Below are positions 1 through 42,867 of a DNA stretch of 42,867 bases, in pieces (within the stretch, counting starts at the first letter, position 1; each line of letters starts with the position of its first letter). Source of the DNA: a virus (taxonomy: Duplodnaviria > Caudoviricetes); IMG/VR virus record IMGVR_UViG_3300014169_000011, positions 1 to 42,867 of that record. One strand, written 5' to 3'. The translations under genes and the position numbers were made by a program. The notes under the pieces were generated by a model. It saw nothing but the letters and a program-made list of their open reading frames with translations, was not told the DNA's origin and did no database searches.

Positions 1-279
<279 letters not shown>

Positions 280-283
<4 letters not shown>

Positions 284-501
284 CCTACTCCCTAATCCGC
301 AAGGCGGGCGAGGTCGCAGGCTTCACGCATGGCGAGCTCGCCCAGATCCTCGGAGTCTCGCGTCAGCTCGTCCAGAAGATATGCGCTGACGCGACCCCGG
401 AATATCTGAGCGCTCGCCAGACTCAGGCCTTGTTCGCCGCCGTGCGGCTGGCGATCGATCGGATGGAACAGGGCTTGACGGAGATGGAGAAGAGGATTTA
501 G
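280..501 (+). CDS. Cro/XRE-like HTH DNA-binding protein
   Basis: 73 aa with an HTH pattern (FTHGELAQILGVSRQLVQKI). Confidence 0.7.
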
Positions 502-530
502 GGTCCTATACGATTGGAAGGCGAAAATCG

Positions 531-1013
531 GTGATCCTAGGTGTCGATCCCGGACTTAACGGAGCGATCGCGACCTACGATGGTCGCGAGCTTTTCGTTA
601 TCGACATGCCGGTTCACATGATCGTCGTGAGCCGCAAGGATCGGCGGGCGATCGACGAGAGGGCAACGCTCGAGCGCGTCCAGCGCGCCAGTCTATTCGG
701 CGCCCAGATCCTCGTGATCGAACAGGTGTCCGGCATGCCAGGCCAGAGCGGGCCGGCGGCGTTCACGTTCGGCTACGGCGTTGGCGTGGTGACAACCGCG
801 GCGTTGAGCTGCGGGATGACCGTCGAGCGCGTCGCGCCGGTGACCTGGAAGGCTGCGCTGGGCCTCAAGAGCGCTGACAAGTCAGCCGCTCGGCGCCTGG
901 CGATCGAGACGTTCCCGGAGCACGCGGAGAAGTTTGCGCGCGTCAAGGATGACGGCAGAGCCGAAGCGGCGCTGATTGCAAAGTACGGCTGGCTGACACG
1001 AGGCGCGCTATGA
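531..1013 (+). CDS. RuvC-like Holliday junction resolvase
   Basis: RuvC-family acidic motifs ILGVDPG, VIEQV and DDGRAEAALIA; also FTFGYGVG. Confidence 0.85.
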   Translation: MILGVDPGLNGAIATYDGRELFVIDMPVHMIVVSRKDRRAIDERATLERVQRASLFGAQILVIEQVSGMPGQSGPAAFTFGYGVGVVTTAALSCGMTVERVAPVTWKAALGLKSADKSAARRLAIETFPEHAEKFARVKDDGRAEAALIAKYGWLTRGAL

Positions 1014-1126
1014 CCCCCAAACACTCCCCGCCAGTCGGCTACGTCGTCACCCGGCTGAAGCAAATCCCAGGCCGCCCGGTAGGGTGGACCGTGACGAAGT
1101 GGAAGAAGGAGACCAACGATGCCTAA
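1010..1126 (+). CDS. Small hypothetical protein (38 aa)
   Basis: ATGA overlap with the resolvase stop; MTPKHSPPVGYVVTRLK...; below the ORF-track length cutoff. Confidence 0.4.
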   Translation: MTPKHSPPVGYVVTRLKQIPGRPVGWTVTKWKKETNDA

Positions 1127-1208
1127 ACCTGTCTGCGTTCCCTGCCAAATGACTGCTAGACGAGCGACCGGATAATTCTGAACAAGATCAAGACACAAGG
1201 GGAGAGAT

Positions 1209-1427
1209 ATGAGCTGCTGCGCATGCACAGGACGATGCCGGTTTCCGCCGTACACCTGCGGCGGATTCGCCCCTGGATACGTCGCGACGATCACGCACGC
1301 GCCACAAGGATGCGTCTGTCCGCCAGGGTCGGAAGCCACCTGTCAGGGCCTAACATGCCCTCGCCGCAGTCCGCTCGGAGGCATGCCGGCTTACCAAGGA
1401 TCCCAACCCGGAGGCGCAGAGCCATGA
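1209..1427 (+). CDS. Small Cys-rich hypothetical protein
   Basis: GGGAGA RBS before the ATG; Cys-rich (CCACTGRC, GCVCPP, TCQGLTCP); stop overlaps the next ATG. Confidence 0.55.
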   Translation: MSCCACTGRCRFPPYTCGGFAPGYVATITHAPQGCVCPPGSEATCQGLTCPRRSPLGGMPAYQGSQPGGAEP

Positions 1428-2503
1428 GCGATGAGATCAACCCGGCCGGCGGCGCGGCCAGATCAACGCCAACAATACCACAGGGCTGGCGCCCGCTGCC
1501 CTCGTTGAGGGAGGCGGCGGAAGCGCTGCTGAAGCGGTGCGACAACTGCGAGGTAAACTTCGCCGAACGCGAAGCCCTCCGCCTCGCCCTCTCTCGGGAA
1601 GATGTAGTCCCCGAGGGGTGGGTGCTGGCGCCGAGGGAGCCGACACCGCAGATGATCGAAGCTGCTCGTCAGTCCGACATCGGCCCAGACCGCCCAATGT
1701 GGGACAACTGGGACAGCCCTTCGACTGCCGACAAAGACGAGTGGGAGGCTGTGCTCCCCGGTATCACAAAGGCCGGCTTCTTCCACGCTAGTTACGAGTG
1801 GCCCGAGTGGCAGTGCAAAATCCTCGAAGTCGCCTACCGCGCGATGATCAGTGCTGCGCCTTCCGCCCCCCCCATGAAGGAGCCTGAGATGAGTGGCGAC
1901 CGATCCTATCGCTATCCCTATGGCCGAACCGACACTCCGTATCCGGGGCCGCCTCCGCAGCCCCCTACCCTCGACACGGGGGCGGTGCGGGAGGAATTGA
2001 AGGAGAGTGAAATGACCTTTGAACAGTGGTGGCCGACTGCTGGCCATGAACACCGGGCCAAAGACACGGCAAAAGCCGCGTGGGAGGCTGCTCAGGCCCT
2101 CGCCGCCCCTTCCCCGCTCCCGGCCGATAGGGAGGCGATTGCGCGGGTGATCGATCGGCATGCGTGGGCTCAGTATCAAAGATACATGGAACGTGTGCCG
2201 ATCTGGGAAGAACGCGAGAAGGCTGGCGGCGAGGCAGCTAGGGCGCAGATGTCAAAGGATCTACGCGAGAGCGCGGCGGCGATCGTTGCGCCCTCTTTGA
2301 AGAAAGTCGACGCCATCTTCGCCCTCTCTTCCTCCCCAGCAGCGGGAGGGTGGAGAGCGACGGACGAGGAACTCGATCGGCTCGCAGACATCGGCGCCAA
2401 GGCGCTTCGACAGGCGCACGCTCCGCAGGCGAACTTTGACTGGTCTGACGACTACCTAATCGCCCGCCACGTTTTGCGGGCCTGCATCGGTGGCGAGAAG
2501 TGA
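1424..2503 (+). CDS. Mosaic early hypothetical protein (Ead/Ea22-like short modules)
   Basis: Start moved to ATG 1424 (GGAGG RBS, ATGA overlap). Modules EGWVLAPREPTPQMIEAA, YRAMISAAP and REAIARVID are typical of phage accessory proteins. Confidence 0.7.
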   Translation: MSDEINPAGGAARSTPTIPQGWRPLPSLREAAEALLKRCDNCEVNFAEREALRLALSREDVVPEGWVLAPREPTPQMIEAARQSDIGPDRPMWDNWDSPSTADKDEWEAVLPGITKAGFFHASYEWPEWQCKILEVAYRAMISAAPSAPPMKEPEMSGDRSYRYPYGRTDTPYPGPPPQPPTLDTGAVREELKESEMTFEQWWPTAGHEHRAKDTAKAAWEAAQALAAPSPLPADREAIARVIDRHAWAQYQRYMERVPIWEEREKAGGEAARAQMSKDLRESAAAIVAPSLKKVDAIFALSSSPAAGGWRATDEELDRLADIGAKALRQAHAPQANFDWSDDYLIARHVLRACIGGEK

Positions 2504-2718
2504 GGGCGCTGGACCTCTTTTGCGGCACTGCGGAGCGACGGCCCATGAACTCCCCACCCGACGAGGCGCTGAGAGAGGCGCGAGCGGCTTCCGCGAAGTG
2601 GATGGGTCTGCGTCCTCGGGCATGGCTCACTGGCGCGGCACTGGTAGACGCTTTTACAGCCTGCTACCTCGCCGCCCTCTCCCACCCCTCCCCGCCCCAG
2701 AAGGAAGAGACACTGTGA
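2500..2718 (+). CDS. Hypothetical protein beginning with a C5-methyltransferase motif I remnant
   Basis: GTGA overlap; N-terminus MRALDLFCG, but no PC or ENV motifs follow. Confidence 0.5.
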   Translation: MRALDLFCGTAERRPMNSPPDEALREARAASAKWMGLRPRAWLTGAALVDAFTACYLAALSHPSPPQKEETL

Positions 2719-3017
2719 GCAAGCATGATTGGATGTCCGACGGCGACGCACCGAAGTTCTGTCGGCGCTGTCGCGAGGTTCTCATCAACGAGGACGAGGA
2801 GGACGAAGATTGTCCACTTTCGCTCCCCGCCCGGCCGGATACTGCGCCGGAAAAAGAACGCGTCGCTCTCTGGATGATCGCCCACAGCTACGCCACGGGC
2901 TATGGCGATACCGTCGAGGACATGCTCGGCGAACTGGAGTGGCAAGCGATAGAGCGCGGGCAACGGGCCTCCACTCTCGAACACGAGGCGATGGATAAGG
3001 GGGACGACCGTGGTTGA
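2715..3017 (+). CDS. Hypothetical protein with CxxC
   Basis: AAGGAAG RBS, GTG start at 2715 overlapping the previous stop; MSKHDW...FCRRC. Confidence 0.6.
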   Translation: MSKHDWMSDGDAPKFCRRCREVLINEDEEDEDCPLSLPARPDTAPEKERVALWMIAHSYATGYGDTVEDMLGELEWQAIERGQRASTLEHEAMDKGDDRG

Positions 3018-3204
3018 GCGAACCGCCAGCTTCAAAGCGCTTGCCTCGAAGGTGCTCGGATGGTCGCTTGTCGAGACCGGGTCGGTATTCGTGCTTCTGG
3101 CTTTCGCCCCGCCTTTCAATCCCCTGCTGGTACTTGGCGGTGGCGTCCTGACGGTTAACGGCGTGTACTTCATTCGGGCGATGGATAAGGGGGAGGGGAC
3201 GTGA
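3010..3204 (+). CDS. Small membrane protein (about 2 TM segments)
   Basis: 64 aa with two hydrophobic stretches; AAGGGGG RBS. Confidence 0.6.
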   Translation: MVERTASFKALASKVLGWSLVETGSVFVLLAFAPPFNPLLVLGGGVLTVNGVYFIRAMDKGEGT

Positions 3205-3599
3205 GCGCCACACTCGCGGACGCGCTAGCTAAGGCGCTCGATCGCATAACCGAGCAGCAAGCTTACATCGAAGAACTCGAACAAGCGCTCGAGGGCGCGA
3301 TATGGGTCGAGGATTGGGAGGCGCGGAATATCGTGCGCGCCCTCGGCGTGACGCCTCACTGTGCCCGAATCCTGCTGGTCCTCTACAAGGCCAAGGGGCC
3401 GCTCTACGGGAAGGATATCGATCAGGCGCTGCCTGAGAAGCACGGACATGAGCGAATCGGAAACAAGTCAATTTCCGAAGTCCTGATCTCTCGGATGCGC
3501 AAGGTGATCGGGTACGACGCGATCGGCTCGAAGATATGGTCTGGCTACTGGCTGACGGAGCGCGGCCGACTGATGGTTCAGGGCGCCCTGTGGTCCTAG
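3201..3599 (+). CDS. OmpR/PhoB-type winged-helix DNA-binding protein without a receiver domain
   Basis: Coiled-coil N-terminus, then EVLISRMRKVIG...IGSKIWSGYWL, matching the Trans_reg_C recognition helix and wing. Confidence 0.65.
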   Translation: MSATLADALAKALDRITEQQAYIEELEQALEGAIWVEDWEARNIVRALGVTPHCARILLVLYKAKGPLYGKDIDQALPEKHGHERIGNKSISEVLISRMRKVIGYDAIGSKIWSGYWLTERGRLMVQGALWS

Positions 3600-4927
3600 A
3601 GCTGTTCCCCTACCAGCACGCCGGCGCCGCCTTCCTGGCGTCCAAGTCCCGCGGTGCGCTGTTCGACGATCCGGGCGTCGGCAAGACCGCCCAGGCGATT
3701 CGAGCTCTCGACCTGAAGCGCCTGCGCCGCGGCGTTGTGATCTGCCCCGCGGCCGTGCGCGAGGTCTGGCTCGGCGAGTTCAGGAAGTTCTCTCGCCTGC
3801 CGCGGCGCATCGTCAAGGGCCGCGACATCAATGACTTGAATCTCTGGCTGCGCGGCAAGGTCGACGTCCTGCTGCTCAGTTACCAGATGGCGGCGAAGTG
3901 GGCGGCGCGCATGGGCGTCGACGCCATGGACTTCGTGATCTGCGACGAGAGCCATTACCTCAAGAACAAGAGCACCGACTGGACGAGGGCCATCCTCGGC
4001 GCCGAGTGCGACGGCCGGCACGGCCTGGCGCGCTGGGCCGCGCACGTCTGGTTCCTCACGGGAACGCCGGCGCCCAACGATGCGGCGGACATCTGGTCGG
4101 TGCTTCGGTTCTGCCGCGCCACGCCGTGCAGCCATCAGATCTTCGCCGCCCGGTACTTCAAGAAGGCCGTCGGCGCCTACTCGACCCGCTACACCGTGCG
4201 CGACGAGACGGTCGCCGAGCTGAAACTAGCCATCCAGTCCTGTTCGCTGCGGCGGACTAAGAAACAGGCCGGCCTGCAGTTGCCCCCGATCTGGCTGACG
4301 ACGATCAACGTCGACGGTGACAGCGCGCCGGTGAAGGCGCTGCTGCGGGACCATCCAGGGCTCGAGAAGGCGATCGTCGAGGCGGTGGAGAAGGGCGGGC
4401 TGTCGTTCCTCGACGCTCAACACATCGCCACGCTGCGGCGATTGGTTGGAGAGGCGAAGAGTCATGCGTTTTCCGAACTTTTGGTTGAGGAACTGTCCGA
4501 TGGACTTCAAAAAGTTGTCGTGTTCGGGGTGCACCGACGAGCACTGGACGGTATCGAAGAGCGGCTTCGCCGCGCTGGTGTCGGACTTGTCCGTCTTGAC
4601 GGGCAAACCTCAGAAGATGGTCGTCGAAGAGCTGTTGAGCAGTTTCAACGAGATGATTCGGTCAGAGTGTTTCTCGGAAATATCCGCGCTGCGGGTCAAG
4701 GGCTTACTCTGACTGCCGCGTCGGACGTGATCATGTTCGAGAGCGACTGGACGCCGGCCGGCAACGCCCAGGCTCTCATGAGGGTCCACCGGATCGGCCA
4801 GGGGAAGCAGGTTCACGCCCGCTTCGTCGTGCTGGCGAACTCGATCGATGAGTACGTCAGCGAGACCGTGGCGCGGAAGACCAAGGACCTGATCAAGCTC
4901 GGCACGTTCTCCGAGATAGCCGCTTGA
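3590..4927 (+). CDS. SNF2-family (SF2) helicase
   Basis: LFPYQ, DDPGVGKT (Walker A), ICDESH (DExH), LTGTP, GQGLTL, QALMRVHRIGQ. Confidence 0.92.
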   Translation: MVLELFPYQHAGAAFLASKSRGALFDDPGVGKTAQAIRALDLKRLRRGVVICPAAVREVWLGEFRKFSRLPRRIVKGRDINDLNLWLRGKVDVLLLSYQMAAKWAARMGVDAMDFVICDESHYLKNKSTDWTRAILGAECDGRHGLARWAAHVWFLTGTPAPNDAADIWSVLRFCRATPCSHQIFAARYFKKAVGAYSTRYTVRDETVAELKLAIQSCSLRRTKKQAGLQLPPIWLTTINVDGDSAPVKALLRDHPGLEKAIVEAVEKGGLSFLDAQHIATLRRLVGEAKSHAFSELLVEELSDGLQKVVVFGVHRRALDGIEERLRRAGVGLVRLDGQTSEDGRRRAVEQFQRDDSVRVFLGNIRAAGQGLTLTAASDVIMFESDWTPAGNAQALMRVHRIGQGKQVHARFVVLANSIDEYVSETVARKTKDLIKLGTFSEIAA

Positions 4928-5730
4928 AGCCCTTGGTCGTCGATCTGTTCACCGGCTTGCACGGCTGGTGGCACGGCTTCGAGGCGGCCGGCTACCGCGG
5001 CCGCGGCTACGACCTCGAAGACATGTGCGCCAAGTTTGGGGAGCCGCAACCCGAGGGCGACTTCGAGCTCGTCCTGAAAGACATCCGGGCGATGCATGGC
5101 TCGGAGATCGCCGATGCGGACTTCATCGTCGGATCGTCGCCTTGCACGGACTACTCGTATATGGCCATGCCATGGACGCGAGCGAAAGCGAAGGCGGCAG
5201 CGATCCGCGCCGACGGGACCGGCGAAGCGCTGCGGCAACTCAACGAACTCTTCGATGCCCAGTTCCGCATTCAGCGCGAGGCGAGCGAGGCGGCTGGACG
5301 GCATATCCCGATGGTGGTCGAGAACGTGCGTGGCGCGATTCCGTGGGTCGGCCGGTCGCGCGCCAACTTCGGGTCGTATCACCTTTGGGGCGATGTGCCG
5401 GCGCTGATGCCGGCGACGCTGAGCCGCAAGAATGACGACTTGGGTGGCGGATCGCGGTTCAACATCGGCTCGCCAGGTCAAACGGTGACGGGCGCGAACC
5501 CCGATGGGCGCAAGATACCCGGCTTTCGCTTCGATGGGTCTGGCGGCAGCTTTCAGACGGCGTCAGTCAATCAACATCTGAAGGGCGGGGGAGATTGGTT
5601 CAGCTCAGGCGAAGGGTGTTCACTTCAACGTCGCGCGGGAAGCGGAACCGTCGCCCGCGCCCGCGCCAGCGCTCTCATCGCCAAAATCCCTTTCACGCTC
5701 GCCTACTGGATTGCGGCGACAAGCCCTTGA
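4924..5730 (+). CDS. DNA cytosine-C5 methyltransferase-like protein
   Basis: VVDLFTG (motif I), GSSPC (motif IV), VENV (motif VI). Confidence 0.78.
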   Translation: MKPLVVDLFTGLHGWWHGFEAAGYRGRGYDLEDMCAKFGEPQPEGDFELVLKDIRAMHGSEIADADFIVGSSPCTDYSYMAMPWTRAKAKAAAIRADGTGEALRQLNELFDAQFRIQREASEAAGRHIPMVVENVRGAIPWVGRSRANFGSYHLWGDVPALMPATLSRKNDDLGGGSRFNIGSPGQTVTGANPDGRKIPGFRFDGSGGSFQTASVNQHLKGGGDWFSSGEGCSLQRRAGSGTVARARASALIAKIPFTLAYWIAATSP

Positions 5731-5755
5731 CGCGGCCCGCAAACAGGATTTAATC
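5727..5755 (+). promoter_or_regulatory. Putative sigma70-type promoter for the replication genes
   Basis: TTGACG (5727-5732), 16-17 nt spacer, then TTTAAT/TTAATC in an AT-rich intergenic patch. Confidence 0.55.
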
Positions 5756-5789
5756 AATTAATCGATTTATCCAACCCAGAGGGAGCCAG

Positions 5790-6404
5790 ATGGCCCGGAT
5801 TACGATGACGATCGACGCCGAAGACGCGACGGATCTGACGATGACACTGGCGCGACTGCTGAGCGCTAACCCGCAATTACTCGCTCGGAAGATCGACGAG
5901 ATCGCTCGGGAAGACGCAGAAGATGCGGCCTTCGAGCCCGATGCCGGCGCCCGCCAGGACGCCGAGCCGGGGGAGCGCCAGGGCGGCAGCAAGTTCCGCC
6001 GGAACGCCGACGAGATCGCCAGGGGGCTGACCCTGGAGCAGGCGAAGGCGGAACGCGCCTCGCGCCTTGCGGGCGGACCGGCAAGCCAGTCGATCGAGAC
6101 TGCCACCGCTGCCTCGTCAGAAGGGGCGCCGACTGGCGAATCGAGTGTCGAGGTTGACCCTTTCGCCGAACCGGCGACGACCGCCTCCCCGCCTACCTCC
6201 GACGTCTCTACGGCGACTACAGCGCCTAGCCTTGACGACGTGAAGAAGGCGATGAGCGTCTTCCTCGGCCGCGACGGCAACGACGGCAACAAGCTCGTCG
6301 CGCAGTGCATGAAGTTCAAGACGGCCGAGGGCGATGTCTGCCAGCGCGCTTCACAACTGAAGCCTGCCGACTACGAGGCGTTCATCGCCGAACTGGCGGC
6401 CTAG
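5790..6404 (+). CDS. Acidic hypothetical protein of the APSE-like replication module
   Basis: GAGGGAG RBS; C-terminal helical domain (LDDVKKAM...SQLKPADYEAFIAEL); sits upstream of the DUF2800/DUF2815/polA block. Confidence 0.7.
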   Translation: MARITMTIDAEDATDLTMTLARLLSANPQLLARKIDEIAREDAEDAAFEPDAGARQDAEPGERQGGSKFRRNADEIARGLTLEQAKAERASRLAGGPASQSIETATAASSEGAPTGESSVEVDPFAEPATTASPPTSDVSTATTAPSLDDVKKAMSVFLGRDGNDGNKLVAQCMKFKTAEGDVCQRASQLKPADYEAFIAELAA

Positions 6405-6406
6405 CC

Positions 6407-6574
6407 ATGCCGGAAGACAAGCTGACGCGCGCTGAGCGCATCCGACTGGAGAGCCTCTCGCAGGCTCTCCAGATCACTATCGTCGAGTCCGCCGCTCGGC
6501 CGACGCTGAAGACGATCCTCGATAACGCGGAGCGCATCGAGGCGTGGCTGCGGAAAGCGCGAGAAGACGGATGA
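6407..6574 (+). CDS. Small hypothetical protein
   Basis: MPEDKLTRAERIRLE...; its stop overlaps the next ATG. Confidence 0.6.
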   Translation: MPEDKLTRAERIRLESLSQALQITIVESAARPTLKTILDNAERIEAWLRKAREDG

Positions 6575-7794
6575 CCGAGAAGCATTCAGTCTACGGCGGT
6601 TCGGTCATCGGCCGGATCATCGCCTGTCCGGGGTCTGTTGCGCTCTGCGACACGATCCCGGACAAGACCTCGCGCTACGCCGACCAGGGCTCGGCGGCGC
6701 ACGCCCTGGCCGAGGCCTGTCTGAAGGATAGCCTTCACCCGACGCACTTCCTGGGTGAGGTCTTCCCGCCGTACGTCGAGCACATCGTCGACCAGGCGAT
6801 GTGCGACGCGGTGCTCGTCTATCTCGAAGCGGTGACGCACGAACTCGCCCTGACGAAGACCGCCGAGCTCTACGTCGAGAAGTCGTTCGACCTCGACATC
6901 CCTGGCTGCGCCAAGGGCGAGGTTCACGGCAAGAACGACGCCATGGTCTACCACCCGGAGACCGGTCGTCTGCGCGTGTTCGACTACAAGCACGGCGCCG
7001 GCGTCCAGGTCGACGTGGTCGACAATGCGCAGCTCAAGTTCTACGCCGCCGGCGCGGTGTTCTCGAACCCCTGGCGCGTCACCGAACTCATCCTGACCGT
7101 CGTGCAGCCGAGAGCCTGGGACGGCGAAGAGGCGGTGCAGGACTGGCGGTTCGAGACACCTGACCTGCTGGAGTTCCTGGGCGACGTCGGACACGCAATC
7201 GCATCGGCCAAGGCCGAGACGGCGCTGGCGAACCTCGTCGCCGGCCCGCACTGCGACAAGTCCTTCTGCCGCGGCCGCATAACCTGTCCGGCCTACCAAG
7301 CTCTCAAGCTGGCCGACACAGGCTTCGAGACCGTCGACCTGACGTCTCTCGACGCCGAGGCCTATCCGCATCCGTCTCACCTGACGAACGAGAAGCTGGC
7401 GCAGATCGTCGCAGCGCTAGCTCGGTTCTCGTCCTGGGCGAACACCTGCCAGGAGTACCTCGAAGGCAAGCTGATGGCTGGTGAAACCGTGCCCGGCTGG
7501 AAGGTCGTCGAGAAGATCGGCCGCGCCAAGTGGATCGCCGACGAAGAGAGCATCGCTTCGACGCTCGAAGCGATCTACGACATCGATCGCGACCTCGTTC
7601 TGCCGCGGCGCCTGACGACCATCGGCGACGTCGAGAAGCTGATGAAGGCGGCCGGTGCGACGAAGTCCGCGATCGACGACTTCAAGCTCAAGAACACGCT
7701 CAAGGAATCGAGCGGACTGACGATCGCCCCTGAGGGCGACCGCCGGCCCGCCGTCAACGCCGCCGAACGGGCCTTCGGAGATGTGTCGATATGA
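6571..7794 (+). CDS. DUF2800 / Cas4-like PD-(D/E)XK exonuclease
   Basis: HS..GGS...IACPGS, GSAAH, GKNDA, VFDYKHG, QLKFYA, HCDKSFC....CP. Confidence 0.85.
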   Translation: MTEKHSVYGGSVIGRIIACPGSVALCDTIPDKTSRYADQGSAAHALAEACLKDSLHPTHFLGEVFPPYVEHIVDQAMCDAVLVYLEAVTHELALTKTAELYVEKSFDLDIPGCAKGEVHGKNDAMVYHPETGRLRVFDYKHGAGVQVDVVDNAQLKFYAAGAVFSNPWRVTELILTVVQPRAWDGEEAVQDWRFETPDLLEFLGDVGHAIASAKAETALANLVAGPHCDKSFCRGRITCPAYQALKLADTGFETVDLTSLDAEAYPHPSHLTNEKLAQIVAALARFSSWANTCQEYLEGKLMAGETVPGWKVVEKIGRAKWIADEESIASTLEAIYDIDRDLVLPRRLTTIGDVEKLMKAAGATKSAIDDFKLKNTLKESSGLTIAPEGDRRPAVNAAERAFGDVSI

Positions 7795-8090
7795 GATGCG
7801 AGACCTGTGGCGACGACCCGCGTGTCGATCTCGTGCCGCCGTTCCGGTGGCAGTCGGACGACAACAATACGCCGAGGGCGAAGAAACGCCCTCTGACCTG
7901 GACCCTGTGGGCCGGGATCGTTCATCTCGCGACCGTGTCTCCCTCTGCGACTGGAAAGACGTACGTCGTCGATTGCCGGATGCCGCAGTCCGGAGCTTCG
8001 TCCTACCATCCTGAAGAGCAGGCCAAGCGAGTAGCGGAGATCATGTGTCGCCGCTGGTTTGAGGGCTGCTTTGTAGACCCCGACGCCTGA
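7791..8090 (+). CDS. Hypothetical protein
   Basis: ATGA overlap; fills the gap between the nuclease and SSB genes; N-terminal CxxC. Confidence 0.5.
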   Translation: MRCETCGDDPRVDLVPPFRWQSDDNNTPRAKKRPLTWTLWAGIVHLATVSPSATGKTYVVDCRMPQSGASSYHPEEQAKRVAEIMCRRWFEGCFVDPDA

Positions 8091-8126
8091 CCGGGTTTCG
8101 TCAGGCACCATGCAAGGAATGATCTA

Positions 8127-8828
8127 ATGCACGACTCCAACATGTCTCCCGAGTGGATCGCGAAGGCCTGGAAACAGAACCCCTGCGTCAAGCTCGACAA
8201 CGGCGACGTCCGCACCGGACCCGTCCGTCTCAGCTTCCCCCATCTCCTGACGCCGGCCAAGCGCCGGCCGGGCGATGATCCCGACAAGGCCGACCAGTAC
8301 GGCGCCGTCCTCCTGTTCCCCCTCGGCGCCGACATCTCCGTTCTGACCAAGGAAATGCGGGAAGTCGCCCTCGCCAAGTACCCCCAGGCGGGCAAGCCCG
8401 GCGGACCCAAGCTGTTCAACCCGATCCGCGACCAGGATGTCGACGGCAAGGGCCAGCCTGGCGAAGCCGAGCGGTACGCCGGGTACGTGAAGGGCGCGAT
8501 GCGGATCGGCGCCAACGCCAACCGCAAGATCCAGGTCGTCGACCGCAGCCTCGCGCCGGTGATCGACGACGAGAAGATCTACCCCGGCGTCTGGGCGATC
8601 GTCACGCTGCGCTGCTTCACCTTCGAGCGGCAGGGCAACAAGGGGCCGACCTTCGGGCTACAGAACGTCATGCTGGTCGCCGACGACACCAACATCGGCG
8701 GCACCGGCACGGCGAACCCGAGGGACGCCTTCGCCGGCGTCCAGATCGAAGCCGGCGACATCGACGCGGACAAGGCGTTCGGAGAAGGGGCGAAGGCGGA
8801 AGAAACCGCTATCGATCCGTTCTCGTGA
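8127..8828 (+). CDS. DUF2815 ssDNA-binding/annealing protein (T7 gp2.5-like)
   Basis: VRLSFPHL, IYPGVW, GNKGPTFGLQNV and an acidic tail ending in DPFS. Confidence 0.85.
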   Translation: MHDSNMSPEWIAKAWKQNPCVKLDNGDVRTGPVRLSFPHLLTPAKRRPGDDPDKADQYGAVLLFPLGADISVLTKEMREVALAKYPQAGKPGGPKLFNPIRDQDVDGKGQPGEAERYAGYVKGAMRIGANANRKIQVVDRSLAPVIDDEKIYPGVWAIVTLRCFTFERQGNKGPTFGLQNVMLVADDTNIGGTGTANPRDAFAGVQIEAGDIDADKAFGEGAKAEETAIDPFS

Positions 8829-9019
8829 GCCGGAAGTCCGACCTCATCGACATCGAGCTGAACATCCATGCGGAGACGGCGAAAGCTATCGCCGTCTCCG
8901 ACGACGGCAGCACCTACGTTTGGCTCCCGAAGAGCCAGATTGAATACGTCGAGAAGGGGCAGTCGATCGTCGAAGTGACGATGCCCGAGTGGTTGGCCCT
9001 GGAGAAGGGCTTCATCTGA
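8825..9019 (+). CDS. Small conserved-looking phage hypothetical protein
   Basis: ETAKAI...VWLPKSQIE...MPEWLALEKG; overlaps its neighbours at both ends. Confidence 0.7.
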   Translation: MSRKSDLIDIELNIHAETAKAIAVSDDGSTYVWLPKSQIEYVEKGQSIVEVTMPEWLALEKGFI

Positions 9020-10974
9020 TGGACCTGCCCGTCACCCACTTGGACCTGGAAACGCGGAGCCGCGCCGACCTGCTCAAGGTCGGAGCGCCCCGGTATGCCG
9101 AGGACCCGTCAACGGAAATCCTCTGCGGCTCGTATCAGGTGAGTGGCGGGCCTCTTCAGCACGGAACGCGGATCCAGGGCATCGTTCGAGCCCACAACGC
9201 GTTGTTTGAACGATCAGTCCTGAACGCGAAGACGCCGGGCCTGAACCTGCGACCCGAACAGATGGATTGCACGCTCGCGAGAGCGTGCGCCGTCGGTCTG
9301 CCCGCCTCGCTCGAACAGCTCGGCAAAGTCCTTAAGGTCCCTGTCCAGAAGGACAAGGAAGGCCACCGGCTCATGCTGAAAATGTGCCGGCCCAAGAAGA
9401 TTCACGCCGATGGCAGGATCGAATGGCATGAAGACCCGGCTGAACTTGCGCGCCTCGCCGACTATTGCGATCGTGATGTCGAGTCCGAGTGTGCTGTGGA
9501 TGGCGTTCTCCCTCAACTGTCACTGCGGGAGCGCGCTGTGTGGACCCTCGACCAGCATGTCAACGACAGAGGTTTTGCTGTTGACCTGCCAAAGGTGCGA
9601 GCGGCGCTTGACGCTGTCGGTGAAGCTCGAAGACGTGCCGATCGCCGCATCTGGGAACTCACGAACGGGGCGGTGAGCGCCTGCACCCAGACCAAGAAGA
9701 TCGTCGAATGGATCAGGTCGCGAGGCATCCCCTGCGAGAGCATCGCCAAGGGCGAGGTTCCTGAACTCGTCATCCGCGCCGACCTCTTCGATGAACCCCT
9801 GGTCGAAGAGGTCATCACGCTGCGGCGGGCGACGACCCGGATGTTCCGCTTCGACAAGATCCTGGCCTGGGCCTGCCGCGACGGGCGGGTCCGTGGCGCG
9901 TTCCAGTACCACAAGGCTCACACCGGGCGCTGGGCGGCCTGGACGCAGTCGTTCCCGAGGGTGGACGACCCGGAGGCTGTCAGCGACGTCCTGGACGCCG
10001 TGGCGCGTTGGGGCGCGGCCAAAGCCGTCGACTACCTGGAGTGCGCCCACGACGCGCCCCTGAGGCTGCTCAGCCAGTGCCTGCGCCCTATGGTCGTCGC
10101 GCCGCCGGGCAAGAAACTCATCGGCGGGGACTTCTCCAACATCGAGGGCCGCGTCGCCGCCTGGTTCGCGCGGATGAAGTGGAAGCTCGAGGCGTTCAAG
10201 GCCTACGACGAAGGGACGGGTCCTGACCTGTACCTCGTCATGGCCGCCAGTATTCTCAACATCGAGGTTGGCGAGGTCTCACGGCTGCACCGGCAGAGCC
10301 ACGGCAAGGTCCCCGAGCTCGCCGCACAATTTCAGGGCGCCGTCGCCGCCTTTCAGAAGATGGCCCACACCCAGGACCCGCCGGTCAAGGTGACGAACCA
10401 AGAGGCCCGCCGGATCGTCAACCTCTGGCGCGACAAGAACGACGCCATCGTCGACTGCTGGAAGGAGCTTCAGGATGCCGCCATCACCGCCGTCGAACAC
10501 CGAGGACTTGTCGTCCCTGTGCTTGGTGACAGGGTCCGGTACGTGTTCGATGGGAAGTGGCTATACTGCCGCCTGCCGTCGGGACGGGCTCTGCACTATG
10601 CGTCTCCATCAGTTAGGTGGAAGACCCACACCATCACCACCGACGACGGCGACGAGATCGAGTTCAACTCCCTCGGAGTGACCTACTACGGGGTCGACGG
10701 CGGCGCCTGGCGGCCGATCGACCTCTACGGCGGGATGCAGTTCAACCACATCGTCCAAGGCTTCAGCCGGGACCTGCTGGTCGAAGCGATGTTCGCTGTC
10801 GAAGACGCCGGCTACCCGATCGTCATGCACACGCACGACGACATCATCTGCGAAATCGGGGCCTCCTTCGGAGTCCCAGACGCATTCAGCGATCTGATGC
10901 GGGTGGCGGCCGAGCGCTTGGCGCCGGGACTGCCGGTGAGCGTGAAAGCATGGGAAGGCCCGAGATGGCTTTAA
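9019..10974 (+). CDS. Family A DNA polymerase with 3'-5' exonuclease
   Basis: Exonuclease motifs DLETRS, HNALFER and YCDRD; HTGRW; motif A DFSNIEGR; motif B RQSHGKVPEL; motif C HTHDD. TGATG start at 9019. Confidence 0.93.
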   Translation: MDLPVTHLDLETRSRADLLKVGAPRYAEDPSTEILCGSYQVSGGPLQHGTRIQGIVRAHNALFERSVLNAKTPGLNLRPEQMDCTLARACAVGLPASLEQLGKVLKVPVQKDKEGHRLMLKMCRPKKIHADGRIEWHEDPAELARLADYCDRDVESECAVDGVLPQLSLRERAVWTLDQHVNDRGFAVDLPKVRAALDAVGEARRRADRRIWELTNGAVSACTQTKKIVEWIRSRGIPCESIAKGEVPELVIRADLFDEPLVEEVITLRRATTRMFRFDKILAWACRDGRVRGAFQYHKAHTGRWAAWTQSFPRVDDPEAVSDVLDAVARWGAAKAVDYLECAHDAPLRLLSQCLRPMVVAPPGKKLIGGDFSNIEGRVAAWFARMKWKLEAFKAYDEGTGPDLYLVMAASILNIEVGEVSRLHRQSHGKVPELAAQFQGAVAAFQKMAHTQDPPVKVTNQEARRIVNLWRDKNDAIVDCWKELQDAAITAVEHRGLVVPVLGDRVRYVFDGKWLYCRLPSGRALHYASPSVRWKTHTITTDDGDEIEFNSLGVTYYGVDGGAWRPIDLYGGMQFNHIVQGFSRDLLVEAMFAVEDAGYPIVMHTHDDIICEIGASFGVPDAFSDLMRVAAERLAPGLPVSVKAWEGPRWL

Positions 10975-11216
10975 GTGAGATCGAGCTTCGGACCTCCGAG
11001 CAGCGCGCCCTCTTCAACGCGCTGAAGGCCGGCGGCGACGTGCACATCGACACCTTGTTCAAGGCGATCGGCGGACCTCGGCACCTGTCAACCACCCTGA
11101 AGCGCCAGGAGTACCTCGGGTCCTACATGACGCGGCTGCGTCGCAAGCTGCAGCCGCACGGCCTGACGATCCGACTCGGCGACCTGCGCCACACCTATCG
11201 CCTCAACGTCGTCTAG
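10965..11216 (+). CDS. Second small OmpR-type winged-helix protein
   Basis: 83 aa from ATG 10965; LGSYMTRLRRKL...TIRLGDLRHTYRL. Confidence 0.6.
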   Translation: MALSEIELRTSEQRALFNALKAGGDVHIDTLFKAIGGPRHLSTTLKRQEYLGSYMTRLRRKLQPHGLTIRLGDLRHTYRLNVV

Positions 11217-11225
11217 GAGCGCCCC

Positions 11226-13142
11226 ATGGCGCTGCGCGATCAGCTCCTGGCGTCGGCCCTCGACATGGCCGCGCGCGGCTACCTGATCTTCCCGCTGACC
11301 CCCGGCGCGAAGACCCCGGCGGTGAAGGACTGGCAAGGTCACGCGACATCCGATCCCGAGATCATCCGCAAGGTCTGGGCGCACGGCGACTACAACATCG
11401 GCGTCAAGACCGGCGCCGGGCTCCTGGTCGTCGACATCGATATCAAGAAGGGCAAGCAAGGCGCGTCGAGCTTCGCAGCCCTTGGCCTGACGGCCGAAGA
11501 GAAGGACACCTTTCGGGTCAAGACCGCTTCAGGAGGTTGGCATGTCTACTATCGTTACGATCCCGCTTTGGTTTTTGGCAACAATGCTGGTCGCCTCGGC
11601 GACGGGCTGGATGTTCGCGGTGACGGTGGCTACGTCGTGGGTCCTGGATCGGTGCTCACGAATGGCTCGGGCCAGGGCTCGTACACTCTTGAACTCGACC
11701 ACCCGCTTGCCGCTCTGGCAGCCTCCGTCCGGGGACGCCTGGCTGAGCGCCGCCCGCGACCGGAGGGCGGAACGACGGAACCAATTGTCGATCTGGACCG
11801 ACCAGATGCGATCCAGCGGGCTATCGATTACCTCCGCGTCGACGCACCAACGTCGGGTTCATATCAGGTTGCCGCGCGACTAAAGGACTTCGGCGTCTCG
11901 AAGGAAACCGCCGCCCTCCTGCTAGAGGAACACTGGAATGACCGTCGCGCCACGCCGCACACGTTCGAGGAACTCGAAGAGAAGGTCGCCCACGCCTACA
12001 CGTACGGGACGTCTGCACCGGGTTCTGATCATCCTGCCGCTGCTTTTGGTGGTGTCGATCTTGAGCCTCCTGCTCGTCCTGTGCAGCCGCCCGCCGCTTC
12101 TGACGCATGGCGCCACGGCGATGGCTGGAACAAGAACATCCGATGGCTTTACCACGAGGCTCTCCCCGCTGTTGGTGTCGGTGTCGTGGTCGGATCGCCC
12201 CAGGCCGGAAAGACGTTTGTCTGTGTCGAGCTTGGGCGCAGCGCGGCCAGCGGTAAGCCGTTCTTCAATGTCACGCCCGATCGAAGGGTCGGTGTGGTGT
12301 TCCTTTTCGCGGGGTCGGAGGGATCAAGCTTCCCTATGCGAATGGAGGCCCTTGACGAGAAGGACCCACTCCCCATCACCGCCTTCTCCGTCGGAGACCT
12401 ATCCGCGCGCGGCGCCCTCGGAACTCTACTGGCCCTGCTCCGGACTGAATCCGCCCGGATGCAGAGGGCCTTTGGTGTGCCCCTCGGGCTCGTGTTTCTA
12501 GAGACCCTGAACGCCTCGGGCCTGCTGGTCGACGAGCACAACAACTCAGAGATCGGCGTCGCCTTCGCGAACCTCGGAACACTTTCGCGTGAACTCGACG
12601 CCCTCGTCATCACCACCCATCACCCGCCGAAGAACGGCGAGGGCGCGCGTGGCGGCGGCGCGATCATCGCCTCGGCCGACTACGTGCTGGAGATCATCCG
12701 CGAGGGCACTGAGGCTGTCCGGTTTCTCGAGCTGACGAAGGCGCGTGACGCCGAACAGCGGCAACTCGGGACCTTCACCCTGCTGCAGGCCAACCTGGGC
12801 GAGGACGACCGCGGCAGACCGATCACGTCGATGACCGTGAGCATGGGCGAGCCGATGACCCGCCAGGGCAGGCGGACACAGTACGCCGAGACCTTCATGC
12901 AGGCGCTGGAGTTCGCGATCATGGAGACGGCCGGGCCGGTGGAGGGCTACCGAGCGGCCGAGTACAATCTGGTGCTCAAGATATTCAGCGATCTGAAGAC
13001 CGGCTCGAAGGAGCGGTCGGCGGCGGTGAACGCCTTCAGGAAGTGCTTCGACTACGCGAAGGACGCCGGCGCCGTCGACAGCGCCATGTTCGCCGGCGAG
13101 CGATACATCTGGACTAAGGAGATAACCGATGGAACTGCATGA
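11226..13142 (+). CDS. Bifunctional primase-polymerase (Prim-Pol) fused to an AAA_25/RepA-like helicase
   Basis: IFPL.PG.K.P, NIGV, VVDID, TASGGWHVYY, LDVRGDGGYVVGPGS; Walker A GSPQAGKT; THHPPK. Confidence 0.9.
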   Translation: MALRDQLLASALDMAARGYLIFPLTPGAKTPAVKDWQGHATSDPEIIRKVWAHGDYNIGVKTGAGLLVVDIDIKKGKQGASSFAALGLTAEEKDTFRVKTASGGWHVYYRYDPALVFGNNAGRLGDGLDVRGDGGYVVGPGSVLTNGSGQGSYTLELDHPLAALAASVRGRLAERRPRPEGGTTEPIVDLDRPDAIQRAIDYLRVDAPTSGSYQVAARLKDFGVSKETAALLLEEHWNDRRATPHTFEELEEKVAHAYTYGTSAPGSDHPAAAFGGVDLEPPARPVQPPAASDAWRHGDGWNKNIRWLYHEALPAVGVGVVVGSPQAGKTFVCVELGRSAASGKPFFNVTPDRRVGVVFLFAGSEGSSFPMRMEALDEKDPLPITAFSVGDLSARGALGTLLALLRTESARMQRAFGVPLGLVFLETLNASGLLVDEHNNSEIGVAFANLGTLSRELDALVITTHHPPKNGEGARGGGAIIASADYVLEIIREGTEAVRFLELTKARDAEQRQLGTFTLLQANLGEDDRGRPITSMTVSMGEPMTRQGRRTQYAETFMQALEFAIMETAGPVEGYRAAEYNLVLKIFSDLKTGSKERSAAVNAFRKCFDYAKDAGAVDSAMFAGERYIWTKEITDGTA

Positions 13143-13644
13143 ACTTCCCCCCGGCGTCCGCATCGACCACACGGTCGGGCGGATCAACGTCAACGGCCTG
13201 GTGCTGGTGCTCGGGCAGACCGAAGCCCTGATCTCAGATGAGACGGACGACAAGAACGCCTACGGGATGACCCTGAGACCGAAGTGGCTGATGTCGGTGC
13301 ATCTGCCGCCTTCGACGATGAAGTTCCTGCACCGGCAGCTCACCGAGCTCGTCCGCGTCTACGAGTCGATCAACGGTGAAATCCCTCAAGACGCGCCTCA
13401 GGTCACTGGCGGGTTGCGCGTCGTCGCCGACAACACGCCTACGAAAACAGATCAGCCAGAAGAGCCGCCTCATCAGGGCGCTCAGCAGCAAGCTCGGCTG
13501 TTCTCGCTGGACTGGTTTGGAGGAAACCGGCGTTACTTCGACTCGCCTGCGTCCGAGCCAGCAGCTCGTCCAGACCATCATCCGCAGCCGGCCGAAGATC
13601 CCCGGCCCGAACCCGAGCCGTCACCGTCATCACCGAAGCCATGA
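13129..13644 (+). CDS. Hypothetical protein, DUF3467-like N-terminal region
   Basis: Strong AAGGAG RBS; VHLPPSTMKFLHRQLTELVRVYE..NGEI pattern. The C-terminus is low complexity and overlaps an antisense gene. Confidence 0.6.
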   Translation: MELHELPPGVRIDHTVGRINVNGLVLVLGQTEALISDETDDKNAYGMTLRPKWLMSVHLPPSTMKFLHRQLTELVRVYESINGEIPQDAPQVTGGLRVVADNTPTKTDQPEEPPHQGAQQQARLFSLDWFGGNRRYFDSPASEPAARPDHHPQPAEDPRPEPEPSPSSPKP

Positions 13645-13852
13645 TCTGCGCCTTGATCCCGACGAGGCGAGCGAACTGCTTGTGGTCGGGATCGAGGGCC
13701 ATCGCCATCATCTGCTCGGCGAAGTCGAGCACGGCGGTCTGCAACTTCTCGAAGCGCTCGGGGTGTTTCAGAAGAGCATGTTCGATGCGTAGCCCGAGGA
13801 CTGGATCTGCGGTAGCTGCTTCTTCAGCCGCATCCCGATATCCACCCGCCAC
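13439..13852 (-). CDS. Hypothetical helical protein, last gene of the late arm (start uncertain)
   Basis: The C-terminal part of track ORF 13439..14557 reads as a natural helical protein (ERFEKLQTAVLDFAEQMM...LLADLFS). The GTG at 13852 is a tentative start. Confidence 0.5.
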   Translation of the reverse strand: MAGGYRDAAEEAATADPVLGLRIEHALLKHPERFEKLQTAVLDFAEQMMAMALDPDHKQFARLVGIKAQIMASVMTVTARVRAGDLRPAADDGLDELLARTQASRSNAGFLQTSPARTAELAAERPDEAALLADLFS

Positions 13853-15108
13853 ATGGGCGAGGCCGGCACCTTCACCTTTTCGAGCACGCGGTACGCCTTT
13901 GTCCGAGCGCTGCGCACGCTGTCGCCCACTCCCGACGCCACCAGCACGTAGTCCCCCGCCGTCGTCAGACAGGGCCGGGTCTCGACGCCGGGCGAGCTGT
14001 TCGGCCCGCTCGGTGTATCTTGGGGCGCCTGGCCTTGCTGCGCTTCGCACAGATGCACGTGCTGCTTCACGCTCGGGGTCAGCCCGAGGATCGGCACTCC
14101 GGTCACGTTCTCCATTGGCGTCTTGCCGTACGGGAACTCTGGCAGCGCCATCACCACCCCCACGGCTAGCGAGTTCAGCGAGAAGGGCTTGCTGTCGCGC
14201 CCTTCGCTTAGGCATGCCAACCATTCGACGTGGTCTCCTTTCACCAGGGCCTGCTGGATGTTGAAGGTAGGCCAGCCCATCCGCATCGTAAACTCCAGCG
14301 GCCATGGCTCGCCGTCTTCGTCGATGATGCAGTTGACGTCGACGTACCCGACGTATTTGAGCCGGACCAGCCGGTCTTCCAGGGGTTTCAGGACGCGGTC
14401 GAACAGCTTGCTGCGGGTGACGAATCGCAGGACGGTCCCCATCTCCCCGACGTTGGGACCTTTGTCGCCGGCCATCAGCGACTTGAACTCCCAATTCTCG
14501 CAGACAGCGGAGTTGAACCCGTGAGGACCGCACCAGGCCCCGACAGCCATTTCGCAACCGCTGACCTTTTCCTGCAGGATGAAGGCGCCTTTGAGCTTCT
14601 GGGCTCGCTTCCAGCGCTCGAGCATGTAGACGAGATCAGCGGGGCTCTTCGAGACGTAGGACAGGGATTTGTCTGCCTCGTCGTAACTGGGTTTGGAAAC
14701 GAAGGCCCGGCCTTCTTTCTTCACGTACGCGATGGCGTCATCGTAGCGGGAGAACTCCCGGAACGGTGGCACGGCTATACCGGCTTTCTTGAACGTCTCC
14801 TGGCCGGTCTTCCGGTCAAGTTCCCACGCGGCCGTCTCAACTGAGGCGCCGACGATCGGAGGGGAACCTGCCGCGCGCCAGGCGTCGAGTTCGCGCAGGT
14901 ATTTGGTGTTGTCGGAGAGGACGACGAGGTCGGCCCAGCGCTTGTGATCGCGCCAGTCGTCGGTGGTGCGCACGAGGCCCCGGCCGAAGTTCTTAGTGCG
15001 ATCCGTCTTCTTGAAGTGCCAGATGACGTCGTGGCCGTCGGCCTTCGCGCGCATCGCGAAGTCGAGCATGCCGTCGCCGCCGAAGTGATCGATCAGCAGC
15101 AACTTCAC
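13768..15108 (-). CDS. PurD (GAR synthetase)-like ATP-grasp ligase
   Basis: FVSKP, LQEKVSG.E, FKSLMAGDKGPNVGEMG (cf. PurD HKR..D.DTGPNTGGMG), LEFTMRMGWP and a C-terminal WRVDIG. Confidence 0.8.
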   Translation of the reverse strand: MKLLLIDHFGGDGMLDFAMRAKADGHDVIWHFKKTDRTKNFGRGLVRTTDDWRDHKRWADLVVLSDNTKYLRELDAWRAAGSPPIVGASVETAAWELDRKTGQETFKKAGIAVPPFREFSRYDDAIAYVKKEGRAFVSKPSYDEADKSLSYVSKSPADLVYMLERWKRAQKLKGAFILQEKVSGCEMAVGAWCGPHGFNSAVCENWEFKSLMAGDKGPNVGEMGTVLRFVTRSKLFDRVLKPLEDRLVRLKYVGYVDVNCIIDEDGEPWPLEFTMRMGWPTFNIQQALVKGDHVEWLACLSEGRDSKPFSLNSLAVGVVMALPEFPYGKTPMENVTGVPILGLTPSVKQHVHLCEAQQGQAPQDTPSGPNSSPGVETRPCLTTAGDYVLVASGVGDSVRSARTKAYRVLEKVKVPASPMWRVDIGMRLKKQLPQIQSSGYASNMLF

Positions 15109-18100
15109 GGAACGCCCAGGCTCTGCAGCCCCCTCGTCAGCGGATCGTTGCCCTCCTGCTTCCGAGCTTTCCCGCGCAGCATCTTCGCCGTCGACGCCTT
15201 GACGGAGCCCGGCGGCCGCGGCGGCAGGTCCAGGCCGAACATGTTGCCCGCCACCCGCTCGGCCCCCTGGCCGGGCTTGCCGAGGCCTTCGACGCCCTGC
15301 AGCGGCCCGAACTGGCTGAGCGCCGGATTGACCTCGCCGGCGATGTTGCCCGCTGGCGACTTGAACTTCGAGGCGAGATCCTCGCCGTAGAAGTCCTTCT
15401 GCTTGATCATCTCCGTCCCGAGCTCGGCCTCAGGCGACAGGTCGATCACTTGAGCGATGGCCTGCGCCGGACCTTCCTCGCCCTTGTAGAGCCGGCCGGC
15501 GGCGTCGGGCAGCGACAGCACTCCGCCGCGCTTTACGCGAGCGTTCTGGTTGCCGGTGGCGATCTTCAGGCCTTCGTCGATCGCCGGGATGATCATGGCG
15601 CCCATCACGGCCATGGCGACGAACTGGCCGGCGGCCTCGACCTTCTCTTCAGGCGTGCCCTTGGCGATCTTCTTGAACATGCGACCCCAGGCCGCAAGCT
15701 TGCTGTAGTGGTAGCGGCCGACGCTGAAGAAGCGGTTGTTGGCGAACATGTGGTGCAGCATCCGCCCGCCGGTCTTCGAGTCCATGATCTGCGCCGGCAC
15801 CCGGTAGTTCGGGATCATCTCTTCGGCCTTGCGGATGGCGTCTCGGATCGGCGTGCCTTTCTCCTGCAGCTCCAGGACCCGCTGCATCATCATCGTATCG
15901 CCCACCATCCACATCATCTTGTGCGACCATTCCTGGTAGGACTTGTAGAGTTTATCCGGGCGAATTTTAACGCCCATGGCATCCGTCAGCGCCTTGAAAG
16001 ACTTCAGGTCTTTGATGAGCTGCTGGCCGGCGGTGTCGGTCAGAAACGAATGGAAGTCCTGGGTGCGGGCGTCGGCGCTCAGCATGGCCGATCCCTCGCG
16101 CAGGTAGCGCTGGTACTTCGGCCCCATGGTCGCCACTTCGCGCCAGGCCTCGGGCAGAGTGCGGGCGAGACGGCCATAGCCTTGCGGGTGCAGCCAGTCC
16201 CAGCCGCGGCTCGCGCCCCAGAACTCGGCGATGTTCTTCGGGTGGACGAAGGGCGAGAGGAAGTTCGAGCGCAGCATGAAGTTGTTGATGCGATCCAGGC
16301 TGTCGACCCAATCCTCGCTGTGCTTCGGAAGCCAGTCCTTCAGCTCCTGGACCTGGGCGTCTTCGTGGTTGAACACCCAGCCCTTTAGCTGCGGCACGTC
16401 GGGGAGCGACTTGAAGCCTTTGGCCTCTTCCGGCCGCTTGGCGGAGCCGACGGTGCGGCGCCCGGTCTCCGGGTCGGGGTAGGTCCATTCCTCGCGGTGT
16501 GCGACGCCGCGCTCCTTCATGTCGCTCAGCGTCTGTTCGAGCACGTCGAGGTTCCGCTCGACCCGGCGAAGCTGGAAGACGTTGGCGATGGTGTTGTCGA
16601 TCGCGTCTTTCTTGTAGCGCGTCGGGCCGGCCGCCTCGATCTCCCGAGTCGTCGGCTGCGCCACCTTGAACGTCAGCGGCTTGGCGCCTGACGGGCCTTC
16701 ACCGGGCGGCCGGTACGTCATGCCGGGCTTCAGCTCGCGGTAGGCCTTGTCCTTGGCCGTGTCGACGACGGTGCGCTTGCCGCTGGAAGTGTCTTCGAGG
16801 ACGATGAACTTGCGCTGCTTCTGACTGTCCGCCGTCTTCACGAGGGACTTGCGGGACTGGAAGGGGCTTCGAGGTCCGCCTTGGTCGGAAGCATCCAGAA
16901 CGTTAGGCTGGTCGGATCGAATCCGATGCACGTACCCCTGATCTTCGAGGTAGGCATCGAGGGTAGGATCGGCTCGCTTGCGCAGGCGGTTGGAAATTTC
17001 AGTCTGTTCTTTGAGATACGGGTCCAGAGCCGCCTTGGCTTCCTGAAGTTCCGTCGGCATCGCCGCATCGGACTTAACCAGAGGCTCTTCCAAGGCATGA
17101 TACAGCGCCTCGCTCTTGTCGCCGTGCGCCTTCTGCAACTCGGCCCGCGCACGCCCGAGCTCGATCTTGTCCGCGATGTTCGATCCGTTCAAGCGGTACA
17201 GTGCGTTGGCCGTGCGGGTGGCCGGGTTGGTTTCGTCGCCGACGATCGACGTGCGCGGTGGAACCTCGACGGCTGCGGCCAAAGATCGCGGCTTGCCGGG
17301 ACCTCCTGTTGCCTGAAAAGGATCGCCTTCAACCGGCGTCATCTTCGGCGGTTTGGGCAGGGTGGTCGTATGCAGGCGCGCAGCGTCGCCGGCGGCAACC
17401 GCCTCGCGCCCACCGGCCAGGGCTTCTCGGCCGAGGCGTGACGCGCCGCGCAGGGCTTCAGCGCCCTCTGCGCCAGGGATAGGCGTCAAGGTCTCGGCGA
17501 CGTCGCCCAGCGCCCGCTCTGCGTCACCTGGCGCCGTCCTGCGCTGCTTGGCCTGGAACGCGGCGACCTTCGGATCGTGCTTCGCCACTTCTGAAGGGAC
17601 GTCATCCGGGAGGAAGTGAGACGCGGCTTCGGCGGCGCCGCCGATCGGGGACAGCGCAACCCCCAGGACATCGCCGCCGATCCGGCCCACGTCGACACCT
17701 GGAACGAAAGGGTTGGCCGCGGTAACGCCGGGGTGCTTGAGCGCATCGACGATGTCGCTTCCGGCTCTGCCCGCACGCTCAGCGGTCTTGGCGAAAGGGT
17801 TGCCGGCGTTCGGATCAACGGGCGCAGGGGCGGCGACCGGCGGCTTACTCGGAGCTTTCGGGGCTGGACTAGGAGCCTTTGCAGGCGGCGCGGCAGCGAA
17901 CGGATCGTGGTCAACAGGTGTCAGCGACGGGATGCGGCTGGGCGAATAGTGGATGTGGTCACCCTCATCCAGCAGCTCCTGAGGCTTCGGGTCCCGAGCC
18001 CTGATCGCAGCGACAGCCTGGGCGCGGGTCATGCCGGCCGGCGGCAGAAAGTCGATCGCGTCGTCCTTCAGGTGACGACTGTCCGAGACACCGCCGACTT

Positions 18101-18299
18101 CGCGATTATGTTCGGGCGAGCGCCAAGTGCTTGTGATCCGCGATCCGGGCACGTCGGCCAGCAGCTCGCCGCGGAGCGCCTCGTCCTGGGCGAACGGATC
18201 GTGGTCAACTGGCTGCAGCTTCGGAGCCGCTTTGACAGCAGCCGGTGTCTTTTGAGCGGCGAAGGGATCGTGATCGACAGGGACCAGTTGGGGCATCAC
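15105..18299 (-). CDS. Large internal virion (ejection) protein with an N-terminal peptidase M15-like domain
   Basis: ITSTWRSPEHNREVGGVSDSRHLKDDAIDF...DHIH fits the M15/LAS Zn motif; 1064 aa; last of three internal-protein genes. Confidence 0.75.
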   Translation of the reverse strand: MMPQLVPVDHDPFAAQKTPAAVKAAPKLQPVDHDPFAQDEALRGELLADVPGSRITSTWRSPEHNREVGGVSDSRHLKDDAIDFLPPAGMTRAQAVAAIRARDPKPQELLDEGDHIHYSPSRIPSLTPVDHDPFAAAPPAKAPSPAPKAPSKPPVAAPAPVDPNAGNPFAKTAERAGRAGSDIVDALKHPGVTAANPFVPGVDVGRIGGDVLGVALSPIGGAAEAASHFLPDDVPSEVAKHDPKVAAFQAKQRRTAPGDAERALGDVAETLTPIPGAEGAEALRGASRLGREALAGGREAVAAGDAARLHTTTLPKPPKMTPVEGDPFQATGGPGKPRSLAAAVEVPPRTSIVGDETNPATRTANALYRLNGSNIADKIELGRARAELQKAHGDKSEALYHALEEPLVKSDAAMPTELQEAKAALDPYLKEQTEISNRLRKRADPTLDAYLEDQGYVHRIRSDQPNVLDASDQGGPRSPFQSRKSLVKTADSQKQRKFIVLEDTSSGKRTVVDTAKDKAYRELKPGMTYRPPGEGPSGAKPLTFKVAQPTTREIEAAGPTRYKKDAIDNTIANVFQLRRVERNLDVLEQTLSDMKERGVAHREEWTYPDPETGRRTVGSAKRPEEAKGFKSLPDVPQLKGWVFNHEDAQVQELKDWLPKHSEDWVDSLDRINNFMLRSNFLSPFVHPKNIAEFWGASRGWDWLHPQGYGRLARTLPEAWREVATMGPKYQRYLREGSAMLSADARTQDFHSFLTDTAGQQLIKDLKSFKALTDAMGVKIRPDKLYKSYQEWSHKMMWMVGDTMMMQRVLELQEKGTPIRDAIRKAEEMIPNYRVPAQIMDSKTGGRMLHHMFANNRFFSVGRYHYSKLAAWGRMFKKIAKGTPEEKVEAAGQFVAMAVMGAMIIPAIDEGLKIATGNQNARVKRGGVLSLPDAAGRLYKGEEGPAQAIAQVIDLSPEAELGTEMIKQKDFYGEDLASKFKSPAGNIAGEVNPALSQFGPLQGVEGLGKPGQGAERVAGNMFGLDLPPRPPGSVKASTAKMLRGKARKQEGNDPLTRGLQSLGVP

Positions 18300-19579
18300 T
18301 GCACCATCAGGTACTTGCCCGGCCTTTTCGGATCAGAGACGTACCATTTGCCGTCGGGCGCTTGGCGCGCACCGGCCACCGGCGGCTTGCCTGCACCGCC
18401 CCCGGCCGCCGCGGGCTTACGTTGCGGCGGCGCACCCGGCTTGCCGACGATCGGACGCAGCGGAGCCTTCGGCCCGGAACCGACCGGAGCGCCTGACGTC
18501 TGCGTCGCGAACAGCTTGGTGATGTAGGCGTCGGACATGCCCTGCTCTTTGAGCGAGGCCGTCAGGTTCGCCTGCCATTCCTTCTCGTCGAGATTGGCGG
18601 CGTCCGCCGCGGCCTTCGCATCGATCATCGCCTGTGTCCGGCCGTTCGAGCCGGCCTGAACGATGTCTTCGGCCTGGATGCGGGTCGCGTCGCGCATCCC
18701 TTCGCGCTTGTCCGCACCGCTCTGGGCCATGGATACCCGCTGCAACGACGCCTTGACCGCAGCCATGCGGTCCTCGTGCGTGTCGGCGACAGCGGTGGCG
18801 CGGGTGTCTGCGTTCTGCTGGCTGGTGTCCGCCTGGCGGTTCTTGATCACCCAGTTCATCTGTTCCTGCTGGAACTTCAGCTCGGCGGCCATCAGCGTCT
18901 TGTCGCTCTGGTCGATGTCGGTGCGCAGCTTCAGGGCTTCCTCGACGGCGCCGAACGCCAGCGAGTGATCCTTCTGGAACGCAGGGCCGCCCAGCTTCAC
19001 GGCCTGCTGCAGCATGGTCTTCAGCTCTGCCTGCTGCGCCTGCCGCTGCTGCGAAAGCTGCGCCATGATGTCGGGCTGCTGCGGCTGGCCCCCGCTGGCG
19101 GCGCCGCCTGGAGGGGCCGCCGGCGGCTGTCCGCCCGGAGGCGGTGCGGGTGGAGGCGCGGCCTTCGGAACGGGCTGTGGGCCGCCCGGCGTGGGCGCGA
19201 CAGGGCCTTGCGGCGGAGGGGCGATCCTCGGGGCTGGTGCAACAGCCGGACCCATCCCTGGAGGTCCGGCGCCGCCCTGGATCGGTGCAGGGGTGCTTCC
19301 CGGCATCGGTGTCGCGCCAGGCATGGCGGCTGGAACAGGCGGCGGACCTCCGGGAGGCGGTGCACCCCCGCCAACGGCAGGCGGGATGAGGCTCGGATTG
19401 GACGGCGGATTGGCTGGCGTGCCTTGCAGATCGGCGGCGCCGTCGATCATCGCAGCGACGCCTTGCTTCATGCGCTCGCGCTGCTGTTCCGCCATCTGCC
19501 GGTACTTTTCGCGTATCTCCTGGCCCTGCTCGACCCCGGCTCCGACCCCGCCTGCGAAGGCTCCTATGTTGAACCCCAT
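18296..19579 (-). CDS. Internal virion (ejection) protein, Pro/Gly/Gln-rich
   Basis: N-terminal GAFAGGVGAG, Pro-rich linker, coiled coil, and C-terminal GARQAPDGKWYV motif. Confidence 0.65.
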   Translation of the reverse strand: MGFNIGAFAGGVGAGVEQGQEIREKYRQMAEQQRERMKQGVAAMIDGAADLQGTPANPPSNPSLIPPAVGGGAPPPGGPPPVPAAMPGATPMPGSTPAPIQGGAGPPGMGPAVAPAPRIAPPPQGPVAPTPGGPQPVPKAAPPPAPPPGGQPPAAPPGGAASGGQPQQPDIMAQLSQQRQAQQAELKTMLQQAVKLGGPAFQKDHSLAFGAVEEALKLRTDIDQSDKTLMAAELKFQQEQMNWVIKNRQADTSQQNADTRATAVADTHEDRMAAVKASLQRVSMAQSGADKREGMRDATRIQAEDIVQAGSNGRTQAMIDAKAAADAANLDEKEWQANLTASLKEQGMSDAYITKLFATQTSGAPVGSGPKAPLRPIVGKPGAPPQRKPAAAGGGAGKPPVAGARQAPDGKWYVSDPKRPGKYLMVQ

Positions 19580-19581
19580 GG

Positions 19582-20442
19582 CTATAGCGTGATCGGGTTG
19601 AACATGCCGATGATGTCACCGAACAGATTGCCGAAGCCGGCCGCAGCCTGGGCGTTCGCCTGGTTGTTGACCTGGGCGGCCTGGATCGCGCCTTGGCTCG
19701 CCGTCTGGCCGATGTTCAAATATTGGCCTTGGTCAGTCGTCGCCTGTTGCGTCAGCGCATTCGACGCATTCGTCCCCTGCACCTGCGCGCCCAGAGCCGA
19801 GAGCTGGTTCTGCTGCTGCTGGAGATACGTCTGGTAGGGCAGCGCTGCGGCGGTCACTTGCGTGTTGAGCCCGGCGGTTCCCAGGTCTGACGCCTGAGTG
19901 TAGCCTTGGCCGGTCGCGCCAAGGTTCGTGTCGTAGGCGCCGAGCGCCGAGATCTGACGCGCGAGCTGAGCGTTCTGCCAGTCGATGTTGAAGTTCGTGT
20001 TCGACTGGTTGGCGACGCCCGCGCCGTAGGGCGAGTTGCCAAGGCCGTACGCCGAGTTCGTCGCGTTGGCCTGGTCGGCCGTCTTCATCTGCGTCTGGTT
20101 GTAGAGCGCCTGTTGCGGGTCGAACCCGGTGTTCAGAATCGACGCCCCGGCCATGCCGCCCAATGTCGACAGGTTCGATAGGTTCGATGCGGCGCCCAAC
20201 TGCTGCGGCGCCACCTGGGAGGTCGCTGTGTTCGCCGCGGCCGTCGCGCCGGCCTGGGCCTGGCCGTAGTAGGGGTTGTTCGCGACGTTCGACGTGATCT
20301 GCGAGAACTGCGGCGTCACCTGGGATGAGAGCGCCGATCCGGCCTGCGAGAGTTGGCTGGTGCCTTGCTGGAAGCCCGCCGCCGCGCCCGCCTGGTTGGG
20401 CGGCTGGTAGGGTGTCGGCGCTTGCTGGGTACCCCCGGACAC
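19582..20442 (-). CDS. Internal virion / DNA-transfer (pilot-like) protein
   Basis: Gln/Ala/Gly/Asn-rich, with a C-terminal amphipathic GFGNLFGDIIG; follows the GNAT gene as in podovirus tail modules. Confidence 0.65.
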   Translation of the reverse strand: MSGGTQQAPTPYQPPNQAGAAAGFQQGTSQLSQAGSALSSQVTPQFSQITSNVANNPYYGQAQAGATAAANTATSQVAPQQLGAASNLSNLSTLGGMAGASILNTGFDPQQALYNQTQMKTADQANATNSAYGLGNSPYGAGVANQSNTNFNIDWQNAQLARQISALGAYDTNLGATGQGYTQASDLGTAGLNTQVTAAALPYQTYLQQQQNQLSALGAQVQGTNASNALTQQATTDQGQYLNIGQTASQGAIQAAQVNNQANAQAAAGFGNLFGDIIGMFNPITL

Positions 20443-20448
20443 GTTTCC

Positions 20449-20940
20449 TCACAGCAGTTTGGCGAACACCCTCCCGGCCAGGAAGTAACCCCTGCGGAGT
20501 AGTAGGTCTCCGAGCGTAGCAGAGACTTTCGTCGCAGTCGAATTGGGCTGTCGTCTGTCTTCCTGGGTGATCAGATGCGCGCCGAGGTCTCGCATGAGAC
20601 CTTCGGCGGCGCCGATGAGATTGTCGCCGGTGCGGCCTTTCCGATAGGCCGGGTCGAGATAGAGGACGTCGTTCACCGCCCAGACCTTATGGCTGTGATG
20701 CAGGGGCGGCTGCAGGAAGTAGGCGGCGTAGCCGATCAGTTTCTTGCCGCGGCGCGCGACCACCGCCTTGTAGATCCCCATGCGCTCGAGCATCAGGTAC
20801 TTGGGCCAGTCGACGTCGAGCGGCATCTCGTCGTGAAGCTGTTCGACCTCCTGCCAGTGCTCGATCAGCAGGTCTTCGAGGCCTTCGGCCAGGAGCGGCG
20901 ATACAGGCTCCAAGGCGTGCGTGACCTCAATCGTCGGCAT
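20449..20940 (-). CDS. GNAT-family acetyltransferase
   Basis: LIGYAAY, NDVLYLDPAYRKGRTG (acetyl-CoA-binding motif A), LLRRGY. Confidence 0.8.
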   Translation of the reverse strand: MPTIEVTHALEPVSPLLAEGLEDLLIEHWQEVEQLHDEMPLDVDWPKYLMLERMGIYKAVVARRGKKLIGYAAYFLQPPLHHSHKVWAVNDVLYLDPAYRKGRTGDNLIGAAEGLMRDLGAHLITQEDRRQPNSTATKVSATLGDLLLRRGYFLAGRVFAKLL

Positions 20941-21421
20941 CGTCTTCCGGTTCCGGCCGCTTCACGTCGACGATCAGATGGACGCGAGGGTAGGCCGACA
21001 GGTTGATCTCCGAGCAGAGGTTCCTGTGGTCGATCTCGTTGACGATGCCGGTCGCCAGGATCACCCGCTCGAGCCCGCTCATCGACCACGCCTCGGGCGC
21101 CGGGATGATGCAGACCCGAGTTCTGATGTGAGCCTGGGCGTAGTCGTCTTCCTCGATCGTCCATGGCGTGCCGCACATGCCGGGGAGCTGCTCCAGCCAG
21201 ACCTTGCCGAGCTCGGGCCGGCGGCCGTCGAACGACTGGGCGGCCTCGGCCCGGAACCGGGCCAGGAGGTTCTTGGCCGACTTCCACTCCTTCAGGATCG
21301 GCAGATCGGCGTCGGCCGTGCGCAGGCGCAGGATGCCGTCCTGCATCTCCTTGCGAAACTTCACCTGATAGAAGGCGGCGAAATCGGCGGTCTGAAGGAA
21401 GACTCCGGTGGACCGGATCAT
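20927..21421 (-). CDS. Aspartyl/asparaginyl beta-hydroxylase-like (2OG-Fe(II) DSBH fold) protein, metal ligands apparently lost
   Basis: LGKVWLEQL.G, G.V.EIDH, IN.S...RVHLIVDV fit the family; the HxD and distal His are absent. ATG at 21421. Confidence 0.65.
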   Translation of the reverse strand: MIRSTGVFLQTADFAAFYQVKFRKEMQDGILRLRTADADLPILKEWKSAKNLLARFRAEAAQSFDGRRPELGKVWLEQLPGMCGTPWTIEEDDYAQAHIRTRVCIIPAPEAWSMSGLERVILATGIVNEIDHRNLCSEINLSAYPRVHLIVDVKRPEPEDDADD

Positions 21422-21714
21422 GCAGCGTGAGCCGATAGGGCCGAGAGACAGCGTTCGTACTCGTTCTTGTCGAGAACCCGAGTACGGACCCGACCGCCAA
21501 ATTTCGGAAAGCCGCCGTCGTCTTCCGGACACTTTAGAAGCTCGAGACTGATGCGTTCCCCGATCTGCATCATTAGAAGCTGGATAGCGGCTTTCATTAT
21601 CGGGTGATCAGGGCCGAGGTCGACTGCGTCAGTGACGGTGACCGATTCAGAGAAGTCCGCGTCACCCAGCTTCAGCGTCCACTTGAGGACGAGGGGTTGC
21701 TTTAAGTCAGCCAT
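21418..21714 (-). CDS. Hypothetical protein
   Basis: ATG at 21714 with a GAGG RBS; ATGA-coupled to the next gene. Confidence 0.55.
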   Translation of the reverse strand: MADLKQPLVLKWTLKLGDADFSESVTVTDAVDLGPDHPIMKAAIQLLMMQIGERISLELLKCPEDDGGFPKFGGRVRTRVLDKNEYERCLSALSAHAA

Positions 21715-22172
21715 ACACGAACCTCTGCTGCTCTTCTGGCGACGAGGCCGAGCAGCTTCTGCTCGACGCCGTTCACCCGGCCATAGACCCACTTGTTGAA
21801 CTCGCCCGGCACCGCGGCGAACTGGTTCGACCGGATGCGCAGGCACAGGGTGCTGTTGGAGAAGTTCGAGACGCCAGCGTTGAAGGCGAAGTCGATGCAG
21901 GCGGCATACTGGCCGTCAGTCAACGGCGCGTAGACCGCCTCGCCCAGCGCCGCACAGACGCCAGCAGCCGCAGTTCCGAGATCGGTGATAGCTTGCTCGT
22001 CCGCCTGCGCTTCGGTCCAGACCTCGTCCGTAGGACCAGGAAGAGCGTGGCCCCAACCGATAGTCCAAACGCCAACAGGGTCCAGATAGGCGTCGGCTGC
22101 AAAGGAACCCCCCGGTCCCTTCTCAAACGCGTGGATCAGCCCGAGGCAGGGCTGTGTCGGGATCGGCCTCAC
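21702..22172 (-). CDS. Endolysin, GH24 phage lysozyme
   Basis: FE..., AYLDPVGVWTIGWGH, DFAFNAG, STL, GLVARRAAE. Confidence 0.93.
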   Translation of the reverse strand: MRPIPTQPCLGLIHAFEKGPGGSFAADAYLDPVGVWTIGWGHALPGPTDEVWTEAQADEQAITDLGTAAAGVCAALGEAVYAPLTDGQYAACIDFAFNAGVSNFSNSTLCLRIRSNQFAAVPGEFNKWVYGRVNGVEQKLLGLVARRAAEVRVWLT

Positions 22173-22321
22173 GCGACGCGGCCACCCAGGGTCTTCGGCG
22201 TCGGCGCGGTCTTCGAGCGCGTCGAATCGTTGTTCACGGTGGATTGCGATGTCGGCAGCTTGCGCGACGGATCGCCATCGTGGTTCCAGGTCGGGTTGTT
22301 CGGCGTCAGGGACGGCTTCAT
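22169..22321 (-). CDS. Small hydrophilic hypothetical protein (50 aa)
   Basis: ATG at 22321 after AGGA; stop overlaps the lysozyme GTG. Confidence 0.5.
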   Translation of the reverse strand: MKPSLTPNNPTWNHDGDPSRKLPTSQSTVNNDSTRSKTAPTPKTLGGRVA

Positions 22322-22325
22322 CGGA

Positions 22326-22667
22326 TCAGTCCTGTGGTGTCGCTGCCGCGTTTGTAGCACCGAGTTTCTCGACTGTCTCGCTCGACGCTTCGCTGGCCGT
22401 CTGATGCACCGCCGACAGCGCGGCGATCTTGGCGTCCTGCGCCTGCGCCTGCAGGGCCTGGGAGCTGACGTAGAGATACCCCGCCACGGCCAGCAGGGTT
22501 GAGAACACCAGCGCCCCGCCCCAACCGAGCACGCCGATGATGGTGTTTAGCTTGCTGTTCACGTTCAAGGCTCGCTCCGTGCAGAGCTTTTCGTGACCAC
22601 GGGACCACTCCTTTGCGTCGAAGTGGCCGGACCAGTCTGTCACAGTCTCATCTACGTCGCGAGCCAT
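22326..22667 (-). CDS. Membrane protein, holin/antiholin candidate
   Basis: GGAG RBS; one TM segment (IIGVLGWGGALVFSTLLAVAGYLYV); close to the endolysin gene. Confidence 0.55.
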   Translation of the reverse strand: MARDVDETVTDWSGHFDAKEWSRGHEKLCTERALNVNSKLNTIIGVLGWGGALVFSTLLAVAGYLYVSSQALQAQAQDAKIAALSAVHQTASEASSETVEKLGATNAAATPQD

Positions 22668-22692
22668 TCAACGCTCCATCCGAACGGGTGGT

Positions 22693-23100
22693 TCAAAGCA
22701 GATGTGCATTGTCTAACACGATACCTAAGATTGTCGCACCCGCTCCGACCAGGGCGAGAAGGAGCGGCGTCGAGACACCCGAGCGGCCATGAACGGCGGC
22801 CTGCTCCTGTTCCAGCCGGCTGAGTATGGCGTTGACCGCCCCGAGCCGCGCATCGACTTCGTTGCGTGTGACGAAGCTGGCGGCTTGATCGGAGAGCGTC
22901 TCACGGAACTCGTTGACGCCTTCGAACCGCTTCTCGGACGCCTGCTCAGCCTTCAGCACGGCTTTCTCGGCGGCGTCCAGGGCGATGCGATTGGCCTGGG
23001 TCTGCGCCGCCATCTGCTCGGTCAGGCGGACGTTCAGCGCCTCGATCCGCTCTCGGGCGATCAGATCGGGGTAGGTCTCCCCGTGAGCGGCATCGGGCAT
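22693..23100 (-). CDS. Coiled-coil protein with a C-terminal TM anchor
   Basis: AAEKAVLKAEQASEKRFEGVNEFR coiled coil, then a hydrophobic C-terminus. Confidence 0.65.
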   Translation of the reverse strand: MPDAAHGETYPDLIARERIEALNVRLTEQMAAQTQANRIALDAAEKAVLKAEQASEKRFEGVNEFRETLSDQAASFVTRNEVDARLGAVNAILSRLEQEQAAVHGRSGVSTPLLLALVGAGATILGIVLDNAHLL

Positions 23101-23107
23101 GGGCCGG

Positions 23108-23569
23108 TTAGTTGTAAACCAGGCAGTGCGCGATGACGGTGGCGCTCAAGGCGCCGGACACCGCGGAGTTGATGACCTGCATGGTGAAGGTGCCGGCCGC
23201 CGGAACGATGTTGGTGATGCCCGGAGCTCCGGTGCCGCCATAGCCGTTCACCGAACACACGATCGTCGAGGACGCGGTGACGGAGGTATCGGTCACGGTC
23301 ATCGCCGCGGCCAGGGTGCCGCCGGCGGCGGTGGACAGGCCAGTGGTCGAGATCAGAAGGTTCAGGCCAGGGCAGGTCGCCGTGGTGGTGCCGGTGCAGG
23401 CCGAGGCTGGCTGGGTCGTCGGGAACCCGGCGTTCACGTTGAAGATGGCCTGGTTGACCATCACGTTCGGCACGTCGTTCGGGCCGGTGTAGTAGGGGAT
23501 CGGAGCGGCGAAAGCCGGGACCGCCCAGAGCAGTGCAAAGGCGGCCAGCAGGCCGAGAATCCGCTTCAT
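23108..23569 (-). CDS. Signal-peptide-bearing beta-rich protein (fibre/decoration candidate)
   Basis: AAAGGGG RBS; MKRILGLLAAFALLWAVPAFA|AP; Thr-rich; 4 Cys. Confidence 0.8.
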   Translation of the reverse strand: MKRILGLLAAFALLWAVPAFAAPIPYYTGPNDVPNVMVNQAIFNVNAGFPTTQPASACTGTTTATCPGLNLLISTTGLSTAAGGTLAAAMTVTDTSVTASSTIVCSVNGYGGTGAPGITNIVPAAGTFTMQVINSAVSGALSATVIAHCLVYN

Positions 23570-23597
23570 CGAAGATGCCCCTTTCAAGGTTGCAGCG

Positions 23598-23626
23598 ACG
23601 CTAACAGATGGCGGGGTCAGCGTCAA
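23598..23626 (-). promoter_or_regulatory. Putative internal sigma70-type promoter
   Basis: Minus strand TTGACG-N17-TAGCGT in the intergenic gap upstream of 23569. Confidence 0.55.
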
Positions 23627-23628
23627 AA

Positions 23629-25050
23629 TCAGTAGGCAGTTGCCGTAAAGCCGATCACGTCGGCGGCTACGGTGGTGCCGGTAAACGTGCAGCTATTCGT
23701 CGCGGTGGCGGTTTGCTTGAGCGTGTCGGCCACCGTGGTTTCGTCGGTCGCCGTGCAGACCCATCCGTTCGGCGCAGTCGGGAGAGCGACGATGACGGTC
23801 TGAGCCGTACAGGTAGCCTTGAACGTCCCCGCGGTCGCGCCCCCAACCTGGGTCGAAGTCGTGCAAGACCCGGTCAAGCCCGGCGCCGAGCCGCCCGCAG
23901 CGAAGCCGGCCGTGGCTTTGAAGAGTCCGGCCGGGCTTAGTGAAGCCAGCAGCGTGGCGCTAGATCCGCCCGTCTGCTGATACCAGGCATGACTCGACGT
24001 AGCGGATGTGTAGGTGTTCCAGTAATCGATTTCGCCGGCGCCGCCCTGGAAGTTCCAGGTTTCGACACCGGAGTTCCCGTTCGACGGATAGACGCCGCTG
24101 TCGTTGCCCGAGACGACCAGCGTCTGTACGACGGCGAGGCCCCCGCAAGTTACCTGGAACTTGGCGGTCGCCTCGTCCCGCAGGAAGTTGGTGCAGCCTC
24201 TGGCGCCTGCATTGAACAGGAGCATGTCGGGAACTTGCGTGTTCGCATCGCTGTTGATGCGCGCTCCCATCGCCACCGTGTCGTAGGGCGTCAGCGTCAT
24301 GGCCTCGGCGGACTGCGCCGAACACCCTGCGCCCGCGACGGTCCACGTCGGGTTCGAGCCCGCTGTAATCACGCAGCTCGCGCCCAGCGTCCCGCCGGTA
24401 ACCGTCTGCCCGAGTTGCGTGACGCCGGAAGTCTGCGAGTTCACCGTGAGCGTGAAGGGGCCGGTCCCGGTTATTGTCCCGTTGATGACACCGGGTAGGC
24501 CGCCCGTCTTGGCCCACACATCGAGAACGACACGAGCCAGGCTGGCATCGCCGCCGATACCGTAGACGTCTTCCTCGTCGCCTGTGCTGCTGCCGACAGG
24601 GTTGGGGAAGTTGCTGTCGAGTTCGTGCGTCGCGCCCCAGGTGGAACCTGAAGACGCCTGCACCGCACGAGAGTAGAACGCCGTGTTTTGTGACCCGTCG
24701 CCAGACGTGGAATTGTTAACCAAATAGGCCGTTAAGGCTCGCTCCCAGGTGAGTCGGCCCGGCGGAACCTGCATGAAGGCCGTTTCGCAGTCCGAGGTAG
24801 TCCCCGTCGTGCCGCCCGTCCAGGGCTGGTTACTGTAGCACTGGAAAGTCTCGGAGTTGGTTTGCGAGGTCGAGGCATCGACCACGGCGAACGGCCGGAC
24901 CGTCTGCGCCAGCCCGCTCGTCCAGTAGGTGAAGGGGACGCCGACATTCCAGGTCGCGAACGGTCCGGACCCCGAGGCGCTCGACTGCTGCGCCGCCGCC
25001 AAACCGGGAAGGGCGAGGATGAACGCTAGCGCCAGCAGGGACTTTCGCAT
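23629..25050 (-). CDS. Signal-peptide-bearing tail fibre/spike-like protein (paralog A)
   Basis: Start moved to ATG 25050 (TGATG coupling); MRKSLLALAFILALPGLAAA|QQ; Thr/Gly/Ser-rich; 10 Cys. Confidence 0.8.
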   Translation of the reverse strand: MRKSLLALAFILALPGLAAAQQSSASGSGPFATWNVGVPFTYWTSGLAQTVRPFAVVDASTSQTNSETFQCYSNQPWTGGTTGTTSDCETAFMQVPPGRLTWERALTAYLVNNSTSGDGSQNTAFYSRAVQASSGSTWGATHELDSNFPNPVGSSTGDEEDVYGIGGDASLARVVLDVWAKTGGLPGVINGTITGTGPFTLTVNSQTSGVTQLGQTVTGGTLGASCVITAGSNPTWTVAGAGCSAQSAEAMTLTPYDTVAMGARINSDANTQVPDMLLFNAGARGCTNFLRDEATAKFQVTCGGLAVVQTLVVSGNDSGVYPSNGNSGVETWNFQGGAGEIDYWNTYTSATSSHAWYQQTGGSSATLLASLSPAGLFKATAGFAAGGSAPGLTGSCTTSTQVGGATAGTFKATCTAQTVIVALPTAPNGWVCTATDETTVADTLKQTATATNSCTFTGTTVAADVIGFTATAY

Positions 25051-25490
25051 CACTGCCAGTCCGCAGACAGGAAGGCGTGGGTGCTCTGAGTTTCGGTGAA
25101 GCATCCTGTCGTGCTGACAACCATCACTATGCCGTTCTGGAAATTCACTCCCCCTGGAACGAAACCCGCCGAGAAACTGGTTGTTCCGCTCGACATGGCG
25201 TAGCACTTGGCTGGCGCCACCGTGCCGTTGCCGGGGTCGGCGGAGGCGTCGTAGATCAATATCCACCACGCCGCCCCCGAGAGCGTTGAATCGGCACTGA
25301 CTTCGAAGCTCTGAAGCTTGTGAGACCCGGTGACGGCGACGAGGTTTGTCGAGAGCACCGACGAGGACGCTTTGAACGCACCAGCCTGCTGAGCGTACGC
25401 CGGATCGCTGCCGCCGAACGCCAGGCACAGCAGTGCGAAGGCGACGACGGCGCCGATCTCAAGCCAGTGTCTGATCTTGCGCATCGTCAT
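25050..25490 (-). CDS. Signal-peptide-bearing small beta-rich protein
   Basis: MRKIRHWLEIGAVVAFALLCLAFGGSDPAYA|QQ; 2 Cys in the mature part. Confidence 0.78.
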   Translation of the reverse strand: MTMRKIRHWLEIGAVVAFALLCLAFGGSDPAYAQQAGAFKASSSVLSTNLVAVTGSHKLQSFEVSADSTLSGAAWWILIYDASADPGNGTVAPAKCYAMSSGTTSFSAGFVPGGVNFQNGIVMVVSTTGCFTETQSTHAFLSADWQ

Positions 25491-25491
25491 T

Positions 25492-26610
25492 CTAGGTCCC
25501 TACGCATTGGTAGCCGATCGTGTCGGTGTTGGTTCCGGTGAGAGTGAACTGGGTCCCGCTGGTCGTATGCACTTCCACCGAGGCGTTGGCCGAGGCATCG
25601 TTGGCCGTGCAGACGTAGCTGGTGTTGCTGGTGTAGACCGCCCCGCCGCTCAACGTGATCGTCGCCGTCCCTCCGACCAACGCCACGTAGCCGTCGACCT
25701 GATGGTGGTTGCCCTGCGCGGAGTTCGACACATAAAGCGGATCGCCGGCGTTGACCGAATTTATTTCGAGAGCCGACGTGGCGTTGAACGTCGTCCCTGT
25801 GAAGTTGCCAGAGCAGTCGATCTTGAAGGTCGAGGTCGCGACATCGTTGATGAAGTTAGTGCAGCCGCGGTGCGCCAGGTTGAACTGGATGACATCGCCA
25901 AACAGCGCGAAGGTGTCCTGGTTGAACCGCAGCGCCTTGGCGATTGTGTCATTGGCCGCGTTGAAGCTCTTGCCCCAAACGTCGACAACCACGCGCGCGT
26001 TGTTGGTGTCGGTGCCCTCGGCGTCGAGGTCGAACTCGTGCGTGACGCTGGACGTAGTCGGATTGGCCGACCAGTCGTCGAGTTCTGACGTACCGGCGAA
26101 AGTCGATCCTGTCGACGTCTTGGCGGCGCGAGCATACAGGGCCGTGTTCTGCGCGGCGTCCGCGCTGGTGGACTGGTTCACCAGATAGGCCGTCAGAGCT
26201 CTATCGAAGGTCAGCCGACCCGCCGGCGCCAGGTCGTAGGCCGTGAAGCAGCTCCGCGCGGTTCCTGGCGCCCCCAACGTCCAGGCGGTCGCGCTATAGC
26301 ACTGCAAGGGCTCAGAGTTGGTTTGCGAGGTTGAAGCGTCGACCGCGGCAAACGGGGTAGTCTCCGACGCAAGACCTGTCGTCCAGTCCGTCAGAGGGAC
26401 GCCAACCGTCCAGGTCTCCAAGCCTCGGTTCAAGAAGCTGAAGTCGGCGAGGTTCAGTGTCGTGAACTGCTTGGTCACGCCGACCTGCGTGCCGATCACC
26501 GCGTCGCTGGTGTTGAGCGGCTCCGTCGCAAAAGGGTAGCCCGTGATCGGGCCGGCTAACGCCGGGAAAGCGGCGAGTGCGAACAGCAGGGTGAGTAGCT
26601 TGCGCATCAT
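25492..26610 (-). CDS. Signal-peptide-bearing tail fibre/spike-like protein (paralog B)
   Basis: MMRKLLTLLFALAAFPALA|GP; shares a long domain with 23629-25050; 6 Cys. Confidence 0.8.
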   Translation of the reverse strand: MMRKLLTLLFALAAFPALAGPITGYPFATEPLNTSDAVIGTQVGVTKQFTTLNLADFSFLNRGLETWTVGVPLTDWTTGLASETTPFAAVDASTSQTNSEPLQCYSATAWTLGAPGTARSCFTAYDLAPAGRLTFDRALTAYLVNQSTSADAAQNTALYARAAKTSTGSTFAGTSELDDWSANPTTSSVTHEFDLDAEGTDTNNARVVVDVWGKSFNAANDTIAKALRFNQDTFALFGDVIQFNLAHRGCTNFINDVATSTFKIDCSGNFTGTTFNATSALEINSVNAGDPLYVSNSAQGNHHQVDGYVALVGGTATITLSGGAVYTSNTSYVCTANDASANASVEVHTTSGTQFTLTGTNTDTIGYQCVGT

Positions 26611-27536
26611 CCGATCTTCTGCAGGATCACGTCGGAGTAGATCTCAAGATCACCGGTGCTGACCGCGGTGCCTGTCGTGCCGACATTGGCGTTGAAGTAG
26701 GTATCGAACTCCAGCGTGGTCGTTCCGGAAAGCGTGAAGCAGCCTTGCACGCTACCTTCGCCCGTCAGACCGGTCCCGATGCCGATCTCAGGCCCCAGAA
26801 CCTCGTTCGCGCTCAAAGTGATGTTGCGAAGACGAAAGCGCCCCTGCGCCGGGCCGCCCGAGATGTTGAGACCCCCCACGGCGAAAGCGCAGTAGTTGCC
26901 GGCCGGGATGCCGGTGATCTGGTTGCCTGACAGCGACACCCCCGCGATGCTGGCGGCGACAGTAGCGTTGAGCGGACGAACCGACCACGTCGAGACCGTC
27001 AGCGACGATCCGGCGGTTCCCGAGGCACGCTGTTCCTGGAACTCCGCAAACGGCAACGTCACAGCCGCCCAACTCGCTGCCGAGCCGTTCGTGGTCAAGT
27101 ACTTGCCGCTGTTCGCGGTCTGTGAAGGCGCGAGATTGTTGAACGTCGTCGTCAGGTTGGAGAAGTCCGACCCGTTGTTGACCTTCGCCGTCCCGCCCAG
27201 GTTGGATAGCGCGGTGAGTTCATTCGCCACGTCCGTCAGGTTATTCGCGGCCAGGAGCCCGCCCAGGGCGCTGATGGCGCCCGCGCCCGTCGTAGAGCCT
27301 GTTCCGCCTTGGGGGATGCTCAGCGGCGTCGTAAGACCGCTCAACGACGTGATGTTCGAGTTCGCGCCGCTGTTGGCGGCGGCGCCGGCGCAAGTGTTCA
27401 CCGAGTTCAGATTCGCCATGACCTGATTGGCGTCGGCCGTCTGGCCGTTGGTCAGCGTGTAAGGCAGCGAAGGACACACAGCTCCCGCCAGGCCGGGGAC
27501 GGCCAGCAGGGCGAGTGCGATCAGCCAATGTCTCAT
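26607..27536 (-). CDS. Tail fibre protein with an N-terminal signal peptide
   Basis: Start moved to ATG 27536 (ATGA overlap with the nozzle stop); MRHWLIALALLAVPGLAGA|V. Fibre motifs YTLTNGQTADANQVMAN, NSNITSLSGLTTPLSIPQGGTG, AANNLTDV...ALSNLG, SQTANSGKYLTTNG. Confidence 0.82.
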   Translation of the reverse strand: MRHWLIALALLAVPGLAGAVCPSLPYTLTNGQTADANQVMANLNSVNTCAGAAANSGANSNITSLSGLTTPLSIPQGGTGSTTGAGAISALGGLLAANNLTDVANELTALSNLGGTAKVNNGSDFSNLTTTFNNLAPSQTANSGKYLTTNGSAASWAAVTLPFAEFQEQRASGTAGSSLTVSTWSVRPLNATVAASIAGVSLSGNQITGIPAGNYCAFAVGGLNISGGPAQGRFRLRNITLSANEVLGPEIGIGTGLTGEGSVQGCFTLSGTTTLEFDTYFNANVGTTGTAVSTGDLEIYSDVILQKIG

Positions 27537-29509
27537 GCCGCTATCCCTGCCGCGTTGAACCCGGCGCCGAGGTATCCAAGCTCTACATACTCTAGATTTG
27601 CGTTGCCGATGACAAATCCTGCCGCCGACTGTCCTGCGACGAGCAGCGACGCCTGCTTGAAGATCAGCGATTGCGACCAGTGGAGACCGTACTGCCGATA
27701 CGGCGTGACCGCGGCGCCCCACGTCGCCGAGCCCCAGTCGAAGGCATCCCAGACCGATCCGCCGGCGCCGGGCGCCGCGATCACCGCCGAGCCTATCACC
27801 GTGCCGAGTTCGTTCGTTCCGATGACCGTGACAGATATCCCGCCCGGCATCGAAAGACCGATCGCACCGCGAGGGCTGCTGTTCGCCGCCATGGCTTCGT
27901 TGTCGGGCAACAACGACGTCTGCCAGGTGAACGTCATGGCGACGCCGTTTTCCACGTATGTAGAGTTTGCCGATGGTAGCGCACTAGACTCGTATATGAA
28001 CCCGTCTACACCGGGTTGTGTCATAATAAACGAGTTTACCGGAGAATATATAGCCGCGTTCAAAGCAGCAACAGACGTGTGAGGCCCGGTCCATATAGTC
28101 AGGTTCATGTCGTACCAATACTCTTGATACGGCTCCCCGTTCACGGCTCCGTTCTGAACTGTTATCCGCAAGACGTTTTGGTTATACGCTGCGGTCATCC
28201 GCGTAGGACTGATGGCGTACTGGAAAGGAACCGACACACCCTGGCCGTCGGCGCCGATCGGGGCGGACGACTGGCCGTTGAGCCCGATGATCCGCACCCC
28301 GTCGGGCGCCACATAGGCCACGCCGATCGGCGTCGGCGTGATCGTGTTCGGCGCCAGCGTGCCGACTGAGCCGTTGACGAAGTTGCTCTCCAGCGGTGAT
28401 GCCGTCGAGCTTGGATCGCCTGTGACCTGCCAGTAGCCGCCCGAGCCCTTGAAGACGATCAACGACTGGATGGTGCCGCCGATGACCTGATTAGCAAGAG
28501 GCACGCCGCCTATCGCGGTAACGGATGTGCTGTCGCCCATGGTGAGCGCCGGCACGAACGTCCCACCCGCCCCGGTGAACTGCAGCGGCTGCAGCGCATC
28601 CGAGAAGGTGACGCCATTATTGACCGCCAGGTAGGCCCGGCCGTTGAACTGGGAGACCGCAACCGGCACGGCAGGCAGAGGGAATGCGCCGGACACCTGG
28701 CCCGAGCCGTAGAGCGGCGCAGCCATCGTTCCGCCGGTGACGGTGAACGTGACCCCTGCATGCGATCCTGTCGCCGCCTGGGAGATCGTCACCGCCGTGC
28801 CGGCGGCGTTGATGCCGGTGATGTAGGTCCCCGCCGGAAGGTCCCCTGCCGAAGTCTGGATCAACTGCCCCACCGACCAGCCGAGCGTGAAAGCGCTCGC
28901 CGACAGGGTGTCGATCGTCGTGTTGCCGTGCGTCGCCCCGGTCACTGCGCCGGTATAGGAGAAGCCCGAAACATCGATCCAGCCGATGAAGTGCGTGACG
29001 CCATCGTAGCCCGGATGGGTGATCAGGATTTTGTTCGCGATCATGTCCATCTGCGGCGGGGTCCAGTCGCCGGTGTTGTTCGTGCTGACCGGTGTGTTGG
29101 CGGCGGTGACATTGCCGATCGTCACGAAGGACCCGGCTACCGCGTCATAGCAGAAGGGCTCGCTGTTCCCCGCATACCGGCCAGTCTGCACCATGCCGTA
29201 GATGCGAGAGCCGACGACGTAGAGCGCCTCGACGATGTCCGGCGCCGTGAACGAACCGGCGACCGCGTAGATGATGTTGCCGTTCGAATCGAGCAGCGGG
29301 TTGCCGTTGCTGTCGAGCAGCGGATCGCTGCCGCCGAGCTCGACGAGCGCCACGATGGCGGGGCGCGGAACGAACTGCTGCGAGGTCGACGGGTTGGGGA
29401 TCAGGTTCTGCAGCGACTGCATCGAGCCCGGAAAGGCGTTCGAGCCGTCGATAGCGTCGGACAGGCCTTTCGCTTTGAAGGTCAGAGGTCTCCCTTTGCG
29501 AACCGGCAT
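27533..29509 (-). CDS. Tail nozzle / packaged-DNA stabilization protein (P22 gp10 / T7 gp12-like)
   Basis: 658 aa from ATG 29509; GLSDAID, LQNLIP, QFNGRAY, VAYVAPDGVR beta-propeller-like pattern; lies after the adaptor gene. Confidence 0.72.
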   Translation of the reverse strand: MPVRKGRPLTFKAKGLSDAIDGSNAFPGSMQSLQNLIPNPSTSQQFVPRPAIVALVELGGSDPLLDSNGNPLLDSNGNIIYAVAGSFTAPDIVEALYVVGSRIYGMVQTGRYAGNSEPFCYDAVAGSFVTIGNVTAANTPVSTNNTGDWTPPQMDMIANKILITHPGYDGVTHFIGWIDVSGFSYTGAVTGATHGNTTIDTLSASAFTLGWSVGQLIQTSAGDLPAGTYITGINAAGTAVTISQAATGSHAGVTFTVTGGTMAAPLYGSGQVSGAFPLPAVPVAVSQFNGRAYLAVNNGVTFSDALQPLQFTGAGGTFVPALTMGDSTSVTAIGGVPLANQVIGGTIQSLIVFKGSGGYWQVTGDPSSTASPLESNFVNGSVGTLAPNTITPTPIGVAYVAPDGVRIIGLNGQSSAPIGADGQGVSVPFQYAISPTRMTAAYNQNVLRITVQNGAVNGEPYQEYWYDMNLTIWTGPHTSVAALNAAIYSPVNSFIMTQPGVDGFIYESSALPSANSTYVENGVAMTFTWQTSLLPDNEAMAANSSPRGAIGLSMPGGISVTVIGTNELGTVIGSAVIAAPGAGGSVWDAFDWGSATWGAAVTPYRQYGLHWSQSLIFKQASLLVAGQSAAGFVIGNANLEYVELGYLGAGFNAAGIAA

Positions 29510-29510
29510 A

Positions 29511-30308
29511 TCAGACCCCCGCGCCGTGCATCCGCAGCGCCAACGGGAGAACAGAGAGCAAAGCCAGGGACCACCCCACGACTTTGGTATTCCTGAGATT
29601 CGAGTACGACCGGCCAAACCTTCGCAGGTCGAGCTTTACGGTCGTCGCCCGATTCGAGCGGTTGTCCTTCAGCTTCAGGTACTCGCGCAGATCGTCGTCG
29701 GCCTCCTGGTCCCATTGCGCTTGGCGATCGTCGTCGACCTCACCCATCAGGGCGGCCGTAACCTTCTTGCGCAGATACCCCTGGTGCGGGAACCAGGGGA
29801 CGACAGCCGACGTCTCAGGCGTCGCGATGTCGGCCATCTGGCTGAAGTACCGGATCGTGTAGGGGTAGGCGCCGCTGGCGGGGGCGTAGACGTAGAACAC
29901 CGGCGTCGCGTTGTCCGTCAGGCTCATGTCGGTGGCAATGACGTAGGGATACGACTGCGACCCTGCCTGCTGCACCGTCATGTCGATCTCGCTGAGATCG
30001 CAGGGGATCATCAGATACGGAACGCCGGACCCTGGGAGGACCCAGAAGGCCGAGTGATCGTCCTTCATCCGTAGGAAATCCGCCGGCAGGGCGTACGGCC
30101 CCGATCCGTAGAGGCCTAGATTTCCGACAGCGGTGATCTGTCCCGGAACGAAATTCCCGTACGCGGTCTTCGCGGCGATCTCGAAGTCATAGGTCCGGCA
30201 CAGGTCGCCCAGCACCATGTTGAGCAACTGACCGCACTGCGTGATGAAGCCTGGCGCGTGGGCCGCCGCGCAGCAGCGTGTGACGATCTGCGCAGCGGTA
30301 AGCGCCAC
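29511..30308 (-). CDS. Head-to-tail adaptor protein
   Basis: LTAAQIV, LLNMVL.DL, YALPADFLR, YVYAP...Y.Y.IRY; position in the virion module. Confidence 0.7.
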   Translation of the reverse strand: MALTAAQIVTRCCAAAHAPGFITQCGQLLNMVLGDLCRTYDFEIAAKTAYGNFVPGQITAVGNLGLYGSGPYALPADFLRMKDDHSAFWVLPGSGVPYLMIPCDLSEIDMTVQQAGSQSYPYVIATDMSLTDNATPVFYVYAPASGAYPYTIRYFSQMADIATPETSAVVPWFPHQGYLRKKVTAALMGEVDDDRQAQWDQEADDDLREYLKLKDNRSNRATTVKLDLRRFGRSYSNLRNTKVVGWSLALLSVLPLALRMHGAGV

Positions 30309-31040
30309 CTAGCCCTCCAGGACGCTCCGACGCTTGGCGAGGCGGCCTTCGTCTTCGGTGATGAGCTCGGTGTAACGGGCGACCGTGTTCTCGAGGCCTT
30401 GGACTTCTTGCCGGCCCTCGTTCTCGCGCTTCTCACGCGCGACGGCGTTCTTCGCCATCGCCGCGTCGTAGTCGGCGTCCCACTGCGCGAGCACCATGTC
30501 GCGGGCTTCGCCCGCCCTCTCGATCCCGAGGTCGATGCGATCGAGGTTCGCCTTGTCGGCGCCGCGCGGCAGATAGGACCCCTGGCGACCGGCTTTGCGG
30601 AACGCGGCGAGACCGTTCTGGAAATGCTCTCCGCGCATCTCCTGCATGGCGACGATCTCGGCGTTCATCTCGGCGAGCTTGCGCGCCCGCTCGGCCTCGC
30701 GCCGGCCCTTCATCTCTTCGATCTCGACATCGAACATCGCCAGGGCGTGCTCGGTGTTCGTTACCGACGTGCGGATGTGATCCTCGAACTTGGCGCGCTC
30801 GGCGGCGTTCTTGCGGATCTGTTCTTCCAGATCCTCGATCTCGTAGCGGGCCTTCAGCTTGTCGGCGAACATGAACATCCGGTCGAGCCGGGCCATGATC
30901 GAAGCGTCGGCTTCGTCGCCCTCGTAGCCGGACTGGAAACTGATCTGCCGGTCGTTCGAGATGCCGATGACGACGTTGAGGCCGGTGGCGATGACCTTCG
31001 AGATCGGCGCGTCCTCGCGCAGCTTGGTGACTTCGGCCAT
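30309..31040 (-). CDS. Coiled-coil hypothetical protein
   Basis: 243 aa, charged and helical; tightly packed in the late operon. Confidence 0.7.
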   Translation of the reverse strand: MAEVTKLREDAPISKVIATGLNVVIGISNDRQISFQSGYEGDEADASIMARLDRMFMFADKLKARYEIEDLEEQIRKNAAERAKFEDHIRTSVTNTEHALAMFDVEIEEMKGRREAERARKLAEMNAEIVAMQEMRGEHFQNGLAAFRKAGRQGSYLPRGADKANLDRIDLGIERAGEARDMVLAQWDADYDAAMAKNAVAREKRENEGRQEVQGLENTVARYTELITEDEGRLAKRRSVLEG

Positions 31041-31041
31041 G

Positions 31042-31524
31042 TCAGTTCATCGCCGGCACGCCGACGATCGAACCGCTGCGGGCGTTGATCATCGTGTTGT
31101 GCTTCTTGGTGAACTTCTGATGGATGGACTTGCCCTCCATCTGCTCATCGTGCCGCCAGGCCTTGAACTGCTCGTCGGCCAGGGTGCGCGCGACGTGCAG
31201 CGGCACGTCGTAGCGGCGCCCGTGGTAGTAGGGCCGGCCGCTCAGCGTGATCCGGTCGGCGTAGGTCGGCAGGTCGACCGTGAAGCTGACGATCGCATCA
31301 TCAGCCTCGACACCCGTCGTCATGCCTTCTTCGACGCGCAGCCGTTCGAGTTCCTGTTCCTCGACGGCGCGCATCGCCGCGGCGTGGCGCTCGGCGTCAA
31401 GCTTCTTGCGGGCGTTAGCGCGCGCCTTCAGGACCTCTTCGTTCGAGAGGATCGGATGCAGGCGGATGTCCGCCCCGGCTTGCACCATGAGGGCGTCGAG
31501 GTCTTCTAGCTCGGTATCGGCCAC
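31042..31524 (-). CDS. Hypothetical protein of the head-completion region
   Basis: AAGGAG RBS with GTG start; ITLSGRPYYHGRRYDVP. Confidence 0.7.
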   Translation of the reverse strand: MADTELEDLDALMVQAGADIRLHPILSNEEVLKARANARKKLDAERHAAAMRAVEEQELERLRVEEGMTTGVEADDAIVSFTVDLPTYADRITLSGRPYYHGRRYDVPLHVARTLADEQFKAWRHDEQMEGKSIHQKFTKKHNTMINARSGSIVGVPAMN

Positions 31525-31533
31525 GGGGGCTCC

Positions 31534-31833
31534 TTAGGTGTGCGTCCAGCCGCCGGTGGCGATGGAGTACTTGGAGACTAGTATGGGCCACCCGTTCGCG
31601 TCCACCCCCACGAAATCGCCGGGCAAGACGTTCAGCACGCCCCGGTTAGGGATGAATAGCTGCCCGGCTTGGAAGGCGCCGGGGAGGCGGGCATGCGCGT
31701 TGCCGATGTCGTTCTGGATTGCGTTCTGGATCGTCGCCTGGTCGGCGGCCAGCAAGCCGCTGGCATAGCCAGGGGCGTACAGGACCGCCGTCAGCGACGT
31801 CTGGGCCGTCGTGCCAAGCGTGCGCGTTGCCAC
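31534..31833 (-). CDS. Hypothetical virion-associated protein
   Basis: GGAG RBS; operon packing downstream of the capsid gene. Confidence 0.65.
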   Translation of the reverse strand: MATRTLGTTAQTSLTAVLYAPGYASGLLAADQATIQNAIQNDIGNAHARLPGAFQAGQLFIPNRGVLNVLPGDFVGVDANGWPILVSKYSIATGGWTHT

Positions 31834-31836
31834 AGG

Positions 31837-32106
31837 CTACGCTCCGCCCGTCGACCAGGCCTGCAAGCGCGTGAGCGCGGCCAGGACCTGGGCTTGCAGG
31901 TCCGAGGCCATCGAGTTCGTGATCACGTTGCCCGAGGTCACTCCGATCGCAGTGTTGAAGTTCGCCGCGGACGGCGAGTCACCGCCCGGCACCTGGACGA
32001 TGCCGGTTTGCTGAAGCCGAAGCTTCTGCGCCGACGGGACGGTCATTGGGCTGGCGCCGTCAGGGATCCAGTCGATCTCGAGCTGGTAGCGGAGTCCGTA
32101 GGCCAT
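31837..32106 (-). CDS. Hypothetical virion-associated protein
   Basis: AGGAGG RBS; immediately after the capsid gene. Confidence 0.7.
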   Translation of the reverse strand: MAYGLRYQLEIDWIPDGASPMTVPSAQKLRLQQTGIVQVPGGDSPSAANFNTAIGVTSGNVITNSMASDLQAQVLAALTRLQAWSTGGA

Positions 32107-32136
32107 GAAGGGCCTCCTATGAGCGTGCGGCTAGGA

Positions 32137-33489
32137 TCAGCCGAAGGTCGCGGTCAGGGCGCTGACGCTTTCGATGCGCGCGGCGAACTGGATGTTGGAG
32201 ATGAGCGTGCCGTAGAAGGCCTTCCAGCCGACTATGCGCAGTTGGTTGAGCGGGTCTGACTTGTCCGCGTCCTTCAGATAAGTGAATCGGACTTGGTCGA
32301 GTTCGACCTGGGCGTAGGCGCCCTTCCCGATCACGAAGGTCGGATACACCGTCAGGCCCGCGGTCGGCGTCGCCGGCGGGACCTGCATCGGCCCGATGGC
32401 GGTGAGGACGACCGTCTGGCCGCCGGCCATCTGGGTCGCGATTCCGGCGAGCGGGCCTTGGGTCGGCCCGGCGGCGGAGAGCGCCAGGTTCTGCGGCGTG
32501 GCGGTGGTGCCGATGTAGGCGGTGTAGGTGTAGCCCACGGTCGACGGCAGGGTCACGGAGATCGAGCCGTTCGGGCCGGTGACGTTCACGTTGCCGCTGA
32601 TCGCGTAGATCAGGGACTCGTACTGGTTCTGCGTGTCCTGGCCGGTAATGATCACGTTGTAGGTGGTCGAGGACGCCAGGGCGCCGGCGGTGCCCGCGGT
32701 GGCGTTCTGGCCGGTGTTGGCGACGCCCGTCAGGAACGGGATCAGGTTCGACTTGCAGAACCGGATGCCGCCCCACTCGCCGGCCTCGTAATTGTAGAGG
32801 CGGTTCAGGTCGGAATAGGTCCAGGCCAGCTTCACATCCGATTGCTGGCGGAAGTCGCCGACGACGAGCGTGTGGATCATCGCCACGTAGTGCGGCATGC
32901 CGCGCGGATCGGAGCTCGCCTTGGTCGGCCGGCCGGCGTCGATCTTGGTATCGGTCATCGTGTCGCCCATGAAGTAGGGCGCGCCGAGGGTTTCGAGAGC
33001 GGCGGTGGTGCGGATGACGGTCTGGCCATCGAGCACGTCGCCGGCGACCAGGGCGCCGCGCGAGCCGCGGCTGTTCACGTAGTTGACCTGCGGCAGCGCC
33101 ATGAGCGCCAGGAAGGTGTTGCGCTCGAGCGTTTCAGCGAGCTGCAGGGCGATGAGTTCGATCGCCTTCTGGAACAGCGGGTGCTTGATCGTCATCTCGG
33201 CGACGTCGGTGATCGTCACCTTGTCGCCCCACTGAAGCGCCGTGGCCGTGACCTGCTGGATCGTGAGGTTTTCGCCGATCGGCGGCACGCCCTCGGAGAG
33301 CGGCGCGTACGGCAGCGGGAGGCGCTGGTAGCGCGTGGCGGTGTAGGTGACGCCGCGGCCCTTCGGGATACCCTCGGACTTGTCGGCGAACTGGAAGGCG
33401 ACGAGCTGACGCTGCGCGAGGGGCAGCGTCTTGTCGGCGATATAGCCTTCGACGTCGGCTTGGGTGAAAGCGGAAGTGTTGACGGCCAT
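32137..33489 (-). CDS. Major capsid protein (N4 gp56-like HK97 fold) with an inserted beta domain
   Basis: IPKGRG, PLSEGVPP, QWGD.V.ITD, EAGEWGGIRF, DKSDPLNQ...VGWK. Confidence 0.9.
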   Translation of the reverse strand: MAVNTSAFTQADVEGYIADKTLPLAQRQLVAFQFADKSEGIPKGRGVTYTATRYQRLPLPYAPLSEGVPPIGENLTIQQVTATALQWGDKVTITDVAEMTIKHPLFQKAIELIALQLAETLERNTFLALMALPQVNYVNSRGSRGALVAGDVLDGQTVIRTTAALETLGAPYFMGDTMTDTKIDAGRPTKASSDPRGMPHYVAMIHTLVVGDFRQQSDVKLAWTYSDLNRLYNYEAGEWGGIRFCKSNLIPFLTGVANTGQNATAGTAGALASSTTYNVIITGQDTQNQYESLIYAISGNVNVTGPNGSISVTLPSTVGYTYTAYIGTTATPQNLALSAAGPTQGPLAGIATQMAGGQTVVLTAIGPMQVPPATPTAGLTVYPTFVIGKGAYAQVELDQVRFTYLKDADKSDPLNQLRIVGWKAFYGTLISNIQFAARIESVSALTATFG

Positions 33490-33492
33490 GAG

Positions 33493-33514
33493 AGCCTCCG
33501 GTTGGACGGAGGCT
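33493..33514 (-). promoter_or_regulatory. Hairpin sequestering the capsid Shine-Dalgarno sequence
   Basis: Perfect 8-bp stem AGCCTCCG-tccaac-CGGAGGCT ending 3 nt before the capsid ATG. Confidence 0.6.
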
Positions 33515-33527
33515 GCTTAGGCTCCCG

Positions 33528-34229
33528 TCAAATTTCCATGTTCTCCAACCGCTTGTCGCGCGCAGCCTTGGATCCGGCGGCGCGGCGATCCGTGGCTGGA
33601 ACGTCCCCGCGAGCATTGCCGGGACGAGCGGTTTGTCGTTCGCGATTGACCTGCGCCGTCTTCTTGGTGCGGCTCGTCGCTCTTGTTGCGTTCGCCCGCA
33701 TCTTCATACCGATGACGTGGGTGAGCATGGTGTCTCGGTCGACGTTCGATCCGCGTGCGCGGAGAGCAGATAGTTCCCGCTCGACGTCGTCTTTGTATTT
33801 GGCCGCCACCGGGTCGGTGGCGCACAGGGTTTGAAAGGACAGCTTGTCGAGACGCTCGTTCGTGGCGAACCGCTCGTTGTTCCGGTCCTCTTCGAGGAGA
33901 AACAGTCTGCGCTCCATCGGGTCCATCTCATCGAGACGAGCCTGGCGAGCTGCTACAGATTCCGGTGACGGCGCCTTCGGCTGGGCCAGTATCCGCGCTT
34001 CGATCTCCGCGACTTTCTTCGCGGCGATCCGTTCGGCGACTTCCTCAACCCTTTGGTTGAAGGGCTTGCGCTGCGGCTTGGCCGCTACGGGAGACTCGTC
34101 GTCTTCCTCGAGGTCCTCGACCTCTTCGTCCGGTTCTTCGACCTCGTCCGGTTCGTCTAGCTCGTCTTCTGCGGGATCGACTTCATCGTCGAGATCGTCG
34201 CCGAGGTCGGCTTCGTACGAATCGGACAT
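33528..34229 (-). CDS. Scaffolding protein
   Basis: Very acidic N-terminus and helical body; lies between portal and capsid; AGGAG RBS. Confidence 0.75.
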   Translation of the reverse strand: MSDSYEADLGDDLDDEVDPAEDELDEPDEVEEPDEEVEDLEEDDESPVAAKPQRKPFNQRVEEVAERIAAKKVAEIEARILAQPKAPSPESVAARQARLDEMDPMERRLFLLEEDRNNERFATNERLDKLSFQTLCATDPVAAKYKDDVERELSALRARGSNVDRDTMLTHVIGMKMRANATRATSRTKKTAQVNRERQTARPGNARGDVPATDRRAAGSKAARDKRLENMEI

Positions 34230-34302
34230 TGGTCACTCCTGATGGGTATCGCCCATCGCTCGGGTAGGCTTAGCGACTAACGGCCGCCGGTCGATAGCCG
34301 AC

Positions 34303-34332
34303 AAGATGCATCGGCTTTAAGCGCTTTGTCAA
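34303..34332 (-). promoter_or_regulatory. Putative promoter for scaffold/capsid
   Basis: Minus-strand TTGACA (34327-34332) with a weak -10 (CATCTT) in the intergenic gap. Confidence 0.4.
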
Positions 34333-34338
34333 ACGGAG

Positions 34339-36429
34339 CTATTTACGCGGAGCCTGGACAGACCCTGCCCGGGCCATCTGGTCTGGCGCGATCGCGCCTG
34401 CCGGCTTCTGCCCGCCCTTCGGCGCGACGTTCTGGGCGCCGGGCCGCGGGCCTCCGCCGCCCCCGCTCTGCTGCATCTGCGCCTGCTGCTGAACCATCTT
34501 GGCCTGAAGTTGTTGAACGTGCTTCTGGATATGCGTCTGAGCCTTGGAGTGCGTGTCGGCGCCGGCGTCGAGCACATGAAGGTGCGTCTGGATGTGAACG
34601 AGGTCATCGTCGTTCGGACTGATCTCGACATCGAAGCCGTGGATCATCAGCTCGTTCTCGACAAGCGGGTCCGTCGAGATCACCTTCTTTTTCTTGAAGA
34701 CCCTCGGGCCGAGCCGCGGGCCGAAGGCGTTCTCGAAGGCCATGACCAACGCCGGCGCGGCGTCGAGATCGTAGTCGGGGTACATCTGCGGCGGGATAGC
34801 CTTGACGACGTTCAGCAGGCTGATCTGCTGCTGGACTTGCGCAGCAGTGCGCGCCGATTCGACACCGAACCAACGATACTCGTAGCGATTGCCGAGCTGC
34901 ACGGGCTCGACGACCTCCATGTTCGCCTGCAGGCCCATGTCGCCGTAAACGCGGACGGTCATGTCCTCGTCGCGAAACTGCTGATCGTACTCGGCGATTA
35001 TCTGCACCATCGGCGTCAGGATCGATTCCTCGAACGTACCGACGACATCGGACGTGGTGAGGATGTCGACCTGCTGCTCGATGGCGAGCTCGGCCTGGTT
35101 GCGCTTCTTCTGAGCGCCGCCGGTCGACTGCGGGATCATCGACGGGTTGACGCCGAGCGACTGGAAAATCTGATCCTTGACCGCCAGGGCGCGGTTGAGG
35201 GCGTCGGCCCACAAGGCAGGGAAGGTGACGATCTCGGTGCTGGAAGGGCTGACCTCCCAGACGGACGCCAGGCCGAGCACCATCGTGTCGACCCTCGGGT
35301 TCTCCTTCGGATCGGTCATGACGATCGGCATGGCGCTGAAGTGCGCGGTGTCGGCGCCTTCGTTCAGGGTGTCGTTGGCGAAGATCCACAACTTCTCGAC
35401 GGAGCTGACAGGGGCCTTGCCCTTCGAAGCGCCTGTCTTTTTCTTCAGCGGCGCCGACAGCAACGGGCAGCGGTCGTTCCAGAACGGGTTGAGCTTGACG
35501 CCGAGAATTTGCTTCTCGCCGCCCAGGTAGATGCGGCACAGGCGCTTCTGCGCATCCTTGCCGGTTCCGACCTTGAGCTTCTTCCAGACCTCGTAGACCA
35601 CGACGACCTTGCCGCGCTCCTTGATCCCGGCGGCGTCGAGCTGCTCCTTGGCGGTGTCCTTGCCGTCGTTGCCCGACTTCGGGTTGGTCATCCCCTCGAT
35701 AATCTCTTTGCCCTCGGTCTCCCGGATATCCCCGTCGTCGATCAGCTCCTGAATCTTGGCCTTCGACCAGCGGCGCAGGATCGCGGCCGCGCCGCCGTGC
35801 TTGATCGCCGCGGCGGCGTTGCGCGCGGCCTGCGGCAGGATCAACACGTCGGCGTCGGACAGGACCTCAATATCCGGCAGCGAATCGATGACCTCTTCGT
35901 CCTCGATGTCGTCGACTTCTTCGGCCGCCGGGTTGGGGGCGCCGCCCGTGGTCGGCTGCTTCTTCACCTTGCCGGTGACGTGGCGGACGTCCTCGTCCCA
36001 GGACAGATAGACGTTCCACTGGCCCTCGATGTCGCCGTTGCGGAACAGCTCGGGGACGACCTCTGTCCTGAACTTGCACTTGCGGACGTAGGTCTCGATC
36101 AGCGACTGCATCGCCTGCGGCGGGTCTTCGCCCGACGTCGTGACCTCGACGAACCGGCCAGACTGCGGAAACACCTGATTGGTGAAGCGGGTGACGCGGG
36201 CCTCGACGGCGTCCTGGACGAACGGCGTCGCGATCTGGGAGGTACCGTTGTAGAACTGCCGATCCGAGAGCTTGCAGTTGTACATTTCCCAGTTGTCGGC
36301 GATCTCGTCGGAGCGGTCTCGCTGCTCTTCAAAGCCTTTGGCGACATCCTTGAACAGGTCGAAGAGCTTGTCCTCGTCGACCTTGGACGTGATGTCTTCG
36401 GAACGCTTGATCGCCTTAGCCACGGCCAC
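34339..36429 (-). CDS. Portal protein
   Basis: 696 aa after TerL; NPFWNDRCPL, SKGKAPV, Gln-rich C-terminal tail as in P22-like podoviral portals. Confidence 0.85.
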   Translation of the reverse strand: MAVAKAIKRSEDITSKVDEDKLFDLFKDVAKGFEEQRDRSDEIADNWEMYNCKLSDRQFYNGTSQIATPFVQDAVEARVTRFTNQVFPQSGRFVEVTTSGEDPPQAMQSLIETYVRKCKFRTEVVPELFRNGDIEGQWNVYLSWDEDVRHVTGKVKKQPTTGGAPNPAAEEVDDIEDEEVIDSLPDIEVLSDADVLILPQAARNAAAAIKHGGAAAILRRWSKAKIQELIDDGDIRETEGKEIIEGMTNPKSGNDGKDTAKEQLDAAGIKERGKVVVVYEVWKKLKVGTGKDAQKRLCRIYLGGEKQILGVKLNPFWNDRCPLLSAPLKKKTGASKGKAPVSSVEKLWIFANDTLNEGADTAHFSAMPIVMTDPKENPRVDTMVLGLASVWEVSPSSTEIVTFPALWADALNRALAVKDQIFQSLGVNPSMIPQSTGGAQKKRNQAELAIEQQVDILTTSDVVGTFEESILTPMVQIIAEYDQQFRDEDMTVRVYGDMGLQANMEVVEPVQLGNRYEYRWFGVESARTAAQVQQQISLLNVVKAIPPQMYPDYDLDAAPALVMAFENAFGPRLGPRVFKKKKVISTDPLVENELMIHGFDVEISPNDDDLVHIQTHLHVLDAGADTHSKAQTHIQKHVQQLQAKMVQQQAQMQQSGGGGGPRPGAQNVAPKGGQKPAGAIAPDQMARAGSVQAPRK

Positions 36430-38458
36430 CTTTCAGCAGGTCGCCCCAGTCGGCCTTAGTGCCTCGGATGTTCACGTCGCCCGCCACCATCGATCGGAAA
36501 GGCCGGCCCTGCGCCGTCTCCGCATTGAACCTAGCAGAGCCTTGCGCATCTGGCGAACCGTACTCCAGCAGGCCCAGGAAACTCTCCAGGCCTTCGATCA
36601 GAACCCGGTAGACGCCGTCCTCGGCGTAGTCGTCCAGCGCCCCGCCCTTCTTCAAGTTTCGGGCGTAGCCGCCGGCGAGGGCGTTGAGGGTCCATGTGGC
36701 CTTGTCTGAAACCTGAAGAGCGGCTGCACCGCGAATGTCGCGCTGTAGGAGCGACCGGACGTAAGGTCGACCACGGTCGGGGGCGGCAGACTGGCGAAGG
36801 TCGGTCGGAACTCGAGACAGAGCCTGTCGAAGTCCGACGTTGTTATAGTGGTCGAAGTGGAGGGGTCCGCCGGTTGGTCGCACATCGCCTGTCGCTCCGA
36901 CCTCTAGCTTCGCCCAATCGAGGATGTCTCGACAGGCTGTTGCGACTTCGCCTTCGCGGACTGCATCGCCAAGGATGCGGACCTGGCCGTCGAACGCTTG
37001 ACAAAGGACTCCTGTAACGCAGCCCCGGGTAGCGTTGAGGCAGAGCCAAACAGGCCGGCCTTGGGCGAACGCGAGGTCCTCGGCAACATGTCTTCCTCCG
37101 AACTCGTCGTACATCGGCGCCCCAGGGCGCATCTTCAGAGCATAGGCCAGGGCGTTCGGGGCGTCGATGTCGCCTGTCGGGAAGCCGAGAAGCTGGCCCT
37201 TCAGGTCAGGCAACGGCTTAGCGAACTCGACTTCCCGCGCCACGAAGAACGGCTGCAGGCCGCCGATGAAGGAGAGCTTGGAGTTCGGCGCCTTCATCGC
37301 CTTCAGCGGGATCGTCACGCCGCGCTTGACCATCTCCTGACGGATCGACTGCAAGGCCCACTGGTTGAGGCCGTCTTCCTCGAAGCCCTCGTAGACCGGG
37401 TGGTAGTTCTCCCAGATCCAGAACAGGTCGTCGATGATCGCGTCAGGCATCCAGCGCCGGGCGATCGCATCCCAGATGATCAGCTTCGCCCCGATCCAGG
37501 ACCAGATCACCCGGCCGGTGGTGGCTGCCTTCGAGGTCGTCGTGCGCGCCGGGTCGGTCATCGAGTAGACGGCTTCCCAGGTTCGGATGCGCGGCTGCAC
37601 GAAGATCATCTCGGCCTTGAAGAGCTTGCTCTCCGGGGTCTCGGCCTCGCACATGTATTCCTGATTGAACTCGTCGATCTGGCCGCGCGCCCGGTAGCCG
37701 TCCTCGAGCTTGACGATGTCTTCGATGCTGCGCCGCGCCGGCCAGGCGCTTTGCTTCTCGCCCTCGTCGTCCAGGTAGTAGAGCGGGAACTTGTGAACGA
37801 CCCAATCAGGATCGCGCTGCAGCCGGGCGGGGACGCTCTCGGGGTGCATCAGGGTGGCCGCCATCCGCACCCGCTTGATCCGGCTGTCGCCGGCGGGGAG
37901 CAGGTCGGACGTGAACCACTTCATGTTCTTGGCGCGGGCCTCAGGCGTGGCGACGTCGGCCTGCTCGCCTTCCATGTCGTCGATGAAGATAAGATCGGGC
38001 CGCTGGTCCTCGAACTTGGTGCCGCGCAGAGACTGGCCGCGGCCGCGGGCGACGATCCGGGTTCCGTTGTTGAAGACGAGCTCGGCGTCGGACTCGACGG
38101 GCATGCCGGCGTCGCGGAGGAAGAGACGGTGGAGGTCTTCGTTCGTCAGCGCCTCGTGCCGGATCGCGTGAAGCCGCTCCTGGGCCAAGGGGCCGTTGCT
38201 CGAAATGATCAGGCAGTTCTTGTACTCGCGGAAGAGAGCCATCAGCAGGATGGCTTCCTCCGCCAGCGTCGACTTCGCCCCTTCCCGGAACACGAGGTCC
38301 AGCAGGTAGGGGATCGACGAATGGAAGTCGGTGATCATCTGCGGGTGGAACGGCGCCTCGCCCTGCGGATGCCGGTGAGCGAAGAGCACACGATGGGCCA
38401 GAGGCCGATCCGCCAGGTAGGTGCGGACGAGCTGCTGGCGCGGCGACAGGTCGGGCAT
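36416..38458 (-). CDS. terL: Terminase large subunit with a long C-terminal extension
   Basis: FREGAKST (Walker A variant), GQSLRG, RPDLIFIDDME (Walker B), FNQEYMCE, nuclease region TDPA / GFEE / DAPNALAYA. Confidence 0.9.
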   Translation of the reverse strand: MPDLSPRQQLVRTYLADRPLAHRVLFAHRHPQGEAPFHPQMITDFHSSIPYLLDLVFREGAKSTLAEEAILLMALFREYKNCLIISSNGPLAQERLHAIRHEALTNEDLHRLFLRDAGMPVESDAELVFNNGTRIVARGRGQSLRGTKFEDQRPDLIFIDDMEGEQADVATPEARAKNMKWFTSDLLPAGDSRIKRVRMAATLMHPESVPARLQRDPDWVVHKFPLYYLDDEGEKQSAWPARRSIEDIVKLEDGYRARGQIDEFNQEYMCEAETPESKLFKAEMIFVQPRIRTWEAVYSMTDPARTTTSKAATTGRVIWSWIGAKLIIWDAIARRWMPDAIIDDLFWIWENYHPVYEGFEEDGLNQWALQSIRQEMVKRGVTIPLKAMKAPNSKLSFIGGLQPFFVAREVEFAKPLPDLKGQLLGFPTGDIDAPNALAYALKMRPGAPMYDEFGGRHVAEDLAFAQGRPVWLCLNATRGCVTGVLCQAFDGQVRILGDAVREGEVATACRDILDWAKLEVGATGDVRPTGGPLHFDHYNNVGLRQALSRVPTDLRQSAAPDRGRPYVRSLLQRDIRGAAALQVSDKATWTLNALAGGYARNLKKGGALDDYAEDGVYRVLIEGLESFLGLLEYGSPDAQGSARFNAETAQGRPFRSMVAGDVNIRGTKADWGDLLKGGRG

Positions 38459-38586
38459 CAGCCCTTCCGCCAGTGGCCCTGAGCGCTATGCTTCGTGAAC
38501 CCGAAGCGGAGACACCGACCACCGGGGCCTTCAACGAAGGGGTGCGGCGTAGATGGCGGGAGTTGAGTGGTGTGCGGCGAAGACAT
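38458..38586 (-). CDS. Small hypothetical protein (42 aa)
   Basis: TGATG-coupled to both the KTSC stop and the TerL start. Confidence 0.45.
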   Translation of the reverse strand: MSSPHTTQLPPSTPHPFVEGPGGRCLRFGFTKHSAQGHWRKG

Positions 38587-38831
38587 CAGACCTGCTCGTA
38601 GCTATACCGGCCTTTGATGTGCCGGGCGAAGAACTCGCCCTTGGACCCGGCCGCCTGGAAGGCCCGATGGGTCGTCGGCGGGACGTTGTAGTACTCGTAG
38701 GTGTCCCCTGAGTTGAAGTCGACCTGCAGGGTGTCGGTGCTTTTGTCGTAGCGGAACTCGGAGATGTTCGACGAGACGAACCCCGATGTGTGCTCCCAGG
38801 GATCGACTGGCGGCTTGGCGTCATCTGCCAT
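38586..38831 (-). CDS. KTSC domain protein
   Basis: VSSNI....YD.....L.V.F.SG..YEY..VP........A.SKG.FF...IKG.Y. Confidence 0.9.
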   Translation of the reverse strand: MADDAKPPVDPWEHTSGFVSSNISEFRYDKSTDTLQVDFNSGDTYEYYNVPPTTHRAFQAAGSKGEFFARHIKGRYSYEQV

Positions 38832-38840
38832 GGCGCCGTC

Positions 38841-39020
38841 TCACTCGGGCGTTGTGGCAAGCGCAGTCGGGATCGGTGTCGTCTTCGCCTTCATCGCCGC
38901 ATCCCATCCCAGCCTCCAGATGTTGCTCGTGTACGGGTCGGGCTCTCCCAGGTGGTTCTCCTGGAAGTAGGTGCCGCAGGCCTCTTCGGACTCGGCCGAT
39001 CGTTCGGGCATGACGGGCAT
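38841..39020 (-). CDS. Small protein with an Rmf-like PY..W..GW motif (59 aa)
   Basis: Manual translation: MPVMPERSAESEEACGTYFQENHLGEPDPYTSNIWRLGWDAAMKAK...; GAGG RBS. Confidence 0.5.
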   Translation of the reverse strand: MPVMPERSAESEEACGTYFQENHLGEPDPYTSNIWRLGWDAAMKAKTTPIPTALATTPE

Positions 39021-39161
39021 CTACTTCGCCTCGCCGCCGTCCCGGATGCGGGCCTCGCAGGTCCACACCAGATCCCAGAAGTGATCGTCGGGCACGTTGG
39101 TCTTCTCAGCCATTTCCGTCGCGAGCTCGACAGCTTTGGCCCGGATTTCCTGGTCGGTCAC
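39021..39161 (-). CDS. Small hypothetical protein (46 aa)
   Basis: Manual translation MTDQEIRAKAVELATEMAEK...; GGAG RBS and GTGA overlap. Confidence 0.55.
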   Translation of the reverse strand: MTDQEIRAKAVELATEMAEKTNVPDDHFWDLVWTCEARIRDGGEAK

Positions 39162-39376
39162 TTGCCTGCTCCGCACAGCTTCGTCCAACCGTCGTCATAC
39201 GCCTTGACCTGTTTGATCGTGGCGGCCGTGTCGTGCAGCCGGTCGAAGGTGATCGGCGAGAACTCCAGGCACGCCAGGTCGGCGACCGACGCCTTAGTCA
39301 CGGGAGAAGGGGGAGGGGTCGCGCACGCTCGCAGGGTCAGCAATAGAATGACCCAGAGAAGCGCGCTCAGCAGCAC
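39158..39376 (-). CDS. o-spanin (Rz1-like) lipoprotein (alternative start at 39472)
   Basis: Hydrophobic stretch, LRAC lipobox-like site, Pro-rich linker, DT..TI.QV.AY......C; overlaps the i-spanin gene in another frame. Confidence 0.7.
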   Translation of the reverse strand: MLLSALLWVILLLTLRACATPPPSPVTKASVADLACLEFSPITFDRLHDTAATIKQVKAYDDGWTKLCGAGK

Positions 39377-39557
39377 CGACCCCGGCCACGGCCACAGTCG
39401 CAGCGTTCGCCTGGGCAGTCTGGGCGTTGGCGTCGACCACGGCCTGCTGGGACTGCCCGAGCTTCTGTTCATCGATCCTGGCCTGCTGCGCCTCGGCCCA
39501 GTTGGCGAGCGCGCCAAACAGAGGACCGAGGACAACACTGACGATCCACGACCACAC
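39294..39557 (-). CDS. i-spanin (Rz-like)
   Basis: N-terminal hydrophobic anchor, then a Gln/Ala helical region ending DPSPFSRD. Confidence 0.6.
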   Translation of the reverse strand: MWSWIVSVVLGPLFGALANWAEAQQARIDEQKLGQSQQAVVDANAQTAQANAATVAVAGVGAAERASLGHSIADPASVRDPSPFSRD

Positions 39558-39558
39558 G

Positions 39559-39900
39559 TCAGAGCGGCGCGGTGGTCGTTCCGACAGCCGCCTGCAGATC
39601 GGCGATCAGCTTTGTGACCGTGCCCTGCAGAGTCGTCAGCGAGGTCGCCGCGGCGGTATCCGTGCCCCCGCCGGACGCTTCGGCCGCGGCGATGGCGGCC
39701 GTGATGGCGCCGGGCGCCTGTTCGTCGAGGGTGACGAGCGAAGCGTTGACCGCGTCGATCCCGTCCGAAAGAACTGACATGAGCTGTCTCCGTTGATGCT
39801 CGTGTGGTGAAGCCTCTAGGGCCACCAGCCATTGTTGCACTTTGCCGGTCTCGATGCGAGCCCGCTTGATCCGCTCGAGGATGTCCTCGACTGTCGCCAC
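39559..39900 (-). CDS. Hypothetical helical protein with a probable internal start at 39780
   Basis: Open from GTG 39900; GGAG-N7-ATG at 39780 is in frame. Confidence 0.55.
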   Translation of the reverse strand: MATVEDILERIKRARIETGKVQQWLVALEASPHEHQRRQLMSVLSDGIDAVNASLVTLDEQAPGAITAAIAAAEASGGGTDTAAATSLTTLQGTVTKLIADLQAAVGTTTAPL

Positions 39901-39902
39901 GA

Positions 39903-40250
39903 TCAGGCCTTGGCCGCCGCTTCCTTCGCCAGGCCGATAAGCGCCTGCAGGACGTTCGAGCCCAGCGACTGCGCATCCTTCACCAGCGTCGATCCGAGCG
40001 TCTCGAGGTTCTCGATGAACGCCTGCTCAATGTCGTCCAGCCCGCCGTTCTGCACGTCGGCGCCGGCGGTCCCGAGGAACGTCGTCACGGCCGCCAGCAC
40101 CCCGGAGACCAGGGTGGGCTCGAACGCCACGAAGATCGGCTTGGCGACGCCCCAGATGGCGCTGAGCGCCGTGTCCGTCTCGCCCTCGACCCAGGTGACG
40201 GCCTCGCCGACATCGGCTTCAACCGTCTTGATGAACGTCTGCAGGCTCAT
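39903..40250 (-). CDS. Hypothetical protein, possibly membrane-associated
   Basis: ATGA-coupled; central hydrophobic segment. Confidence 0.65.
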   Translation of the reverse strand: MSLQTFIKTVEADVGEAVTWVEGETDTALSAIWGVAKPIFVAFEPTLVSGVLAAVTTFLGTAGADVQNGGLDDIEQAFIENLETLGSTLVKDAQSLGSNVLQALIGLAKEAAAKA

Positions 40251-40525
40251 GACGCGGCTTTCGTTACGGCCACGGCCGACACCACCTGTGCGGCCGCATC
40301 CTTCTGGTGGAGCTTCTTCTCAAGGATCGACCAGCCGAGCGACAGGGCGCTCAAGGCGATCGCGATGCCGACCTGGACGAACTGCGAGGTCTGGTCCTGG
40401 GGCAGCAGACTATGCGCGGCCAGGACGCCGGCGGCGGCCGTCAGACCCTGACGGGCCAGGGACGTCGCCGTGGTGACGATGAAAGAGGGCGGCTGGTAGA
40501 CGGGGTCGGGGCTGACGTTGGTCAA
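40247..40525 (-). CDS. Putative holin
   Basis: 92 aa, two hydrophobic helices, SLARQGLTAAAGVL and WS..EKK pattern of small phage holins. Confidence 0.6.
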   Translation of the reverse strand: MTNVSPDPVYQPPSFIVTTATSLARQGLTAAAGVLAAHSLLPQDQTSQFVQVGIAIALSALSLGWSILEKKLHQKDAAAQVVSAVAVTKAAS

Positions 40526-40977
40526 GCGACGGCTTCGGCCGGCTCGCGCGCTGCCATCGGCTGCGGCGCGAACAGGTTGGGCTTCGGGTTCACGGGCGCG
40601 GGATCTTCGATTGCCATCCGAACACCCTCGGGCTCATCGGCCAGGGATGCATCCGCCGCGGCGTTGCGCTCGGCCAGGACTTCGTCGGTGGTCATGCCGC
40701 GACGATCGGCTTCCCGCTGTACGCCCACCATGTCGAGGCTCTCGCCGGTGGCCGGGACGTCTTCTACGTCAGGCCCGAGAGCGGCCGCCAGGCCATGCCG
40801 GATAGCGGTGATCGCTCCAGCCAGTTGGTGCTCTGTAACCGCACCAATCCCGGAGAGGCGCGACAGGAACGGCTGCATCGCCGCATCGAAGCGGCCGACA
40901 GCCCTCACGTGCGGGGGGATATCGGCGGCAGGTTCCACCACAGCCTGGTCAGCTTGGGAGAGGACGTCGTCGGCCAT
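40522..40977 (-). CDS. Hypothetical protein, first gene of the late arm
   Basis: 151 aa, acidic; downstream of a candidate leftward promoter. Confidence 0.65.
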   Translation of the reverse strand: MADDVLSQADQAVVEPAADIPPHVRAVGRFDAAMQPFLSRLSGIGAVTEHQLAGAITAIRHGLAAALGPDVEDVPATGESLDMVGVQREADRRGMTTDEVLAERNAAADASLADEPEGVRMAIEDPAPVNPKPNLFAPQPMAAREPAEAVA

Positions 40978-41019
40978 GGTGGTTCCCGGCAGCTCAGTGG
41001 CAGTGGACTAAGCCGTCGG

Positions 41020-41048
41020 ATTGAAGACGCTGGGGGCCGTCAGGTCAA
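41020..41048 (-). promoter_or_regulatory. Putative leftward (late arm) promoter
   Basis: Minus strand TTGACC-N17-TTCAAT upstream of ATG 40977. Confidence 0.5.
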
Positions 41049-41412
41049 GAGGGTTTTATCGGGAACGGCTAAGCGTTTGTAATCTGTGTATAATTTTTCG
41101 GTTAGAGGTCAATTTCGCGCCGACCCTCCCTCGCTGCCCCGGCTCCCCCGAGTTACGTGAAAGCCTATAGATGTCATAGGGTTAGGGCTCGAGCGGGGCG
41201 CTGAGCTCTGTAGGCGTGTCCGATATGTTGGACAGAGCGCCAGTTGGGTGGACAATGTGATCAGGGATTACATGACATCCGGCGCAACGCCTGCACGCCG
41301 GAAACTCTTACCGCCTAAGATACCGACACTCGATACGTAAGAGCCTGCTAGCCGTCAAACCGCTACGGCCATAGCCTCACCCGCGCGCTCTTATCTCTCT
41401 TAAACTATATCT

Positions 41413-41516
41413 CCGCCCTTCTGCGCCCTGACTCACCGCGTCCCCGCTGCCGCGCTCCCTCCTACAAGGGAGGGCGCGGCGACGGGGACAGGGTGAGTCG
41501 AGGCGCAGAGAGGCGG
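41413..41516. repeat. Long imperfect inverted repeat (~50-bp arms) in the divergent control region
   Basis: The arms pair in blocks of 5, 8, 8, 7 and 6-7 bp separated by 2-nt mismatches; loop TACAAG. Confidence 0.9.
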
Positions 41517-41547
41517 TACTGAAGTCTATTACATTCTACCGCTCAGC

Positions 41548-41575
41548 TTGACACAACACACACAATGGCCGTAAT
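41548..41575 (+). promoter_or_regulatory. Putative early promoter 1
   Basis: TTGACA-N16-CGTAAT upstream of ATG 41615. Confidence 0.55.
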
Positions 41576-41614
41576 CCGCACGTTGAATTGCTGATAGCAA
41601 AGAGGTTGAAGATT

Positions 41615-41968
41615 ATGTTCATGAACGTGTCGGCCTTCAAGGCGCTGACCTGGCGCAAGCAGAACGCGGCGCTAGAGCCGTATGTCCAAGCGATCCGGCG
41701 AACGATGAAAGAGCCGTGGCCGACAAGGCGGCTCATGCTGCAGCTAGCGAACGATCTAGGCTGGCTGGACGAGGACTACGAATATCTGCCGCGGGCAGTC
41801 GCGGCAATCGGCGCCGTGCTGCGGCGCTACACGCTGCATCCGCCGTATCCGGGCATGGTGATACAGAACGGGGAGACGTTCGAGGCGTACGGCCGGGAGA
41901 TGGTCCGCTATATGTGGCAACCAGAACAACGGGACGATAAGGCGATCATCGACGACGTTTTTAGTTGA
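41615..41968 (+). CDS. Hypothetical protein, first gene of the early arm
   Basis: AGAGG RBS, ATG 41615; ends IIDDVFS. Confidence 0.65.
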   Translation: MFMNVSAFKALTWRKQNAALEPYVQAIRRTMKEPWPTRRLMLQLANDLGWLDEDYEYLPRAVAAIGAVLRRYTLHPPYPGMVIQNGETFEAYGREMVRYMWQPEQRDDKAIIDDVFS

Positions 41969-41992
41969 CACGTTAGCAGCTTGTGCTAATGA
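41965..41992 (+). promoter_or_regulatory. Putative early promoter 2 with an embedded palindrome
   Basis: TTGACA (41965-41970) then GCTAAT; TTAGCA-N5-TGCTAA inverted repeat at 41973-41989. Confidence 0.55.
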
Positions 41993-42027
41993 GGGTTATC
42001 GGGCGATTGCGCCCTGGGAGAAACGAT

Positions 42028-42225
42028 ATGGCTAAGCCTAACCGTTGGGCGGTGATCGAGTACGCGGGATATGAGGGTGAATGTGTTGTCGCCTCGGACT
42101 TCTCGCACTGGCAGTTCGCTCAAGAGTACGTCAACAACCATTATGACCGCGACGAGCAGGAAGACATGCGCGTCGACATCGCGTTTTGGGACGCGGAGCA
42201 AGAATGCTGGAGCTACGACCACTAA
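42028..42225 (+). CDS. Small acidic early protein (65 aa)
   Basis: GGGAGA RBS, ATG 42028; MAKPNRWAVIEYAGYEGE... Confidence 0.65.
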   Translation: MAKPNRWAVIEYAGYEGECVVASDFSHWQFAQEYVNNHYDRDEQEDMRVDIAFWDAEQECWSYDH

Positions 42226-42440
42226 TGGCGTCGCCCCTCAACATCGCCCCCGGCTACGTCGCCCGGACGCCAGACGCCTTCACCGCGGCCTGTCCGCTGT
42301 ACCGGCGAGCCCTCGAGCGCGGCGGGCCTACCCCCGGCCTTCAAGTCGGGCGCCGCCGCTCCCAGCCGATCCTGAGGCTCTGCAGCGTGATCGCTGCAGC
42401 GGCTTGGGCCTTGTCGACTTGGTTCATGCTGACGCACTGA
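42225..42440 (+). CDS. Small early protein with a C-terminal TM segment
   Basis: TAATG coupling; ends ILRLCSVIAAAAWALSTWFMLTH. Confidence 0.5.
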   Translation: MASPLNIAPGYVARTPDAFTAACPLYRRALERGGPTPGLQVGRRRSQPILRLCSVIAAAAWALSTWFMLTH

Positions 42441-42525
42441 CGCCAGCAACATCGCGCTGAACGCGCCCAAGCCCGGAGGCGGAGACGCTGGCCGGGCTGA
42501 AGGCGTGCAACATGGGAGAACGACT

Positions 42526-42867
42526 ATGCCATATTTCATCGCGCCGGATATGACACTATCGCTCGAAGAGCTCGAAGCGATGAAGCCTTGCGGCATGGAG
42601 ACGCGGCGCGCCTGGTTCGCTGGCGGAAAGCGGCTGAACGTCGAAGACGCGCTGAACGCCGGCGCGACAACCAGCGACATTCTGTGGGTCGCCCAGAAAC
42701 TCGGTCGAAAGGACTTGTGCGTCCGATTCGCTCTGGCCTGCGCTCGGCGCGTTGCGCATCTGAACACCGACCCGAAGGTTCAGGCTGCGTTGGACGCGGC
42801 GCAAGCTTGGCTTGGCTATCCGAGCGAAGGAACCCGCAAAGCCGCCGCCTACGCCGCCAAAGCCGCC
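42526..42867 (+). CDS. N-terminal part of the Ala-rich early protein (Imm-5-like helical region; continues at window start)
   Basis: GGGAGA RBS; MPYFIAPDM...DILWVA...RFALACARRVAHL..DPKVQAALDAAQAWL...AAAYAAKAA; open to the window end. Confidence 0.75.
   Translation, partial: MPYFIAPDMTLSLEELEAMKPCGMETRRAWFAGGKRLNVEDALNAGATTSDILWVAQKLGRKDLCVRFALACARRVAHLNTDPKVQAALDAAQAWLGYPSEGTRKAAAYAAKAA
42852..42867 (+). repeat. 16-nt terminal overlap with positions 1-16 (circular contig)
   Basis: cgccgccaaagccgcc is present at both ends, and merging them preserves the reading frame. Confidence 0.75.

Follow-up and report, generated by a model that had tools for sequence, protein, structure and literature searches.

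The standard view is that a tailed phage completes its particle in the cytoplasm, ahead of lysis. The virion proteins pVIII and pIII of filamentous phages carry cleavable signal peptides. In the portion of the SU10 report drawn on here, fibre trimers dock on an adaptor ring (PMC9509320). The sections cited on the MAT fibres of Bdellovibrio bacteriovorus describe signal-bearing, phage-like trimers with disulphides in their tips (PMC10769870), and the cited part of a source on polymorphic toxins lists the combination of a signal peptide, RHS repeats and tail-fibre repeats under the Sec and TcdB/TcaC routes (PMC3482391). Agrobacterium phage Milano is, in the text used here, a tailed myovirus with many disulphides, including some in receptor-binding proteins; the word “periplasm” is absent from that text (PMC10811340).

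The window analysed here is the whole of IMG/VR record IMGVR_UViG_3300014169_000011 (42,867 nt), an uncultured podovirus of 43 kb with a completeness rating of 100%. Five consecutive genes, A–E, lie on the minus strand, 3' of the adaptor and nozzle genes:

26607..27536, minus strand: gene A, 309 aa, with leader, N-terminal domain, fibre shaft motif and predicted tip
27480..27536, minus strand: predicted Sec signal peptide of gene A, residues 1–19; its ATG overlaps the nozzle stop
25492..26610, minus strand: gene B, 372 aa, leader 26554–26610, 6 mature Cys
25050..25484, minus strand: gene C, 144 aa (146 aa from an alternative ATG at 25490), leader 25392–25484, 2 mature Cys
23629..25050, minus strand: gene D, 473 aa, leader 24991–25050, 10 Cys
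23108..23569, minus strand: gene E, 153 aa, leader 23507–23569, 4 Cys
27533..29509, minus strand: nozzle, assigned by position and conserved synteny, without family match or leader
29511..30308, minus strand: adaptor of SU10 type (PF24175, E 8.1e-12), without leader
32137..33489, minus strand: major capsid protein (phrog_1357, E 6.6e-32), without leader
21702..22172, minus strand: endolysin (PF00959, E 2e-28), without leader in the rule-based test
39158..39557, minus strand: spanin-like overlapping pair (Rz-like spanin phrog_1275, E 1.3e-5, for the frame ending at 39158)

The nozzle contains a lineage-specific repeat insert at about 29260–29335; a likeness of this insert to the N-terminus of B was seen by eye, and pattern and phmmer tests failed to recover it. 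A search of 50,697 phage records returned no match to the adaptor. The capsid protein, sought as a lead to the host, was not found in five genomes with RHS-linked fibres or in the 401 genomes sampled from one bacterial family. The window is listed in a single DNA sequencing run, possibly its own source, and in no RNA run.

According to the preliminary description, all five genes begin with a Sec-type leader, from starts that are translationally coupled or backed by a ribosome-binding site, and both points stand. The five peptides were located in the minus strand, and a heuristic rule of our own, which asks for a basic n-region, an uncharged hydrophobic 8-mer and small residues at positions –3 and –1, recognizes all five. 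Applied to the 24 proteins of the late region, this rule flags exactly A–E and none of the other 19. It flags 22 of the 1223 start codons in the window that are followed by at least 60 open codons; ten are starts of A–E, and the other 12, located in shadow frames or within a gene, put the background at about 1%. No leader is found by the rule in 161 portal, capsid, adaptor, nozzle and small head-region proteins (two kinds of the latter) from related loci and the window. The starts of A, B, C and D abut or overlap the preceding stop (–4, –4, +1 and –1 nt), and that of E, located 59 nt beyond D, is preceded by a purine-rich stretch and corresponds to the methionine at which its 27 homologues start. 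Among 80 homologues of A, a twin-arginine motif occurs in none and a strict lipobox in one, and neither is seen by eye in A–E. On these features, A–E are predicted to carry Sec/SPase I signal peptides with predicted cleavage sites.

The survey of homologous loci proposed as a check bears this out. When the N-terminal domain of A was used as query with its leader removed, 113 of the best 150 matches carry a leader and 28 have the domain at their very start; with the leader included in the query, it is present in 80 of 98 domain-bearing homologues. The leader of E is found in 28/28 relatives, and that of C in all six non-self loci, three of which are near-identical. This conservation makes export well supported. 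Mean identity is 29% in the leader versus 71% in the adjacent domain, i.e., the kind of segment is kept and its letters are not. Small residues at –3 and –1 persist across divergent leaders and coincide with the point from which leaderless relatives start, and since the mature N-terminus expected after cleavage is co-linear with theirs, the leader appears to be an add-on to an otherwise normal fibre. These kept sites, together with the lack of a hydrophobic C-terminal extension in most adaptors, argue against uncleaved leaders that serve as membrane tethers, with particles captured at the periplasmic face or leaving in membrane fragments or vesicles. Such tethering, which we regard as decidedly improbable, could draw on the fact that cleavage is a prediction from sequence and on a hydrophobic 19-residue C-terminal extension of the adaptor here, also present in L049.

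A cysteine pair in the domain accompanies the leader in 110 of the 113 leader-bearing relatives and is absent from all 28 without leader, and an even or zero number of mature cysteines is seen in 100/113 versus 17/28, these relatives not being independent samples in either comparison. Because 12 leader-bearing domains in the loci have no cysteine pair, disulphides cannot be the whole reason for export. Overall, export with oxidative folding outside the cytoplasm is well supported by these sequence patterns. That the fibres would instead stay cytoplasmic, through a downstream start that skips the leader or with the leader as a non-secreted folding aid, is very unlikely. In A, codon 20 reads GTG; 14 of 37 loci have a GTG or TTG in frame within the 12 codons ahead of the domain core; and our leader calls rest on a heuristic. 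However, no ribosome-binding site accompanies any of these codons, which lie at varying positions and are missing from 23 loci; the leader start is coupled to the upstream stop, and the cysteine pair follows the leader.

Sequence and predicted fold identify A as a tail fibre. Its N-terminal domain contains Cys21, Cys49 and a helix at residues 36–55, and has no PDB sequence match, solved adaptor-binding domains included; the PDB match is confined to the shaft (7z47_D, E 1.2e-8; in a profile search E reaches 5.1e-17, with 8vbx_R at 1.8e-10). Tail-fibre motifs had been placed right after the cleavage site. They are present, but begin about 35 residues further on, and the stretch directly behind the site is a conserved family domain. 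In the predicted model, the tip (residues 160–308) assumes a TNF/C1q-like fold, and the best fold matches are 9k09_A, a cyanophage portal-tail chain (E 6e-9, spanning the whole model and not domain-resolved), and 8ke9_A, a short-tail-fibre domain; the tip of Bd2734, a Bdellovibrio MAT protein, is also among the matches. The whole-model fold match is weak by TM-score (0.36). A is the sole gene found in the window with the family N-terminal domain, and no second, signal-less copy of this domain or of the shaft motif occurs there. The claim that no signal-less fibre gene exists elsewhere thus agrees with a genome rated complete in which no other fibre was found, and A is, from its sequence, likely the primary tail fibre of the phage. 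By analogy, the primary fibre would be expected to dock on the adaptor; a complex prediction run without alignments for two adaptor copies and three copies of A residues 20–129 gave no usable answer, with a score of 0.02 against a mark of 0.34.

Among 41 loci with the same head-tail chassis, the fibre has a leader in 34 and none in seven. In 37 of them, the domain gene directly follows the nozzle (32 loci) or comes one gene later (five loci), and a leader is present in 31 (29 by rule, two by eye) and lacking in six; the further four comprise three with leader (one by eye) and one without. Both states are scattered over the capsid tree. The leaderless primary fibres (L001, L020, L025, L043, L117, L119 and L122) share with A the capsid-adaptor-nozzle chassis, the N-terminal domain and the slot, but unlike A have neither leader nor domain cysteine pair. 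In L001, a second appendage family is also leaderless (E 8.9e-9 to leader-bearing relatives), and some leader-type phages carry leaderless fibre-like genes in addition.

For the remaining genes, assignment to the virion is graded. Pfam and NCBIfam gave no meaningful match for any of A–E, PDB sequence searches gave no significant match for B, D or E, and a PDB fold search with E returned nothing at E 0.001 or better. Residues 218–371 of B match the tail-fibre family phrog_32740 (E 1.6e-14), B and D are paralogous (58% identity over 150 aa), and the C-terminal domain of D recurs in a leader-bearing gene of a related phage. The model of E consists of a helix and a β-sandwich, the same arrangement being found C-terminally in many phage proteins; the profile of the second N-terminal helix family does not pick up E, which is linked to the leaderless gene of L001 indirectly, via L019, L036, L038 and L080. 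C is a small domain of a virus-associated family. In the 7789 frames of the loci retrieved, no relative was seen of C or of the C-terminal parts of A and B. The case for membership of the virion would seem best for A, reasonable for B, D and E, and poorest for C.

The five proteins might be exported and yet not belong to the virion, serving as decoys derived from fibres, as receptor-masking or exclusion proteins, or as adhesins on the infected cell, with the particle adsorbing through the nozzle alone. This is most plausible for C; in other phage types, single relatives of C are found close to terminase or portal genes. It is consistent, too, with leader-bearing genes that adjoin a leaderless primary fibre in L043 and L122, and with bacterial chromosomes without phage chassis, where an RHS gene, in most cases one with a signal, adjoins the leader-plus-domain fibre in 31 of 33 loci. 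On the other hand, A fills the exact slot of the related leaderless fibre and the window has no replacement, and A–E are translationally coupled to the nozzle in a late operon (A–D at stops). The exclusion proteins T5 Llp, Cor and lambda Lom have a lipobox or a β-barrel; A–E lack the lipobox of lipoprotein-type blockers, and neither A nor E is modelled as a barrel. For the set as a whole, we consider a non-virion role improbable.

The reading we favour, and hold to be probable, is that A–E are exported through Sec, mature in the periplasm and dock at lysis on a particle built in the cytoplasm. The leaders would direct the fibre and appendage proteins into the periplasm, where they would be cleaved, acquire disulphides made by host Dsb enzymes, and trimerise, while head and tail would be built leaderless in the cytoplasm. 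The N-terminal domain of A would then dock on the adaptor once lysis joins the compartments, after the holin lesions and before or as the spanins remove the outer membrane. The endolysin would depend on a holin, as is established for endolysins without a leader, since it has none in the rule-based test; no holin gene was identified in the phage. Of the original proposal, export and periplasmic folding hold up, given the conserved leaders and a cysteine pair seen only with a leader, while we infer that the proteins attach to the virion and that they do so at lysis. We found no tailed phage with such exported fibres in the literature; the main text of the LME-1 paper contains none of the words “signal”, “periplasm” and “disulfide”. 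A broader view, tentative and in our estimate just short of an even chance, is that a widespread group of tailed phages makes heads and tails in the cytoplasm and fibres in the periplasm, to be joined only during lysis, with the leader as a switch gained and lost on one chassis. Their exported fibres would have a docking domain in common with a bacterial system that fits exported phage-type fibres to exported RHS cages, and phages and bacteria would thus share a common stock of secreted fibres for targeting.

If export and late docking are correct, a final assembly step would be tied to lysis, infectivity would depend on host Sec and Dsb, and the phage would gain access to disulphide-locked adhesin folds. 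During annotation, genes of this kind can readily be mistaken for host-like secreted proteins. With leader and leaderless versions occurring naturally on one chassis, the idea can be tested directly, and cultured rhizobia, through their RHS-linked copies, offer a bench model of the same domain.

Compared with known systems, the fibre of SU10 (PDB code 7Z47) and gp47 (PDB code 8VBX) have the shaft motif in common with A, and SU10 has an adaptor of the same type. The match to these fibres lies in the shaft and not in the docking end, however, capsid and genome differ, and A–E have leaders, which to our knowledge are not reported for the cytoplasm-assembled fibres of SU10 and 8VBX. Unlike A–E in the proposed scheme, pVIII and pIII remain in the inner membrane, and the filamentous particle, which has no head or tail, is extruded without lysis. 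In Milano, as far as the cited text goes, disulphides link core parts and no export is described, i.e., virion disulphides need no leader. The polymorphic toxins in the cited listing have fibre repeats within the toxin, whereas in the RHS-linked loci here the fibres are encoded by distinct adjacent genes; the window itself contains no RHS gene. As for the MAT fibres, the cited sections describe trimers resembling phage tail fibres behind a signal peptide, some with TNF-like tips, and one tip matches A by fold. They are located at the cell surface rather than in a virion, and a β-rich domain of 130 aa follows the signal, in place of the short segment and helix of A and E. By analogy, the MAT fibres make the export of signal-bearing fibres feasible.

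The window comprises an entire virus record of 42,867 bases (completeness rating 100%; G+C 64%), in which the late genes, among them the five fibre-block genes A–E, lie on the minus strand.

Late genes, minus strand, in the order named: terminase, portal, capsid protein, SU10-type adaptor, nozzle, A–E, endolysin, acetyltransferase, three large genes (likely ejection proteins)
Nozzle, minus strand: 658 aa, identified by position
26607-27536, minus strand: gene A
25492-26610, minus strand: gene B
25050-25484, minus strand: gene C
23629-25050, minus strand: gene D
23108-23569, minus strand: gene E
Plus strand: helicase, exonuclease, polymerase, primase

No integrase match was obtained among those window proteins scanned. 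The adaptor had no match in 50,697 deposited phage records and all matches of the capsid protein are below 30% identity, so that a cultured relative is not available. At the end of the late operon, an ATP-grasp gene (13768-15108, minus strand) related to glycinamide-ribonucleotide synthetase is kept together with the acetyltransferase gene (20449-20940) in many relatives, and the likely ejection protein at 15105-18299 (minus strand; 1064 aa) includes a peptidase M15 domain close to the N-terminus.

The preliminary description assigned predicted Sec signal peptides (leaders) to all five proteins from corrected starts. The five peptides are indeed present at these starts, four of which are coupled to the preceding stop, and the fifth is supported by 27 homologues. 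Leader calls were made with our own rule-based test (basic n-region, uncharged hydrophobic 8-mer, small residues at -3/-1), which flags all five proteins and none of the 19 other late proteins; its background is 12 of 1213 other start codons in the window (~1%), and 0 of 161 core proteins of related loci, the window's own included. The mature proteins contain 4 (A), 6 (B), 2 (C), 10 (D) and 4 (E) cysteines. Export of A–E is in our view very probable.

Gene A encodes a tail fibre, as judged from sequence and model comparisons. Its eight PHROG hits include five families named tail fiber protein and one named tail protein. Its shaft motif recurs in chain 7z47_D of the SU10 fibre (E 1.2e-8; profile search E 5.1e-17), which we take to be the long fibre gp12, and the profile search also returned 8vbx_R (E 1.8e-10). 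According to the relevant part of the SU10 report (PMC9509320), trimers of the fibre attach to the adaptor ring. In the predicted model of A (mean pLDDT 71), a helix spans residues 36–55, the shaft is of low confidence and the tip is a β-sandwich. The best PDB fold matches of this model comprise TNF/C1q-like trimer heads as well as a short-tail-fibre domain and a portal-tail chain from a cyanophage. The conserved N-terminal family domain directly behind the leader gave no match in a PDB sequence search, and a docking role for it thus rests on position. Within the window, both the family domain and the shaft motif are confined to A, in agreement with the earlier statement that no signal-less fibre gene is seen elsewhere.

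A has 188 homologues; from the 120 that were listed, 22 without the N-terminal domain were excluded. Among these listed matches, 80 of the 98 domain-bearing homologues, the window's own included, have a leader, 17 begin at the domain (two truncated) and one is ambiguous. Identity among the leaders is 29%, compared with 71% for the adjacent domain. A second search, with the leader-free family domain to avoid bias, gave 578 clusters at 50% identity, and the best 150 comprise 113 with leader, 28 leaderless and 9 unclassified; leader conservation is thereby upheld in both sets. Among these best 150 of 578 clusters, the cysteine pair Cys21/Cys49 of the domain occurs in 110 of the 113 leader-bearing and none of the 28 leaderless members, although the cysteines were part of the query and the samples, being related, are not independent, so that a p-value overstates the case. 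In the fetched loci, 12 leader-bearing domains do not have the pair. A fair statement is that the pair occurs only together with the leader, whereas the leader does not require the pair. A strict lipobox is present in 1 of the 80 leader-bearing homologues and a twin-arginine motif in none, which points to Sec export and signal peptidase I, i.e., unfolded export and folding outside. That the leaders instead stay uncleaved and act as tethers is an improbable reading.

Leader-bearing and leaderless fibres occur on the same chassis of capsid, adaptor and nozzle genes. In 37 loci that carry this nozzle, the window included (two near-duplicate pairs), the domain-bearing gene directly follows the nozzle in 32 cases and is the second gene behind it in 5. 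Its start lies between -13 and +16 nt relative to the preceding stop, and it has a leader in 31 loci (two by eye) and none in 6. Four additional loci divide into three with leader (one by eye) and one without. The predicted mature ends of leader-bearing fibres align with the first residues of leaderless fibres. In-frame GTG or TTG codons near the cleavage site, from which cytoplasmic forms of the fibre might start, are found in 14 of the 37 loci, and none of the 14 has a ribosome site there; such forms are very improbable. Mapped onto a tree built from 26 capsid proteins, the leader label requires 5 changes, which is not below the number obtained when labels are shuffled (mean 5.5). Only 6 of the 23 inner branches of this weak tree have good support, and it forces at least two of the changes; it follows that gain, loss or exchange of the leader took place on more than one occasion on this chassis. 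In the related locus L001 the second appendage family is leaderless as well. In two mixed modules, L043 (6314-8535) and L122 (2073-5828), leader-bearing genes come after a primary fibre that has no leader. In leader-type loci, 47 of 60 fibre-like genes are flagged and 13 are unflagged, some of the latter being wrong starts or ejection proteins. These mixtures and the 13 unflagged genes count against a clean switch. L006 (11067-11312) and L124 (4712-4954) each have, directly behind the leader-bearing fibre, a small leaderless gene of ~80 aa that carries A's domain in variant form; the window has no such gene.

As for the remaining genes, B matches a tail-fibre family in its C-terminal part and is a paralogue of D (58% identity over 150 aa), and C resembles virus-only, functionally uncharacterised clusters. 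The model of E (pLDDT 85) has 27 fold matches at E <=0.001 among predicted viral proteins, mostly uncharacterised and one a collagen-repeat protein, and none at this threshold in the PDB. For E a leader is present in 28 of 28 cases, each with 2 or 4 mature cysteines, and for C in 6 of 6 non-self loci, three of them near-identical. In a phage with a different chassis (L123, 4313-5341), a leader-bearing gene with E's domain lies among head genes, and E may be a head appendage. In L128, L130 and L131, leader-bearing C relatives adjoin genes that by eye resemble those for terminase or portal, and a fibre block is absent from their vicinity. The window nozzle carries a short repeated insert (about 29260-29335, minus strand), found at the same place in the L117 nozzle, and similar repeats occur at the nozzle C-terminus of L005 and L008; as judged by eye, B-type proteins may dock at the insert. 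The adaptor extends by 19 hydrophobic residues (29514-29570, minus strand) beyond the end seen in most relatives, and L049 has a comparable extension.

Among 37 loci in bacterial genomes that carry A's domain, four have the phage chassis and were set apart. The other 33, mostly from Alphaproteobacteria, have an RHS-like gene in 31 cases. A Pfam scan of 12 large genes from 11 loci confirmed RHS repeats in all 12 and identified the S74 fibre chaperone in four domain-bearing neighbours. Our test, with any start allowed within the first 90 codons, assigns a leader to 10 of these 12 RHS genes. Neither the viral loci nor the window gave an RHS match. In L085–L118 (e.g., L090 6659-17235, L110 1622-11227, L092 9881-17478), bacterial loci that lack the phage chassis, fibres with leader and A's domain, often in tandem, lie beside large RHS genes, most of which have leaders as well. 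These bacterial loci are candidates for an exported RHS-plus-fibre targeting system, where adjacency suggests a physical link. These loci argue in both directions. A leader-plus-domain fibre beside a likely exported RHS partner is in keeping with extracytoplasmic folding and docking; the loci also show that proteins of this sort can occur where there is no virion. That A–E are exported non-virion proteins is unlikely, with a higher probability for C.

The most likely course is that A–E are produced late and exported through Sec. In the periplasm the leaders would be cleaved and the proteins oxidised and trimerised, and meanwhile head, adaptor and nozzle would be assembled and filled in the cytoplasm. 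Particles and fibres would then mix between holin opening and outer-membrane removal, with concentrations still high. The endolysin has no leader by our test, and large holin lesions are therefore needed, as is established for leaderless endolysins; a spanin-like pair is present. In P22 and T4, fibres can be added late to finished particles in mixed lysates. The full two-compartment route is the reading we favour, with less assurance than export itself. The lysis genes are split between the late operon (endolysin; 21702-22667, minus strand) and a site upstream of terminase (spanin-like pair and small membrane proteins; 39158-40525, minus strand), and a KTSC-domain gene is located at 38586-38831.

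The leader-bearing fibre block is a real, conserved and widespread feature. Filamentous phage coat proteins are among the nearest precedents. Among the matches listed from openly licensed PubMed Central and bioRxiv full text, including parts of PMC3556154, PMC5723332, PMC12407071, PMC12309495 and 10.64898/2026.02.16.706137, none describes signal-bearing fibres of a tailed phage; supplementary proteome tables could hold an unremarked precedent. The component parts are of known kinds, and the implied assembly route is without description in the text covered. Virion disulphides by themselves prove nothing about export, as the relevant part of the Milano report (PMC10811340) indicates. The other nearest precedents, in the portions of the sources covered, are Sec-exported polymorphic toxins with fibre repeats (PMC3482391) and the Bdellovibrio MAT fibres (PMC10769870), which have a signal peptide, a trimeric state and disulphide-bearing tips, but are located on cells.
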